Notes under the pieces: generated by a model | The model's database searches: none | The model's input: the letters and a program-made list of their open reading frames with translations, nothing else | What the model was told of the DNA's origin: nothing | Translations under genes and position numbers: made by a program | Part shown: piece by piece, positions 1-64,000 of the stretch | How positions within the stretch are numbered: position 1 is the first letter of the stretch | How the letters are laid out: each line of letters opens with the position of its first letter | DNA from: Candidatus Poseidoniaceae archaeon | Lineage (GTDB): Archaea > Thermoplasmatota > Poseidoniia > Poseidoniales > Poseidoniaceae | Length of the DNA: 64,000 nt | Direction: 5' to 3' | Assembly: GCA_028822845.1 (NCBI GenBank) | Contig: JAPKCS010000007.1 | Span: 2,649-66,648, forward strand

Positions 1-527
1 TCGGTCACTTCTGAGTTCCCGCTCCCCTCCAGAGCGATCAAGCCCGTTCCTTCAGAAAATTGCCAGATGCTGCCGTCCACGGCACCAAAGTAAGCATAAT
101 CCCCTGCTGGCCGCCATTCGACGGTGGTCAAATCAAGTCCAAACACAGTACCAGATCCATTGACCGGGCCAATGCTGTAATCTTCGGAAGAGTAACGCAT
201 TGCCATGCCAAGATCGCCTGCCATCAGCGCCGTGTTTCCACGAGGATGCCATGCGACATCGTTGAAGGATTGAGAGCGTCCTGAATTCAATTCAATGTCG
301 CCGCTTCTCTCTCCTGCATTCGAGGCCGAGAGGAGCCGAGCGTATCCATCTTCACCAGCGATTAAGACGGTGAGGCCGTCGGGAGAAACCGCCCCTGTGT
401 TGATGCCAATGTCTTGATCTTCAAGGGTGTCTTCCAACTTGAGTTGAATCAACGATTCAGGCTCTGCTGGAACGCTCGGTACGAGCATAAGGAGCAACAT
501 TGTCAAGGCCAAGAGCAACTTTCGCAT
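1..527 (-). CDS. Secreted beta-propeller-like repeat protein, N-terminal fragment (gene runs off the window start)
   Basis: Not in the ORF track because there is no stop in the window. Manual reverse translation from ATG (complement of 525-527) stays open to position 1. It reads MRKLLLALTMLLLMLVPSVPAEPESLIQLK, a signal-peptide-like start, followed by Gly/Asp/aromatic strand repeats (AWHPRGNTALMAGDLG, YFGAVDGSIWQF). Confidence 0.5.
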   Translation of the reverse strand, partial: MRKLLLALTMLLLMLVPSVPAEPESLIQLKLEDTLEDQDIGINTGAVSPDGLTVLIAGEDGYARLLSASNAGERSGDIELNSGRSQSFNDVAWHPRGNTALMAGDLGMAMRYSSEDYSIGPVNGSGTVFGLDLTTVEWRPAGDYAYFGAVDGSIWQFSEGTGLIALEGSGNSEVT

Positions 528-645
528 GGATTGGCCAGCGTGCTGGAGGACAAAACCCCTCCGACCGCTGAAAAGAACTTATCAACGCTCAAAGCGCTCC
601 ATCCCGCACGGTGAGCCTTATGTTCAAGAGCGGTTTGGAGTGGCT

Positions 646-1170
646 ATGGAGCGATTCGCAGTTAAGCGCGGTTTGGAGAAAAAAATGGGCGGCAATGCTG
701 GACTATCACAGTTGGCAGCTCAATATTTCAACGACTTACAAGTTGATGCTGGTGGCGTTTTCACCGGCACGCATGGCATCATGGTCCGCATCAGTGGCGA
801 ATTTGGAAGCGACGGGAAACTGGCGCTTGATGTTGAACAACTCAAAGGCTCCGAACTGTCTCAGTTCCTTAGCGCTGAAGGTGGTCGTGAAGAAGCAATG
901 GAATCTCGCAAAAGGTATTCCTCTTTCTTAGACGAAGCAACCGGATACACGCCAAAACAACGTGGCGACAAAGCCAAGGAAGAAGGAAAGAAATTCTCCA
1001 AGGCCCGTTCAGCCATTAAAATGGCCCACAAGTCCATGGCAATGAGCAACAGCATCACCCAGGAAACCATTGACCAAGCTCACGCTATGATCAATGAACT
1101 CCAAACAATGATCGACGCCGGCACAGCCCCTTCAGAAGGCAAGGTCAAGAAACTCAACGACTTACTTTGA
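646..1170 (+). CDS. Hypothetical protein with a Lys/Glu-rich helical C-terminus
   Basis: ORF 526..1170. Start moved to ATG 646, which has GGAG a few nt upstream; a start at 526 would abut the divergent gene start at 527. No motif recognised. Confidence 0.4.
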   Translation: MERFAVKRGLEKKMGGNAGLSQLAAQYFNDLQVDAGGVFTGTHGIMVRISGEFGSDGKLALDVEQLKGSELSQFLSAEGGREEAMESRKRYSSFLDEATGYTPKQRGDKAKEEGKKFSKARSAIKMAHKSMAMSNSITQETIDQAHAMINELQTMIDAGTAPSEGKVKKLNDLL

Positions 1171-1180
1171 ATCACTTGAG

Positions 1181-2335
1181 GTGCATGGTATGGACATCGA
1201 AGCCGTCCTTCAACCGTACACCGAACAGTGCCCAAGGATCGCTGAACTGAATGAAGAATCGAAAAAGCGCCTTGCCTTGATGGTTGGAAGCGTTGATGAG
1301 ACCGTCGGGATTTCCCATCTGGTGGATTGCCTTGCTGACTCAACCAGTCTTGGTGGCGATGGTACAATTCGCTGCTATGTCGGTTTTGAACCATCAGGGA
1401 AAGCACACATCGGGTGGAAGGTCCTTTCCTTGCAATTGCGAAGAATGCTTGATGCTGATGCCAATGTGTTGGTGTTCTTGGCTGATTGGCATGCCTGGGT
1501 GAACGACAAATTCAACGGCGTGATGGATGACATCCAAACCACGGCTACGTACATGGAAGAAACCTTCCGAGCGCTTCTTGGCCATCCCGAAGAGGGCGAT
1601 GGGCCCGGACAGTTGAGGTTCCTATGGGCATCGACGCTGATGGATAATGGCGATTATTGGGCCCGGGTCCTCCGTTGCTCGAAAGGTGCAACCCTCGCAA
1701 TGGTAAGAAAAACATTCACCATCATGGGCCGAGATGAAGCTTCTTCAGATCATGACCTTTCCAAATTCTACTACCCTGCAATGCAAGCAAGTGATATCTT
1801 CGAACTGAACATCGATATCGCGCTCGGTGGCATGGATCAACGCAAAGCGCACATGTTCATGCGCGATGTCGCCACAAAGTGGGGTTGGTCAAAAGCCACA
1901 TGCCTCCACACCCCCATCATCTCCTCACTCAAAGCAACCGGAACCCGTATGGAAAGTTTCGATCACAAGATGAGTAAGTCTGATCCGTCAGGTGCGATTT
2001 TGTTGCACGATGCTGAAAACATCCTGCGGAACAAGATGAAAAAACATGCTTACCTCAATCCAGAGGATGAGCATTCACCCGTCTATGAACTCGCAGAGCA
2101 TGTCGTTTTGCCCGAATGGGGTGAAATCGTCGTGACACCGAATCCTAAATTTGGCGAACCGTCAACATGGACCGACTTGGCATCGTTCAAAGCAGCAGTC
2201 ACCGATGGCACACTTCACCCACTCGATGCGAAGTTGGGTGTCGCAGCAGGCATCAGCCGAGGATTGGAAGCGGTTGCTGCCCACTTCGAAGCAAAACCAG
2301 AAACATTGGAAGCCGTGAACCGTTTGCGGAAGTGA
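1181..2335 (+). CDS. tyrS: Tyrosine--tRNA ligase, archaeal/eukaryal type
   Basis: GFEPSGKAHIG (HIGH-region equivalent), KMSKS, and YYPAMQASD...GGMDQRKAHM are collinear with M. jannaschii TyrRS as remembered. The alternative start ATG 1190 has better SD spacing. Confidence 0.9.
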   Translation: MHGMDIEAVLQPYTEQCPRIAELNEESKKRLALMVGSVDETVGISHLVDCLADSTSLGGDGTIRCYVGFEPSGKAHIGWKVLSLQLRRMLDADANVLVFLADWHAWVNDKFNGVMDDIQTTATYMEETFRALLGHPEEGDGPGQLRFLWASTLMDNGDYWARVLRCSKGATLAMVRKTFTIMGRDEASSDHDLSKFYYPAMQASDIFELNIDIALGGMDQRKAHMFMRDVATKWGWSKATCLHTPIISSLKATGTRMESFDHKMSKSDPSGAILLHDAENILRNKMKKHAYLNPEDEHSPVYELAEHVVLPEWGEIVVTPNPKFGEPSTWTDLASFKAAVTDGTLHPLDAKLGVAAGISRGLEAVAAHFEAKPETLEAVNRLRK

Positions 2336-2337
2336 AC

Positions 2338-3204
2338 TCACTCTTCATGGAGGGAGAAGCCCTCTTCGACACTGTGCACATCCAAACGAAGGATTCGTCG
2401 GGTGTCGCGAAGATAATCTCGGGATGGTAAATGGTCCAAACCAATGGATGCATTCACAGTCAAGCATTGCCCTGGTTGGAATTGATTGACGTATTCATCT
2501 GTCACGACCGCCATAATGGTCGGGACATCTTCGGGAAGTTCGTCGTTTCGCAAACTGTTCGGATCAAACAATTCCATGTATTGAACATCTTCGTAATAGT
2601 TCCGTTCAAGGTCCATGCCAAAGTTACGAGGATCGGGTAGGTCTTCGTGCTTGCCACCATCGCGCAAAAAGGCGATACCATTCTTCATGCACATCGGGCA
2701 GATTTCCAACTTCCTTCGAGCACGGGCCAGTTGTTCGTTTTCGATCCATTCGTGCTTGCATTCACGGCATGAATAGGCCGAACGCTTCAACCAACCCATC
2801 GCTCGGCTGGTGCTGTGAACCACTGCATCAAAACGAAGAAACCTGGTTCTGTCGCGCATTCGCAAGTCTGCGATGTGATAGCGGTTGAGTTCTGAAAACC
2901 CCGCGACCCGAATCACTGGCCGAGGTTCCAAGTTATGGAGCGCAAATTGTTCCTCCAAAACAAGGGTCCCTGAATCAAGGCACTTTTGACGATCGCTCAT
3001 GAAGGCAAGGCCAAGGCCTTGATGCGCCTCGAGGGCAGTCCATTGGATCTCAAAGCCCCACACGCTGTCTTCAATCTCGGCGAGAGCTGCGAAGTCGGCT
3101 TTGCAGTGAGTTTCAAAAAAGGTACGCCATGCTGCAAGAAGGCGCTGTTCTTCATCCGTGGGCTCTGTGTGTTTCTTCATCGACATGGAACTTGAGGATG
3201 GCAT
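2338..3204 (-). CDS. MCM N-terminal-domain-like protein (helical subdomain, C4 zinc ribbon, OB fold) with no AAA+ module
   Basis: 288 aa. The C4 ribbon is CRECKHEW-x17-CPMC, embedded in an OB-like segment (RFLRFDAVVHSTSRAMGWLKRSAYSC). It is followed by YEDVQYMELFD...PTIMAVVTDEYVNQFQPGQCLTVNASIG, which matches the MCM-N pattern DxQxIxxQE...V.L..DLV....PGD.V.V.GI. No Walker motifs. Confidence 0.55.
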   Translation of the reverse strand: MPSSSSMSMKKHTEPTDEEQRLLAAWRTFFETHCKADFAALAEIEDSVWGFEIQWTALEAHQGLGLAFMSDRQKCLDSGTLVLEEQFALHNLEPRPVIRVAGFSELNRYHIADLRMRDRTRFLRFDAVVHSTSRAMGWLKRSAYSCRECKHEWIENEQLARARRKLEICPMCMKNGIAFLRDGGKHEDLPDPRNFGMDLERNYYEDVQYMELFDPNSLRNDELPEDVPTIMAVVTDEYVNQFQPGQCLTVNASIGLDHLPSRDYLRDTRRILRLDVHSVEEGFSLHEE

Positions 3205-3337
3205 CGACGGCTATCAAATGTTTCGGTGAACGACTCCAATCTTCCAACCGAAAATGCAAATCCTTTGAGGGCTAAGGTTCATCAATCCCTTTCATGTCGA
3301 GAGAAACATCCCCTCTTTGAGGCGGAGCGTGACCCCT

Positions 3338-4075
3338 ATGGTAAACATCATCGTTCTCGTGAAGCAAGTCCCTGATACCAATGCTAAAATCGTCGTTTCC
3401 GGCGACCGCGTTGACCTCTCTGCCGTCAAGAAAGTGATGAGCCCCTACGACGAGTTCGCTGTGGAAGCTGCACTGCAACACCGCGAAGCAAACGGTGGGG
3501 AAGTGACCGCATTAACGCTCGGCGGCGCTGGTGCTGACAAGGTTCTCAAGGATGCCAAAGCCATTGGCGTTGATCACATCGTTCGAATTGACAGCGATGG
3601 AGACCATGATTCAAACTCCCTTCAAACCGCCATTGCTTCAGTTCTTAGCGAACTTGGTGCAGAAGTCGTTTACTGCGGTAAATCTGCAGCTGACACCGGT
3701 GCTGGCTCAACAGGACCAGGTCTCGCAGAACGCATGGGATGGGCTTCAGTTTCAAACGTCATCTCAGTGGCTTTCGATGGCGGCATTACCGTCGTCGCTC
3801 CAAGCGAAGGCGGCGATGCTCGGATTTCCGTGCCAATTCCAGCGGTTATTTCATGTGACAAAGGAAACATGAAGGTTCGCAAACCAAATGTGAAAGGAAT
3901 CATGCAAGCAAAGAAAGCAAAGGTCGAGGTGAAAACCGTGGCCATTCAACCCTCCAGCGTTGCCATTGTAGCACACACAATGCCCCCTGCCAAGCCAGCG
4001 GGTAAATCCTACGAAGGTGGAGCCGCTGCGGCTGAAGTCGCACGTCTGCTCCGAGATGAGGCCAACGTTATTTGA
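3338..4075 (+). CDS. etfB: Electron transfer flavoprotein, beta subunit
   Basis: MVNIIVLVKQVPDT N-terminus is typical of EtfB. Start trimmed to ATG 3338. Sits directly upstream of etfA. Confidence 0.9.
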   Translation: MVNIIVLVKQVPDTNAKIVVSGDRVDLSAVKKVMSPYDEFAVEAALQHREANGGEVTALTLGGAGADKVLKDAKAIGVDHIVRIDSDGDHDSNSLQTAIASVLSELGAEVVYCGKSAADTGAGSTGPGLAERMGWASVSNVISVAFDGGITVVAPSEGGDARISVPIPAVISCDKGNMKVRKPNVKGIMQAKKAKVEVKTVAIQPSSVAIVAHTMPPAKPAGKSYEGGAAAAEVARLLRDEANVI

Positions 4076-4085
4076 GGTGAAGAAT

Positions 4086-5018
4086 ATGACTGAAACCATT
4101 GTTATTGCTGAAATCGCAAAAGGAACCATCCACGCCACAACCTCGGAACTTGTAACCGCCGCCCAAGCCTTGGGTGGTTCACCAATCATCATCGTGCCAT
4201 GCACCGATGCCAGTGTTGCAGATGCTGCTGCCTCCATTCAAGGAGCAAGCAAAGTCATCGCTGCCAAATCAGATGTCTTCAACCACTATGATGCAGCAGG
4301 ATGGGCTTCGGCAATTGACGCCATCGCCCCTGCTGGAACAATCCTAACCTCAGCCACGCCACAATCGAAAGACCTTGCAGCACGGATTGCAGCACGACGA
4401 AATATTTCGGTCGTCCAAGACGTGGTCGCCATCGATGGAAACCAATTGACCTCCCCCGTCTACTCTGGAAAAGCAATGCAAACCGTCGCCCTATCTGGTC
4501 CTGCTGTGATCAGTGTACGAGCAAACGTATTCGATGCTGCACCGAGCGGCGGTTCATGCGATGTTGCTGTCGTCGACACAACCGGAAACATGGCAACAGC
4601 TGTGCAAGAATTCATGGCTCGAGCCTCTCAACGTCTCGATGTCGCTGAAGCAAACATCATCATTTCAGGTGGAAGAGGCATGGGCTCCCCAGACAACTTT
4701 GTTCACTTGGAAGCCATTGCAGACACCATCGGGGCTGCTGTTGGCGCTTCACGAGCTGCTGTGGACACGTGGGAAGCAATTCCTCACTCCATGCAAGTCG
4801 GTCAAACTGGAAAAACAGTCAACCCGAACCTCTACATCGCCGTCGGTATTTCCGGAGCCATTCAGCACCTTGCTGGTATGCGGTCCTCGAAGTACATCGT
4901 CGCCATCAACAAAGATGCTGATGCACCAATCTTCCAGCATGCCGATTACGGAATCGTTGCAACATGGGAAGATGCCCTCCCCGTTCTTCAATCCACACTT
5001 GCTGGAATGATGGCGTGA
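4086..5018 (+). CDS. etfA: Electron transfer flavoprotein, alpha subunit
   Basis: C-terminal FAD signature PNLYIAVGISGAIQHLAGMRSSKYIVAINKDADAPIF. Start at ATG 4086, 11 nt after the etfB stop. Confidence 0.9.
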   Translation: MTETIVIAEIAKGTIHATTSELVTAAQALGGSPIIIVPCTDASVADAAASIQGASKVIAAKSDVFNHYDAAGWASAIDAIAPAGTILTSATPQSKDLAARIAARRNISVVQDVVAIDGNQLTSPVYSGKAMQTVALSGPAVISVRANVFDAAPSGGSCDVAVVDTTGNMATAVQEFMARASQRLDVAEANIIISGGRGMGSPDNFVHLEAIADTIGAAVGASRAAVDTWEAIPHSMQVGQTGKTVNPNLYIAVGISGAIQHLAGMRSSKYIVAINKDADAPIFQHADYGIVATWEDALPVLQSTLAGMMA

Positions 5019-5789
5019 TCAGGCGTACTTGCCACGCCCATAGGAGCCTTGAGCACCCGCTCCCTCTCCGACAAACGGGTTCGTAGCACGCTCATGTCCA
5101 ATTGTGGTCACGGGGCCATGCCCCGGATAGACGATGGTGTCTGCAGCAAGCGGCCACAATTGAGTATGAATCGAAGTGGCGAGGACGTTGAAATCGCCAC
5201 CCGTATCAGGTAAATCTGTGCGCCCGACTGAACCTGCGAAGAGGGTGTCGCCAACAAACAAATGATCTGGACCATCCTCAACCAGTAAATTGAGGCAACA
5301 TCCACCGAGTGTGTGTCCCGGGGTGTGAAGAATGGTAAACTTCAGAGCACCGAACACCATGGTTTCCTTTTCGATCAATGGCTCGTCTGCTTGTGCAGGA
5401 GCCGGTGCATCAAATCCCCAGCGGCGGGCTGAAGATTGCGCTAAGGATTGGAGATAGGTATCATCTGGATGAAGGTACCACTTGACTGGATAATGGAGCA
5501 GTAAGTCTGGTATGTAACCGCTGTGATCGAAGTGAGCGTGCGTGTTGATCAACGCCACAACTTTTCGTTCTGGCTGGCCGAGGCCTTCAAATTCAGAGCG
5601 GTCCAATGGTCCGTTTGACCAATCAGGCCCCCGTCCTTCAAAGCGATCAATCCATGCGATGAGGCGTTCAGGTTCGCTGCCCCCATCGATGATGACCGTG
5701 TCACCGGTCAAGCGGTCAGTCACCACCGAGCATCGCATTTGGAGGGCACCAACGAAGAAGTATTCCACCCAGGGATCAACGATGGCCAT
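5019..5789 (-). CDS. MBL-fold metallo-hydrolase (glyoxalase II-like)
   Basis: THAHFDHSG (HxHxDH) motif, with later HTPGHT and GD...D metal-ligand motifs. Confidence 0.8.
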   Translation of the reverse strand: MAIVDPWVEYFFVGALQMRCSVVTDRLTGDTVIIDGGSEPERLIAWIDRFEGRGPDWSNGPLDRSEFEGLGQPERKVVALINTHAHFDHSGYIPDLLLHYPVKWYLHPDDTYLQSLAQSSARRWGFDAPAPAQADEPLIEKETMVFGALKFTILHTPGHTLGGCCLNLLVEDGPDHLFVGDTLFAGSVGRTDLPDTGGDFNVLATSIHTQLWPLAADTIVYPGHGPVTTIGHERATNPFVGEGAGAQGSYGRGKYA

Positions 5790-5819
5790 GGAACTCCGAC
5801 AGAGCTCCCCTTCATCAGT

Positions 5820-7457
5820 CTAAGCCCGCTTTAAGGTGAGTTGGAGGGCATCACTCGACCAACGCCCCTCACTGTCACAGATTCGTAATTCAAACCTGTG
5901 AACTCCGGCTGAAAGGCGTACTTTCACCTGTGGTTGCGTTGCTATCTCCTTTCCCGTGGCGTCGACCCAGGACCACATGACAATTCGGTTTTGGACATCT
6001 TCACTGGCCAATCCATCGAGAACAACAATGCATGTGCCATCTTCATCACAGACAAGTTCTCGATCATCGCCTGCTCGAGGCACAGGGGCAATAGGGGCGA
6101 CCACTTCCTCATTCAGAGCATCGAATAAATCCTCATCAGGCATCATGGCCATGTTTGACATCGCATCGTCCATCGCATCAAGCAGGCTTTCCGAATCAAC
6201 ATTGAGCGTGCCCATCTGTTGTGAATCAAGGTCCGTTTCGATGGATTCACCGAGTGCATCTTGAAGCATTTCAACTCCGTGATCCACGGGTTGACCGAGC
6301 ATGTCTCGTTCATCTTCTGTGAGCAATTTATCAACGGAGTCATCAACTCTATATATCTCCTCAGCCGAAAGGGAGACGGCCAACGGGTCATCTTGGAACC
6401 ACGCTGTCAATTCAGATGGATCCGTTTCAATCATGTCTGCTGTCAGGGAAAAAGAACCGATCGGTTCTGGATCGGTCCAGTCGTTTTGGTCTTCGCCTGC
6501 AAACAAGCACACTTCGCCTCTTGCTGAACCAACAAGAAGGGTTGGCATGCCTTGGTGTTCGATTTTCCATGAGCCTTGAGTTTCAGTGGTTCCGAATAAG
6601 TAAAACCATGAAGATACGACCACGTGCTCACCCCGAACCAGTATGTTTTGAACAGCATAATTCGTTTGCAGCAAATCTCGATGCGCTCCCTCTTTGTAGC
6701 AGGTCACGCGGCCATCGTCAAAACCACAAATCACACCATCATAGCCAGGAACACAATGCGTCAAACGGGTGCTAAGGTCGCTTCGTTCGAGCAAACCTTG
6801 GCCTTCAAGGCACCATGTTTCCATCTCAAGCGCTTCTTCGTCGCCATCGACAAGTGCGTAGCCTTCTCGGCCAAGAACGAGGTGACCGGCTGCATCTTCC
6901 CCGAGGGCCGTGATTGCTTCGCCGACTTCGCCGCGGGTTGTTCGTTGCCAAACAACCTCTGAGCCTTTGAGGGATTGAACACGCCCGTCTTCATGAGCCA
7001 GAACCAGATGGACCCCGACAAAGGTGGACTTGATCACACCGTCAAAGCGTTTTGAAAGATTGGTGAAGGACCCATCATAGCCCACACGGTGCAAACGCCC
7101 CAATGCATCGATAACAGCCATGTCATTTGGCCCTTGATGAAGTGAAAAACCGCCACCTGGAACATCGACGCTCCAAACCGATTCACCGTCCTTATTCAAA
7201 CAGGTCAGGCCATTTACCTCGTCAAGCGCATAGGCACGTTCACCCCTGATGCAAAGGCCTACAATCGACCCACCTGCAGACCAACGGCTGGTCTGTTCAA
7301 TGGAGTGGGTTGCTGAGAGTGAACCAAGGCCAACATGGCCTCCTTGTTCTGCCCATGCTAAGAACGTCCCACTTGAGGAAAGGCACAATTGAGTGACCTT
7401 ATGCTCAGGCTTGGACGCAACCTGCGTAAGACGGGTGTGCACCATGGGCAAGTTCAC
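5820..7457 (-). CDS. Hypothetical beta-propeller-like protein with an acidic linker and a C-terminal Ig/PKD-like domain
   Basis: 545 aa. N-terminal 330 aa has repeated strand motifs (GHVGLGSL, DGRVQSL, DGRVTCY). A highly acidic segment follows. The C-terminus is IVMWSWVDATGKE...GVHRFELRICDSEG. No signal peptide seen. Confidence 0.5.
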   Translation of the reverse strand: MNLPMVHTRLTQVASKPEHKVTQLCLSSSGTFLAWAEQGGHVGLGSLSATHSIEQTSRWSAGGSIVGLCIRGERAYALDEVNGLTCLNKDGESVWSVDVPGGGFSLHQGPNDMAVIDALGRLHRVGYDGSFTNLSKRFDGVIKSTFVGVHLVLAHEDGRVQSLKGSEVVWQRTTRGEVGEAITALGEDAAGHLVLGREGYALVDGDEEALEMETWCLEGQGLLERSDLSTRLTHCVPGYDGVICGFDDGRVTCYKEGAHRDLLQTNYAVQNILVRGEHVVVSSWFYLFGTTETQGSWKIEHQGMPTLLVGSARGEVCLFAGEDQNDWTDPEPIGSFSLTADMIETDPSELTAWFQDDPLAVSLSAEEIYRVDDSVDKLLTEDERDMLGQPVDHGVEMLQDALGESIETDLDSQQMGTLNVDSESLLDAMDDAMSNMAMMPDEDLFDALNEEVVAPIAPVPRAGDDRELVCDEDGTCIVVLDGLASEDVQNRIVMWSWVDATGKEIATQPQVKVRLSAGVHRFELRICDSEGRWSSDALQLTLKRA

Positions 7458-7550
7458 AGGCTGATGCCAATTAACCTCATCCCTTTCGTGTGCTGAATGA
7501 AACCATCACAGGAGGTGGGGCAACACGTTGGGTTCGCCATCAGCAACGAA

Positions 7551-9089
7551 TCAAGATCCGTCATTGTGCATATCGATCACTTCGTCGTCTTCAGAAGATT
7601 CTCGTTTAGCAGCATCGTTTCGGGAAGTAAAGAGGCGCTCAAGGTAGGCTGCGTCGATGTCTCCAGTGACATACTCTCCACTGAAGCAGCTCGTATCAAA
7701 GCGGTTTGGTGGTGCGTCGCCAATCTTGGTTGCTTCAACAAGGTCATCGAGCGTCTGGTAAAACAAACGATCGCTTCCGATGATGTCGTTGATTTCATCA
7801 ATGGACTTCCCATTCGCAATGAATTCGGTAACGGCTGGCATATCGATGCCGTAGACGTTTGGATGGCGCACAGGGGGTGCTGCTGATGCAAAATACACCT
7901 TTGCTGCACCTACATCGCGTGCCATCTCAATGATTTGAGCGCTCGTGGTACCACGGACAATCGAATCGTCGACAAGCAGAATGTTCTTTCCAGAGAATTC
8001 ATGCTCAATTGCGTTCAACTTACGCCGAACAGACTTCTCACGCAAGGCTTGCCCTGGCATGATGAACGTTCGCCCGACATAGCGGTTCTTGACGAAGCCT
8101 TCACGGTAGGAGACTTCCAATGTCTCAGCCATCTGCAATGCCGCTATTCGCCCTGAATCAGGAACGGGGATGACTGCATCGATGTCGTGGTCGGGCCATT
8201 CAGCAAGAATACGTTCAGCAAGTCGCTTTCCTTGACTCAATCGAGCATTGTAGACTGAGATGCCGTCAATGACTGAATCAGGCCGGGCAAAGTAGACGTA
8301 TTCGAAAATACACGGCGCCGCTTCAACAGGTTCAGCGCATTGACGTGAGAAGAAATGACCAGAATTCGAGAAGAAGACCGCTTCGCCTGGAGCAACGTCG
8401 CGGACGACTTCAAAGCCCAAAGCGGTGATGGCAACGGACTCACTTGCAACAATCCATTCTGTTTCTTCACCAACTTGGCGTTTTCCGAACACCATTGGCC
8501 GGATTCCATGAGGGTCCCTGAAGGCTAACAAGCCATAGCCGGAGAGAATGGATACACATGCATATGAGCCAATCACGGCTTCATGAACGCCTTGTACGGC
8601 ACCGAAAACGGTTTCGATGTCAAGATGTGGATCGCCATCAATCGACATGTTGTTCGAGCGTTGATCCAATTCAACGGCAAGCATGTTCAGAAGGAGTTCA
8701 GAATCACTGCTGGTGTTCATGTGGCGGTGGAAGCGATCGGTCAGCAGGGTGTTCAACTCATCTGCATTGGTGAGGTTGCCATTGTGAGCCAAACTCAACC
8801 CGTATGGTGAATTGACGTAGAAAGGCTGAGCTTCAGCCCGAGAAGATGAGCCCGCGGTTGGGTAGCGGACGTGCCCGATACCAACGTGGCCTTGCAAGCG
8901 ACGCATGTGACGGGTGTAGAAGATATCAGAGACGAGTCCATTTGATTTGCGGAGTCGGAATTGACCGTCGCATTCAGTCATGATACCGGCTGCATCTTGG
9001 CCGCGGTGCTGCAAAACTGTAAGACCGTCGTAGATCAATTGGTTAACATGGTAACCTGCTCTTCCAACGATACCGATGATGCCGCACAT
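7551..9089 (-). CDS. purF: Amidophosphoribosyltransferase
   Basis: MCGIIGIVG (N-terminal Cys nucleophile) and the PRTase loop [14 protein letters not shown]. Confidence 0.95.
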
Positions 9090-9159
9090 GCTGTTGCCTC
9101 AACCCAACCAAATCGTGGCGCTTTGTAGCCATTCCGCTTCATCGAGAGTGGAAAATCAC

Positions 9160-9339
9160 TCAAGCCTTAGGGCGGTGACTCTTCTTTGCCCAATTGAACT
9201 TGCGAATGCGAGAAGTTTCACCGAAGCCGCAGGATGCGCAAACGGCTTTTTGCTTGTGATATGAGCTGCGTCCGCAACGGCGGCATCGAATGTGGGCCGT
9301 CTTCTGACGCTTACCTCTGGATGGAGTACCCTTTGACAT
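9160..9339 (-). CDS. rpl37e: 50S ribosomal protein L37e
   Basis: 59-aa ORF, below the track cutoff, found by manual translation: [59 protein letters not shown]. It has the C4 zinc ribbon and the MxKGTxSxGKR start typical of eL37. Confidence 0.85.
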
Positions 9340-9418
9340 AGAAACACCTGTTCAAGTCGGCCACCGACCTCCTCCTTATGAAATCAACGGAAGTGGTTTT
9401 CGCTTTGCTGGCCAATAA

Positions 9419-9886
9419 TTATTCTTCTTCGAGGATGGTCCGACGCGCTTTTTGAGCCGTTATCGTAGCAAAAGTGGACCCTAAGGCCAATCCGAGGGCA
9501 AGAAGAATCGCTCCTGCTGAAACAAACATGTGAACGAGGTTGTACAGCACCTGAGCGCGCACAGAACCATTGTCTTCCATCAGCAAATCGCCCTGGTTCA
9601 ACAAGAAGACCGTCGTAAGAAGACCGATCGAGGCTGCTGCCAGCATACCAATCAAAGGAGCGAGAGGGCGTTGGCGGGAATCTGCATAGAAGAAGAGGTT
9701 GCCAAGAAGAAGCAGAGAGCCGAGCGTGTAGGATGTGAGCAGGGCGTTAGCGAACCGAGGAAGGCTATCGGTACCAGCGCCTACTGAACCACCAAGGGTG
9801 AGATCGAGCGCCCATAGAGAGACCAGCGGGAGAAGGAAGGCAACAAGCATGGCTCGCCAAGTGACCACAAGTTTGCCATCACTCAT
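9419..9886 (-). CDS. Hypothetical integral membrane protein (about 4 TM)
   Basis: ORF 9419..9916, start taken at MSDGKLVV (9886), which overlaps the upstream stop by 8 nt. Several hydrophobic helices. Ends ...ILEEE. Confidence 0.55.
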   Translation of the reverse strand: MSDGKLVVTWRAMLVAFLLPLVSLWALDLTLGGSVGAGTDSLPRFANALLTSYTLGSLLLLGNLFFYADSRQRPLAPLIGMLAAASIGLLTTVFLLNQGDLLMEDNGSVRAQVLYNLVHMFVSAGAILLALGLALGSTFATITAQKARRTILEEE

Positions 9887-10760
9887 CTTCAGCACCTCCA
9901 AGGTTGGCCGCCACAATGTTGGCGACGAAATTTAATTCCTCATCCGTAGGGGGTTTGACGGATTGTGGTTCAGGCAATCCACGTTCATGCCAATAAATGA
10001 CAAGACCAAACACCAGGATGGAGATGGAAAGGCCGACGGCTGTACCAAGGAGATCGGAGCCGGCAAGCCACAGATGGTATCGGAACGAGGCGGAATCAAC
10101 AGCATGGCCATCGATGGTCATCCCCAGGACAAGCAAGAGGAAGACAAATCCTGAAACAAACCAAAGCATATTTGATTCAGTGCTTCGTTGAACACCTATG
10201 ACCCTGAGGCACAAAGCAGCGCCCGAACAAAGACAAGTCATCAAAAGAAGGAAGGTTGGCAAAAAGACAAGCCAGTAACGGTTTACCTCGCCATTCAGAG
10301 TCGGTGTGAAATCACCCCAATGCATGCCTGTAAACCAAACAACACCGATCATGGTCGCGCCAACACCCAAGCGGCGGTCGCTTTTGGGCAGGCGGCCCAC
10401 CGGCACATTGCCCGAGAACGCAATCAAGTAGAGGCCGACCAGAAGCAGTGCCGATGGCCCGACAATGAACCCGAGTAAATGCCCAGCTTCACTCGATGGA
10501 GATGATGGTACAGTCCAAGGGGTGAGAACAACACCAACGAACCCTAAGAGAACGAGGCAACGTCCAAGTGCCCGCCCCATGGCCTCTTTAGAAGAAAGTG
10601 AAATCCAGAGGCCAAGGGGCATCAGCACAGCGGGAAGCCAAAACCAAACGGCTGCTTCTGCCATCGCATCCATGCTGGTGGCTCCGCCATTGTTCTTATC
10701 AAAGCGACCCCGATTTTCATACGCAGTGGCTTGGTTCCATGGCAATGTGCGATGCGGCAT
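9879..10760 (-). CDS. Hypothetical polytopic membrane protein
   Basis: The 492-aa ORF 9879..11357 is trimmed to an internal ATG at 10760 (alternative 10673), because its upstream 200 codons run antisense through rpl44e/rps27e. The retained part is strongly hydrophobic (WFWLPAVLMPLGLWISL...). Confidence 0.5.
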   Translation of the reverse strand: MPHRTLPWNQATAYENRGRFDKNNGGATSMDAMAEAAVWFWLPAVLMPLGLWISLSSKEAMGRALGRCLVLLGFVGVVLTPWTVPSSPSSEAGHLLGFIVGPSALLLVGLYLIAFSGNVPVGRLPKSDRRLGVGATMIGVVWFTGMHWGDFTPTLNGEVNRYWLVFLPTFLLLMTCLCSGAALCLRVIGVQRSTESNMLWFVSGFVFLLLVLGMTIDGHAVDSASFRYHLWLAGSDLLGTAVGLSISILVFGLVIYWHERGLPEPQSVKPPTDEELNFVANIVAANLGGAEDE

Positions 10761-10805
10761 TTCTAAATACCCGACTCTGGTGGACCGAATGCTTAAGGTG
10801 CTCTT

Positions 10806-11090
10806 ATGGTGAAAATGCCTCGTCAAGTAAAGCGTTACAGTCCGTCGGCTGGCAAGCACACTATGCATACCATCGAGCGTGTGAAGAAAAAGCGCGCCTC
10901 CGAACTTCGCTGGGGTCAGCGCCGGTTCCGCCGTGTTATGGCTGGATACCGTGGTTTCCCACGTCCAAAGCCTGAAGGCCGTGAGAAGCCGACCAAGCGA
11001 GTGAACATTCTCTTCCGTTGCACAGAAACGGGTAAGGCGCATTACGCACCTTGCCAACGTGCTAAGAAGTTTGAATTGATTGACAAGTGA
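10806..11090 (+). CDS. rpl44e: 50S ribosomal protein L44e (eL42), cysteine-poor variant
   Basis: MVKMPRQVKRY...ELRWGQRRFRRV..GYRGFPRPKPEGREKPTKRV...RAKKFEL matches L44e. The expected CxxC pairs read SPSA and CTET. Confidence 0.85.
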   Translation: MVKMPRQVKRYSPSAGKHTMHTIERVKKKRASELRWGQRRFRRVMAGYRGFPRPKPEGREKPTKRVNILFRCTETGKAHYAPCQRAKKFELIDK

Positions 11091-11100
11091 GATGAATACC

Positions 11101-11271
11101 ATGGCAAAGAATTTCCTCAAAGTCGCCTGCAGAGATTGCAGCAACGAAACCACCATCTTCTCCCGAGCGACCACTGTTGTATCTTGCAACGTTTGTGGCG
11201 CTACACTAACCAACCCATCTGGCGGCAAAGCCGATCTCATTGGTTGCACTGTTGTTGAAGCACTCGAGTAA
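11101..11271 (+). CDS. rps27e: 30S ribosomal protein S27e
   Basis: MAKNFLKVACRDCSNETTIFSRATTVVSCNVCG: C-x2-C-x14-C-x2-C ribbon. Conserved position between rpl44e and aIF2alpha. Confidence 0.85.
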   Translation: MAKNFLKVACRDCSNETTIFSRATTVVSCNVCGATLTNPSGGKADLIGCTVVEALE

Positions 11272-11286
11272 GGAGGCTGAGCCTCC

Positions 11287-12078
11287 ATGCCTTCAGTTAA
11301 ATCGTCCAGCACACCCTCTGAAGGCGAACTTGTTGTTGTCTCGGTTACAACCGTCAAACAAAACGGAGCTTATGTCTCCCTGGATGAATTTACAGGTGTT
11401 GAAGGATTCATCTTTATTGGCGAAATCGCCAGCGGATGGGTCAAAAACATCCGTGCCTTTGTTCGAGAAGGACAACGTTTGATTTGCAAGGTGATGCGAA
11501 CCCGTAAGGATGGCACTTCACTGGAACTTTCGCTTAAATCGGTCTCTGAAGAACGTCGCAGAGATCGCCTACAAGAGTGGAAGAATGAACAACGTGCACA
11601 TCAATTGCTCAAGGTCTTGGGCGACAAAGTCGGATGGGACGCTGCAGAAATCGCTTCTTCCGCTGAAGAATTAGCCGATGCCTTTGGTGGATTATACACC
11701 GCTTTTGAAGAAGCTGCAATGAATGAAGGCTCCCTTCAGGATGCCGGATTCGAAGGCGACTGGCTCCAACCCTTCATTGAAATTGCAATGGAGAACATCA
11801 TTCCTCCTTTTGTCGAAATCCGCGGCACCCTCACACTCAGCATCAACGCTACAAACGGCGTCGAGGTGATTCGTGACGCTTTGATGGCTGCTGAATCACA
11901 CACTTCTGAAGAAGAAGAAATTGAAATCACCTGCCATTACAACGGTGCACCAGAATATCGAATCGAATTAAGGGCTCCAGATTTCAAAACCGCTGAAGCC
12001 TTGTGGGAAGAAGTGACGAGCGCCTCGCTCGATCATGTCACTGCAGCTGGTGGCGAAGCAGAAGCCTACCGTGAGTAA
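11287..12078 (+). CDS. eif2a: Translation initiation factor aIF-2 alpha subunit
   Basis: N-terminal S1 domain (GELVVVSVTTVKQNGAYVSLDEF...GFIFIGEIASGWVKNIR), then helical and alpha-beta domains. Conserved operon context. Confidence 0.9.
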   Translation: MPSVKSSSTPSEGELVVVSVTTVKQNGAYVSLDEFTGVEGFIFIGEIASGWVKNIRAFVREGQRLICKVMRTRKDGTSLELSLKSVSEERRRDRLQEWKNEQRAHQLLKVLGDKVGWDAAEIASSAEELADAFGGLYTAFEEAAMNEGSLQDAGFEGDWLQPFIEIAMENIIPPFVEIRGTLTLSINATNGVEVIRDALMAAESHTSEEEEIEITCHYNGAPEYRIELRAPDFKTAEALWEEVTSASLDHVTAAGGEAEAYRE

Positions 12079-12103
12079 AGAATCAACAAAATGTGGTGTA
12101 AAT

Positions 12104-12346
12104 ATGGCTCGACAACTCCTCCAACAATGCCTAACCTGCCAAGCATGGACCCTCGCTACAACATGCCCCGCATGCGGCGAAACGGCTCAAGCAGCTGCCC
12201 CTTTGAAGTGGTCACCTGAAGACAACAGAGCTCCAATTCGCCGAAAGATGTACGAAGTCGAATCACCTGAATGGACTGAAGGCCTACCGACACTGCCCCC
12301 CCTTCAAGAAATGAAAGATGCCCATGTGGCGTCCGAAGAAGAGTGA
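12104..12346 (+). CDS. nop10: H/ACA RNP protein Nop10, with a C-terminal extension of about 25 aa
   Basis: MARQLLQQCLTCQAWTLATTCPACGETAQAAAPLKWSPEDN: zinc ribbon plus the FSPED-like motif. Start at ATG 12104. Tail ends ...ASEEE. Confidence 0.8.
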   Translation: MARQLLQQCLTCQAWTLATTCPACGETAQAAAPLKWSPEDNRAPIRRKMYEVESPEWTEGLPTLPPLQEMKDAHVASEEE

Positions 12347-12378
12347 AAGCCTCGCCTTCAGCAGCACCCTACCTAAAT

Positions 12379-12397
12379 GGGGCCCGTAGCCCCTTTT
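12379..12397 (+). terminator. Putative terminator after nop10: GGGGC-loop-GCCCC hairpin followed by TTTT
   Basis: ggggcccgtagcccc then tttt, 33 nt after the nop10 stop. Read directly from the sequence. Confidence 0.35.
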
Positions 12398-12440
12398 GAA
12401 CATCAAACATTATAGCGCGGCGCGATTCGTTTGAGGAATT

Positions 12441-13196
12441 ATGGGATTGCACATCGAATGGATAAAACAGCCCAACACCCTTGGCGATCATCGGATGATG
12501 TTGTTCGCACTGCCAGGGGTGGGGAACGTAGGGAAAGCCGCACTCGAAGGGCTGACTCAAGTGAATCAGTGCACCGAGTTAGCTCGTTTGCACCACACCG
12601 CACTCCCTCCTTTGGCCATGCTAGATGAGAATGGTTTGCTCTCACCACCACATCTTTCACTTTGCGCTATAGAATCGTCAACTGGAGTCCGCATACTTAC
12701 ACTCACAGGCACATCCCAACCCCTTGAATCCGAACATCAAGGGAGCATGGCCCAAGCCTTGATGTCATGGCTTTCTGAACAAGGAGTCAAAGAACTCTAC
12801 GTGCTTGCTGGACTGATGGATGGACCGACAAGGAAGGAATGCTTCGTCGTCCCATCAAGCGCAGAACATCGAATCGACCTGGAAGCATCAAGCGTTGATG
12901 TCCGACGAGATGAACCACGTTCTGGCGCCATTGGGCTTGCGGCATTAATGGCCTCAGTGGGCCCACTCCACGGCGTTCGTTCGGCATGCGCCATAGCCAC
13001 CACAGTTGGAGCGAGTGGCGATGTTTTTGCATCTCAGCGACTCCTTGAAGCCTTGGATGGATGGTTTGACCTTGGGATCGCACTTCCTGCTGATGCTCAA
13101 GCCATGTTGACCGAGAAACTGGCAGCCCTCGCTCCTAAAAACAAAGAAGATTACGTTTCAGAACTAACAGAATCACCAGATGCCTTCTACATGTGA
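12441..13196 (+). CDS. PAC2-family proteasome assembly chaperone (PbaA/PbaB-like)
   Basis: LFALPGVGNVGKAALEGL N-terminal motif. The C-terminus ...DAFYM fits an HbYX (hydrophobic-Tyr-X) tail. Conserved position after nop10 in euryarchaeal operons. Confidence 0.6.
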   Translation: MGLHIEWIKQPNTLGDHRMMLFALPGVGNVGKAALEGLTQVNQCTELARLHHTALPPLAMLDENGLLSPPHLSLCAIESSTGVRILTLTGTSQPLESEHQGSMAQALMSWLSEQGVKELYVLAGLMDGPTRKECFVVPSSAEHRIDLEASSVDVRRDEPRSGAIGLAALMASVGPLHGVRSACAIATTVGASGDVFASQRLLEALDGWFDLGIALPADAQAMLTEKLAALAPKNKEDYVSELTESPDAFYM

Positions 13197-13223
13197 TGCC
13201 GATCAGGTCATCGTGCAATGAAT

Positions 13224-13309
13224 TGGCGCCGAGAGAGAGATTTGAACTCCCGTGTCCAAGGGACAGTGGATTTCGAATCCACCGCAATACCGGGCTATGC
13301 GATCTCGGC
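13224..13309 (-). tRNA. tRNA-Ser (anticodon CGA), class II with long variable arm, CCA encoded
   Basis: GCCGAGA/TCTCGGC is a perfect 7-bp acceptor stem. The anticodon stem is GTGGA/TCCAC with loop TTCGAAA. The variable arm is GTCC-CTT-GGAC. The T arm is GGGAG-TTCAAAT-CTCTC. Discriminator G, then CCA. Confidence 0.9.
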
Positions 13310-13363
13310 CGTAATGTGTGGTTCAGCGCCACCGTCATAAGCATGGTGCTATGACAGGCAGCC

Positions 13364-13564
13364 ATGCAGGTGCGCTTTCAGGGCCGAGACCATGACGTAG
13401 CCGTTGAGTGCACCGAAAACACCACTGTCCGTGCTGCATTGGCCCAGGCGGGCATCCTTGCATCCACCGTGATTGTGAGCTTCGAAGGTGTTGTTCTCCC
13501 TCATGCTACAACGCTGAATGCTGAAACAACATTGTTGGTCACAACAGTGTCGTCTGGCGGTTAA
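13364..13564 (+). CDS. ThiS/MoaD/SAMP-family ubiquitin-like small protein (C-terminal Gly-Gly)
   Basis: 66 aa ending ...TVSSGG immediately before the stop. Length and beta-grasp-like hydrophobic pattern are typical of ThiS/MoaD. Confidence 0.65.
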   Translation: MQVRFQGRDHDVAVECTENTTVRAALAQAGILASTVIVSFEGVVLPHATTLNAETTLLVTTVSSGG

Positions 13565-15408
13565 TCTTCACGATCGACGCGCTCGGTGATTTGGATTTTC
13601 GAGTTGCGATTGATTTGGCCTTTGACATCGATTGCCCAAGCGTCTAAACTGATGTTCGCAGCAACCAAGGTGTCGCCAATTTCTGCAAGGTCGTATTGAG
13701 GACCCCAATCCGCTGCCCAACCTTCAACTTTCATGGAACCCGTTGCATCCAAGAGCATCATTCCTTTTCTGTGCCAAGATTTGCCATTCCGACCGACCCC
13801 TTTCTTTTCAAATCGATACACAAGTCGCCCAGTGACGTTCCAACGTGCTCTGAAGTCCATCAAGGAAGTGTCGATGCTTTCACCTTCCCCAGCGTGAACA
13901 ACAATGGCGTGTGGATCAACTTTCAGCTGCAATTCCCCCTTGTAATTTGCAGAAGGGACGACACCGTCCAATTTCACACGGTCACCTTTGGCTAGGTCTT
14001 GAGGCCAAGCCGGTTGACCGTCTTGATGGGTGTCAACCAGCAGTTGTAATTGAGCAAAGTGACCACCTTGGACCACTTTGATTGTTGGGCGCTTTCCTTC
14101 ACCCCCGCCGAGCACACTGAACACCTCAGCGATCAAGGTCATCCGAGGTTCAAGGGAACCGAAAGCGGTCAAATCAAACGAACCGGAAGATCCCGGCAAG
14201 AGCACTGAACCACCTTCTGGCAGTTCACTTGGACCTTTACCACCCGGGCATATAGCGTTCCAATCACAGCGGGAACAGCGGCTTGTCTTCGGGGCTTGGA
14301 CAGAGACGCCCCCCGGTGCAAAGCCACGCATTGGCGATGGTTCAGGTGGGCATTCATCCATGCTTGGCTTCGTGACCTTGAGTTGGTGCCAAAGGCTGTT
14401 CAAATCGGATTCCATTGCTTTCATTTCCTCGATGGTTGGGACATCAATTGGCTTAATCACATCAGCACCGAGGTACCAGATCTCCAGCGCATCCACCGTT
14501 TCCTTTCGATCGTGGGTGACCCACCAAAGCATGGCATACATTCGTAGTTGTTCGACATAATTTCCAGAACGGTCCCCTGCACCTACGCTCGCTTTCAAAT
14601 CGACAATGTTGATGGTATTGTCCCAGCGGTAGATAAGATCGTATTCACCTTGGAACCAATGTTCTGGGTGAATCGCATTCATTGCGAATTTACCTGCATT
14701 TGGATCAACAAACCAAGGTCGTGTGACTTCCCAAGCCTCAACCCAAGTCACAGGACCCTCTTGTGCCAGCGGGTGTTGGAATGGAAGGTCGTAACTGCGT
14801 CCATCTGGCGAAGGCCAGTGAGGCCGTGCCCCTGCACGCCATTGTTCAAGGTTCGGACCACCCTCGGCAACATGGCATCGCTCAACCTGTGCGAGGTGCA
14901 TTTCAAGGCCCTTGAGGCACATGTCCAAGCAACGCCCAGAATCAACGCTCGACCAATCGCCCGCCTTACGTTCGTCCTTTTCCCATTCGACTTTCATATC
15001 ATTCAAAGCCCGCGGCAGGTGAATCCCTAAGCGTTGTTGGGCCCATGTACGAAGTCCATCAAGGTCGTCTGGCCACATCTCTTCTGGCAAAGCCAATAAG
15101 CGATCTGCAGGCCAAACCATTCCCGTTTCACGCGATGGTACTCCGCTTTGGTCCAGAGGAATATTGGCTAATGTTTCCGCCGAAGCATTGGCTACAAGCA
15201 AGGCCGGTGTTTCCTGCAACATGCGGCAAAAAGCTTCTTCAACGGCTCGACCGACAAAGAGCACTGGGATTTGAGGCATCTTGAAGCGGCGTACTTTTTC
15301 GTAGAACCACAACCTTGGACATGAAGAGTACGCATTGACTTGACTGGCGCTTAACCGATTGAAAGGTCCAATCTCATCGACCTCAGGAACTGCAAGACGG
15401 ACAGGCAT
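13561..15408 (-). CDS. Cas4-type PD-(D/E)XK Fe-S nuclease fused to two C-terminal OB folds (paralog B)
   Basis: N-terminal Cys context LSASQVNAYSSCPRLWFY. Nuclease core GEYDLIYRWDNTINIVDLKAS. QLRMYAMLWW (QxxxY). CSRCDWNAIC (CX2CX5C). C-terminal OB-like KGMMLLDATGSMKVEGWAADW...GDTLVAANISLDAW. Confidence 0.65.
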   Translation of the reverse strand: MPVRLAVPEVDEIGPFNRLSASQVNAYSSCPRLWFYEKVRRFKMPQIPVLFVGRAVEEAFCRMLQETPALLVANASAETLANIPLDQSGVPSRETGMVWPADRLLALPEEMWPDDLDGLRTWAQQRLGIHLPRALNDMKVEWEKDERKAGDWSSVDSGRCLDMCLKGLEMHLAQVERCHVAEGGPNLEQWRAGARPHWPSPDGRSYDLPFQHPLAQEGPVTWVEAWEVTRPWFVDPNAGKFAMNAIHPEHWFQGEYDLIYRWDNTINIVDLKASVGAGDRSGNYVEQLRMYAMLWWVTHDRKETVDALEIWYLGADVIKPIDVPTIEEMKAMESDLNSLWHQLKVTKPSMDECPPEPSPMRGFAPGGVSVQAPKTSRCSRCDWNAICPGGKGPSELPEGGSVLLPGSSGSFDLTAFGSLEPRMTLIAEVFSVLGGGEGKRPTIKVVQGGHFAQLQLLVDTHQDGQPAWPQDLAKGDRVKLDGVVPSANYKGELQLKVDPHAIVVHAGEGESIDTSLMDFRARWNVTGRLVYRFEKKGVGRNGKSWHRKGMMLLDATGSMKVEGWAADWGPQYDLAEIGDTLVAANISLDAWAIDVKGQINRNSKIQITERVDRED

Positions 15409-15441
15409 AACTCGATGTCTTACACCGAGCCTTCTTAAACT

Positions 15442-17217
15442 CTAAGATGAATCTGTTTTGGACTTCAACGTGAGTCTGGTCTTTCTTGTGTCCATTCTCA
15501 ATTGAGGCAAACCTGCTCGCCAGCCCAATTCTGCTGCCATGAGCTGGAGTTCATCGCCGGGACGAATCGACTCCATTTGCCCAGTGATGCTCGAACCGAA
15601 GGCAGCGATTTCGACGACGTGGTTGCCATCCCAGAGGTGCATTGAAAGCATGGTCCAAGGCTTTTCATCCAACCGGACTCCAGAGCGTTTCTGTAAACTC
15701 AGCACCACACCCTCAACGTTGGCACGGGTTCGAAGAAGTCCGAGCCGGGTGGTGTGAGCACTGAGATCTATGCCTTTTTCATCGAACCGCTGTTGAGCAT
15801 CGCTTAACGAAAGCACCTCACTTTTGGCATCGAGGTACAGTCGAGGAGCACCACGCCAGACGCCTGGAAGGGCATCGAGGATGACAATGTCCCCTTTTGG
15901 ACCTTCATGCAACTTTGGAAAAGATCCCGGTTCACTTTCTTCAACCGTCAACTGGACGCCGCCTGCAACCAGCATAGCACCTAAGACAGGTTCACTGAAG
16001 TGGTTTGGTAAAGGACCCCATGCACCCGTAAAAGAACCTTGGACGTTGACACGGTTCGGTATTTCTGAAAGGGTTTGACTTGGTGAAGTGATGTTCAGTT
16101 CTCGAATCGATGTGATGCTGTCGAGCAATTCATCGTTGGTGAAGGTGCCATCTTGATCCCGTGCTAGGCTGCACCAGTGGCAACCAGCAGCTTCGCCATC
16201 GCACGCATCTCCTGGAAGAGCAGGGAGAGCGACCGGGCCGGAACCCATGGTTTGCATCGCTTTATTGACCGAAAAGAATTCTTCTGTCATCGATGCGATT
16301 TCTTCGAGGGTCGGAGGTGTGTATTCAATCCGATGGGGTCCAGAGAGGTACCAGCCTTCCAAACCATCCACGAGCATGGTGTCGTGCGTCTCATGCCACA
16401 ACCAGGCGTAGAATCGAAGTTGGTGCTGCAAGGAAGAAGCAAACCGAGATGTAGGATCTCCTGATTTGACATCAATCAAGCGTATCCGCCCATCCCAACG
16501 CATGACTAAGTCTAATTCGCCTGCAGCCCAACCACCTGGATGGTACAGTCGTTGAGGTTGATGAACCCGTGGATCTTTGACCCAAGGGCGAGCGATCTCC
16601 CAGGCTTCATGCCATGAAACAGGTGCGCCAGGGGCATTCCAAACCATCGGTTCATCTTTCGCCCATGTTCGCATTCCAAAACTTCGAACTTTTTCTGGAA
16701 CTGGGAACTTAGGTTCGTCACCCCATGCCGGTGATGGAATCTCAAATGGTGCGTCGTCAGCACGGTAGCGTTCAACAAACGGGCCACCATGTTCGCTGTG
16801 GCACCGGTTGACTTCCTCCATGAACAACGTCATCCCCGATCTGAGTTTTTCTTCTAAGACTTCGACGTGAACATCGTCCCACGAAGACCCTTCGGCATGC
16901 CAAAGCGATGCTTGCCAGGCGGTCAAACCATCATCATAAGCCCGTTGTGCGGCCTCGGGTATTTTCTCGTTAATCCAGAGACTTAGCGATGTAAGTGAGT
17001 CTATGCTTGCATCTGGCCGATGCATGAATAAACCGCACAACTGATCTTCGATCACAATTCCCAACACCTGGGATGGGTTGGTTGGGCCAGAAAGCCCAAG
17101 TTTCCTCCCGAGGAACCATTGTCGCTGACATCGAAGAAACGTCGTCAATCCACTGGCAGAGATTCTGGATCTCGAGCGGCCTAATGGCCCTCCAAGTGGT
17201 GGATTTCCGACTGGCAT
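15442..17217 (-). CDS. Cas4-type PD-(D/E)XK Fe-S nuclease fused to C-terminal OB folds (paralog A)
   Basis: ISASGLTTFLRCQRQWF, GELDLVMRWDGRIRLIDVKSG, QLRFYAWLW, CDGEAAGCHWC. C-terminal OB-like WTMLSMHLWDGNHVVEIAAFG...PGDELQLMAAELGW. Collinear with the neighbouring paralog. Confidence 0.65.
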   Translation of the reverse strand: MPVGNPPLGGPLGRSRSRISASGLTTFLRCQRQWFLGRKLGLSGPTNPSQVLGIVIEDQLCGLFMHRPDASIDSLTSLSLWINEKIPEAAQRAYDDGLTAWQASLWHAEGSSWDDVHVEVLEEKLRSGMTLFMEEVNRCHSEHGGPFVERYRADDAPFEIPSPAWGDEPKFPVPEKVRSFGMRTWAKDEPMVWNAPGAPVSWHEAWEIARPWVKDPRVHQPQRLYHPGGWAAGELDLVMRWDGRIRLIDVKSGDPTSRFASSLQHQLRFYAWLWHETHDTMLVDGLEGWYLSGPHRIEYTPPTLEEIASMTEEFFSVNKAMQTMGSGPVALPALPGDACDGEAAGCHWCSLARDQDGTFTNDELLDSITSIRELNITSPSQTLSEIPNRVNVQGSFTGAWGPLPNHFSEPVLGAMLVAGGVQLTVEESEPGSFPKLHEGPKGDIVILDALPGVWRGAPRLYLDAKSEVLSLSDAQQRFDEKGIDLSAHTTRLGLLRTRANVEGVVLSLQKRSGVRLDEKPWTMLSMHLWDGNHVVEIAAFGSSITGQMESIRPGDELQLMAAELGWRAGLPQLRMDTRKTRLTLKSKTDSS

Positions 17218-17232
17218 AATCTCACCATTACC

Positions 17233-19005
17233 TCAGTGTTCAAAGGAATAGAAATCCCCAATTTCACGTTGCTCTCGATCTTTGCGGCTTGCAGGCTTAT
17301 TGATTCGAGGGCGCTTTGAATCATGGTCTCGACGGAATGTGATGTTGACGCTTTGAAGGAAACGATTCATCCCTTCTCGAAGTCGGAACGGGCCTTTCGC
17401 AGAACCTTGTACCGCACCTTCGCCTTCGAACACGAGCAACGAGTCACTTACGATGTCGATGAAATATACGTCATGGTCAATCACAAAGGCTGATTTGTCA
17501 TTCGTTTCCATCGTTTTGCGGATCGCTTTGGCAGCGACCATACGAGCGTTTGCATCAAGGTGAGCCGATGGCTCATCGAACAGATACAGGTCTGCATCGC
17601 GGCCCAGGCAAATGGCAATTGCAACCGCTTGGCGCTCACCACCTGAGAGTTTCTTCACTCGCTTCGGTAGCAATTTATCTACGCCAAGAGCACGAATCAC
17701 GGTGACATTGAATTCACCAGAACGCCACTTTGAACCCATTTCGGTGTCGAGCCAAAGTTGGACGCTTCCATCAAAGTCAGCAGTCACATGTTGTGGTTTG
17801 TACGAAATTGTTGCGCCGTCGGAGACCCAGCCAGCATCGTAATCGAGTTCACCTGCAAGGATCTTGATCATGGTGGATTTCCCAGTCGCATTGGGTCCTA
17901 CAACGCCTACGACCTCTGAGCGATGAACGGAACCTTTTCCGGTCCTCAGAGTGAAATCTCCAAGCTTCTTTTCGAGGTCGCCCCATTCGAGAACGGTGCT
18001 CCCAAGCTCATTTGATCGTTCGTAGTGCTTCAAAAATTTAATTGGTTTGTCGCGGATACGTACATTCTCTTCCGCCAAAAATCCATCCAAATAAGCGTTG
18101 ATAGCGGTGCGGGTCGAACGAGAGGGCGTAAAGATCCCATACGCACCCTTCTCTCCATAAACGATGTGAACCAAATCACATAGAACATCCAGAATAGCCA
18201 AATCGTGTTCGACGACGAGAACCCGTTTGCCCTTTTCGGCCAATGCCTGTAGGATCAACACCATTCGCATCCGCTCGTAAATATCGAGGTAGGATGATGG
18301 TTCATCGAAGAAATAGATATCCGCTTCTTTGAGCAAGGTCGCACAGATTGCAACCCGTTGTAACTCACCACCTGAGAGAACGCCAAGTTTACGCCCAAGA
18401 ATATGCGTGATTCCAAGCTGCTCAGAGAGTGTATCGATCTCATTTCTGTCATCGACCCTCTCGAGGAGTTCTCGAACTTCACCATCAAACACTTTGGGTA
18501 ATTTGTCAATGTGTTGAGGTTTGACCGAAATCGTCACTTTACCTTCTGAAACTAAGCCGAGATAGTCCCGAAGTTCACCGCGTGGGAACATTGTGATGAC
18601 ATCCTCCCAATCAGGTGGGGGGTTTTTCCAATCTCCAAGGTTTGGTCGAAGGGATCCCGAAAGGTGCTTGATGGCAGTCGATTTACCAATTCCGTTTGGA
18701 CCAAGTATCCCGACAACCTGACGTTTCCGAGGTGCAGGGAGGCGAAAGAGACGAAAACCATTCAATGAGAACTGATGAATCATGTCGGTATCGAGTTCTT
18801 CAGGGAGATTGATGATTTTGACCGCGCCATCCGGGCATAGCTTAGCTCGGATAAGGCACGGTGGGCAAGCAGACTCAAGGATCTTACAGTGATCTTCGTA
18901 GACTTGAATGCATTCGCCACCACACAATCCTGCATACTTTTGCAAGTACTTGAATGCGTTACTGTTCGGTTTGCAACGCTCTTGAAGAAGGATTGCGACT
19001 CTCAT
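17233..19005 (-). CDS. abce1: ABCE1 / RNase L inhibitor-type ribosome recycling ATPase
   Basis: N-terminal double 4Fe-4S Cys clusters (CKPNS...CGGEC...CPPCLIRAKLCP). Two ABC modules (GPNGIGKST / LSGGELQRV and GPNATGKST / LSGGERQAV). Confidence 0.95.
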   Translation of the reverse strand: MRVAILLQERCKPNSNAFKYLQKYAGLCGGECIQVYEDHCKILESACPPCLIRAKLCPDGAVKIINLPEELDTDMIHQFSLNGFRLFRLPAPRKRQVVGILGPNGIGKSTAIKHLSGSLRPNLGDWKNPPPDWEDVITMFPRGELRDYLGLVSEGKVTISVKPQHIDKLPKVFDGEVRELLERVDDRNEIDTLSEQLGITHILGRKLGVLSGGELQRVAICATLLKEADIYFFDEPSSYLDIYERMRMVLILQALAEKGKRVLVVEHDLAILDVLCDLVHIVYGEKGAYGIFTPSRSTRTAINAYLDGFLAEENVRIRDKPIKFLKHYERSNELGSTVLEWGDLEKKLGDFTLRTGKGSVHRSEVVGVVGPNATGKSTMIKILAGELDYDAGWVSDGATISYKPQHVTADFDGSVQLWLDTEMGSKWRSGEFNVTVIRALGVDKLLPKRVKKLSGGERQAVAIAICLGRDADLYLFDEPSAHLDANARMVAAKAIRKTMETNDKSAFVIDHDVYFIDIVSDSLLVFEGEGAVQGSAKGPFRLREGMNRFLQSVNITFRRDHDSKRPRINKPASRKDREQREIGDFYSFEH

Positions 19006-19184
19006 GAGACCAATTCCCTAAACAAGAAAAGAAAGGTGTGAGGTGAATCGGGGACGCAGATAAAGACGTGATTCAACTGTTGATGATTCATCTTCTGACC
19101 TCCGTTGTTTGCTGTATCAGTGGCTTCACTTCTATCTTAAGGAACTCTCGCCCAATAAGCCACAACAAACAGAGGTTTGTTCGA

Positions 19185-19203
19185 CATTGGGCTAAGCCCA
19201 ATG
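19185..19203 (-). terminator. Perfect 9-bp palindrome just downstream of the rpl10e stop (possible terminator or processing hairpin)
   Basis: cattgggct-a-agcccaatg read directly. It lies 5 nt after the rpl10e stop on the minus strand. Confidence 0.3.
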
Positions 19204-19207
19204 AATT

Positions 19208-19747
19208 TCAAATGAGACCCTTGAGGTGCTCGTGTCCTTTGATGAGACGGATGGTGCATGGGGTTGGGAATTTCATGCTGGCCTTTCGCAATGCATCACG
19301 GGCAGTCAAGTAGAATTCTGGATTCACTTGCAGTGAGATCACACGTTGTCCACGCTTGACACGTGCTGCTGTACCAACGTTCTTTCCAAATGCACAGCGC
19401 ATTCCTTGAGAGACACGGTCTGCACCTGCACCGGTTGCTTGCTTGTTTTCACGAAGCACATGGTGAGGGAAGGTGTGGACCCGGAGAGCATATCCTTGTG
19501 TGCCAGCGAGCTTTCGGATGGTCGAATTGGAGATGACACGGGCCGCTTCGAGGGCGGTGTGGCGAATCTGAACGTTGTTATTGGAACGAAGTTCAAGGAT
19601 GACGGGGAACTTGCCTGTCTCCGCAGCAACACGGTTTCCGACGTGGTACTGGTGGATTCTGTTGTTCGGGACACCGCCAATAAACTTACGTCGTGTGTAA
19701 GCAGGTCCTTTGAGTCGGCGATACATGGATGCTGGTTTGCGTGCCAT
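19208..19747 (-). CDS. rpl10e: 50S ribosomal protein L10e (uL16)
   Basis: MARKPASMYRRLKGPAYTRRKFIGGVP start is typical of L10e. ORF trimmed to ATG 19747. Confidence 0.9.
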   Translation of the reverse strand: MARKPASMYRRLKGPAYTRRKFIGGVPNNRIHQYHVGNRVAAETGKFPVILELRSNNNVQIRHTALEAARVISNSTIRKLAGTQGYALRVHTFPHHVLRENKQATGAGADRVSQGMRCAFGKNVGTAARVKRGQRVISLQVNPEFYLTARDALRKASMKFPTPCTIRLIKGHEHLKGLI

Positions 19748-19871
19748 AATTAAATCTCCAAGCAACCTTGCGACCGATGGTTCCTTTATCATCTCTCCGC
19801 CTCGGCACATGCGGACGTTTTAGCACGATGTCCGAACTGAACCCCTCCGATTCAAGGAGACAAAAGCATTC

Positions 19872-21182
19872 ATGTGCTCCATTCGTTTGTTTCTCTTCAT
19901 GGCGAAGGGATGGCGGGGATACCTCGAGGAAGAATCCGAATTCCAATGGATTGCCATGGCCGGATTTTTGGTCTTTATTCTGCTCGGAGCAGTTGCTATT
20001 CAAGGCACGAGCAACCTCCCTGGCGTTGAAGTCGGATCCAACAACGCAACCCATGAAGGGGCTCGGGTCCTCGACATCACCTACACCTCCGATAATTCAT
20101 TCACGGCAACGATCGTCACGTCTGACGGGGTTGAACTCTACCAGCAGCCTGACAGCAACTCTGCCATAGAAATCATCAGCGCCTCCAACGGAGTCGGCGC
20201 AGACAACATCCAGTTCCTGACAACCCTCGAAAATGGTAACACGGTGATTTCACCCTCGAAAAATACCCTTCAAGTGATCCATTCCCTCGAGAACGAAGCG
20301 AGCCAAGAACCCCTCATTTCAACCATTGAAGTGGACGACTCAACTGGGAACTTCAGCATAATTGACTTGGCTGAGACCTCACATGCAGATGGCACTTCGT
20401 GGATGATGGTTACGAAGGAAGGAACGGAAAGCACCCTGCGAGGTTTAGGGGTCATCGGCGACGGTGCGTCTTCAGCAAACAGCATTGGTAACTCGATGTC
20501 CGCAAGTTCCCTTTCCCCAGCAATGCCGAACAGCGCCGATGTTGTTTGGCAAAATGTTGCCGCCCTGAAGGGAGACCTTTGGGTCGCATCAGGATACATG
20601 TCCTACGCCGCCACCGGTCAAGGGTCAAGCCCAGCAAGCCCAAACATCGTACCAGTTGTTGCAGTGATCAAGTGGAGCGCTGGAACCGTTGCACCAACAG
20701 TCGAAACAATGCACACCGGAGAAGGAGGCGCCTTCCACACCTTGCTCGAACTCAGCGACTCAACGGTGTTCGCTGCTGGAACAGACGGCAGCACCCACAT
20801 TGATGCAACTGGGAAAATGAACCACTATGAAGCAATCAGTGTCACAGCTGTTGCTGATGACCTCGATCGTGTTTGGTTGTTCGGCAACGTTGGAAGCGAA
20901 ACGATTCACAGAATCTCAAACGGAGAATCCGAGATGCTTTCACTCTCACGCCCCCTTACATTCCAAGCTGAAGCAAGTGGCTTTGGCACCCATTTGATCT
21001 TCTTGCATGGTGTTGATGATTCTGGCGATGTCAAAACAATGACCATCGACACAACAGCAGCAGGCTCTATAGAGAGCGGCCGGGGCTTTTTGAACTTCAT
21101 GTTTATGGCCGTATTCACGACCACAATGCTGGTGATGGCATGGACGGTAAGCAACCGTTTCCGAACCTTCCAACGCCGATGA
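19872..21182 (+). CDS. Hypothetical surface protein with N-terminal TM/signal and C-terminal TM anchor
   Basis: AMAGFLVFILLGAVAIQG near the N-terminus (alternative starts 19899 and 19956). Ser/Thr/Gly-rich beta-type ectodomain. C-terminal FMFMAVFTTTMLVMAWTV followed by a basic tail. Confidence 0.5.
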   Translation: MCSIRLFLFMAKGWRGYLEEESEFQWIAMAGFLVFILLGAVAIQGTSNLPGVEVGSNNATHEGARVLDITYTSDNSFTATIVTSDGVELYQQPDSNSAIEIISASNGVGADNIQFLTTLENGNTVISPSKNTLQVIHSLENEASQEPLISTIEVDDSTGNFSIIDLAETSHADGTSWMMVTKEGTESTLRGLGVIGDGASSANSIGNSMSASSLSPAMPNSADVVWQNVAALKGDLWVASGYMSYAATGQGSSPASPNIVPVVAVIKWSAGTVAPTVETMHTGEGGAFHTLLELSDSTVFAAGTDGSTHIDATGKMNHYEAISVTAVADDLDRVWLFGNVGSETIHRISNGESEMLSLSRPLTFQAEASGFGTHLIFLHGVDDSGDVKTMTIDTTAAGSIESGRGFLNFMFMAVFTTTMLVMAWTVSNRFRTFQRR

Positions 21183-21296
21183 AAGAATCGCTTGGAACCC
21201 ACGAGAAATCACCATCTCCATACCATCGTGTCGAGAACCTTCATTTGCTCTCGGCCACGACCGAAAACTCTAGCGGAAGCAAGGAGGCCGAGGTGC

Positions 21297-23948
21297 ATGA
21301 CAAAACGGGGCATGATGGACCAATTTATGGACATCAAGGCGGAACACCCAGACTCCGTTTTATTTTTCAGAATGGGTGACTTTTACGAACTCTTTCACGA
21401 AGATGCTGTTACCGGCTCTGAAGTGCTTGGTTTGGCTCTCACTTCCCGGGACAAGAAAGCAGATGCACCCATCCAGATGGCTGGATTCCCTTGGCATGCC
21501 CTCGAGGACAACATTCGAACCATGCTGCGGTCAGGGCACAAAGTCACGGTGGCTGAACAGGAAAAAGAACTCAGAGAGGGCGCTAAGTTGCTCGAACGTA
21601 TTGTCACTCGAGTCTACACCCCCGGAAGCCTGTATGAAGAATCCTTACTCGGTAGCGATGATCGCTCACTTCTCGTCAGTATTTGCCTGGCAAAGGAAAC
21701 ACTCGGCATTGGAATCATCGATGCTTCAACCGGCCAGGCATGGGCTTCAAGCCTTGAAGGGGATGACCGATTTTCTCGAGCGCTTGATGAGGTGCTACGC
21801 TGGCGCCCAACCGAAATTGTAGTCTCGCCAAAGGACGCAGAAGATGCGACACTGCGCGCCTTATTCACACACCTCGATGGTGTCACCATCAGCCAACATC
21901 GAGCCAGTGATTCAAAGCGAAGAGACCGCCTCACCAAGGTCCTCAAAGTCGCCGATTTAGGTCACATCGACCTCGATAGTGCTCCCTTGGCGTTGGCAGC
22001 AGCAGGGCTAGCAGCAGACTACCTCGCCTCAATGCATCTCACAGACGAAGTCCCACTGCGGGACCTTGAGGTCATGGAAGAGAACGCTCATCTTGTTCTT
22101 GATCAAACCACCTTGAGGAACTTGGAATTAACCTCAACGCTTGCCGGCGAGTACGAGGGGAGCCTCCTCTCAACACTGAATGCTTGCCGAAGTGCCATGG
22201 GTCGTCGGTTGCTCAAGACATGGATTCTTCGCCCCCTCGCCGATTTGCAAGCAATCGCAGCACGCCATGACGCAGTCGGAGCCCTTTCGCGCTCGGCTCG
22301 CAGGCTTGACGGATTGCGAGAAGCCCTCAAAGGACTTCGGGACATGGAACGGCTCGCCACCCAATTGGCATACAACCGTTCGAATGGTCGTGACTTGTTG
22401 GCCGTCGCTGATGCCTTGGAACGAATGCCAGCAATCATCAACCTCTGCTCCGAAACAAAAAACCCGCTTCTGCTCCACCTTTCATCGGACCTCAATGCTC
22501 TGCAAGAAACAGCCGAGAACATCAGAAGAACCCTTGTCGAGGAACCACCGCTTAGTGTTCGAGATGGCGGATTGCTTCGCCCTGGATTTGATTCGAAGGT
22601 CGATGCTTTGCGTGAGACTGCTGCATCGGGCCATACATGGTTTGCAGAATTGGAAACCAAACTCAAGAAAGAATTGGAAATACCTTCACTTAAAGTGAGA
22701 ATGAACCGACAAATTGGTTGGTTCATTGAAGTCACGAAGATCAATGAATCAAAAACGCCAGAACACTGGAAGAGAAAGCAACAAATGACCAATGGTTCGA
22801 GGTACGTCACCGATGAATTATTGCAGCGCGATGATGCCTTGTTGACTGCAGATACCAAGTCGAAGGAATTGGAGTACCGGGCGTTTATTGACCTACGAGA
22901 AACATGCAGAACTGATGCGCAAACCTTGGCGCAAATTGCCGGTAAGGTTGCTGCAATCGATGTACTGCAGTGTTTTGGAACCATTGCTCGGACGCGAGCA
23001 TGGAATCGCCCTGAAATGGTGGAATCGGGCATCATTCGAGCTGAAGGCGCACGTCACCCGGCCCTTGAGCAACAGTCGGGGTTCGTCCCAAACGACTTAG
23101 AATTAAACAAAAAACGCAACTTCCTACTCATCACCGGGCCGAACATGGGCGGTAAGTCCACCTACCTCAGAACGACTGCCTTGTTGACAATCCTGGCCCA
23201 AAGTGGTTCCTTCGTTCCAGCAACCAGCGCTAAGATTGGCCTCGTCGATCGTATTTTCACCCGGGTTGGGGCGAGCGATGACCTTCGTCGAGGGCGTTCA
23301 ACCTTCATGATGGAAATGATTGAGGTCGCTCATATCTTACGACGAGCCACTTCCAAATCGTTGATCTTACTGGATGAAATTGGGAGAGGGACCTCCACGT
23401 TCGATGGCTTATCCATCGCCTGGTCCGTTACTGAAGACATCTGTAAACGAATTCAAGCCAGAACATTGTTTGCGACCCACTATCACCAATTGATTGGCCT
23501 CGAAGGCGAAGTCAATGGTTTGGTAAACGTCCATGTTCAAGTGGCGCAAGCCAATGGGGAACTGAGGTTTATGCATACGGTTGCAGATGGCCCTTGTGAT
23601 GATTCATACGGGGTTCAAGTTGCTGCTCTTGCCGGCCTTCCACGGCCGGTGGTTGAACGGGCCACTGACCTCTTGGCCTTCTTAGAGAATCAAGCGCAGG
23701 GGGCAAAAGCAGGAGAAACTGGCACACCAACAGCAAGAGCCCAGGGGCAATCGAGCCTCATGGGGTACTTTGCTGCTGCCGCAATGGGTCAATTGCCTGA
23801 AGAAACAAAAGTCGATCCTTTCCCGCAAGCACACAGAGATCTCATTGCGAGGATCGAAGGTCTGGATGTTGATGAGTTAAGTCCACGGCAAGCACATGAT
23901 GCTCTGTATCAACTGAAGAAACTACTCGGAGATGATGTCCATGAATGA
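21297..23948 (+). CDS. mutS: DNA mismatch repair protein MutS (bacterial MutS1 type)
   Basis: FFRMGDFYELF, Walker A ITGPNMGGKSTYLR, DEIGRGTSTFDG. Start at ATG 21297, preceded by AGGAGG. Confidence 0.95.
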   Translation: MTKRGMMDQFMDIKAEHPDSVLFFRMGDFYELFHEDAVTGSEVLGLALTSRDKKADAPIQMAGFPWHALEDNIRTMLRSGHKVTVAEQEKELREGAKLLERIVTRVYTPGSLYEESLLGSDDRSLLVSICLAKETLGIGIIDASTGQAWASSLEGDDRFSRALDEVLRWRPTEIVVSPKDAEDATLRALFTHLDGVTISQHRASDSKRRDRLTKVLKVADLGHIDLDSAPLALAAAGLAADYLASMHLTDEVPLRDLEVMEENAHLVLDQTTLRNLELTSTLAGEYEGSLLSTLNACRSAMGRRLLKTWILRPLADLQAIAARHDAVGALSRSARRLDGLREALKGLRDMERLATQLAYNRSNGRDLLAVADALERMPAIINLCSETKNPLLLHLSSDLNALQETAENIRRTLVEEPPLSVRDGGLLRPGFDSKVDALRETAASGHTWFAELETKLKKELEIPSLKVRMNRQIGWFIEVTKINESKTPEHWKRKQQMTNGSRYVTDELLQRDDALLTADTKSKELEYRAFIDLRETCRTDAQTLAQIAGKVAAIDVLQCFGTIARTRAWNRPEMVESGIIRAEGARHPALEQQSGFVPNDLELNKKRNFLLITGPNMGGKSTYLRTTALLTILAQSGSFVPATSAKIGLVDRIFTRVGASDDLRRGRSTFMMEMIEVAHILRRATSKSLILLDEIGRGTSTFDGLSIAWSVTEDICKRIQARTLFATHYHQLIGLEGEVNGLVNVHVQVAQANGELRFMHTVADGPCDDSYGVQVAALAGLPRPVVERATDLLAFLENQAQGAKAGETGTPTARAQGQSSLMGYFAAAAMGQLPEETKVDPFPQAHRDLIARIEGLDVDELSPRQAHDALYQLKKLLGDDVHE

Positions 23949-25971
23949 ACCAAATCGAATCGTTCAGCTTGACGACACCACCATCGGACACATCGCCGCA
24001 GGTGAGGTTGTTGAAAGGCCTGCTCAGGTCGTCAAGGAACTGCTGGAAAATAGCTTGGACGCTGGTGCTACACGCGTGGTCATCACCGTTGAACGCGGAG
24101 GTTTCGACCTTATTCGCATTGAAGACAATGGCGGCGGCATTGTGGCAACAGACCTCCCATTAGCCCTCGATCGACACGCCACATCGAAATTGAAAAGCAA
24201 GGAAGACCTCCACTCGATCCACACCCTTGGTTTCAGAGGTGAAGCCTTGGCAAGCATCGGCATGGTTTCTGGATTGAGCATCGCAAGCCGTCCAGAGGGA
24301 ACCGAAGGAAAGAGAATCGCAATGAACGATGGGCAAAAAGGAGTCGTGGAACCATTTGGTATGCCGAATGGAACACGTATTGATGTAGAACACTTGTTCC
24401 AAAACACACCCGCACGTCTTGCTTTCCAGAGGCGACCAGCAACTGAAAACGCTCGTATCGTCGATGTCGTTGTCGCACATGCCATGGCACACATGGATGT
24501 CGCCTTCAGACTCTTGATCGATGAGCGAGCCGTTTTGGATGTGCCTGTATCTGAAGGCATGGCTGATCGTTTGTACGACCTTTTGGGCGGCCAAGCACAA
24601 TCCATGCTGCCCCTCGACGCCCCACCAGGCGATTCTGAAGCGCCCGGTGAGGAACAATGGTCGGGTTGGATCAGCACCCCTGACATCACGAGAGGAAAGG
24701 GCGATGACATTCACATTCTCATCAACGATCGCCCTGTTGCTTCTGGACCTTTTTTACAAGCCATTCGCCGGGGCTATCGCACCCGCTTGATGCAGGGGCG
24801 TCACCCGTTAGCCGTGTTAGCGCTCACTTTGCCTCCAAACGAAGTGGACGTCAATGTTCATCCAACGAAAAGAGAAGTTCGACTTCGGCATTCATGGCGG
24901 GTGCTGGAGCGACTTGAACGAGCCATTGCTCACACGCTTGAATCGGTGCCAACGGTGCCAGATGCAGCGGGCGGCATCCCTGGTTTACAAGGCCTGAGCC
25001 AGCAACAAGCACCAAGCATTCAGGAACTCTTCAAAACCCAGCCAGAACCACAACCGCTGGAAGCAAAGCCGATTGATTCCCTCGCAGCCGCTGCTGGAAC
25101 TTCGACGGTTGTTCTACCTCAACAAACAAATCAGGTCTCAGGCCCTCCGGCATGGGCGATTGCTGCTGGAGCTCAACTCAACCTCCATGGTGGCGAGGCA
25201 GAAGAGCAAGAGAAGGCAATGAAGCAACGACCACAATCAACAGCACCCGCAGCGCAAAACACGCTACCGGGCATGGATGAACGGCCAACTGCTCCTGCTC
25301 TATCACCGGCAGAGAGAGAACTTCACCGGCACTCCGGACAAGGCCTTCGTAATTCACCCAGTGATGAATCGCCCCTTGGCGAGGTCATCAATGACCTTCC
25401 TGCCATGGAACCTTTGGCTCAGTTTGCTGATTCCTACATCCTCGTCCAGGCAGAAGATGAACTGCTTTTGATCGATCAACACGCCCTCCATGAACGGGTT
25501 CGCTATGAACGACTTCGCAACGATGAGTCAATTTGGGCGAGTCAAACCAGACTCGAGCCCCTCCAACTTGACTTGGACCCAAGACAAACTGCTCGCTTAG
25601 ATGCAGCGCAAGAGACCTTCCGGAAGGTTGGCTTTGAGCTTGAAGGGTCGGAACAAGGTTGGGCTGTGACCGCAGCACCTCAGTTGCTTGATGGTGACGA
25701 AGTTGTTCCATTCATGCTTGACCTTCTCCAAGACACAGCCGAAGATGGTGCACCACTCACCACCATTGACCAGAGAAAAGATCACCTTGCTTTCTTGAAT
25801 GCATGCCGAGGTGCAGTCAAAGCCAATGAGAAATTGACGCTCCCTGAAATGCGAAGGTTGCTCGATGACATGCGCCGAATTCCAAACCCTTGGGCCTGCG
25901 TTCACGGGCGGCCGACTGCGTTGCGTCTCCCATTGGATGCGCTTGACCATCACTTTGGCCGTCATGGCTAA
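23932..25971 (+). CDS. mutL: DNA mismatch repair protein MutL, endonuclease-proficient type
   Basis: GHKL ATPase motif GEVVERPAQVVKELLENSLDAGA. C-terminal DQHALHERVRYE (DQHAx2Ex4E), ACR and CVHGRP motifs. Overlaps the mutS stop by 17 nt. Confidence 0.9.
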   Translation: MMSMNEPNRIVQLDDTTIGHIAAGEVVERPAQVVKELLENSLDAGATRVVITVERGGFDLIRIEDNGGGIVATDLPLALDRHATSKLKSKEDLHSIHTLGFRGEALASIGMVSGLSIASRPEGTEGKRIAMNDGQKGVVEPFGMPNGTRIDVEHLFQNTPARLAFQRRPATENARIVDVVVAHAMAHMDVAFRLLIDERAVLDVPVSEGMADRLYDLLGGQAQSMLPLDAPPGDSEAPGEEQWSGWISTPDITRGKGDDIHILINDRPVASGPFLQAIRRGYRTRLMQGRHPLAVLALTLPPNEVDVNVHPTKREVRLRHSWRVLERLERAIAHTLESVPTVPDAAGGIPGLQGLSQQQAPSIQELFKTQPEPQPLEAKPIDSLAAAAGTSTVVLPQQTNQVSGPPAWAIAAGAQLNLHGGEAEEQEKAMKQRPQSTAPAAQNTLPGMDERPTAPALSPAERELHRHSGQGLRNSPSDESPLGEVINDLPAMEPLAQFADSYILVQAEDELLLIDQHALHERVRYERLRNDESIWASQTRLEPLQLDLDPRQTARLDAAQETFRKVGFELEGSEQGWAVTAAPQLLDGDEVVPFMLDLLQDTAEDGAPLTTIDQRKDHLAFLNACRGAVKANEKLTLPEMRRLLDDMRRIPNPWACVHGRPTALRLPLDALDHHFGRHG

Positions 25972-27401
25972 TCTTCAAGTGGCGGTAACACAAGCATTTC
26001 CACACCAACACCTGCTGCTGTAAGGCGATCAAGGAATGCTTCATCAGCGATGGTATGCAAATCTTGGCCGATGATGTCTCCGCCACAATTCATTGCAAGC
26101 AGAACAGCGGTCATGAACAAACGGTGGTCGCCATGTGTATCAACTGGAAGCGAAGGACGAGCAGGCATTTGATGACCTTCAATTTCAAGACCGTCAGAAG
26201 TAACGGTTGCTTTGAGTCCAAATTGTGCGAGAAGTTCTGACGTTCGAGTCAGTCGGTTGCTTTCTTTGAAAGCAGCGTGAGGAGCACCCGTGAGGCAGCC
26301 GCCTGCGTTCATGGCCAGCACAGCCGCGAGGGGGGGAAGCAAATCATTGGCATTCCTCAAGTCAAGGTTCGCAGGCTCGGTTGCTTCAACCAGAGTGAGA
26401 AGGTCGTTATCCCAGTGAACTCCAAGGACACCTGATGATGATTCGAGGAGTTCATGCCCAATCGCATCTCGGGGGTTTGGCCAGCCGATCAAGGTGATGT
26501 TACGGCCCGTTGTTGTGCATGCTAAGAGGGCGAAAGCAGCCATTGAAGCATCGCCTGGCACTGTGTAAGATGTTGGTGGGACGAGGGCTGTAGGCATCAA
26601 GACAAGGTGGTCATCTTTCAATTCAAATGCACCGCCGAACGCTTCCAGCAATTCCATACTCAAGGAGGAATGGCGAGACGAAACAGCATCACCTTCCAAT
26701 CGCAGGGTGGTGGAACAGGGGAGGCTTGGTGCTGCGAGGATCCAAGAGGAAAGAGGCTGACTGGAACGGCTGATATCAAGCGTGATGCCTTCTGCTAACT
26801 TGGCCACCAACATGGGGCCGTCGAGGAGTGCCGGTAAACGCTCTTCACCAAGGCCAATCGATATGGTCACGCCCGCCTGTTCGAGGCTTGACCACAGTTC
26901 CGTTGATGTTCTGCGCCTCAACGAGCCATCGCCGTCAACCATCACCGGGCCACCAATAAGGGCTGCATGGGTGCTCAACAGCCGCAAGGTGGTTCCAGAG
27001 TTCCCAGCATTGAGAACCGTTGCTGGGCGGTGAAAACCTCCGCTACCCACGCCATGAACCCGCCATCGCTTTGCCTCTGGGTTGTGTTCAATATTGACTG
27101 GATTGACTTGATGCAAAAGATCGCCTCCTTCAGAAAAGTCTTCGATTTTCACACCGAGTTGCTGTAAACATCGACGCATGGAGCGAGCATCTTCACCAGC
27201 ATGTTGAATGTTGTAAAGGTCGACTCCAGTCGGTGATTGTGCAGAGAGAAGCAGGCTTCGAATGAGATGGCTTTTTGATGGCGGGAGCGCCCAGTGAATC
27301 GGTTCACTGGAAGGGCTTGGCGTGATCCTAGAGACCAGGAGGTTGTTCCTTCGGTGATCAGGGCCACTTGAGGTCCAGCGCTTTGCCCAACGCTTGCCCA
27401 T
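25968..27401 (-). CDS. aroA: 3-phosphoshikimate 1-carboxyvinyltransferase (EPSP synthase)
   Basis: LPPSKSHLIRSLLLSA and AGNSGTTLRLL motifs. The 550-aa ORF is trimmed to ATG 27401, because the upstream part overlaps the divergent moaA leader. It still carries an N-terminal extension of about 40 aa. Confidence 0.85.
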   Translation of the reverse strand: MGKRWAKRWTSSGPDHRRNNLLVSRITPSPSSEPIHWALPPSKSHLIRSLLLSAQSPTGVDLYNIQHAGEDARSMRRCLQQLGVKIEDFSEGGDLLHQVNPVNIEHNPEAKRWRVHGVGSGGFHRPATVLNAGNSGTTLRLLSTHAALIGGPVMVDGDGSLRRRTSTELWSSLEQAGVTISIGLGEERLPALLDGPMLVAKLAEGITLDISRSSQPLSSWILAAPSLPCSTTLRLEGDAVSSRHSSLSMELLEAFGGAFELKDDHLVLMPTALVPPTSYTVPGDASMAAFALLACTTTGRNITLIGWPNPRDAIGHELLESSSGVLGVHWDNDLLTLVEATEPANLDLRNANDLLPPLAAVLAMNAGGCLTGAPHAAFKESNRLTRTSELLAQFGLKATVTSDGLEIEGHQMPARPSLPVDTHGDHRLFMTAVLLAMNCGGDIIGQDLHTIADEAFLDRLTAAGVGVEMLVLPPLED

Positions 27402-27468
27402 GGATGCTCCACCTTCACTTCTGCCATCAACCCTTGCAAGACAGCATAAAAAACGAGGACGCCTACCG

Positions 27469-28479
27469 ATGACCATGTCCCTCGTAGACTCGCTTAGGCG
27501 CCCGCTAAGGGACCTACGAATCTCAGTGACAGATCGATGTAATTTCCGATGCAGATACTGCATGCCAAGGGAGCACTTTGGCGCTGACCATGAATTCCTT
27601 CCACGCGAAGATATTCTCACCTATGAGGAAATCACTAAAATCGCCTCTACATTGATGCCCCTCGGACTGGCCAAATTACGTATCACGGGCGGTGAACCAC
27701 TGATGCGGAAGGACATTCAAAAGCTGGTCAGAATGCTAAGAGACCTCAACAGTGATGTCGACTTGGCTATGACAACAAATGGTGTCCTGCTAAAGCGCCA
27801 TGCTGCATCGCTCAAAGAAGCAGGCCTGGACAGAGTCACTGTGAGCCTTGACGCCTTGGACACTGATCTTTTCCAATCGATGGGTGATAACCGACACTCT
27901 CCAGCAGAAGTGATGGCGGGGGTCGATGCTGCACTCAACGTTGGTCTAAAGGTCAAAATCAACATGGTTGTTCAACGCAACGTCAATGAAAGTCAGGTTG
28001 TACCAATCGCTGCATTTTGTTTTGAACGCAACATCATACCGAGATTTATCGAATTCATGGATGTGGGAAGCACAAATCAATGGGAATTAGATTCCGTAGT
28101 TTCAGGTGAAGAGATTCGAACATTGTTGACTCAAAAATACGGGCCAGTGAGCCCAGTTTCACCAGACCACCCGTCCGATGTTGCAAAACGCTGGAAAACA
28201 GAACAAGGTCACATGTTTGGCCTGATCCAATCCGTCACTGCACCATTTTGTGGTGATTGCTCACGTGCAAGAATTTCAGCAAATGGTTCGATGTACACCT
28301 GCCTTTTTGCCAATGAAGGCCATGATTTGCGGGCTATGCTTAGACTTGGAGCGAACGCTTCAGACATCGAAGCCGCAATTCGAACAATCTGGACAGCCCG
28401 GGAAGATCGCTATTCAGAAGGACGAACGGAACATAAAGAACCTAAATCTAAAATCGAAATGTCGTTCATTGGCGGCTGA
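27469..28479 (+). CDS. moaA: GTP 3',8-cyclase MoaA (radical SAM)
   Basis: LRISVTDRCNFRCRYCMP (CxxxCxxC), C-terminal Cys cluster CGDCSRARISANG, terminal ...IGG. Start at ATG 27469. Confidence 0.9.
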   Translation: MTMSLVDSLRRPLRDLRISVTDRCNFRCRYCMPREHFGADHEFLPREDILTYEEITKIASTLMPLGLAKLRITGGEPLMRKDIQKLVRMLRDLNSDVDLAMTTNGVLLKRHAASLKEAGLDRVTVSLDALDTDLFQSMGDNRHSPAEVMAGVDAALNVGLKVKINMVVQRNVNESQVVPIAAFCFERNIIPRFIEFMDVGSTNQWELDSVVSGEEIRTLLTQKYGPVSPVSPDHPSDVAKRWKTEQGHMFGLIQSVTAPFCGDCSRARISANGSMYTCLFANEGHDLRAMLRLGANASDIEAAIRTIWTAREDRYSEGRTEHKEPKSKIEMSFIGG

Positions 28480-28977
28480 TTACGCATCCAGTGGAGGCAA
28501 CATTATGTTGACCAAGACTGTTTGTGAGTTTGTATCGACTAACTTGAATCGCCATGTACCGGAGTCAGAACCGATGGATGTGGAATCGATGACAAAATAA
28601 TCGCCTTGGCTCACGGAATACCCAGCATCTCGATCGTGGAACGATACGTTGGCACCAATCAATCCGTAGACATCCGCATCAGCGACCTTCCCTCCCAAAG
28701 GATTGCCATCATCAAAGCTATCTGGAGCGAGGTTCCATTGAAGCTTGGCGGGGTCGATGGTTTGGTCCAAACTTGTCAAGCGAACAACGTGAAAACCATT
28801 CGAGAGACCCCGAACGCTCACGGTGGCTTGTGGTGCACTCTTCTCGGTGGTTGTGAGTGCTCCCTGCATCAAAACAAACACCATGCTCGAAAGCATTACT
28901 GTGATGGCAAGCAGCAAAACGGTGGCGATAACGGGGCTCACTGCCTCGTCATTTTTCACCCGCCGCATGCTTCGCAT
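28480..28977 (-). CDS. Archaeal type IV pilin-like protein (class III signal peptide)
   Basis: MRSMRRVKNDEAVSPVIATVLLLAITVMLSSMVFVL: basic leader, then the xSPVIxxxLLxAITV hydrophobic helix typical of archaeal pilin/archaellin N-termini. Confidence 0.6.
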   Translation of the reverse strand: MRSMRRVKNDEAVSPVIATVLLLAITVMLSSMVFVLMQGALTTTEKSAPQATVSVRGLSNGFHVVRLTSLDQTIDPAKLQWNLAPDSFDDGNPLGGKVADADVYGLIGANVSFHDRDAGYSVSQGDYFVIDSTSIGSDSGTWRFKLVDTNSQTVLVNIMLPPLDA

Positions 28978-29051
28978 GGTTCTGCTGTGTCAACGATGGG
29001 ACTTGAACCAACCGATTGGAAAGGGCATGATGCCCTTGTTTTCTGCAGACG

Positions 29052-30197
29052 CTAAAACAGCCAAACCGGTTTATCGCATTCCATGGCCCGTTTGATTCCG
29101 CCAATAGGGCCTAGGACCCTCAAGATGCCTTCAGTGATAAGGTCCCCTTTGAAGAAGGCATATCCGAAGTTTTTCGTTCGCAGTGAGTTCTTCAATGCTC
29201 GACCCATTGAAGCACGCAAACGGGTTTCATAAGCAGACAAGGGTGTCCCCTTGTTCAAGTTGTCAAGGATTGCTTCTGCTGCGAAGCATCCCGAAATAAT
29301 CGCTTGAGAAATACCGCCACCGTTGCTTGGCATCACCAAACCCGCAGCATCGCCAACAGCGAGCGTTGACCCATCGACCATGGTTTTCACCGGCCCTCCC
29401 ATCGGGATCCATCCGCCACCCCAAGACAGAATTTCGAATCCAAGTTCATCACAAAAGTCCTGGAGATGTTCTTTCAAGTTTCCCTTGAGGTACCCCGCCC
29501 GAACGCCAAGACCAACGTTGGCCGTGTTCGGACCTTTGGGGATGATCCAGGCATAGCCGGATGGAGCAACGGAACCGAGGAATACATCAAATGTCTCAGG
29601 CACATTCCCTTGCACTTGAGCGTACATGGTTGGCACTTGGTCCTGTGGTCTATATTTTTCATCATCGCCATGACGGAGGCGCCCGACGTGGGCAAGAGAA
29701 CCACTTGCATCGATTAAGAAGTCAAACGTATAGCGGCCTTTGGTGGTGACCACGACATCACGATTTGCCTTTGATTGATGTTGAATCTTTGTCAAAGCCT
29801 CCTCCATCTGAACTTCCGCTCCTGCATGAATGGCTTTGTCCGCCAAGTACCCATCAAAGTGTAAACGATGGCCAGCAAAGGCATCGAGATCAAAATGGTA
29901 GGCTTTCCCTGAAGGTAAGAAGACGCGCATGTTGTCCAAATTATGGAGTTTCAGTCGGTCTGGGAATTGAAAGTAATCATACAACCAAGTGTGGTCCTCG
30001 AGGTTGGAAAAAGTGCCGACTACTTCACCCCAATTTGGGATGCATTCACCGCACTGTGCTGGATTTCCGACAATAGAACGCCGTTCGATCATCAAAACAT
30101 CAAGGCCTTCTTCTGCCAGCCGCTGGGCACAAGCGGAACCTGCCGGTCCTGCTCCAATGACAATCACTTGTCGATGCTTCATTTCTTTTCGAGCCAT
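29052..30197 (-). CDS. Geranylgeranyl reductase family flavoprotein
   Basis: VIVIGAGPAGSACAQRLAEEGLDVLMIERR (FAD Rossmann) and the GDAAG motif. Adjacent to the polyprenyl synthase. Confidence 0.75.
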   Translation of the reverse strand: MARKEMKHRQVIVIGAGPAGSACAQRLAEEGLDVLMIERRSIVGNPAQCGECIPNWGEVVGTFSNLEDHTWLYDYFQFPDRLKLHNLDNMRVFLPSGKAYHFDLDAFAGHRLHFDGYLADKAIHAGAEVQMEEALTKIQHQSKANRDVVVTTKGRYTFDFLIDASGSLAHVGRLRHGDDEKYRPQDQVPTMYAQVQGNVPETFDVFLGSVAPSGYAWIIPKGPNTANVGLGVRAGYLKGNLKEHLQDFCDELGFEILSWGGGWIPMGGPVKTMVDGSTLAVGDAAGLVMPSNGGGISQAIISGCFAAEAILDNLNKGTPLSAYETRLRASMGRALKNSLRTKNFGYAFFKGDLITEGILRVLGPIGGIKRAMECDKPVWLF

Positions 30198-30205
30198 TGC
30201 ATCCC

Positions 30206-31252
30206 TCAGAGGTGGCGGTCCATGACGTAGTTGGTGACGTGCAGCATCAAATTCTTCGCTTGGCTATCAGGGAAGGCGTCGAGTTCCAAAACAGCTCTTT
30301 CAAGATGCGTTCGCACGAGAATTTCGGCGTAAGAAAGGCTGTCTGAACGCTCGAGAAGCCTCATCAATTCGTCGAAATCATTGTCATCAAAATCTTCGAT
30401 AATGTCTGCCAATCGTTGGCGTTCTTTCCCATGGGAAAGTGTCAGTGCATGAATCAACGGAAGCGTCATTTTCCCTTCGATCACATCAGCGCCGCGGGGT
30501 TTCCCCATTCGCTCATCGCCGCGTAAATCAAGCAGATCATCCACAAGTTGGAATGCGACACCGAGTTCCATCCCAAAGCGACCAAGTCCGGCGGCTTGTT
30601 GTTCAGAAAGACCAGCTACGAGGCCTGCTGCATGGCAGCCAGAGGCGAACGGTCCGGCGGTTTTCCCTCGAACGATTGACAAGTAGTCCTCTGGCGAGGT
30701 TGCAAGGTTGAGGACGTGGTCAAGTTGATGAAATTCTGCGACGGCAATATCTGCACAGCATTTGGCCATTAAACGGACAATCTTTTCCTCATAGCGACCG
30801 CCAAGACCGAACCCCTGGACGAACAACCAATCACCGGCGATCACGGCTTTAGCCAAACCTGCTCGGCTGTGAATCGTTTCGACACCGCGTCGCATTGAGG
30901 CTTCATCATTGATGTCGTCATGAACCAATGTAGCGGTATGAATTAATTCGAAGGCAAGAGCCAACGGCATGACCTCATCTGCGTCTTGCCCGCCTGCGAT
31001 TTCATGGGCGAGTAAGATCAGCAGCGGCCGCAGACGCTTTCCACCGGCAAGAAGCATGGATGCGCAGAGTTCAGCAACCTGCCCAGCATCATTCTCCAAT
31101 TCCTCTTCAACGAGCGCCTCAAGGGCGGCATCGACATGAAGCCGCATAACTTCAAGCTGGTCGCTTGCTTCCAACCCTATGTTCGCCACGGATGTTCCTA
31201 CAACGGTGCCCTTCTTAACCGGTAGTCTCCGCCCTTGTAATGTGAGGAGCAA
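30206..31252 (-). CDS. Polyprenyl (geranylgeranyl) diphosphate synthase
   Basis: First Asp-rich motif LVHDDINDE...RRG and second FQLVDDLLD. Confidence 0.85.
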   Translation of the reverse strand: MLLTLQGRRLPVKKGTVVGTSVANIGLEASDQLEVMRLHVDAALEALVEEELENDAGQVAELCASMLLAGGKRLRPLLILLAHEIAGGQDADEVMPLALAFELIHTATLVHDDINDEASMRRGVETIHSRAGLAKAVIAGDWLFVQGFGLGGRYEEKIVRLMAKCCADIAVAEFHQLDHVLNLATSPEDYLSIVRGKTAGPFASGCHAAGLVAGLSEQQAAGLGRFGMELGVAFQLVDDLLDLRGDERMGKPRGADVIEGKMTLPLIHALTLSHGKERQRLADIIEDFDDNDFDELMRLLERSDSLSYAEILVRTHLERAVLELDAFPDSQAKNLMLHVTNYVMDRHL

Positions 31253-31268
31253 TCTTCACCGAGGTGAG

Positions 31269-32390
31269 ATGATAACAGAAAAGGTACGCCTTGAGGTTCT
31301 CACCACCCCATCAAACGGGGACGGAGTACGCCGACAGATTGAGAAAACAATCGAGACAAACCGTACGAGATTTGACTTTGTAATGAAGCAACTTCCTCAC
31401 ATGGAAACAGCCATTGAGACATTGCAAAATGGACATGGCGACCTCTTAGCAATGAGCGCTCACCAATGGAAAGACTTGGCCCATGAGGGTTTGACTGTTG
31501 TTGGCGTGTTACCGCGAAGGGAGCCCACTTGGGTGCTTGTCTCTGATGATAAGCCAGAATACTTGCAGTCGAAAGCAATCGTTGTTTGTGACCATGTCCT
31601 CCTACGTCGACAGATGAGACGCTCCCGGGCCGATTTGATTTTGATGGAATCACAAGCATTCGCCGACTCGATCTCGAAAGGACCAGTCTTTGCAGCCCTT
31701 GAACCCGAAGATCGCACCTCGTGGTTGGAAGAACAACGCCAAAAAGAAACCTTAGACGGGTACATTGTCTCCAGAGGAAAGCACGCTGACTTGAAGTTCA
31801 AAGCACGCCGGCACACCCTCGGACTCCAACGTGAAAATCCAGAGCGAACCCATTTCATTCCGCCACCTCTTCACGGGTTTACCCTGCTCGTTTCCCGAAG
31901 TGGTTTTCCAAGTGCAAGTGTTCAATCAATGTGTGACAATGGCGCATACCTCTCCCATCGAATGGAGGCGGCGTTCTTGGCCTCAATTCCAGAGGAACTT
32001 CATGGAATCACTGGTATCTTTGTTGAACAGCGCAAAATCGCTGCAATCCTCAGGGAAGCAAACCGCTCTGAAGACGATCAAACACTCGAAGGCGTCTTGG
32101 ACATAAACAAGAAAATCAAGATCGCAGGCCCGCGTCTTGAAATGAGAATGGAGACGCTGAATCATTCTGGAACGGTCACAGCCGGTGCAGAGCGTGTGTG
32201 TCCAGTTGAAGAAAGCCACATGGGCATGGTCAATGTTCTGAGGGAATTCCATATCCTTCTCGATATGATGCTAAATGAGCATCCCGAGATTCCACGTCAA
32301 CACATTGGTCTTCCTGAGGAATTCAGCATGGCTCGTCCGCCTTTGCTCGATCTTACCACCGTTCATTCAGCTTCTTCCGAAGAAGAGTGA
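31269..32390 (+). CDS. Hypothetical protein, divergent hydroxymethylbilane-synthase (HemC)-like fold, probably non-catalytic
   Basis: GLTVVGVLPRREPTWVLVS, IVVCDHVLLRRQMRRSRADLILMES and FIPPPLHGFTLLVSRSG are collinear with HemC blocks (GL.l....REDPRDA.VS; IGTSSLRR..QL...RPDL....LRG; LPA.GQGA..IE.R) as remembered. The GKG.F and HS.KD motifs are not conserved. Start at ATG 31269, after GAGGTGA. Confidence 0.4.
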   Translation: MITEKVRLEVLTTPSNGDGVRRQIEKTIETNRTRFDFVMKQLPHMETAIETLQNGHGDLLAMSAHQWKDLAHEGLTVVGVLPRREPTWVLVSDDKPEYLQSKAIVVCDHVLLRRQMRRSRADLILMESQAFADSISKGPVFAALEPEDRTSWLEEQRQKETLDGYIVSRGKHADLKFKARRHTLGLQRENPERTHFIPPPLHGFTLLVSRSGFPSASVQSMCDNGAYLSHRMEAAFLASIPEELHGITGIFVEQRKIAAILREANRSEDDQTLEGVLDINKKIKIAGPRLEMRMETLNHSGTVTAGAERVCPVEESHMGMVNVLREFHILLDMMLNEHPEIPRQHIGLPEEFSMARPPLLDLTTVHSASSEEE

Positions 32391-32941
32391 GCGTCACCCA
32401 GCAAGGCACTGTACCCTTGATGTTCGATGTATGCTTCAAGTTCAACCATCTCTGCTGGTTGGTTGTCCTGGCATAATTCCATGATGGCGTCATCGATTTC
32501 TCGTCCGTGCCTTTCCCATGTCCCAGCTTCGCGTTGAAGATCCGATGCGAACCGTTCAACAACTTCCACCGCCGACAATGTGGGGTTCAAAACCGTACCC
32601 AGGGAAGCAACAACTCGATTGTTCGTCAGCCGCAACTTTCGCAACTTTTTGGATAAAGTGATGAGTGTTTCTTTCAATTCCTCAACATTATTTGATTTTG
32701 AAAATTTGCGTTGGGCTCGTTCGAGGTCCTTTCGCATAACTCCGACTCCGGCAACGATCGCTACTTTTGATTTCGATGAATCGAGGATCACATTCTCCGC
32801 CTCTCTGAGTCGAGAGGCAAGAGCATCTTCAAATCCAGAACGTTGTTTACGGAGATCTCCTTGAATCATTTGTTTAAGCGACTCAACCATCTCATGAGCA
32901 TCCTTCAATCCGATCTTCGTCGCCTTGACGGTCTTGCCCAT
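32363..32941 (-). CDS. Hypothetical coiled-coil protein (192 aa)
   Basis: Heptad-like, Lys/Glu/Leu-rich sequence. No catalytic motif. Its 3' end overlaps the convergent gene by 28 nt. Confidence 0.4.
   Translation of the reverse strand: MGKTVKATKIGLKDAHEMVESLKQMIQGDLRKQRSGFEDALASRLREAENVILDSSKSKVAIVAGVGVMRKDLERAQRKFSKSNNVEELKETLITLSKKLRKLRLTNNRVVASLGTVLNPTLSAVEVVERFASDLQREAGTWERHGREIDDAIMELCQDNQPAEMVELEAYIEHQGYSALLGDAHSSSEEAE
32371..32385. repeat. Inverted repeat CTTCTTC-c-GAAGAAG inside the 28-nt overlap of two convergent genes
   Basis: Read directly. It encodes S-S-E-E on both strands (..SASSEEE* on plus, ..HSSSEEAE* on minus). Confidence 0.7.
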
Positions 32942-33110
32942 AACCTACGATTTAGCCGACGGGTATTGAAACCATTGCTAACCATCAGACTCAACTCTTG
33001 ATTTCGACTTTGATGGTACTTCATCATCCTTGGAAACGCTTGTTTGGCCTTCACATCACAGCGAAGGCACATATACTCCTTTGAGCCGAAAGCCAACAGA
33101 AGGTGCTGTG

Positions 33111-34895
33111 ATGGTGGACAAGGGGGAACTGCTATCCGAACTCTATCAAGCCAGGTTTGACGGTTTGAAGGAAATCGCCGTTGCTTACAACATCCCCAAA
33201 AGCGGGTCTGTTGAAACATTGAGGGCGAGGTTGATTCAACACCTCATTTTAGATGAATGGGATTTAACACCTGAGGGCATCAAGAATTTGATGAACAATG
33301 AACTCGGTGAATTGCTCGCCGTGTTAGGCATCAAGAAATCGGGCTCTCTAAGAGCAAGAAGACAACGCCTTTACCTCCACCTCAACCATGATGCTAAGCG
33401 ATTGATCCCCGAATCACTCGATACGATGACGAGGGATGAACTCCATGCTCTTTGCAAAATTCTTGAACTGCCACTCTCTGGAGCAAAGCAAGCCCTCCTC
33501 ATTCGAGTTGCAGGCGTTCTAGCATCGCAAGATGGTGGGTGGGGTAAAGTGAAGAAAAGCCTCCGAAGACCTCGCAGCAACTCAACAAAACTCCCTTCAC
33601 CGGCTGCAGCCTTGCCGCAACCCGATCAAAAACCGAAGGTCATCATCGACCAACACGATGCAGTGATCGAGGCCGCCGAGACGTTTGTGTCTGAGCACCC
33701 AGAGGGTTGGACTTTCGAAGAAGAAACGGAACTGCGTACAGAACTTGCCCAAGAAGGCATAGCGGTCTCCAAGGCACCCATTGCCTCCACATTGGACAAA
33801 GCATTGCGCAGTGTTGCATCAACTCAACCTACTGTAGAAGAAGCCCCTTCGATGGTTCAAGTCGCACAGACTGAACTACCTGGGGATCATTCATTGGAAG
33901 TTGAAGCTGCACTTTTGGAACTTCAAGCAAGGCTCGCAGAAATTGAAGCAGCAGGCCGAGATTTCCTTGCCGTCAGCACCACGAGTGAGAACGATGACCT
34001 TGAGGCATTTATCCAGAGTTTGAAAGGCCATGGTTTCGCCACTGAAATTCCGGCTGTCCAGGATTCCATTCGCACGACGCTGATGGGCCTAGAATACCGA
34101 TCCCAAGCAGAAAAGGACGCCATGTTCACAATGCCAAATTCGTGGAGAGAGCGCGAAGCACTCCGAATGTTCGAGAACACCCGAGAAGGATTGCGTGGTC
34201 AACTGGACGACACCCTAGCCGCCCACAAAGGGGACCTGGTGAAGGCACGGATGGCTTTCGAAGAAGTCGGAGGTTCCATGGGCCTCGATCTTAACATTCC
34301 AAGCGTTTCAGGAAGGCTTCATGCCTTGTTTGACCTCCATGTCGATATCAATCAAGCGCAAGCCCTCCAAGACCCTGCGCTCGCTCGAAGAAACCGAATC
34401 CTTCGAATCCTACAACATGGCGCAGTCCACATGAAGAGCAGTGAACGAAACACCATCGACCGTTTGGAACGCAACATCGTCGCTTTCGAGGAACTCGTCG
34501 AGACCGTTCTCGAAAGCAGTGAAGGCACCTTTAGCGAACCTCAACAAGCGCTCGTCATCCGATTCTTGGAATCCAGAGGGTATGATGTCAACACCGTCGA
34601 CCTACGGCCAAGAGTGTTGGCATGTGCTGGCATCATTGGAGCCGAACTCGGATTTATCTCACCGGCAGAAATACCACGCATCGCTCCAGGGATTATGATC
34701 TCAGACACACAAGTCGATGCAATTGTCCTCGAACTGAAGGCCCTTGCTGAAGCATTCAAACCCGTCAGTGACACTGAGAAATCTGAACCAGAAATTGAAC
34801 TTGGTTCGTCTGTTGCGGATGCTTCAGAACGTGTGCAATCCGCTCGTTCAAAGATTGATCACATCGATGAGCTCTTGGCTCGCCTCCGTGGATGA
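33111..34895 (+). CDS. Hypothetical protein with three tandem SAP-like helix-extended loop-helix motifs and a long helical C-terminal region
   Basis: LKEIAVAYNIPKSGSVETLRARLIQHL, LGELLAVLGIKKSGSLRARRQRLYLHL and LHALCKILELPLSGAKQALLIRVAGVL. Start at ATG 33111, after GAAGGTG. Confidence 0.5.
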   Translation: MVDKGELLSELYQARFDGLKEIAVAYNIPKSGSVETLRARLIQHLILDEWDLTPEGIKNLMNNELGELLAVLGIKKSGSLRARRQRLYLHLNHDAKRLIPESLDTMTRDELHALCKILELPLSGAKQALLIRVAGVLASQDGGWGKVKKSLRRPRSNSTKLPSPAAALPQPDQKPKVIIDQHDAVIEAAETFVSEHPEGWTFEEETELRTELAQEGIAVSKAPIASTLDKALRSVASTQPTVEEAPSMVQVAQTELPGDHSLEVEAALLELQARLAEIEAAGRDFLAVSTTSENDDLEAFIQSLKGHGFATEIPAVQDSIRTTLMGLEYRSQAEKDAMFTMPNSWREREALRMFENTREGLRGQLDDTLAAHKGDLVKARMAFEEVGGSMGLDLNIPSVSGRLHALFDLHVDINQAQALQDPALARRNRILRILQHGAVHMKSSERNTIDRLERNIVAFEELVETVLESSEGTFSEPQQALVIRFLESRGYDVNTVDLRPRVLACAGIIGAELGFISPAEIPRIAPGIMISDTQVDAIVLELKALAEAFKPVSDTEKSEPEIELGSSVADASERVQSARSKIDHIDELLARLRG

Positions 34896-36149
34896 TCAAC
34901 GGCTTGCGTAGAAACTTTGAATCAACTTCGTGACTCGTTGGATGTCCTCAACGTCTCTCGAAATCATATCATTCAGAATTGCTTCCCTCTGAGAGACGTG
35001 CTTCTCAAACATATCCGGAGAAATACCGGCTGCTTTACAGATGGTCTCACGAAGTTTTGACGGAATACCTGTTTCTTCGATTTGGTCGGTCGCTGCGTTG
35101 TACTTCCAGATGATATTGAGACGAGGTTTGTCGCCTTCCATTCCTGCAACTTCAGCCACTTCTGTGATCTTACGAGCCGTTTTGCCATTGACGTGAAGAC
35201 GGGCTTGGATAATAATCAAATCAAGTCCACTGAGCATGATTGGTGGAACACTCATGGGTGGATTGATCATTCGAGTGACTGTTTCTTGGGCAGTGTTAGC
35301 GTGCAGTGAACCGAATGAACCATCGTGGCCAGTGTTCATTGCTGTGAGAAGAGTTGCTGCTTCGGGTCCACGTACTTCTCCAACAATAATCCGGTCAGGA
35401 CGCATACGAAGGCTCGACTTCAAGCAATCATTCATGTCGATCTCAGAGGTTCCATCAGGACGTTCTCTTCGGGTTTCCATGCGGAGCCAGTGGTCGTGGT
35501 AAACCTGCAATTCAGCAGTGTCTTCTACGGTCAATAGGCGACGGTCCCAAGGAATAAACATGCCCAAACAATTGAGCGTCGTGGTTTTTCCGGATCCAGT
35601 ACCACCTGCAATCACGAAGTTTGCTGGACGGCTGTCGAGGCCTTCAATCCAAACCCACATCATTGCAGCCAGCCGGGTGTTCACCGTACCGAACTTGATG
35701 AGATTGATCATCGTAAGAGGGTCTTCCTTGAATTTACGAATGGTGAGGGTCGGACCGTCAGGCGAGACCGGGGGGATGGTACCGTTCACACGGGATCCAT
35801 CATGCAAGCGACCATCGAAAATGGGCACCATACCTGGGCCGTCACCAAGAGGCACGTTGGTGTAAGAGGCAATGTTCTTGGCAATTTGTAGACCAGATTC
35901 ATTGTCGATAATGAGGTTTGTACGGCACATACCATACTTTCGATGTGCAACTTTGACTTCTTGCTCTCCACCGTTGTACATGACTTCTTCGAGGTTGTCA
36001 TCATCAAGCAGGAGTTGAAGATCTCCGTGAGGGTTTGGTTCTGCAACGCCGTCGACGTGGTAAATTGGAGAAGGATGGTTTCCTTCAGTGTAAATCGTCA
36101 CGGTTCCATATTGTTCTAAAATTGTTTGAGTCATCGGTTTAACCTCCAA
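34896..36149 (-). CDS. Type IV filament / secretion ATPase, CpaF/TadA-VirB11-like
   Basis: Walker A IAGGTGSGKTTTLN, Walker B/Asp box RPDRIIVGEVRG, His box GHDGSFGSLHAN. 417 aa, which is shorter than FlaI/PilB-type enzymes. Confidence 0.85.
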   Translation of the reverse strand: MEVKPMTQTILEQYGTVTIYTEGNHPSPIYHVDGVAEPNPHGDLQLLLDDDNLEEVMYNGGEQEVKVAHRKYGMCRTNLIIDNESGLQIAKNIASYTNVPLGDGPGMVPIFDGRLHDGSRVNGTIPPVSPDGPTLTIRKFKEDPLTMINLIKFGTVNTRLAAMMWVWIEGLDSRPANFVIAGGTGSGKTTTLNCLGMFIPWDRRLLTVEDTAELQVYHDHWLRMETRRERPDGTSEIDMNDCLKSSLRMRPDRIIVGEVRGPEAATLLTAMNTGHDGSFGSLHANTAQETVTRMINPPMSVPPIMLSGLDLIIIQARLHVNGKTARKITEVAEVAGMEGDKPRLNIIWKYNAATDQIEETGIPSKLRETICKAAGISPDMFEKHVSQREAILNDMISRDVEDIQRVTKLIQSFYASR

Positions 36150-36870
36150 TCATAACCACGGCACCAAGGTAAAGTCCCATAGAAAGTGCAATCCAAAGTG
36201 GCATCCACCAAAGAGCATCTTTGAATCGGCCAAGCATGCGTCCTGAAACGCCGAGCGCAACGGCTGAAGCGGCTCCAAAGAAAAGGGCAAAGGTTTGGTT
36301 GAAACTGTCAATCTGGAAACCACTCGATGCAGGTGCAAACAGACCGACAATGAAGGCAATCAGAACTGGTAAACCGATCGACACAAACATCACAATCAAG
36401 AGACCCCGGCCAAGAAGTTCCTCTTCCCGGGTGTTCATGAGGTCGTTGAGGCGTTCATAATCCATTGAAAGGTCGGAAAGAATTTGTTGCAATGGGGCGT
36501 CTTGTTCGATCGCCGTCTCGATCAAAACCATCACTCGCTGGACTTGAGAGGAACGGGTCTTGGCGGCAAAGGCCGAAAGAGCAGCATCAAAGGAGGACGA
36601 GTGGCTTTCTTCGAGGGTCTGAACCAAAAGAGCTCCAAGTGGACCTTGTAAGTTCCTTGATTGTTCCATCATTGCTTCCTGAATACCACGTCCTGCACCG
36701 ACTGTGTCAGACAAACCCTCGAGAAGACCGGGCAATGCATTCTCTATAGAACGGCGCCTCTTGCGTTCAAGCATGGGTGGTATACCACCTGCAGCACACG
36801 CCATACCGATCACTGAAAGGTAGAGTAAAAGAGGGCTACCATTGAAGGTCTCGAGCAATCCAAACAACAT
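36139..36870 (-). CDS. T2SS-F-domain membrane platform protein (TadB/TadC-like), copy 2
   Basis: Cytoplasmic helical domain flanked by TM helices. Overlaps the ATPase start by 11 nt. Paralogous layout to the upstream gene. Confidence 0.6.
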   Translation of the reverse strand: MLFGLLETFNGSPLLLYLSVIGMACAAGGIPPMLERKRRRSIENALPGLLEGLSDTVGAGRGIQEAMMEQSRNLQGPLGALLVQTLEESHSSSFDAALSAFAAKTRSSQVQRVMVLIETAIEQDAPLQQILSDLSMDYERLNDLMNTREEELLGRGLLIVMFVSIGLPVLIAFIVGLFAPASSGFQIDSFNQTFALFFGAASAVALGVSGRMLGRFKDALWWMPLWIALSMGLYLGAVVMIGG

Positions 36871-36874
36871 GAAT

Positions 36875-37456
36875 TCACAACCCCGGGTCCTTCGTATGGG
36901 CCTTCAAGCCAATCATCATCATGCCGAGAAGCGTGAACACGAGTCCACCTTTGACAACAGAATTGATCATGCCTTGATCGATCGAGCCAACAATTGCCTC
37001 TGCTCCATCACCAAGCAGTTGAGGTACAAGCCCTACGATGGCGAGAATGATTGGACCAATCATTCCGATTGAGAGTAAAGTTTCAGGGACTGCGCCGAGT
37101 TCCTCGATGTATTTCTTGACAGCTTCAGTTCGGTCATTTTCCATTCGAACACCTTGCTTACGCAAGGTTTCAACGATGTCTGTGTTTTGCGTGACGTTGG
37201 AATACATGGTGTTGAGCAACCGACGGTAGCCTTCGGTTTCTGATTTCTTTAACATGGCCTTGAGTTCTTGAGCGAGGCCTCTGGAAGAACCTTTTCGCAA
37301 ACGATCCATCATCGAGGAGAAGTCCTCTGAAATGATCCCGTAGCCACCTGTACCGATGGTATGGAGTGCTGCTTCAAGTCCAACGCCAGAAGACATCAAA
37401 ACATCGAGGGTACGGATGACGTAGAGAATTTCTCTCTGCTCGTCTAACTTCCGCAT
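36875..37456 (-). CDS. T2SS-F-domain membrane platform protein (TadB/TadC-like), copy 1
   Basis: ILYVIRTLDVLMSSGVGLEAALHTIG... helical bundle, then C-terminal TM helices (LLSIGMIGPIILAIVGLV, GGLVFTLLGMMMIGL). Confidence 0.65.
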   Translation of the reverse strand: MRKLDEQREILYVIRTLDVLMSSGVGLEAALHTIGTGGYGIISEDFSSMMDRLRKGSSRGLAQELKAMLKKSETEGYRRLLNTMYSNVTQNTDIVETLRKQGVRMENDRTEAVKKYIEELGAVPETLLSIGMIGPIILAIVGLVPQLLGDGAEAIVGSIDQGMINSVVKGGLVFTLLGMMMIGLKAHTKDPGL

Positions 37457-37465
37457 TCAATCACC

Positions 37466-37843
37466 TCAAACAATATCTTCAATCAATTCAAACATGAATT
37501 TCTCACTGTTGCCTTCGTATTCCATGACAGAAAACAAGACCTTGACGTCGCGTTCTTCGAACGGATCATGGACGTAGGGTTGGCCGCTGCGGAACATGCT
37601 GAGGATCCTCTTGTAATCTTCAAGGCTGATTTCACCTCTTACGGTGTAAACAGTTGACTCAGAGCCCTCGTCGTGTAGGTTATCGCCTTCTTCTCCACGA
37701 ATGATTGTTCGTGTCAATCGACGCGTCAACCGAACATGGATATCGCAATTTGGTATTCGTACCCAATCAGAACTCGATGTCCCAGATGCGGGACGAATAA
37801 AGAAATCTATTCCAGCCATGCAGTTGACCCCTGTCCTCTGCAC
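37466..37843 (-). CDS. Hypothetical soluble protein (117-125 aa) heading the ATPase/platform operon
   Basis: ORF with an alternative start at MAGIDFF (37819). No hydrophobic pilin-like N-terminus and no recognised motif. Confidence 0.4.
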   Translation of the reverse strand: MQRTGVNCMAGIDFFIRPASGTSSSDWVRIPNCDIHVRLTRRLTRTIIRGEEGDNLHDEGSESTVYTVRGEISLEDYKRILSMFRSGQPYVHDPFEERDVKVLFSVMEYEGNSEKFMFELIEDIV

Positions 37844-37880
37844 GCATTGAGAGGGTATTCAATGTTGGGGGTGAAACAAC

Positions 37881-38810
37881 TCAAGAGACGATTCTAAACC
37901 AGCCAAATCGAGGTTCATGGAGTGTCCCTTCATTTGACAATTCATCGAGTTTCGATTCTGCTACTTGACGATCGATGCCACGAGCACCCGCGTTGGTGAG
38001 TACGGTCTCGAAATCAACACCGTCACCCTGGTCAAGTTGACCGATAATGGCCACCAATATGTCTTTTGCATCATCCTCGGCAGGACCTTCCGGTGATTCT
38101 TCACCGTCGATTTTCGCCTGTGGTGGCGCAGCTGGTTGGCTTGCTGCCTCCATTCGACCTTCAGCAATGTCCAGTGCTTGCATGACGTTCAGGGTGTAAT
38201 TCTCGGTATCGATGTCTCCGTAGTGGTTGCGGGACAAAAGAAGTCCTTCGACCATGTTTTCAGGAACACCAGCAGCGCTGAGGCCTTCTTTGGTAGGCTC
38301 AGCACCAAGAGAATCACTGTGGATTTTCATTCGCTGAAGCGTTCCTTCAGCGGCTCGAGTGAGCCAGAGTGCGTATGTTTTCGCATCGATCTCACAGGCT
38401 TCTTCGGGACGAAGGGATGTGTAAACTGCACCTTCATCGGTTTGATACCAGCGAGATTTCGCCGTCATCAACAACAACACAGGTTCACCGACTTCTGTCT
38501 TTTCGACGAGTTTCAAGGTCAGTTCGCGCATTGATTCAGAAGCATAATCGCCGACTGAAAAGTAATGGACGCCAGAAGGATCCCGCATTTGACCCTGGTA
38601 GAGGGTTGAACCGTTGGAGGTTTCACGTACTTCCAAGCGTTCGAGCAAACCTGCAACAATCACACGGTTCACTTTCGCACCAAGTTTGGTGATGACAAAG
38701 GACGGGTCATACTCTCCCGATCCCTTTTCGTTCAATGTTGCTTCACTGAATTCAGAAGCAAGCATGTGCCAAGCCGGTTGTCGGCGTGCGCGTCCACCTG
38801 CTTGCATCAA
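37881..38810 (-). CDS. RPA-associated OB-fold protein (COG3390 / Rpap-like), C-terminal winged-helix-like region
   Basis: RRQPAWHMLASEFSEATL...PSFVITKLGAKVNRVIVAGLLE follows the COG3390 pattern R..A....A.EF..A...P....T..G...NRV.V.G.L.E as remembered. ATGA overlap with the upstream RPA gene. Confidence 0.6.
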   Translation of the reverse strand: MMQAGGRARRQPAWHMLASEFSEATLNEKGSGEYDPSFVITKLGAKVNRVIVAGLLERLEVRETSNGSTLYQGQMRDPSGVHYFSVGDYASESMRELTLKLVEKTEVGEPVLLLMTAKSRWYQTDEGAVYTSLRPEEACEIDAKTYALWLTRAAEGTLQRMKIHSDSLGAEPTKEGLSAAGVPENMVEGLLLSRNHYGDIDTENYTLNVMQALDIAEGRMEAASQPAAPPQAKIDGEESPEGPAEDDAKDILVAIIGQLDQGDGVDFETVLTNAGARGIDRQVAESKLDELSNEGTLHEPRFGWFRIVS

Positions 38811-40507
38811 GACACCCCCCAGTGGGCTCGCAATTCAGTCGCACGCATGCCTGCGTCTTCTTCGATAATTGTTGCATCATCGGCGAGCATCATTGCTCCT
38901 TGTTCATCGACAATGGTTCGACCAGAGGCCTGAACGGTTCGGCCGAGCAAAAGACTTCTCAACGATTGCACAAAGGCCATCTGCCCCTCGTCGTCAACCG
39001 CATCTTTCATTTGACCTTCATCCATTCCAATCAAGCCAAGCGTAGCGCTTTTGTTGGTGAGAAGTGAAACACTTGAGCGCCCATCATCCATCACAAGGCG
39101 CAAGCGAACGTCGCTGTTTCCATCGTTCGGTCCATGTTCGGCGCATGCGCCTTCTCGTAGGACACGGCGGCACTCTGTGCACCGTTGAATGAAACCTGAG
39201 TCCTCTCGGACACTGACCACAACGGCTGATGTGGAGACGCCAACACGGCTGCCTCCGGTTGCCATTTCATGAAGATCGACTTCTGCTGTATGATTGGTGA
39301 GGTCGAGTGAATCATCCCACGGTGTTTCTTCGAGGATTTCCACTTGATCCATTGTATCGACGGTGATGTCAGGAATTCCTTGCCATGCACGCACACGGAC
39401 GGCCTTCAAACGGACCGTCATCGGGAGCTTGTCGTCGGTGATGGGCAATTCGCTCCATGCACTCATTCTGCATCGACCGGTTGGATCTGCAATTTGACCA
39501 GACCACAAGAATCGCTCTTCGCCATCCCGTGTGAACGAGCGCTTGGCCCATTCAGTGATTTGGACCACTGCATCGATGTCCCTTGCTCCATCTCGGAATT
39601 GAGAGATGGTCAGGACGGTTTGTTGCGACAAGGCATCGGCATTTGCGAAATTCTTGTCATGGAACACCTCGACCTTGGTCGTTCGACCAAAGTTCAGTTC
39701 TGGAGTGTCCCTGAAGGTACGAACTTGGGCTCCATCAATCTTGAGGAGGCTTCCGATTTCATGTTCGAATGGCTCCCAAGAGAGGAAACCAATCGTTCCA
39801 CTCTCGTCAGCAATGCGCCCTCGTGTGATGTCGAGCGAACCTGAACCATCCTTCTTGTGAATTTGATCAGGGCGAGCGGCGAGCACTCGGCCAACGACAC
39901 AAACATAGCCATCAGCTGGCAGAGAGTTGATCTCTTGAGCCTCACCTGGCGCAACAACTGGACGGGTGCCTTCTCGAACAATGGCAATCCGTGTCGATTG
40001 ATTGATGTTGAGCGACATTCGACCTTGGTATTCGTTGACCGAAGCACCTTCGATGCGGACGATCGAACCAGGTGCGAGATTTGCGCTTGGCCCCCAATCC
40101 TTGTACTCCCATCGGGTTTTCTCTCCGTTTTCTTCCCAAGGGTTGTCTTCAAGAAGTCCGAATGCAATTTGCTTTTCCTCACCACGGATGGTTTGTTCCC
40201 GCATGTTGTGGGAGATGATTTCCACTTCGATTTCGATGTCTTTGTCATCCCCGCTGAGTTCACTCAAACGGCTGACTTTCTTCGAGTTGCGAGGGGCTGA
40301 AGATCCTCCCTGTGAAGGGCTTTTGTTGGTTGGAACAGATTGTTCGCCTTTGAATCGACGCAGGATTGAGCGCATAGCATCCTGTGGTGGAATGTAGAAC
40401 TCCGTCTCATATTTGGCGAATGCCTCGGCGACCTCTTTTGGGTCTGCATCAGGGCATTCACTGAGAATGGCGTTGACGTGCGTTTCGTACTTTTCAGACA
40501 TAAACAA
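38807..40507 (-). CDS. Replication protein A (multi-OB-fold ssDNA-binding protein with zinc finger)
   Basis: Several OB-like units (IADESGTIGFLSWEPF, IADPTGRCRMSAWSEL) and the zinc motif CTECRRVLREGACAEHG. Confidence 0.8.
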   Translation of the reverse strand: MFMSEKYETHVNAILSECPDADPKEVAEAFAKYETEFYIPPQDAMRSILRRFKGEQSVPTNKSPSQGGSSAPRNSKKVSRLSELSGDDKDIEIEVEIISHNMREQTIRGEEKQIAFGLLEDNPWEENGEKTRWEYKDWGPSANLAPGSIVRIEGASVNEYQGRMSLNINQSTRIAIVREGTRPVVAPGEAQEINSLPADGYVCVVGRVLAARPDQIHKKDGSGSLDITRGRIADESGTIGFLSWEPFEHEIGSLLKIDGAQVRTFRDTPELNFGRTTKVEVFHDKNFANADALSQQTVLTISQFRDGARDIDAVVQITEWAKRSFTRDGEERFLWSGQIADPTGRCRMSAWSELPITDDKLPMTVRLKAVRVRAWQGIPDITVDTMDQVEILEETPWDDSLDLTNHTAEVDLHEMATGGSRVGVSTSAVVVSVREDSGFIQRCTECRRVLREGACAEHGPNDGNSDVRLRLVMDDGRSSVSLLTNKSATLGLIGMDEGQMKDAVDDEGQMAFVQSLRSLLLGRTVQASGRTIVDEQGAMMLADDATIIEEDAGMRATELRAHWGVS

Positions 40508-40691
40508 GCACCTCGTCAGATGTTTTCGTTTGAATCCTGTTCAGAGAACAGGCTGCGGGCTTTCGTGCGGATTGGTTGAGTTGGTACACTCCCTTGACCT
40601 CCATAGTAACAAAGAGACCCGACGAAGGGACTTAAAGAATGCCGTTGAAGTTTTTGACCAACAGCAAACACTGGCGGATTGAAGAAGTCAA

Positions 40692-42101
40692 TCACGCAGG
40701 GTTAACTCTCAAGCCTTGCATTAAAAGAACATCTGGCAAATGCATGCTTCCAGAGGAGTACGAGCCTTGGACACGCACCTCATCGCCGAGGTGAACATCT
40801 GCTGAAAGCGCCTTAGCGAGGTTACCAGACAGCCCAGCCTGTTTGACGGGGCCGAGGATCGAACCGCCCTCAACACGCAGAATTGTGCTTGTTGTGACTG
40901 AAAAGTCACCGCTTGTAGGGTTGGCAGTGTGTGCTCCCATCACGCTGTGCACGATGTAACCGTCTTCCATTCGTTCCAAGAGAGCGTCTTGTGCATGGCC
41001 GCCGTTTTTCGAAGTCATCGTAAGATCGCTGCATCCTGTGCCGGGTGGTGCTTGGTGCCCTCCACGGACAGCACAGCCAGTGGTTTCGGCGCGTTCAATA
41101 CGACCTTCAGCCACCTGTTGAGCAGCATCACGGGTCGACCAGAGGGAACCGACGAGGCGCCCTTGATCGACAAGGGTTTGGCGACGGGTAGGCACGCCTT
41201 CCCCGTCACGAGCGCTTGATGATTTGCCACCGTCCATTCGCCCATCATCAATGAGCGAGAGGTCGTCAGCCAAGACGATTGTTCCTTCTTTCCCGGACCA
41301 GAACGATTCATTTCGGACCAGACGATCGCCACGAACGGCGGTAGGAACAACCATCGAAAACAAGGGTGAAAAACCTTCACTGGTCATCATAACAGGTGCT
41401 TCATGAGGCTCACTGCTGACTTCGATTGGACCTCGAGTGACTTGAGCCCAGTTGACTGCGCTCGCAATGCATGAAGGAACGTCAGGCAACAACCGATGAC
41501 CTGAATCACCCTCATAGGAACTGGTTAATTCGTCGTCTGCATCAATCGAAACTTGGACGCCGAGTCCATGTGAAGTCGTGATGCCAGATGCGTCGATGCC
41601 TTCGCTGGAGAGAATGGCAGAGGCAGTCGCACCGACGCCAAGGCCACCGCCGGTTACGACGGCCCGACCATCCAATGATGCAACTTCACTGAGCACTGCA
41701 TCAGCCTGCTCGAGCAAATCTTCTGGTCCAAGGTTGAGGATCCGTTGATCGCACAAACCGTTGACAGGGGCTGCGTCTTGCGCACTTGGCAAGACAAAAC
41801 CAGCGACAGATGGTGAAGCACGAGCAATGTCGAGCGCTTGCTTAATGGCAGGGGTTGCTGAATCAGCATCGACAAGGTAAGCGTAGCCAAAGCGACCATC
41901 TTCCAAGACGCGAATACCATACCCACCTTCACCACCACCGGCAGCAAGTGAAATTTTACCCGCCTCGATATCGAGTTGGTGGCCGTAGGATTGGAAAGCC
42001 ACAACTTCCCACTGAGCAACGCCCTCTTGTTTGCAGAGGTTGCCAATGCTGCGGCAACCTTGGTTGATGCGATCCAATGCGTCATCTGGAAGCATGATCA
42101 T
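40692..42101 (-). CDS. pmbA: TldE/PmbA-family metalloprotease subunit
   Basis: Paralogous to the upstream TldD but lacks HExxxH. Conserved C-terminal Gly-rich blocks. ATGA overlap with tldD. Confidence 0.8.
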   Translation of the reverse strand: MIMLPDDALDRINQGCRSIGNLCKQEGVAQWEVVAFQSYGHQLDIEAGKISLAAGGGEGGYGIRVLEDGRFGYAYLVDADSATPAIKQALDIARASPSVAGFVLPSAQDAAPVNGLCDQRILNLGPEDLLEQADAVLSEVASLDGRAVVTGGGLGVGATASAILSSEGIDASGITTSHGLGVQVSIDADDELTSSYEGDSGHRLLPDVPSCIASAVNWAQVTRGPIEVSSEPHEAPVMMTSEGFSPLFSMVVPTAVRGDRLVRNESFWSGKEGTIVLADDLSLIDDGRMDGGKSSSARDGEGVPTRRQTLVDQGRLVGSLWSTRDAAQQVAEGRIERAETTGCAVRGGHQAPPGTGCSDLTMTSKNGGHAQDALLERMEDGYIVHSVMGAHTANPTSGDFSVTTSTILRVEGGSILGPVKQAGLSGNLAKALSADVHLGDEVRVQGSYSSGSMHLPDVLLMQGLRVNPA

Positions 42102-43540
42102 CCCACCAAAGCCTGAGAAATTCGCATAATCGGACCGCCGTCGCCGACAGGCACCGTTTGCCCTTTCCCACAGAAACCAGGGGCTGCAAGGCGAGCATCC
42201 TTTGTCAATCCATCAACATCTTTCAAGATTTGAAGGGTTAAACCGCTGACACTGACGTCTTTGAGAGGTTTTGTGAGTTCACCGTTTTCAATCAGCCAAG
42301 CTTCTTGTGCAGCGAACTGGAACGAACCTCGGCCCGTGTCAACCTGTCCACCGCGTGAGCCACATGCGTACACGCCGTAGCTGATGTCTTCGATCAATTC
42401 ATCCAAGTCGTTGTGTGTGCCTCCTTGGATGAGGGTGTTTGACATTCGTACGAGTGGATGGTGAAGTCCGTCTTGAGCACGAGCACCTGCGTTGGGATCG
42501 ATTCCAAAGTGATGAGCGGTTTCTCGATGGTTGAGGTATTCGGTGAGCACACCGTTCTTAATCAAACATTTTTCACGTGTGTTAAGGCCCTCGTCATCGA
42601 TTGGGTGAGCGCCATAACCGTCACGAAGGGTTGGATCATCAACCACTGTGACAATGCTGTTGCCGATGGTTTGACCAAGCTTGCCATCGAGGCAGGAATC
42701 CCCTGCTGCGACAAGGTCTGCTTCGCAAGGGTGACCCAATGCCTCATGGATGTAGACGCCTGTCAGGTCGCGGTCTGCCACGAGTGGAATTTTACCCGAC
42801 GGAGAGCGTTCTGCTTTGAGCAGACGAAGGGTTGCGATTTGAGCGCTTCGTCCAAGTTCCCCGAGGTCACATGACTCGATGACCTCAAGACCACCTTGCC
42901 CACCGTGCCTTGTTCTATAGGAGACGACATCGTCGCCATCTCGGCCCGTAACTGTGGCGTTGATCAGTGAACGTTGATACGACCAGGTGCGGTTCATCCC
43001 TTCGGATGTCAGCAGTTCAGTGTGGAGGTGTTCATCGTGCCAACCGCAGGTCACAGAAACGATTCGATCATCTTCAGCTGCACTGTCGTGAAGGGTCATC
43101 AAGTGGTGGAGTTTGGTATCCAGGTCCGTATTGCGAACATCCTTCTTAGGTTTCCAGTGAACTTCATCTTCGAAGATTGGCACCTCTGCGAGAGCAACAG
43201 GGCGGTCTTTGGAGGCTCTGCGGGCAGCAACAGCCTTTGCCAAGCGAACGGTGGATTCGACTTGGCTTGGGAGGGAAAGAACATCGGTGGTCGAATGGAC
43301 GCCCCATGCGCCATCGGCGAGGATCCTCATCGTCACACCAATCTCTTGACCAGGAATGGCCCGTTCTAATTTCCCATCTCGAATAGCGACACTTGAGTCG
43401 GTGATGGCCATCAATCGGACCTCAGCGTAGGATGCGCCCAGATCTTGAGCCTGATCCAATGCGGCCTGAATTTTGGACTGTTCGAGGTATCGACCGGTAC
43501 CTGATTTATGACCGTCGGTTGGGCTTGCACTCATCACCAT
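42098..43540 (-). CDS. tldD: TldD-family metalloprotease
   Basis: HEALGHPCEAD (HExxxH). ORF trimmed to ATG 43540 to avoid overlap with the upstream gene. Confidence 0.85.
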   Translation of the reverse strand: MVMSASPTDGHKSGTGRYLEQSKIQAALDQAQDLGASYAEVRLMAITDSSVAIRDGKLERAIPGQEIGVTMRILADGAWGVHSTTDVLSLPSQVESTVRLAKAVAARRASKDRPVALAEVPIFEDEVHWKPKKDVRNTDLDTKLHHLMTLHDSAAEDDRIVSVTCGWHDEHLHTELLTSEGMNRTWSYQRSLINATVTGRDGDDVVSYRTRHGGQGGLEVIESCDLGELGRSAQIATLRLLKAERSPSGKIPLVADRDLTGVYIHEALGHPCEADLVAAGDSCLDGKLGQTIGNSIVTVVDDPTLRDGYGAHPIDDEGLNTREKCLIKNGVLTEYLNHRETAHHFGIDPNAGARAQDGLHHPLVRMSNTLIQGGTHNDLDELIEDISYGVYACGSRGGQVDTGRGSFQFAAQEAWLIENGELTKPLKDVSVSGLTLQILKDVDGLTKDARLAAPGFCGKGQTVPVGDGGPIMRISQALVG

Positions 43541-43589
43541 GAAACAACGGTGGACCCAACAGTGCTTGAACCCTGCTCCAACGCGAGCC

Positions 43590-44171
43590 TCATGAATGAA
43601 ACTCTGCAGACACAATGTGGCCAATCAGGGCGTCGCATGTGAGGGTGGAGAAATCGACCAGTTCTAGCCCGAGGCGTTGGGCACCGGAAGCGTTGCATTC
43701 GAGCTCTTCGGTAATGATTTCCAATCCGAGTGCTTCGGCGAGCAAAGCCGCTTGTGCGGACAACGTCGAGCGTTCATCGCCATCGGAGAATGGAAGAACA
43801 TCGGTTGGCCCATCTGGAGAGGGTAAGGCCAGAAAACAGCCTTTCTGATCACCGTCGCGAACCCCTGCTCGCTTGAAGGCCTCTGAGACGTGATGTGTCC
43901 CCGACAAGTACCTCAAGAATTCAGCATCAAGCGACCTTGCCAATGATGTGCCACGGTTTTGCCGACGCACCGCACTGTGCCAAGCCGTCCAGAGTTGAGC
44001 ATGGCATTGAGCAACCCCTTCACCAACCAAGACCCAGTGTTCAGTTGGACGGTTTTTCAGGAAGGCTTGAGTCAACGATGCACCGATAACGGGCTCGGAA
44101 GATTGCCAGAGGAAATGTGGGAACGGCACTTCATCCATACCATGCCGAGGAAGGGGTGAAGTTTCAATCAT
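43590..44171 (-). CDS. cgi121: Probable KEOPS subunit Cgi121
   Basis: Size and the block SLDAEFLRYLSGTHHVSEAFKRAGV resemble the Cgi121 signature (E.l..lsG.rqI..Ai...G). The start ATG overlaps the hel308 stop (ATGATTGA). Call is from memory only. Confidence 0.45.
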   Translation of the reverse strand: MIETSPLPRHGMDEVPFPHFLWQSSEPVIGASLTQAFLKNRPTEHWVLVGEGVAQCHAQLWTAWHSAVRRQNRGTSLARSLDAEFLRYLSGTHHVSEAFKRAGVRDGDQKGCFLALPSPDGPTDVLPFSDGDERSTLSAQAALLAEALGLEIITEELECNASGAQRLGLELVDFSTLTCDALIGHIVSAEFHS

Positions 44172-46809
44172 CCGATGGTGATTCGCCTTGAAGAGGCACA
44201 TCATCATCGTGAATTTGGTTGCTTGAAAGCGAAGTTGAAACGCCTTCCTGCTTTTGAATCACCTTTTCAACTTCAGTGAAGATTTTTTCCAGCAAGAGGG
44301 GGCCCCAGCCTCGAAGAGCAAGCAACTCACTGCGTTGCTTTCGTGTCATTTGGAGAACGTCTTTGGGAGAACGCAAACCTAGTTTTGACAACTCTCGCGC
44401 CCTCGCTCTGCCAATGTGTTTAATGTTGACAAGGTTGAGCAGATCTGGCTTACAACCGTGACGGATTCGCTGACGAAGAACATCAATAATCGTTGAAAGT
44501 TGATCAATTTCGGCGAGATGATCTTCTGAAAATACATCGTCTGTGAGCAACACTTGGCGAGCCGCTGCAAGCAACCAACCCATCAAATCGACACGATGGT
44601 GGACATCGCCAGGGCTGACATCGAGGTCGGTTTCAATGTCCCTGAGCGTTTCCTCTTCGGTCCACTTTTCCAGCATCCAAGCTGATTTGACATACCCCAA
44701 GAGTCGCTCTTCAAGGGTCACATCGGTGAGCAATTCTTCTTGAATCGCATTGGTTTTCAACCACAACATCGAGTTCGCCTCCATGTCGCTGTTTTTGGCC
44801 CAGAGCGAATTGAAATTGGGGGTTGTCGTGGCTAGTTGAAGCAAACTAAACTCAGTCACAGGTGCGTTTTGACGCACAAGGCGACGTACTGCACGGCGCA
44901 GGCCAGTTCGCAACTGCGAGGCAGAAAGTGGATCGAGGTACATTTGTGTCACACGCTCACCCATCATGGTGGCTTCGTAAACCATGCCGTCATGGTCAAC
45001 GCCTGCAGGATGATCCCAACCACCCACTTGGGCGAGGTCGGTTGCTTGTGTGAAGCCAAGTGTGGCTTGTGTGAAAGCAGAACTGCTCTTTGGCACACTG
45101 GTGTGACGCACTTGATTGGCCGGCTGAAGGTCAACACCGCCGGTGTTTTGAGCGATGGTGGCCCAAATGGGCATGGTATCGTCCCAATCTTCAGATCCGC
45201 CCGCACCAGCATGTTCGTCGGCACGGCGCGCTGCATAGGCTTCATCGATACCGACCCGGCGAATGAAGCGCTCAGCCACCAACCAATCGAGCATGCCGTC
45301 GAGTTGTTCTTTGAGGTAGGTTGGCGATACGGAGGCACCAAGGAAGGTGGCTTGGAAAAAGTCACCCAGTTCACCACGGTGACGGAAACCACCAGTGGCA
45401 ATCGCTGCAAGCAGGTGAGTGCGCAGTGCTGGTTCACTTGCTAATTTGGAGGTGATTGATTCGACAGGTCCGAAAAAGTACCTCTGACTCACATCATCGG
45501 CAATGGCCCATCCATCCGTCCCTTTGCACAGCACCCATGCTTCGCCAAAGGCATCGTACTTCGGCCGTCCAGCACGCCCGAGCATCTGACGAACTTCCAT
45601 GACCGGGAGTGGCCGGCTCATACCGTCATCCCAACGCTTCAGATCGCGAACAAGCACCCTCCGTGCAGGTAAATTGACACCGGCGGCAAGGGTTGGCGTA
45701 GCGGTTAAACAAACCAACAAACCTTCCTTGAAAGCACCTTCAATCGATTTTCTTTGGCCGTGTGTAAGGCCTGCATGGTGAAAGGCAACGCCTCCTCGAA
45801 TGGCAGTTGCCAGACGTTCGGCCATCGCTGTTTGTTGACCGCCCTCAAGGCTATCAGCAAACAAAGCAAGGCGTTTCAGGCGATCTGGATCTTCTTTCGT
45901 AAGCTTCTTTTGAACACGCTTTGAGAGTTTCAATGCTTCGGATTGAGCGCTTCTTCGTGTCCCAACAAACACCAAAACCTGCCCGTCTTGATCGAGGGTA
46001 TCGTTGACAACGACCCAGGTCGGATGTGATTTCGGTCCTTCGATGTCGCGAGGTGGTTGGAGCGAATCACCATCTGAACTCATGGCAGAAGATTGAACGA
46101 GACGGGGCTCGAGGTGGAGGTCATGGAAGGTGCTGTATTCCAAAGCGACTGGGCGCCAATCAGAGAGGACAAGCGTTGCTTCAAGCCATTTGGCCAGTTC
46201 ATCACAGTTCCCAACCGTTGCTGACAACGCAATAATCTGAGCTTTGGGCCTCAGATGGCGGAGACGTGTGAGGTTGATTTCCAATGTCGGTCCACGTGTG
46301 CCGTCGTTCATGAGGTGAAATTCATCAGCGACCACAATCGAAACATTCGCCATCATCTCTGAACGATTTCGCATAAGCGAATCCAATTTTTCTGATGTGC
46401 ACACAAGCACATCACATTCATCGATTTTTCGTGCTTCAGCGGAAGCGTCGCCGATGCCCAATCCGACGGTTAAGCCGACGGCTGAACACATCTGTGAAAG
46501 GTCGTCATATTTTTCACTGGCAAGGGCTTTCAGAGGGACAATGTACACCGCCTTCGAACCAATATCGTCCACAAGTAAACGCTTCATCATGCCGATGTAA
46601 GCAACAAGTGACTTGCCGCTTGCAGTTGGAATCGCGAGAAGTGTGTTGGTTCCACTTAGGACGCTAGGCATCGCTTCTTGCTGAGGCGGGTGGAGGTGGG
46701 TGATCCCCCAATTATTTTGCAGGAAATTCAAGAGTTTTGGGGGCAAATCAAGCCCCGAAACTGCTCGTCCTTCCGCCTCCATGGATTGCCTCCTGCGCCA
46801 ACAGTCCAA
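44164..46809 (-). CDS. hel308: Hel308 / Ski2-like DNA helicase
   Basis: Walker A AIPTASGKSLVA, DEFH box, later SF2 motifs (SATVGN, HHAGL, QMLGRAGRP), C-terminal HhH-like region. Long (881 aa), with an insertion in the C-terminal half. Confidence 0.9.
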   Translation of the reverse strand: MDCWRRRQSMEAEGRAVSGLDLPPKLLNFLQNNWGITHLHPPQQEAMPSVLSGTNTLLAIPTASGKSLVAYIGMMKRLLVDDIGSKAVYIVPLKALASEKYDDLSQMCSAVGLTVGLGIGDASAEARKIDECDVLVCTSEKLDSLMRNRSEMMANVSIVVADEFHLMNDGTRGPTLEINLTRLRHLRPKAQIIALSATVGNCDELAKWLEATLVLSDWRPVALEYSTFHDLHLEPRLVQSSAMSSDGDSLQPPRDIEGPKSHPTWVVVNDTLDQDGQVLVFVGTRRSAQSEALKLSKRVQKKLTKEDPDRLKRLALFADSLEGGQQTAMAERLATAIRGGVAFHHAGLTHGQRKSIEGAFKEGLLVCLTATPTLAAGVNLPARRVLVRDLKRWDDGMSRPLPVMEVRQMLGRAGRPKYDAFGEAWVLCKGTDGWAIADDVSQRYFFGPVESITSKLASEPALRTHLLAAIATGGFRHRGELGDFFQATFLGASVSPTYLKEQLDGMLDWLVAERFIRRVGIDEAYAARRADEHAGAGGSEDWDDTMPIWATIAQNTGGVDLQPANQVRHTSVPKSSSAFTQATLGFTQATDLAQVGGWDHPAGVDHDGMVYEATMMGERVTQMYLDPLSASQLRTGLRRAVRRLVRQNAPVTEFSLLQLATTTPNFNSLWAKNSDMEANSMLWLKTNAIQEELLTDVTLEERLLGYVKSAWMLEKWTEEETLRDIETDLDVSPGDVHHRVDLMGWLLAAARQVLLTDDVFSEDHLAEIDQLSTIIDVLRQRIRHGCKPDLLNLVNIKHIGRARARELSKLGLRSPKDVLQMTRKQRSELLALRGWGPLLLEKIFTEVEKVIQKQEGVSTSLSSNQIHDDDVPLQGESPSDD

Positions 46810-46873
46810 AAGGACAACGCCTCAACCCGTTCAATCCGACATCCCTAAGACCTACCTTTGCGTGAGAAGAATT

Positions 46874-47506
46874 ATGACCGACGATGTTGAAAGCACGGTA
46901 GACGACGTTGAAAGCATGGTAGACGAACGCCTTTCCGTGTTTGATGATGAACCTGATTTGAACGATTGGGTGGAAGTGATGTGTGGTGCTGCAATGGTAG
47001 TGCTCGGTATTTTCCATCTGATCGAACCCGGAGAACTCGTCAATCCTGACGTTATGCGCTGGTTCGCCGCAGCCGTTGTCGCCGCTGGTGGCGTTTGGGC
47101 CGGCCACGGTCTCAAGGACATGGCTGTCAAGGAAGTTCGTCGCTCGATTGCCATTCTCGAAATGTCTGAATCAGATGATGGTCCAGATCATGGATTGATC
47201 CGAGATGTATTACTCAACCCAGAGGCTTACAGTGAATTCTTGCTTGAATCCTACGCATCTGCTTGGGAAGATGGCATCATCACCGAAGAAGAACTCGTTG
47301 AACTTCGCTCTTTCCAAGAAATTCTTGGCATCACCGAGGAGGACGCTGCAAAGATGAACCTCGAAGCTGCTGTGAAATCCGCCTCCAAAGATGGAACCAT
47401 CACGGAAGCAGAAGAAGCCCAAATCAAGAAGGCTGCAACCCGTGCAAAGAAAGATGGCGACCAAGTTGTCGCAGACGCCAAGGAAAAGGCCAGGACCAAG
47501 TTCTGA
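46874..47506 (+). CDS. Hypothetical membrane protein with an acidic N-terminal tandem repeat and a C-terminal DG-x-IT-x-x-E helical repeat
   Basis: Start at ATG 46874. DDVESTV/DDVESMV repeat. Two TM helices. EDGIITEEELVEL and KDGTITEAEEAQI repeats, which are TerB-like (weak). Confidence 0.45.
   Translation: MTDDVESTVDDVESMVDERLSVFDDEPDLNDWVEVMCGAAMVVLGIFHLIEPGELVNPDVMRWFAAAVVAAGGVWAGHGLKDMAVKEVRRSIAILEMSESDDGPDHGLIRDVLLNPEAYSEFLLESYASAWEDGIITEEELVELRSFQEILGITEEDAAKMNLEAAVKSASKDGTITEAEEAQIKKAATRAKKDGDQVVADAKEKARTKF
46880..46921 (+). repeat. 21-nt tandem direct repeat x2 inside a CDS
   Basis: gacgatgttgaaagcacggta / gacgacgttgaaagcatggta, 19 of 21 identical. Read directly. Confidence 0.8.
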
Positions 47507-49555
47507 TCAAACCCATTGACTGGATTCATCGAACATCGCGTGTGCCAGGCTTCGTGCCTTTTTGCGCCGGAGGTGTTCCATACGTGCGCACACCACAAGC
47601 ATCAACAAGCCGATCCAAGCGATGGTGCCAGCACCATTGATCAATCCTGAAGCATTGCGAAGTTCCAACCCTTGAGGTACATCCGAGGCGTCAAAACCAT
47701 CCGAGGCCTGGAACCGAACATCCAACAGGTCCAAATCACAATCGCAAAGCGAGACCGATATTTGCTCAGGGAACAGAGAAGATTGGAGCAGAACCCAATC
47801 ATTCGCGCTAATTGAGGCTGGGCGGGTCCCCCAAGCAGGCACATTCACCGATCCAGTTGCCGGTGCATCGACCATCTCTGTGTCAAGATGAAACACCGAA
47901 GAAGTCGGTTCTTCATCCACGACGAGCAACCCTTCCAACATCAATAAGTCGAGCAATAAAGAGCGGCCTGCGAGAAGAATGAAGCGAACAGTTTGCTCCT
48001 CCAGCAAGCCTTCATCTGTGGTTTGCACACCACCGCGAGCCACCTGACCAAAGATGGCTTCATCGAGGCGCAGGGTTTCAATTTCAGGCACGATAAGTTG
48101 CCACCGTCCGTCGTCCATTGGCCGTGCTTCCTCGACCACGAGGCGAAGTTGCAAACGTTCCCCTGCAAGCATACCCCATGTTGCACCTGTTTGAGTGACA
48201 AGCACCTGTTCAGGAACACCAGGGTAGGATGCATCCCACAGTTGCTGAAGGCGCATTTCAACAAGATCATCTAACGTGTATTCTCCATCCAATTGCACTT
48301 CGTCAGCTCCAGCCCACAGCGGATGAAGCACCCCTCCGAGGAGAAGAAGGACAACACCCGGTGCGAAAACACCGAACCTCAAGGCGAGGGAAGTTGAATG
48401 CCGAAACCCATCTAAACCAAATCCGACCAGTGCTAAAACCGTCATCAACATGTAGGCATAGCCGTGTTCAGTCAAAACGACGGCCCGGCTTTCATCACCC
48501 AATGAGGCAGACCCGGCAGGATAAAATGAACTGCCACTGAACCCGCTGGGGTCAAGAGGCCCTAGACCTTCAAACGCCAATTGACCCGTCCATGTGTAGG
48601 GTTGGAATTTACCTGCAATTCCACCAAAGCAAAGAGAATATTGCCCCAAAGGTAAGGCCCGCCAACGGTATGTGTTTCGGGTCGAAGTCTCGTCTTCTGA
48701 AACGACCACTTCGGGCGCCGGAGCCTCTCGCCCGTTGGGCATGAAGAGGTTCGGCAACGTATGGGGTTGCGCCACTTCAATCGGCACCGCCTCCCAGCGA
48801 ACCAAGACCCCAATCACCTCATGTTGCTCAACCTCGAACGACCAGCAGTCACGGTCGTTTTCGACAAGTGCACCCTCATGGGTGGTTTCAAACTCGGTTT
48901 GCCGAGGCTCCAATTCGCTCGACGGTTCATCCGTATTGCGTCCATCGATGTCCTCAGACCACTCGATGTTTAATTCTAGAAAGGAGTTCCCGCGCATGTG
49001 AAGTTCCCATGTGCCTGGCCGATCAAGCACGAACGTGAGCCGCAAGCGAACGGGATCTTCTGGCCAAAGCAGCCGTTGCCCGTTCAGATTAAGCGGTTCA
49101 TCCACCAGCACAAACGGTTCATTCAAACCCTGACCAGGAAGTGGTTCTCCATCGAATTCCCACTCAGTGACCGTTTGACCCAAAATCAAAGATAGATCAA
49201 GCGCCGGGCGGGCTGCACCGGTTGCATCGCCAGTAAAACGGAGGTCGACCTCCATTCGTGCAAGCACGGTTGGTAACAGGGCGAGTTCGCTTTGAGCGGG
49301 AGCCATGTCAAACTCGATGGTGACGGTTTTCGGTTGTGCTGGAGAAGCGAACACGCTTTCAGAAACAACTTCTTCACCGATTGGCGTTGGTGAGAGAAGG
49401 CAATCATCATCTTCCACGCATGAGAGGTACAGGGAAGATTCGCCGACGGTTACCGATGCTGAAACCGCTGCATAAGGCCCCATAAGTAAACCAAGAAGGA
49501 GGGCACTGAACACAACTGGGCAGACGCGAGTCCTCCATGGTGAAGCAGTGCCCAT
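47507..49555 (-). CDS. Hypothetical large membrane/surface protein (682 aa)
   Basis: Signal-like N-terminus (VVFSALLLGLLMGPYAAVSA), central TM cluster (YAYMLMTVLALVGFGL..., VVLLLLGGVLHPLW) and a C-terminal TM followed by a basic tail. Confidence 0.5.
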   Translation of the reverse strand: MGTASPWRTRVCPVVFSALLLGLLMGPYAAVSASVTVGESSLYLSCVEDDDCLLSPTPIGEEVVSESVFASPAQPKTVTIEFDMAPAQSELALLPTVLARMEVDLRFTGDATGAARPALDLSLILGQTVTEWEFDGEPLPGQGLNEPFVLVDEPLNLNGQRLLWPEDPVRLRLTFVLDRPGTWELHMRGNSFLELNIEWSEDIDGRNTDEPSSELEPRQTEFETTHEGALVENDRDCWSFEVEQHEVIGVLVRWEAVPIEVAQPHTLPNLFMPNGREAPAPEVVVSEDETSTRNTYRWRALPLGQYSLCFGGIAGKFQPYTWTGQLAFEGLGPLDPSGFSGSSFYPAGSASLGDESRAVVLTEHGYAYMLMTVLALVGFGLDGFRHSTSLALRFGVFAPGVVLLLLGGVLHPLWAGADEVQLDGEYTLDDLVEMRLQQLWDASYPGVPEQVLVTQTGATWGMLAGERLQLRLVVEEARPMDDGRWQLIVPEIETLRLDEAIFGQVARGGVQTTDEGLLEEQTVRFILLAGRSLLLDLLMLEGLLVVDEEPTSSVFHLDTEMVDAPATGSVNVPAWGTRPASISANDWVLLQSSLFPEQISVSLCDCDLDLLDVRFQASDGFDASDVPQGLELRNASGLINGAGTIAWIGLLMLVVCARMEHLRRKKARSLAHAMFDESSQWV

Positions 49556-49601
49556 GGAAAACGCTAAACGATTCTGGGCTTGAATTCAATGGTGGTTTGG
49601 T

Positions 49602-50144
49602 TCACTCTTGAATGGCGTTGGGGCGGTCGACAAGCACAGTGGAACATCGACGGCACCGATACCGACCTTTGGATGGTTTCTGACGTGGATAAGTGCGCTC
49701 ACATGTGGTGCAAAGCCACAACCAGACGGCTCTTTTCCGCCGAAGATTTTCTGTGAATTCCTTGGCGTGCTTTGCAGCAGAACGCCCAGGCCAAGCCCGT
49801 TCAAGCGCACGGAAAGTCGAATCGTGCGGCCTGAATCCGAGGGCATGAATGTATTCATGATGGAGCACAAACGCTGCATAAGCACTCCACTCGGGGTCCA
49901 GCAACTGAGGGTGGAGGTCGATCACCTCAACGTCCGATACCTGCATTGAATCAAGATTAACACCCCGCTTCCATCGAGTCACGCCGTGCCTTTGTGTGGC
50001 GTTTTTCCGAAGCACACCGAGGGGGATTTCTCGGAGGTCATTCACGGGTGCTTCAGCCCAAATGGGCATGTCAATCATGACCTCAAGAACCGTGTCTCGA
50101 AGCATATGAAGGGCTTTGGCCGCTTCGGCTTTTGGCCGAACCAT
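49602..50144 (-). CDS. Zincin metallopeptidase-like protein (SprT/DUF45-like HExxH) with C-terminal zinc ribbon
   Basis: VLHHEYIHALGFRPHDSTF (HExxH...H) and CTTC-x15-CRRC. Start trimmed to ATG 50144 to clear the upstream gene. Confidence 0.5.
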   Translation of the reverse strand: MVRPKAEAAKALHMLRDTVLEVMIDMPIWAEAPVNDLREIPLGVLRKNATQRHGVTRWKRGVNLDSMQVSDVEVIDLHPQLLDPEWSAYAAFVLHHEYIHALGFRPHDSTFRALERAWPGRSAAKHAKEFTENLRRKRAVWLWLCTTCERTYPRQKPSKGRYRCRRCSTVLVDRPNAIQE

Positions 50145-50151
50145 ACAGCAA

Positions 50152-50664
50152 TCAGCTCCATCGATGGTAGGCGGGATGGCCTTCTTTGACAGCAACGAAC
50201 AAGCCTTTGCCCGTAGCACAGACCTTACCATTGGCCTCAAGAAGAAGTTCAATGTTCACTCGGTCACCTTCGATGGAGGTGATTTGGCTTGTGATGTGCA
50301 GAGGGGTATCGGTTGGCGTAGGGCGACGGAGTTGAACTGAGTAGGATGCCGTAACGGTGCATGGAGGCTCTTTTTCACCGTTCGCGTCCATCAGAGCGAC
50401 CGCTGCGGTCCAATTGCCATGGCAGTCGAGAAGGGTACCAATGATGCCACCGTTGATCATCCCCGGAAAGGCTTGGTGGTGTGGCTCAGGAGTGTACACC
50501 ATGGTCAAGCCATTGTCAATGCGATGGCTGTCAATTTGCAGCCCCAACTCATTGGCGGGCCCACAACCAAAACAAATTGAGGAAGGTGCGTATTGCCGTT
50601 GAACTCCAAGGTCGCCCATACCCTCCGGTGAACCCCCAAGCACTTGTTTTCTTTGCTGTAACAA
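50152..50664 (-). CDS. Hotdog-fold thioesterase (PaaI-like)
   Basis: CFGCGPANELGL followed by GMINGGIIGTLLDCHG, typical of PaaI/4HBT-type thioesterases. Confidence 0.65.
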   Translation of the reverse strand: MLQQRKQVLGGSPEGMGDLGVQRQYAPSSICFGCGPANELGLQIDSHRIDNGLTMVYTPEPHHQAFPGMINGGIIGTLLDCHGNWTAAVALMDANGEKEPPCTVTASYSVQLRRPTPTDTPLHITSQITSIEGDRVNIELLLEANGKVCATGKGLFVAVKEGHPAYHRWS

Positions 50665-50704
50665 TGGAAAACAACGCAGTGTTCATGGGGGGTGTGGTGT
50701 TGTC

Positions 50705-52039
50705 ATGGACATGGCGGGGAAAAAGGGATCCCGTAAGACAAAAGTTCGTGTGGCTCACGAACTCCCTAAGCGACGACGCAACGCCATCCAGGAAGCAATG
50801 AACGCTCACAAACTTGAGGACCGTTCTGACTGGGACCGCAGCGCAGAGTGGGGCAACACCCGATTCTATAGAAAAATAATCAAGCCAGGGACAATGCGGA
50901 CAGTCTCGTTGCCCTTGCTCGAAACAAACCTTGGCGATCCTTGGCCAATCCCAGTGACAATCCTTCACGGTGCCAGACCAGGACCAACAATCACCGTCCT
51001 AGGTGGTGTCCATGGCGACGAACTGACGGGTCCATCGGCGTGCACACACCTGCTTTCAAACGCTTTTACCGACCTTGGAAAGCCACTCGACCCAACTCAA
51101 ATGGCAGGCACCCTCCGCATTGTCCCCATCATCAATTTACCAGGCTACCGATCGAAATCTCGCTATTTCCCGGATGGAAGGGACTTAAATCGACAATTCC
51201 CTGGTGATTTCAAAGGCTCGACAACCCGCCGCGTCGCCGCTCAAATGTGGAAGCACCTCCTCGATGATGCCGATGCCATCGTCGACATACACAGCGCTGG
51301 AAGGGGACGTTCAAACATGCCTCAAATTCGTGCTGACCTGGCCCATCCGGGGTCGAATATTCTTGCCAAAGCCTTTGGTATTGAAATCATTCTCGATTCA
51401 AAGCCACCCTCTGGTTCACTTCGAAAAACGGCAATCGCCAATGATATTCCTTCCATCACCTACGAAGGTGGTGGTGCCAACTTATTAGACCATGAATCTG
51501 TCAACGTCGCCCTTCAAGGTGTCATCAATGTGCTCAAATCCCTGCGAATGATTCCCGGAAACCCCAACCGCCCAAGGTTCCGAATGTTGGCAAGTGGCTC
51601 CCACTGGTTGCGGGCAGGAGAAGGCGGATTGTTGGACATGTTCGTCAGTTCAGGGTCCGTGATGCGTGAAGGCGAAGTGATTGCGACGATTTCCGATCCT
51701 GCAAATCCCGGACTCACCGTTGATATTGTCGCACCAGAGGATGGTCTGCTCATCGGGGCAGCAACCAATCCGTTCACAGCAGCCGGCATGGCTGTTGGTC
51801 ATTTCTTACCAATTTCAAGGCATATAGGCCTGCTTCGAGACCAAATTGATGGCAATCGGCGCTTCCTTGTCTGCGGATCCCAAAACGATGCGGTTTGGCG
51901 AGAAGAAACTGAGATTGATGAAGTGGCCATCGATGTACAGGGCGGCGGTGTTGATTCAGAATGGGTCGTCTCCAAGTCGACTCAGCATCAACCATCGGAT
52001 GACACTTTTTCTGAACCTGAAGAAGAAAACGAGGCGTAA
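50705..52039 (+). CDS. Succinylglutamate desuccinylase / aspartoacylase family zinc hydrolase
   Basis: PTITVLGGVHGDELTG (HxxE zinc site) and a later DIHSA motif. Long acidic C-terminal extension. Confidence 0.75.
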   Translation: MDMAGKKGSRKTKVRVAHELPKRRRNAIQEAMNAHKLEDRSDWDRSAEWGNTRFYRKIIKPGTMRTVSLPLLETNLGDPWPIPVTILHGARPGPTITVLGGVHGDELTGPSACTHLLSNAFTDLGKPLDPTQMAGTLRIVPIINLPGYRSKSRYFPDGRDLNRQFPGDFKGSTTRRVAAQMWKHLLDDADAIVDIHSAGRGRSNMPQIRADLAHPGSNILAKAFGIEIILDSKPPSGSLRKTAIANDIPSITYEGGGANLLDHESVNVALQGVINVLKSLRMIPGNPNRPRFRMLASGSHWLRAGEGGLLDMFVSSGSVMREGEVIATISDPANPGLTVDIVAPEDGLLIGAATNPFTAAGMAVGHFLPISRHIGLLRDQIDGNRRFLVCGSQNDAVWREETEIDEVAIDVQGGGVDSEWVVSKSTQHQPSDDTFSEPEEENEA

Positions 52040-53299
52040 TCACGCTTCAAAGGATGCAACTGCAGCCTCTATTTCGTCATTGGTCATGTTTCGACGTTGA
52101 CGCTTAGCCACTTCGAAAAGGTGTGCGACAAGCCCATCTGTTGCTTCGTAGCCGTTTTGTTCCAACCACCAAATGATGTTTGAACGTCCAGCCATGTGAC
52201 CAATTCGGATCACTTGTTTGAGGCCGAAATCACCTGCTGGAACACCAGAATAGACTCGGTCTGCTAACCAATCATCGCCTTTGCGCATGGCCTTGATGAC
52301 AGCAGAGGCGTGAACACCTGTGCCTGTTTCGAACGCATCTTCACCGAACACGGGGTAGTTTCGAGGCAATGGAACTTCGATGTATTCGTGGGCTTTCTTG
52401 ACATAGGCGTCAAGTTTTGTCAAATCATTGTCGATCACTCCCATCAGTTTGAGGTTGACAAGTGTCTGATCGAGTGGGGCATTGCCGGCTCGCTCACCGA
52501 CGCCCAAGGCCGTGCCGTGAATCACGTCTGCACCTGCTTCAACAGCAGCGATGTTGTTCGCTACGCCAAGACCACGGTCTTGATGTCCGTGCCAATTGAC
52601 TTCAATCTCATGGCGTTTATAGCCACCATCTTTGATGACTTCTTCATCGATGAAGTTGAGGAGTTTCTTCACACCGTTTGGAGTGACGTGTCCACAGGTA
52701 TCACAAACGCACAAACGTCGTGCACCGAGTTCCATAGCTCGCAGGTAGATTTGCTTGACATCCTCTGGTTTCGAACGGGTGGTGTCTTCGGTGACAAACA
52801 TCACTGGCACATCGTGATCAACAGCGTATGAGACTGCTGTTTCCATTGTCGAAAGAAGCTTCTCCATGGTCCAGCCCTCAGTGTATTGACGGATTGGACT
52901 GGTGCCCAAAAAGGCGCTTGCTTGGATTGGAACGCCGTATTTCTCTTGCATGGCCACCAAAGGTTCGATGTCGTTCATGAGGGTCCGAACGGCTGCACCT
53001 GGCCTGATTTTGAAATCATGATCGATGATGTGCGAGACCATGGCTTCGATGTGCTCAAGATGGAAAGGGCCGGCACCAGGCAGGCCCAAATCGACCTTCT
53101 GCATGCCTAATTCTTCCATGAATGTCAACAATTCAATCTTCTGTTCGATGGTAGGATTGCGTGCACTGGGACTCTGAAGTCCATCGCGCAGGGTCTCGTC
53201 ATCAAACCAAACACCGTGCGGGTGATTTGCTGGATTTCGAGCAATGTCGTAGTCCACTTTATTCCAATCATAAATCAAAGAACGCTCATCCATTAACAA
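52040..53299 (-). CDS. DRE-TIM (HMGL-like) synthase, 2-isopropylmalate/homocitrate synthase family, without the LeuA regulatory domain
   Basis: FDDETLRDGLQS (DxTLRDGxQ), and HGHQDRGLGVAN and DTCG metal and substrate motifs. Confidence 0.7.
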   Translation of the reverse strand: MLMDERSLIYDWNKVDYDIARNPANHPHGVWFDDETLRDGLQSPSARNPTIEQKIELLTFMEELGMQKVDLGLPGAGPFHLEHIEAMVSHIIDHDFKIRPGAAVRTLMNDIEPLVAMQEKYGVPIQASAFLGTSPIRQYTEGWTMEKLLSTMETAVSYAVDHDVPVMFVTEDTTRSKPEDVKQIYLRAMELGARRLCVCDTCGHVTPNGVKKLLNFIDEEVIKDGGYKRHEIEVNWHGHQDRGLGVANNIAAVEAGADVIHGTALGVGERAGNAPLDQTLVNLKLMGVIDNDLTKLDAYVKKAHEYIEVPLPRNYPVFGEDAFETGTGVHASAVIKAMRKGDDWLADRVYSGVPAGDFGLKQVIRIGHMAGRSNIIWWLEQNGYEATDGLVAHLFEVAKRQRRNMTNDEIEAAVASFEA

Positions 53300-53377
53300 T
53301 CACCTTGCTGGCCAAACGAGGGCCCGTGCGTTCCACCACAAACGGGAGTCATGTTTGAAGGCGTCGCTGCGCAAGCG

Positions 53378-58115
<4,738 letters not shown>

Positions 58116-58458
58116 TTATTCCTCCAAAGGGGGTGTTTGAGGTGTGGGTTTTTCGGTCGCAGACTGGCATTAAAAACGCCACGAATCGTGGCATAATTTG
58201 CGGCGCAGTCTTCGATTTCTGAAACCTCACTTCCCCTAACAATATTACCCTGTGACGAGGGGGTATAAAGGTAGTGCAGAAAACACATCAAACCACCATT
58301 TATGGCGTCCAAAAAAAGGGGGTCAGAACCCTTAGAGTTTGTCGTTTTTTGGTCATGAAAAATCAAGGCTTTTCGAGACGAGAATTGATTCGATTCCTTG
58401 GGAGGGACGGAGCCTAACCATACGAGAGCGTTAAGAAGCGGGCCTAAGTCGGAAAGTT

Positions 58459-59256
58459 ATGGCTGACCCCTTGGTTTGTGTGTCCCTTGAAGGAACAACA
58501 GTGAAAGAAATGCTCGATGAAGCAGCACGCGCTGGCATAGCCGGCGCCGATATGATCGAAGTTCGCTTCGACCGTTTGTACCTCAGCCGACCAGAGCCAA
58601 CTGTCACACAAAATGAAGAAGGAGAGATCACGAAAACCATGCCACCAGCAAGCGAGTGGCCGGTCCGAGACTTCGCCGACATCGATGTTGGAACATCGAT
58701 CACCTCCCTCAAAGAGGGCATCCCGCTCCCAGTGATTTTTGCCGCTCGCCCAGTGCGTGAAGGCGGCCACTTCTCAGGCGATGAAGACCAGCGAATCAAC
58801 GTCCTCGAACAAGGCATCGCCTCCGGAGCCACATGGGTTGACCTCGAAATTTCCATCGATGCCGACACCCGTGCAAAACTCATGAAAGCAGCAAAAGCAG
58901 CTTCATGCAAAGTCATCGCATCCATCCACGACACCGACAGCACACCAAGTGCAGAAGAAATACAGAACCTCCTCAAAACAAACGCAGAAATGGGCGACCT
59001 CGTCAAATTCTGCGGCACCGTCAATGATCATCAAGACGCTCTTCAAATCGTTGAAGCAACCCATGCAATGGTCAATGAGAAGGTCGACTTTGCTGCCATG
59101 GCCCTCGGCAACGGTGGCGACTGGGCACGCTTGCACGCCCCCGTCCTCAACCAAACCCTGGTTTACGCAAGCATGCGAAATGAATTCCGACTTTCAGACA
59201 AAGGACTCGTCAATGTTCGAGACTTGAGAGAAGCTTGGAACCTCTTAGAATACTGA
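58459..59256 (+). CDS. aroD: 3-dehydroquinate dehydratase, type I
   Basis: VCVSLEGTTVKEMLDEA...ADMIEVRFDRL N-terminus, and the later DLVKF block containing the candidate Schiff-base Lys. Confidence 0.8.
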   Translation: MADPLVCVSLEGTTVKEMLDEAARAGIAGADMIEVRFDRLYLSRPEPTVTQNEEGEITKTMPPASEWPVRDFADIDVGTSITSLKEGIPLPVIFAARPVREGGHFSGDEDQRINVLEQGIASGATWVDLEISIDADTRAKLMKAAKAASCKVIASIHDTDSTPSAEEIQNLLKTNAEMGDLVKFCGTVNDHQDALQIVEATHAMVNEKVDFAAMALGNGGDWARLHAPVLNQTLVYASMRNEFRLSDKGLVNVRDLREAWNLLEY

Positions 59257-59261
59257 GCCCT

Positions 59262-60470
59262 TCAAACATCAAACGGGCTGACATCGTAGGCCTTTGTTGC
59301 CTCGACCCCAGGTTGATCTTCAACAGGTTGTGCCATGCTTGGTGGTGAGGGGTTTAGCGCAGGTTCAGCAGGCGCTGGCATGAGTTGCGGCGGCACAGGC
59401 ATGCTTCCTCCACCAGATTGGTGAGGGGTGAATTGAGGCAACTCTGCAGGACGTTCAAGCGACGGAACGAGGCCATCAGTGGTCTCCTTTGGAGCCAACC
59501 CTGCTTTCATGTATTTTGCATTTAGAAGGAAAGGCGCGGCGAGTGCACCCAGCAACATAGCCATGAACGCAAGGGCCACGGTGTAGGAAGGAAGGATCAA
59601 CGAGCGTTCGGTCGTAATGATGGTCACATCAGCCGCAATGGTGACCCCAGGCGCCTCGGCATCATCGTCATGGATGTTATCCCACGCATCGACGACGATG
59701 TAGAAATCTTGCCAGTCACTGCCACCCCAGAGAGGTGAATACACTTCAGGTCGATCAAGATTCAAAGCAAAGTTAACTGAACTCACACGTTCGTATTCGT
59801 GGGCATCCCTGTAGGATTTCCAACCCAGTGGATTCCAACTTCGCCATTCAGGTGGGATATCACTCAAGGCTTGTTCAACGTCACCATCACCGAAACAATA
59901 CCAAGAGGCAGTCTGAGCACATTGGTAGGATGAAGAATAAGAGTCATATTCAGAACTGGTGAGCAGGTAAACATCACCTTCGATTGGATTTGAATCCGTG
60001 TCTTGCAACGTGACACAGATCGTGGTTCGATGAAGGGCTGAAAGGTTCAACCTCAGGGAACCAACGCTGTTGTTCCCGATCAGCATGGTTGTGTAGTGAC
60101 TGGTAGCCAACGGTTCAAGGACAGGCAAATTCCATTGACTTTGTTGATACATCCAAGGCTCTTCTGGCACTTCTTGATCATCAGGTTTGTCCTCTGACGA
60201 AGGTGAATCCTCGGAGTTGGTTGACGCCTCTGACTCAGGATAGTACTGCTCATCATAGTAATAATCCCATGAATCGGACCAATGGGGGACCTCTGAAATC
60301 CGTTGCATGGTCTCATTCCATTGGATGGCTTGAGTGTCGCCCTGACAAGCATCAGCAGCTTGAACTGGCATTAAAATCGGTGAAGAAAAGACCGCTCCAA
60401 GGATTGGAAGCAACAGGAGCATCGTCAGTGAAGAAACACCAAATGATTGCATACTCATGGTCGTACCCAT
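59262..60470 (-). CDS. Hypothetical secreted protein with C-terminal TM anchor and Pro-rich cytoplasmic tail
   Basis: Signal peptide LTMLLLLPILGAVFSSPILMPVQA, acidic ectodomain, TM VALAFMAMLLGALAAPFLL, Pro-rich tail. Confidence 0.5.
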   Translation of the reverse strand: MGTTMSMQSFGVSSLTMLLLLPILGAVFSSPILMPVQAADACQGDTQAIQWNETMQRISEVPHWSDSWDYYYDEQYYPESEASTNSEDSPSSEDKPDDQEVPEEPWMYQQSQWNLPVLEPLATSHYTTMLIGNNSVGSLRLNLSALHRTTICVTLQDTDSNPIEGDVYLLTSSEYDSYSSSYQCAQTASWYCFGDGDVEQALSDIPPEWRSWNPLGWKSYRDAHEYERVSSVNFALNLDRPEVYSPLWGGSDWQDFYIVVDAWDNIHDDDAEAPGVTIAADVTIITTERSLILPSYTVALAFMAMLLGALAAPFLLNAKYMKAGLAPKETTDGLVPSLERPAELPQFTPHQSGGGSMPVPPQLMPAPAEPALNPSPPSMAQPVEDQPGVEATKAYDVSPFDV

Positions 60471-60505
60471 CCTTGCCTTCGTGTGGAGGTTGAAGGTAGT
60501 AGCGG

Positions 60506-63500
60506 TCAGCCGCGTCGACGCAGAGGTCGCACGTAACCACTGTCATCGCTGCGCCGTTCATCCTTCGAGAGGATGCCAGGGGCAGGTGGAGGTGCGTGAT
60601 GATCCATGCCGAGCAAGCCGCCTTGGCTTTCGACGACTTCGACATCAGCATAGGTTTCAGCAGCTTGTTTTGCTTCATCTTCAAGGTCTGAAGGTTCACG
60701 CATGACCAACCAACCAAGGATCAAAGCAACGGCGATCAAAGCAACAAAGGTAGCAAGGTCCGACCCCGCTTCAGCCGTCCAAGTCTTCCACTCTTCAATG
60801 CTAAAGTCGGAGAGCGAAGGCGGTTCGGTTGGCGGAGGACTTACTTCGAGTTCGTACAACAGAATGGTGCACATGTCCAAGCCGTCACAGACCTCAAGTT
60901 TCAGCGTGTAAATGCCAGGTTGTTCATAGGTGGCAGAAACACGAGTGGCCGATCCAACAAGGGGCTCAACCCAATCATCAGCAGGGTCGCCGTTGGCGTT
61001 TTCATCAACTTCGATGTCTAAATCCCAACGCACCAAGAGTGCAGGCTCGAGGGATTCATCCCGGTCAGAAATGGAACCATCATTGACATTTGTGTCTCGG
61101 TAAAGAGCGACCCCCAAGTCAACTTCAAGGTCTGAAATGTTGGCTCCGAACGAGTTGGAGTCCTCCGAGAACAATTCATCTGGAATCAAAAGGTTGTGAA
61201 TCACAGGCGGGTGGTCGACAATCACAGTGAATGTAGCACGGCTAACATCCCCTGTTCCGAATGCATCCCGGACTGTCAAAGAAACCGTGTATTCGCCTGG
61301 AAGGGTATAGGCATGCCATGGAGATGGATTGTCATCGATGGGCGTGCCATCGCCAAAGTCCCATGAATATTGAACCAATCCGTTCCAATCAGGCGATTCT
61401 GCCTCGAGTGGAATGTACTTCCCCTCAAACATCCGGTCGCCATCTCGAGTGCCGTCGGAGTCAAAGTAAAGCAAAATGTGAGGAGCTGCATAAGTATCCC
61501 CTGCTTCATTGAAGGTGCGTGACCACATGTCAGGCATGGTGTTTTCATCAAAGGTCGTGGTGTCAGTGATCATTTCACCATCCAACCAAGCGTCGAGGAT
61601 TCGAACTGAGATAATCGGAAGAGGGTTCGCCATTTCGATGGTCAAGATGGTCGGCGTGCTTGCCTCACCTGCTTCATCAAAGACAACGAGAATCACACTG
61701 TGGATCCCAGGATTGGTAAAGGAATGAGTCACTTGAGGTCGGTCACCAAAGGTGCCATCTGAAAACGTCCAGTTGAAAGTCAAATCAGAAGAATCGCCAA
61801 CGGTGCCATCTGGATCAAAGGAATCGCGCCCATCGAACGTGTAAGGCGTGTCCACTTGGCCATCTTCAACTCGGAAGTCGATGGTTGAAGAACCCGTTGT
61901 GGCCGTCGTCCGTACAATGAAATCACCGACAGGAAGTTGATTGTAAACCATGATGCTAAGCGTCGTGGTCACTGAACTACCATCATCATCGGTGACCATG
62001 AGTTCAACCGATTTGAGCCCTGGTGTATCCCATGAGGGCATTGGGTTGGCACTGTTCGAAGTGGTCTGAGTGAAATCATCAGTGCGATCGCTGATGCCAC
62101 CGTCAAGGTTCACACCTTCGGGGAACGACCAAACATAAGCCACAATCAAACCGTCTTCATCAGTGAACACATCTGGCATGACCAAAGCGGTGTAGGTGTT
62201 GGTCGAGAGGTTGTCAGAGAAAATCTGGAATGGAATCCTGTTGTTGACATTCACCACAATTTCCTTGATACCGGTGTTGATGCCGTCAGAGACAGTCAGG
62301 GTGAGGTTGTAACTCACGATGGTGCCGGAAATATCGCCCCATTCATGCGCAACGGTGTATGCACCTGTGCCAACATCCCCAGTCCCATCGCCCCAATCCC
62401 ATGAGAATTCAAGTTGGTCTGAAGGCACATTGTCCACAGTTCGGGCAGCTGAGAAGAGGATCAGTTGGTTGGTGAGGATGTTGATTTCATTTTCAATAAC
62501 GACGTTGTTCACGGTGATGATTGGCAACGGTGGAGATGTGTCGCTGACGTTGATTTCCATGATGGAGGTGTCCGACCAAGTGTTCCCTTGATCCATCACC
62601 CTGAGGGTGACATTGTACACTCCCGTCGTTTCGTAAGCCCGCAACGGCGACTTGAGCCCTGAGGTCATGTTGTCTCCAAAATCCCAAGCATAGGCAACAG
62701 GAGCATCGAGGTACGGCAAGGAATTATTGTCAAGGGAAAGGCCCCATGCGTCAAAACCATCGCCGGTGAATTGGACATTCTCCCATGTCTGAGAAGCGTT
62801 TGGATCCAAAAGGCCATTGGCGGTCGGTCGCATATTGGTAAGCACTTGAGGTGATGTTGTGATGCTGTCCACCGTGGTGCCAATCATGTCCACCATATCG
62901 AGTTTGAAGGTGTACTGGCCATTGAGTGGAGCAGTGAACCAAAAGGATTCTTCTGTGGCTGAACCGCCACCTGCGGGAACTCGCTTGGTCAATTGATCGA
63001 CTTCAATGCCTGATGCATCCAACACGGTCATGGTCACATCTAGATCTTCGAAAAAGGCATTTGAGAACACTTCGTAATCGATCTGTGCGGTGTCAGACGA
63101 ACCATCGCCATCCCGGTCGCTTAGGGCCGTGGTGTTGAGGGTAAGGCTCGCTGGTGAGGTGATGCGTGCTGCTTCAATGTCCACCGTTCCTTGTGGATAG
63201 GATGAACCGCATGAGGTGTAGTCGCAATCTGCGACTGTGCTAGCGTACCACGTGATGGCCCAAACCTCATTGGTCAAGTTGCCAAAGCCAGGAACGAGGG
63301 CCGTTGCAACATTGTTTTGGAAGTTAAGATCGGTGACGGACCAAAGTCCATCAGCCGTTGCTTGACTGACAACAACCCCATCGAATTGACTGACATCTGC
63401 TGTAAGGCGCATGGTCAGCGGAGCAGGTGATGCCGAACCCGGTGTGAATTTGAAAGCACGAATGCCCCAGCCTTCGACCGAATGTCCGGTTGAGGACCAA

Positions 63501-64000
63501 GGGCCACTCCAATCGTCATTGGTGTCGGCTGGTTGAACCCGACAGAACGAACCAGCAGAACAGGTTGGTGTCAAATCGAGATTCGAGAAACCATAGATTC
63601 CTTGGCTTGAATCGAGCACAGCAGCGATGGAGAAGTTCGCAAAAATCTCACCCATTGTTCGGCCCAGCATTCCGCTTTGCCCGCTGACTGGAGAAAGTGC
63701 CAAGTTTTCGACGCCTAATCCGCCTGTGGCGGAGTCTTGGACCAACTGACGCACAGCAGGACCTCCACCAAGGTGGTCGGCCAAATACATCGTAAATATG
63801 AATCCTGCACCGTAATCGGCAAACCTTTGGTTCCACCATCGCACTGAAAGTTCTGAGGAAGCCGTCCACTGGTTCAAGTGGCTAACCAGGGTTGAATCGG
63901 CACCAAAACAGAGGTAGATGGCGACATCTGCATTCCCTTCATCAATCCACAAGTTTTCATATGGATCTTGGGCGTTATGGAGCAAGTGTTCCATTTCGTG
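60506..64000 (-). CDS. Giant surface protein: HExxH zincin domain (N-terminus outside the window), at least 5 PKD-like domains, C-terminal TM anchor
   Basis: The frame stays open to the window end. The last codons read H-E-M-E-H-L-L-H (HExxH). Repeated WDFGDN, WDWGDG, WSFPEG, WTFSDG and WDFGDG PKD signatures. C-terminal TM FVALIAVALILGWLV. Confidence 0.65.
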   Translation of the reverse strand, partial: HEMEHLLHNAQDPYENLWIDEGNADVAIYLCFGADSTLVSHLNQWTASSELSVRWWNQRFADYGAGFIFTMYLADHLGGGPAVRQLVQDSATGGLGVENLALSPVSGQSGMLGRTMGEIFANFSIAAVLDSSQGIYGFSNLDLTPTCSAGSFCRVQPADTNDDWSGPWSSTGHSVEGWGIRAFKFTPGSASPAPLTMRLTADVSQFDGVVVSQATADGLWSVTDLNFQNNVATALVPGFGNLTNEVWAITWYASTVADCDYTSCGSSYPQGTVDIEAARITSPASLTLNTTALSDRDGDGSSDTAQIDYEVFSNAFFEDLDVTMTVLDASGIEVDQLTKRVPAGGGSATEESFWFTAPLNGQYTFKLDMVDMIGTTVDSITTSPQVLTNMRPTANGLLDPNASQTWENVQFTGDGFDAWGLSLDNNSLPYLDAPVAYAWDFGDNMTSGLKSPLRAYETTGVYNVTLRVMDQGNTWSDTSIMEINVSDTSPPLPIITVNNVVIENEINILTNQLILFSAARTVDNVPSDQLEFSWDWGDGTGDVGTGAYTVAHEWGDISGTIVSYNLTLTVSDGINTGIKEIVVNVNNRIPFQIFSDNLSTNTYTALVMPDVFTDEDGLIVAYVWSFPEGVNLDGGISDRTDDFTQTTSNSANPMPSWDTPGLKSVELMVTDDDGSSVTTTLSIMVYNQLPVGDFIVRTTATTGSSTIDFRVEDGQVDTPYTFDGRDSFDPDGTVGDSSDLTFNWTFSDGTFGDRPQVTHSFTNPGIHSVILVVFDEAGEASTPTILTIEMANPLPIISVRILDAWLDGEMITDTTTFDENTMPDMWSRTFNEAGDTYAAPHILLYFDSDGTRDGDRMFEGKYIPLEAESPDWNGLVQYSWDFGDGTPIDDNPSPWHAYTLPGEYTVSLTVRDAFGTGDVSRATFTVIVDHPPVIHNLLIPDELFSEDSNSFGANISDLEVDLGVALYRDTNVNDGSISDRDESLEPALLVRWDLDIEVDENANGDPADDWVEPLVGSATRVSATYEQPGIYTLKLEVCDGLDMCTILLYELEVSPPPTEPPSLSDFSIEEWKTWTAEAGSDLATFVALIAVALILGWLVMREPSDLEDEAKQAAETYADVEVVESQGGLLGMDHHAPPPAPGILSKDERRSDDSGYVRPLRRRG

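What the first reader, a model, noticed from the sequence alone, without database searches (positions are those of the whole stretch)
13561..17217. Tandem paralogous Cas4-type Fe-S nucleases, each fused to RPA-like OB folds, with no helicase and no CRISPR context
SEEN: Two adjacent same-strand ORFs (591 aa at 15442-17217 and 615 aa at 13561-15408, 33-nt gap) share one architecture and collinear blocks: EAWEIARPWVKDPR / EAWEVTRPWFVDPN, and LEGWYLSGPHRIEYTPPTLEEIASMTEEF / LEIWYLGADVIKPIDVPTIEEMKAMESDL. Each has four nuclease-type elements:
- an N-terminal Cys after an S-A-S motif (ISASGLTTFLRCQRQWF / LSASQVNAYSSCPRLWFY);
- a D...D-x-K core (GELDLVMRWDGRIRLIDVKSG / GEYDLIYRWDNTINIVDLKAS);
- a QLRxYA helix;
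- a distal Cys triad (CDGEAAGCHWC / CSRCDWNAIC, the latter being CX2CX5C).

The last ~200 aa of each read as OB barrels, for example KGMMLLDATGSMKVEGWAADW...IGDTLVAANISLDAW.

ESTABLISHED: One N-terminal Cys plus a C-terminal Cys triad bracketing a PD-(D/E)XK core with QxxxY defines the Cas4/AddB/Dna2-type iron-sulfur nuclease domain. The D-x-TG...W...GD pattern is typical of RPA/SSB OB folds.

INFERENCE: This may be a heterodimeric, motor-less nuclease that processes ssDNA or DNA ends. I do not recognise a nuclease plus 2xOB fusion as a characterised family. The pair is co-directional with rpl10e-ABCE1 upstream, with only 15 nt between the ABCE1 stop and paralog A's start, so it may be constitutively expressed.
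Basis: partly seen in the sequence, partly recalled or inferred. Interest (0 to 1): 0.7.

Follow-up and report, generated by a model that had tools for sequence, protein, structure and literature searches.

The report
Paired iron-sulfur nucleases with built-in OB folds
Two neighbouring genes found across the abundant ocean archaea Poseidoniales (Marine Group II) each join a Cas4/RecB-type iron-sulfur nuclease to two RPA-like DNA-binding barrels, a conserved but uncharacterised pair that probably trims single-stranded DNA ends during repair or replication.

Summary

**What is there**
- ORF A (15442-17217, minus strand, 591 aa) and ORF B (13561-15408, minus strand, 615 aa) are full-length paralogues (BLASTP E=1e-35).
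- Both match Pfam PDDEXK_1 (E~1e-14).
- Both keep invariant D, DxK and QxxxY motifs, plus one N-terminal and three C-terminal cysteines.
- Both end in two OB folds. AlphaFold2 models have pLDDT 82-84. Foldseek top hits are RPA70 DBD-A/B, HIN-200, POT1 and archaeal RPA.
- There is no helicase domain, no cas gene and no CRISPR array.

**Conservation**
- The order ABCE1, A, B holds in 71 of 72 informative Poseidoniales genome loci, and in MGIIb and a 70%-GC lineage.
- dN/dS is 0.04-0.07.
- In a 35%-GC clade, B is replaced in place by a DEDDh 3'-5' exonuclease, and A has lost all four cysteines together.

**Status**
- I found no characterised homologue, solved structure or paper. Databases call them "PD-(D/E)XK nuclease family protein".
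- Best reading (about 0.5): a housekeeping A·B two-nuclease complex that holds ssDNA with its own OB folds, like a helicase-less Dna2 or the nuclease halves of AddAB.
- Complex formation, iron-sulfur binding and the DNA (rather than RNA) substrate are inferred, not shown.

It is a new variant of a known kind, of moderate interest.

The parts
15442..17217 (-). Gene A (591 aa): Cas4/RecB-type Fe-S PD-(D/E)XK nuclease domain plus two C-terminal OB folds
   Evidence: ORF. Pfam PDDEXK_1 E=2.2e-14. AF2 model pLDDT 84, pTM 0.83. 362 homologues, the named ones from Poseidoniales/MGII.
16162..17172 (-). A nuclease domain (aa 16-352), including a helical insertion (about aa 60-200) and a conserved but low-confidence loop (aa 164-188)
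   Evidence: Secondary structure and pLDDT. Invariant columns. Coordinates checked.
16408..16518 (-). A catalytic core: E234, D236 ... D249-V-K251 ... Q266-LRF-Y270
   Evidence: Invariant in 25 orthologues. D236, D249, K251, Q266 and Y270 are also invariant in deep lineages and bacterial relatives; E234 is nearly so. Codons verified.
17128..17130 (-). A N-terminal cluster cysteine C30
   Evidence: Invariant. Replaced by Gly only in the clade that also lost the Cys triad.
16171..16203 (-). A C-terminal cysteine triad C339-x6-C346-x2-C349, shifted from the canonical CX2CX5C seen in deeper A-type lineages
15808..16056 (-). A OB fold 1 (aa 388-470)
   Evidence: Beta-strands E390-470 in the AF2 model. 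Foldseek tandem-OB hits.
15463..15732 (-). A OB fold 2 (aa 496-585)
   Evidence: AF2 strands E498-584. Foldseek. Profile hit to P. abyssi RPA, E=5.7e-4.
15409..15441 (-). 33-nt A-B spacer
   Evidence: Median A-to-B spacer is 37 nt in 74 loci. In L082 the called A and B genes overlap by 4 nt.
13561..15408 (-). Gene B (615 aa): paralogue of A with the same architecture
   Evidence: ORF. BLASTP against A E=1e-35. Pfam PDDEXK_1 E=1.1e-14. AF2 pLDDT 82, pTM 0.79.
14239..15363 (-). B nuclease domain (aa 16-390) with a B-specific insertion of about 40 aa (about aa 69-109)
   Evidence: Foldseek viral library: PD-(D/E)XK nuclease of HCTV-1 (E 8.4e-5, TM 0.56 on target) and RecB exonuclease of phage P23-45.
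14536..14646 (-). B catalytic core: E255, D257 ... D270-L-K272 ... Q287-LRM-Y291
   Evidence: Invariant. Codons verified.
14248..14277 (-). B cysteine triad C378-x2-C381-x5-C387; the fourth ligand C30 is at 15319-15321
   Evidence: Invariant. Aligns in register with the CX2CX5C of Cas4 4r5q, sub-threshold.
13891..14151 (-). B OB fold 1 (aa 420-506)
   Evidence: AF2 strands. Foldseek tandem-OB hits.
13579..13848 (-). B OB fold 2 (aa 521-610)
   Evidence: AF2 strands. Foldseek. RPA profile hit. Weak PF01336 hits in 5 of 27 family members.
17233..19005 (-). ABCE1 (ribosome-recycling ABC ATPase), immediately upstream and co-directional; the most conserved neighbour of A
   Evidence: Pfam ABC_tran x2. 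15-nt gap. ABCE1-to-A spacer has a median of 17 nt in 67 loci. The adjacency is kept in all lineages.

Best explanation
A and B are two subunits of a housekeeping, motor-less nuclease of Poseidoniales that acts on single-stranded DNA or DNA ends.

Each subunit is a Mg2+-dependent PD-(D/E)XK nuclease of the Cas4/AddB/Dna2 class. Four cysteines brace its fold and most likely hold an iron-sulfur cluster. Each subunit carries its own RPA-like tandem OB module. That module probably captures ssDNA and feeds it to the active site, giving affinity and processivity without an ATPase.

The two paralogues most likely form an A·B heterodimer with two active sites and four OB folds. Such a complex could trim overhangs, flaps or resected break ends in recombinational repair or at stalled forks, with unwinding supplied by a helicase encoded elsewhere.

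Shown by computation: domain content, conserved catalytic and cysteine residues, OB folds, order-wide paired conservation, purifying selection, and absence of helicase or CRISPR context.

Inferred: iron-sulfur binding, nuclease activity, ssDNA substrate and polarity, heterodimer formation and the pathway.
For: - Nuclease domain: PDDEXK_1 hits well above threshold in both proteins and in all 27 family members scanned.
- Catalytic residues: D, DxK and QxxxY are invariant in A-type, B-type, deep-lineage and bacterial relatives. Both subunits therefore look catalytically competent.
- Iron-sulfur ligands: the 1+3 cysteine set is conserved. It is lost all together in one clade (G at position 30 and the triad deleted), which argues that the four residues act as one unit.
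- Cas4 register: Cas4 4r5q is the best PDB sequence match, with its N- and C-terminal Cys motifs in register.
- OB module: tandem OB folds match ssDNA binders best, namely RPA70 A/B, POT1, Teb1 and archaeal RPA, and LEF-3/SSB in the viral library.
- Compact build: high pTM (0.83 and 0.79) suggests the OB folds pack in a defined way against the nuclease domain.
- Pairing: B follows A in 71 of 72 loci with short spacers, and the called genes overlap by 4 nt in L082.
- Co-inheritance: divergences of A and B correlate at r=0.98 and track MutS and PurF. dN/dS is 0.04-0.07.
- Natural replacement: in 13 contigs of a 35%-GC clade, a DEDDh exonuclease (Pfam RNase_T, E 3.9e-19) sits exactly where B should be. 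This fits a module built from two cooperating nucleases.
- Candidate interfaces: A has segments that are conserved yet low-confidence in the monomer model, aa 1-14 and 164-188.
- From established knowledge: characterised Cas4, AddB, Dna2 and EXO5 nucleases of this cysteine-braced class all act on ssDNA or DNA ends.
Against: - There is no biochemical or structural evidence for an A-B complex. I could not run a multimer prediction.
- No repair or replication gene is consistently linked. The MutS/MutL neighbourhood is limited to Poseidoniaceae.
- The only universally conserved neighbour is ABCE1, a translation factor. That could point to an RNA substrate.
- OB folds and PD-(D/E)XK domains can both act on RNA, and the DEDDh family that replaces B includes RNases.
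- One single-cell genome (L021) has A without B.
- Bacterial relatives work as single genes with one OB-sized C-terminal domain. So a heterodimer is not intrinsic to the fold.
- I could not check whether Poseidoniales lack NurA/HerA, Dna2 or other resection nucleases.
Confidence: 0.5

Rival explanations
1. A and B are RNA-directed nucleases that work with ABCE1. After ABCE1 splits stalled or terminating ribosomes, the OB folds bind the released single-stranded mRNA and the PD-(D/E)XK sites degrade it. This would be an archaeal mRNA-surveillance or no-go-decay nuclease.
For: - ABCE1-to-A is the most conserved adjacency, with spacers of 3-52 nt in nearly all of 67 loci, across MGIIa, MGIIb, the 70%-GC and the 35%-GC lineages, even though the genes upstream of ABCE1 differ.
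- The surrounding genes are translation-related: uL16, L44e, eIF2alpha, Nop10.
- The exonuclease that replaces B belongs to the RNase_T family, which includes RNases.
- OB folds bind RNA in many proteins, and the weak Pfam OB hits are to the tRNA_anti-codon family.
Against: - To my knowledge, every characterised member of the cysteine-braced Cas4/AddB/Dna2/EXO5 class is a DNA nuclease.
- The best structural and profile matches of the OB module are ssDNA binders (RPA, POT1, Teb1, LEF-3), not S1/CSD-type RNA binders.
- Synteny within one order can persist without functional coupling. Archaeal informational genes for replication and translation are known to be interleaved (PMC2643942).
- ABCE1's divergence is uncorrelated with that of A and B (r=0.32), so ABCE1 has a separate history.
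Confidence: 0.13
2. A and B do not form a complex. They are subfunctionalised paralogues that act separately, for example as homo-oligomers like Cas4, on different DNA substrates or polarities. They stay adjacent only because they arose by tandem duplication.
For: - Both keep complete active sites and complete OB modules, so neither needs the other for catalysis.
- Bacterial relatives are solo genes.
- L021 has A alone.
- The 35%-GC clade keeps A without B next to it.
- Each monomer model is compact and confident on its own.
Against: - The duplication predates the MGIIa/MGIIb split, yet the pair has stayed adjacent with short spacers. The called genes overlap in one lineage, which suggests coupled translation.
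- Divergence is tightly correlated (r=0.98).
- When B is lost, another nuclease takes its exact slot and A changes its cysteine set at the same time.
Confidence: 0.22
3. The pair is a defence or anti-mobile-element system, a 'solo-Cas4'-type nuclease that degrades invading DNA.
For: - Weak PADLOC hits to the DruK, Cas4 and Cas4-like nuclease models.
- Weak PHROG exonuclease hits.
- Hudaiberdiev et al. 2017 suggest uncharacterised defence or repair roles for solo-Cas4 (PMC5704561).
Against: - The locus is fixed in a housekeeping neighbourhood in every lineage.
- Inheritance is vertical, tracking MutS and PurF.
- Purifying selection is strong.
- No defence-island genes, integrases or CRISPR-cas lie nearby.
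- The PADLOC hits cover only the generic nuclease motifs.
Confidence: 0.07
4. They are CRISPR-adaptation Cas4 proteins.
For: JGI labels some B orthologues 'CRISPR/Cas system-associated exonuclease Cas4 (RecB family)'.
Against: - TIGR00372 scores are 13 and 22 bits against a cut-off of 65.
- There is no cas1/cas2 and no CRISPR array in the window or in related loci.
- The proteins are three times the size of Cas4 and carry extra domains.
Confidence: 0.01

Closest known systems
Cas4 / solo-Cas4 (COG1468, PF01930; e.g. Pyrobaculum calidifontis Cas4, PDB 4r5q)
   Same: PD-(D/E)XK core with QxxxY, one N-terminal Cys and a C-terminal CX2CX5C triad. It is the best PDB sequence match, with both Cys motifs in register. 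It is common in archaea as a vertically inherited non-CRISPR gene (PMC5704561).
   Different: Cas4 is about 200 aa with a single domain. A and B are about 600 aa, with a large helical insertion and two OB folds. They fail the Cas4 equivalog threshold, match PF12705 rather than PF01930, have no cas context, and occur as a paralogous pair.
AddAB / AdnAB nuclease domains (bacterial break-resection helicase-nucleases)
   Same: Two different subunits are encoded by adjacent genes, each with a RecB-type nuclease domain. AddB carries the same 1+3 Cys iron-sulfur brace. The Pfam family is the same (PF12705). The logic may be the same: one nuclease per DNA strand.
   Different: No SF1 helicase or ATPase domain is present in either protein. 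ssDNA handling appears to be supplied by fused OB folds instead of a motor.
Dna2 (eukaryotic and archaeal nuclease-helicase)
   Same: It combines an iron-sulfur-braced PD-(D/E)XK nuclease with an OB fold in one polypeptide, acts on ssDNA flaps and ends, and works with RPA (own knowledge; PMC8586334 appeared).
   Different: Dna2 has one N-terminal OB fold and an SF1B helicase. A and B have two C-terminal OB folds and no helicase. Only 1 of 27 members gives even a weak PF08696 hit (E 0.055).
RPA (P. abyssi RPA1 8aa9/8aaj; RPA70 DBD-A/B 1jmc, 4gop)
   Same: Tandem OB folds are the best structural match (E down to 4e-9). OB2 gives a sequence-profile hit at E=5.7e-4.
   Different: RPA has no catalytic domain. 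It has zinc-ribbon and winged-helix modules and forms a trimerisation core, none of which was detected here.
EXO5 and NucS/EndoMS
   Same: EXO5 is a motor-less iron-sulfur Cas4-like ssDNA exonuclease. Archaeal NucS joins a RecB-like nuclease to an ssDNA-binding beta-barrel domain (own knowledge).
   Different: EXO5 has no OB folds. NucS has no cysteine cluster, is a homodimer of about 250 aa, and its DNA-binding domain is N-terminal and not RPA-like. Neither appeared in any search here.
Bacterial relatives (about 430-480 aa; one labelled Planctomycetes)
   Same: They have the same nuclease domain, with all motifs and CX2CX5C, and score as weak members of the family, 77-107 bits to the B profile.
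   Different: They have room for only one OB-sized C-terminal domain, which I did not model. They are solo genes with no ABCE1 or paralogue context, and are equally uncharacterised.

Membership tests
PD-(D/E)XK nuclease superfamily, PDDEXK_1 branch (PF12705; RecB/AddB/Cas4-like) | Profile match above Pfam's gathering score | tested here: met
   54.4 and 55.4 bits against a cut-off of 22. 27 of 27 family members match, best E 5.3e-18.
PD-(D/E)XK nuclease superfamily, PDDEXK_1 branch (PF12705; RecB/AddB/Cas4-like) | Catalytic motifs: D (motif II), (D/E)xK (motif III) and QxxxY | tested here: met
   A has D236, D249-x-K251 and Q266-x3-Y270. B has D257, D270-x-K272 and Q287-x3-Y291. All are invariant in orthologues, deep lineages and bacterial relatives.
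PD-(D/E)XK nuclease superfamily, PDDEXK_1 branch (PF12705; RecB/AddB/Cas4-like) | Restriction-endonuclease-like alpha/beta fold | tested here: met
   The AF2 model of B aligns with the HCTV-1 PD-(D/E)XK nuclease (E 8.4e-5, TM 0.56 on target) and with the phage P23-45 RecB exonuclease. In the PDB search, nuclease hits were crowded out of the top 50 by OB hits.
PD-(D/E)XK nuclease superfamily, PDDEXK_1 branch (PF12705; RecB/AddB/Cas4-like) | Metal-dependent nuclease activity | not testable with these tools
   Needs purified protein.
Cysteine-braced (Fe-S) Cas4/AddB/Dna2/EXO5 nuclease class | One Cys before the core and three after it, conserved | tested here: met
   A has C30 plus C339, C346 and C349. 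B has C30 plus C378, C381 and C387. All are invariant. Most lineages have CX2CX5C. All four are lost together in one clade.
Cysteine-braced (Fe-S) Cas4/AddB/Dna2/EXO5 nuclease class | Bound [4Fe-4S] or [2Fe-2S] cluster | not testable with these tools
   Needs UV-vis/EPR on anaerobically purified protein.
Cas4 proper (CRISPR adaptation; TIGR00372/COG1468) | Score above the curated equivalog cut-off | tested here: not met
   13.2 and 22.3 bits against 65.
Cas4 proper (CRISPR adaptation; TIGR00372/COG1468) | Encoded next to cas1/cas2 or a CRISPR array | tested here: not met
   No repeat arrays in 64 kb. The neighbours are ABCE1, uL16, PAC2, eIF2alpha, MutS and MutL. The context is the same in 80+ loci.
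AddAB/AdnAB/RecBCD helicase-nucleases | SF1 helicase/ATPase domains in the nuclease subunits | tested here: not met
   No helicase or P-loop family hits either protein or any of the 27 relatives at E<=0.1.
AddAB/AdnAB/RecBCD helicase-nucleases | Two distinct adjacent subunits, each with a RecB-type nuclease domain | tested here: met
   This is a resemblance in layout only.
Dna2 | Fe-S nuclease plus OB fold plus SF1B helicase; PF08696 match | tested here: not met
   Nuclease and OB folds are present, but there is no helicase. PF08696 hits only 1 of 27 members, at E 0.055.
RPA/SSB | OB folds of the RPA type | tested here: met
   Foldseek E 4e-9 and 9e-9 to RPA70. Profile hit to P. abyssi RPA at E 5.7e-4.
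RPA/SSB | Non-catalytic ssDNA-coating protein with zinc-ribbon DBD-C and trimerisation core | tested here: not met
   The OB folds are fused to a nuclease. No Rep_fac-A_C or related Pfam hits were found.

The most novel reading that the evidence does not exclude
The ABCE1-A-B operon is a functional unit in which a Cas4-class nuclease pair is coupled to ribosome recycling. The pair would degrade mRNA released from stalled ribosomes, or the ABCE1 twin-ATPase would act as the missing motor or regulator of the nucleases. That would be the first RNA-surveillance role, or the first ABC-ATPase partnership, for a cysteine-braced PD-(D/E)XK nuclease, and a candidate for the unknown archaeal no-go-decay nuclease.
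Probability: 0.1. Interest if true: 0.85.

Novelty: new variant of a known kind. Interest (0 to 1): 0.55.

Why it matters
Poseidoniales (Marine Group II) are among the most abundant archaea in the surface ocean and remain uncultured, so their genome-maintenance machinery is known only from sequence.

This pair is conserved across the Poseidoniales lineages sampled here, is under strong purifying selection, and sits in a core informational-gene neighbourhood. It is likely to be an essential or near-essential enzyme. It is annotated only as "PD-(D/E)XK nuclease family protein" or "hypothetical", and I found no paper on it.

The architecture is a Cas4/AddB-type nuclease with its own tandem RPA-like ssDNA-binding module, duplicated into a two-gene set. 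It shows a way to build a DNA-end processor without a helicase. It could be the resection or flap nuclease of mesophilic archaea, where NurA/HerA are not reported to be universal (papers listed place them in all known thermophilic archaea).

The clade in which B is swapped for a DEDDh exonuclease, and A loses its cysteines at the same time, is a natural experiment. It can be used to study subunit roles and what the iron-sulfur brace is for.

Tried and rejected
**Searches that found nothing useful**
- Single-sequence PDB searches found nothing meaningful. Profile searches gave only RPA on OB2 and a marginal Cas4 hit.
- NCBIfam gave only a sub-threshold cas4 hit.
- PADLOC and PHROGs hit only the generic nuclease motifs, so I did not pursue a defence reading.
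- Literature searches found no description of a Cas4-like plus OB fusion or of this family. I checked the Cas4 phylogenomics paper, the PD-(D/E)XK superfamily survey, Poseidoniales plus nuclease, and RecB-like plus OB/RPA.

**Ideas tested and dropped**
- Link to mismatch repair (MutS/MutL lie 4 kb away): rejected, because that adjacency exists only in Poseidoniaceae. MGIIb and the 70%-GC lineage have SQS_PSY upstream instead.
- CRISPR context: no arrays found.
- Bacterial relatives: their gene neighbourhoods show no recurring nucleic-acid-processing partner.

**Limits of the tools**
- The PDB Foldseek lists were filled by OB hits, so the closest solved nuclease fold could not be read off. The viral library gave nuclease hits instead.
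- No multimer prediction was possible.
- I could not test whether NurA, HerA, Mre11, Rad50 or Dna2 are present in Poseidoniales genomes.

Full report
**1.

The window carries two adjacent minus-strand ORFs exactly as described.
- A is at 15442-17217 and encodes 591 aa.
- B is at 13561-15408 and encodes 615 aa.
- 33 nt separate the A stop from the B start. 15 nt separate the stop of the upstream gene from the A start.

The upstream gene is ABCE1, with two ABC_tran domains. Before it lies uL16/L10e.

A and B are paralogues over their whole length. BLASTP gives E=1e-35 and 24% identity, collinear through the C-terminal region.

**2. Domain content**

*Nuclease domain*
- Both proteins match Pfam PDDEXK_1 (PF12705) at 54-55 bits against a cut-off of 22. 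All 27 family members scanned match too.
- In 25 A orthologues the invariant residues include C30, E57, D236, D249, K251, Q266, Y270, C339, C346 and C349.
- In 30 B orthologues they include C30, E57, D257, D270, K272, Q287, Y291, C378, C381 and C387.
- The same D, DxK and QxxxY residues are kept in every deep-branching and bacterial relative.
- Both paralogues therefore look catalytically competent. Neither looks like a degenerate partner.
- The AF2 model of B also aligns with viral PD-(D/E)XK and RecB-family nucleases.

*Cysteine set*
- The pattern is one Cys before the core and three after it, as in the Cas4/AddB/Dna2/EXO5 class.
- B and most lineages have CX2CX5C.
- The A proteins of MGIIa, including this window, have CX6CX2C. 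One ligand appears to have moved from downstream to upstream.

*OB folds*
- AF2 models are confident: A has pLDDT 84.1 and pTM 0.83, B has 82.4 and 0.79. Each shows two beta-barrels after the nuclease domain.
- Foldseek against the PDB puts tandem-OB proteins first for both: RPA70 DBD-A/B (4gop_C at E 4e-9 and 9e-9; 1jmc_A), HIN-200 domains, POT1, Teb1 and Pyrococcus abyssi RPA.
- A sequence profile of the family hits P. abyssi RPA on OB2 at E=5.7e-4.
- Five of 27 members give weak PF01336 hits.

*What is absent*
- No helicase or ATPase family is detected.
- There are no CRISPR-like repeats in the 64-kb window. None of the neighbouring genes I annotated is a cas gene.

**3. Distribution and conservation**

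*Who has it*
- Homologues of A and B number 362 and 371 clusters. The named ones come from Candidatus Poseidoniaceae, Poseidoniales or "Euryarchaeota archaeon", and are labelled "PD-(D/E)XK nuclease family protein" or "hypothetical".
- A scan of one genome per species found 212 loci. Nearly all of the best 80 are titled Poseidoniales or an unclassified marine archaeon; two bins carry bacterial titles but hold the same archaeal gene order.
- An exhaustive profile search of 1.84 billion cluster representatives found only 489 hits, 76 of them below 1e-30. The full-length hits sort cleanly into A-type or B-type.
- The family is therefore narrow, and the duplication is old.

*Gene order*
- Where the contig extends far enough, Poseidoniaceae loci show MutS(-), p436(-) | uL16, ABCE1, A, B | PAC2, Nop10, eIF2alpha (convergent).
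- B follows A in 71 of 72 loci with room for it. The exception is the single-cell assembly L021, where B is cleanly missing.
- The median ABCE1-to-A spacer is 17 nt and the median A-to-B spacer is 37 nt.
- MGIIb/Thalassarchaeaceae (L085) and a 70%-GC lineage (L081, on a 3.0-Mb contig, and L082) keep ABCE1, A, B, then PAC2/eIF2alpha/S27e/L44e. Upstream of ABCE1 they have SQS_PSY instead.
- In L082 the called A and B genes overlap by 4 nt.

*Selection and inheritance*
- dN/dS against the nearest relative is 0.044 for A and 0.067 for B.
- Across loci, A and B divergence correlate at r=0.98. Both track MutS and PurF at 0.95-0.97. ABCE1 does not (r=0.32).
- This is the signature of a vertically inherited housekeeping pair, not a mobile defence module.

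**4. A natural experiment**

One A-type representative, P0256, lacks both the N-terminal Cys and the whole triad. Its contig shows ABCE1, then the A-variant, then a 278-aa DEDDh exonuclease in the slot of B. The exonuclease matches Pfam RNase_T at E 3.9e-19 and carries the motifs FDLETTG, YNVGFD and HDALAD.

A metagenome scan recovered 13 contigs of this 35%-GC clade, from different samples and 77-100% identical to each other.
- All 13 have the A-variant followed by the exonuclease. No B lies next to A in any of them.
- In the eight full-length A-variants I translated, the sequence reads WERG(K/Q)R in place of WERCPR, has no CX2CX5C, and keeps GEMD...DIK...QLRFY intact.

Two inferences follow.
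- The four cysteines behave as one functional unit, as expected for cluster ligands.
- The module is a team of two nucleases in which an unrelated exonuclease can take over the B position. I cannot exclude that B is encoded elsewhere in those genomes.

**5. Most likely mechanism**

By analogy with characterised members of this nuclease class (Cas4, AddB, Dna2, EXO5; own knowledge), the enzyme most likely cuts ssDNA or DNA ends. The RPA-like character of the OB module points the same way.

The fused tandem OB folds would hold and thread ssDNA. This role is played in trans by RPA for Dna2 and by motor domains in AddAB.

High pTM values suggest the OB folds are docked on the nuclease domain rather than loosely tethered.

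Four observations favour an A·B heterocomplex with two active sites and four OB folds:
- the constant pairing;
- the short or overlapping spacers;
- the correlated evolution;
- conserved segments of A (aa 1-14, 164-188) that the monomer model cannot place.

Unwinding would need a helicase encoded elsewhere. A Hel308-like gene lies 27 kb away in the window, but it is not linked.

I put this reading at about 0.5. The substrate, the polarity, the complex and the pathway are all inferred.

**6. Rival readings**

- *ABCE1-coupled RNA nuclease (0.13).* ABCE1-to-A is the one adjacency kept in every lineage. The neighbourhood is rich in translation genes, and the replacement exonuclease family includes RNases. 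Against it, no member of this nuclease class is known to work on RNA, and the OB matches are to ssDNA binders. Replication and translation genes are also known to be interleaved in archaea (LSIN cluster; PMC2643942).
- *Independent paralogues without a complex (0.22).* This is compatible with the bacterial solo relatives and with L021.
- *Defence (0.07) and CRISPR Cas4 (0.01).* Both are disfavoured by context, inheritance pattern and failed thresholds.

**7. Comparison with known families**

The proteins are members of the PD-(D/E)XK PDDEXK_1 family and carry the Cas4-class cysteine brace. Those membership tests were met.

They are not any of the following:
- Cas4 proper, because the equivalog score and the cas context both fail;
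- AddAB, AdnAB or RecBCD, because there is no helicase;
- Dna2, because there is no helicase and no PF08696 match;
- RPA, because the OB folds are fused to a catalytic domain.

In working terms they most resemble a helicase-less Dna2 or the paired nuclease domains of AddAB.

No solved structure, curated family or paper describes a Cas4-like nuclease fused to tandem OB folds.

A small set of about 25 bacterial clusters (one labelled Planctomycetes) carries the nuclease with one OB-sized C-terminal domain as a solo gene. These are also uncharacterised.

**8. Verdict**

- Real feature, observation confirmed, first-reader interpretation supported as far as computation can go.
- Novelty: new variant of a known kind. 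The domains are known. The fusion, the paralogous pairing and the fixed ABCE1 linkage in a major ocean archaeal order are new.
- Interest 0.55. It is a solid, testable candidate for an undescribed archaeal DNA-end nuclease, with a useful natural variant. It is not a categorically new mechanism.

Noticed in passing
L087 6001-8672; L088-L098 and L101-L103 (metagenome contigs, about 35% GC): In a low-GC Poseidoniales-like clade, B is replaced in place by a 278-aa DEDDh (RNase_T family) exonuclease. The A protein there has lost all four cluster cysteines but keeps its catalytic motifs and both OB folds. Seen in 13 contigs from different samples.
   Followed up: yes
window 17233-19005 (-), N-terminal about 60 aa of ABCE1: This ABCE1 lacks the canonical CxxCxxCxxxCP ferredoxin motif and gave no Fer4_RLI/Fer4 Pfam hit at E<=0.001. 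It has seven cysteines in different positions. 16 of 73 Poseidoniales loci share the variant and 57 are canonical. ABCE1 identity does not track the neighbours (r about 0.2-0.3, against 0.95-0.98 among A, B, MutS and PurF). This suggests two ABCE1 types exchanged between lineages.
   Followed up: partly
window 13364-13564 (+): A 66-aa ORF ends in Gly-Gly and overlaps the stop codon of B by 4 nt, convergent. A gene of the same size in the same position in MGIIb (L085/L086) has a weak Pfam SAMP2 hit, and 66-aa genes also follow B in L081/L082. It is probably a ubiquitin-like small archaeal modifier. Its orientation relative to B differs between lineages. Pfam gave no hit for the window copy.
   Followed up: partly
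window 13224-13309 (-): tRNA-Ser(CGA) lies between the PAC2 gene and the 66-aa ORF.
   Followed up: no
window 10806-13196 (+): The archaeal 'LSIN' cluster is present and convergent with A-B: L44e at 10806-11090, eIF2alpha at 11287-12078, Nop10 within 12035-12346, then a PAC2-family gene at 12441-13196 (S27e was not looked for in the window). The mechanical 492-aa ORF at 9879-11357 (-) overlaps L44e, so its N-terminal part is probably spurious.
   Followed up: partly
window 21192-25971 (+): Bacterial-type MutS (all five MutS domains) and MutL lie side by side, divergent from the uL16-ABCE1-A-B block. The MutS adjacency to A/B is limited to Poseidoniaceae; MutL was annotated only in the window.
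   Followed up: partly
window 44164-46782 (-); 53378-58112 (-): The same window holds a Hel308/Hjm-like helicase (DEAD plus archaeal helicase domain 4) and DNA gyrase A and B. So the region is rich in DNA-metabolism genes, but they are not linked to A/B.
   Followed up: no
L021 about 6050-6920 (single-cell genome AG-333-I22): A is followed directly by the downstream small-gene and tRNA region, and B is cleanly absent. This could be a real deletion or a single-cell assembly artefact.
   Followed up: partly
P0326, P0360, P0365, P0448-P0468; L083, L084, L104: About 25 bacterial clusters (one labelled Planctomycetes; two sampled contigs, L083 and L084, have 74% GC) encode a 430-480-aa relative. 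It has the full nuclease and CX2CX5C motifs and one OB-sized C-terminal domain, which I did not model. It is always a solo gene in unrelated housekeeping contexts.
   Followed up: partly
window 40692-43540 (-): An adjacent TldD/PmbA metallopeptidase pair.
   Followed up: no
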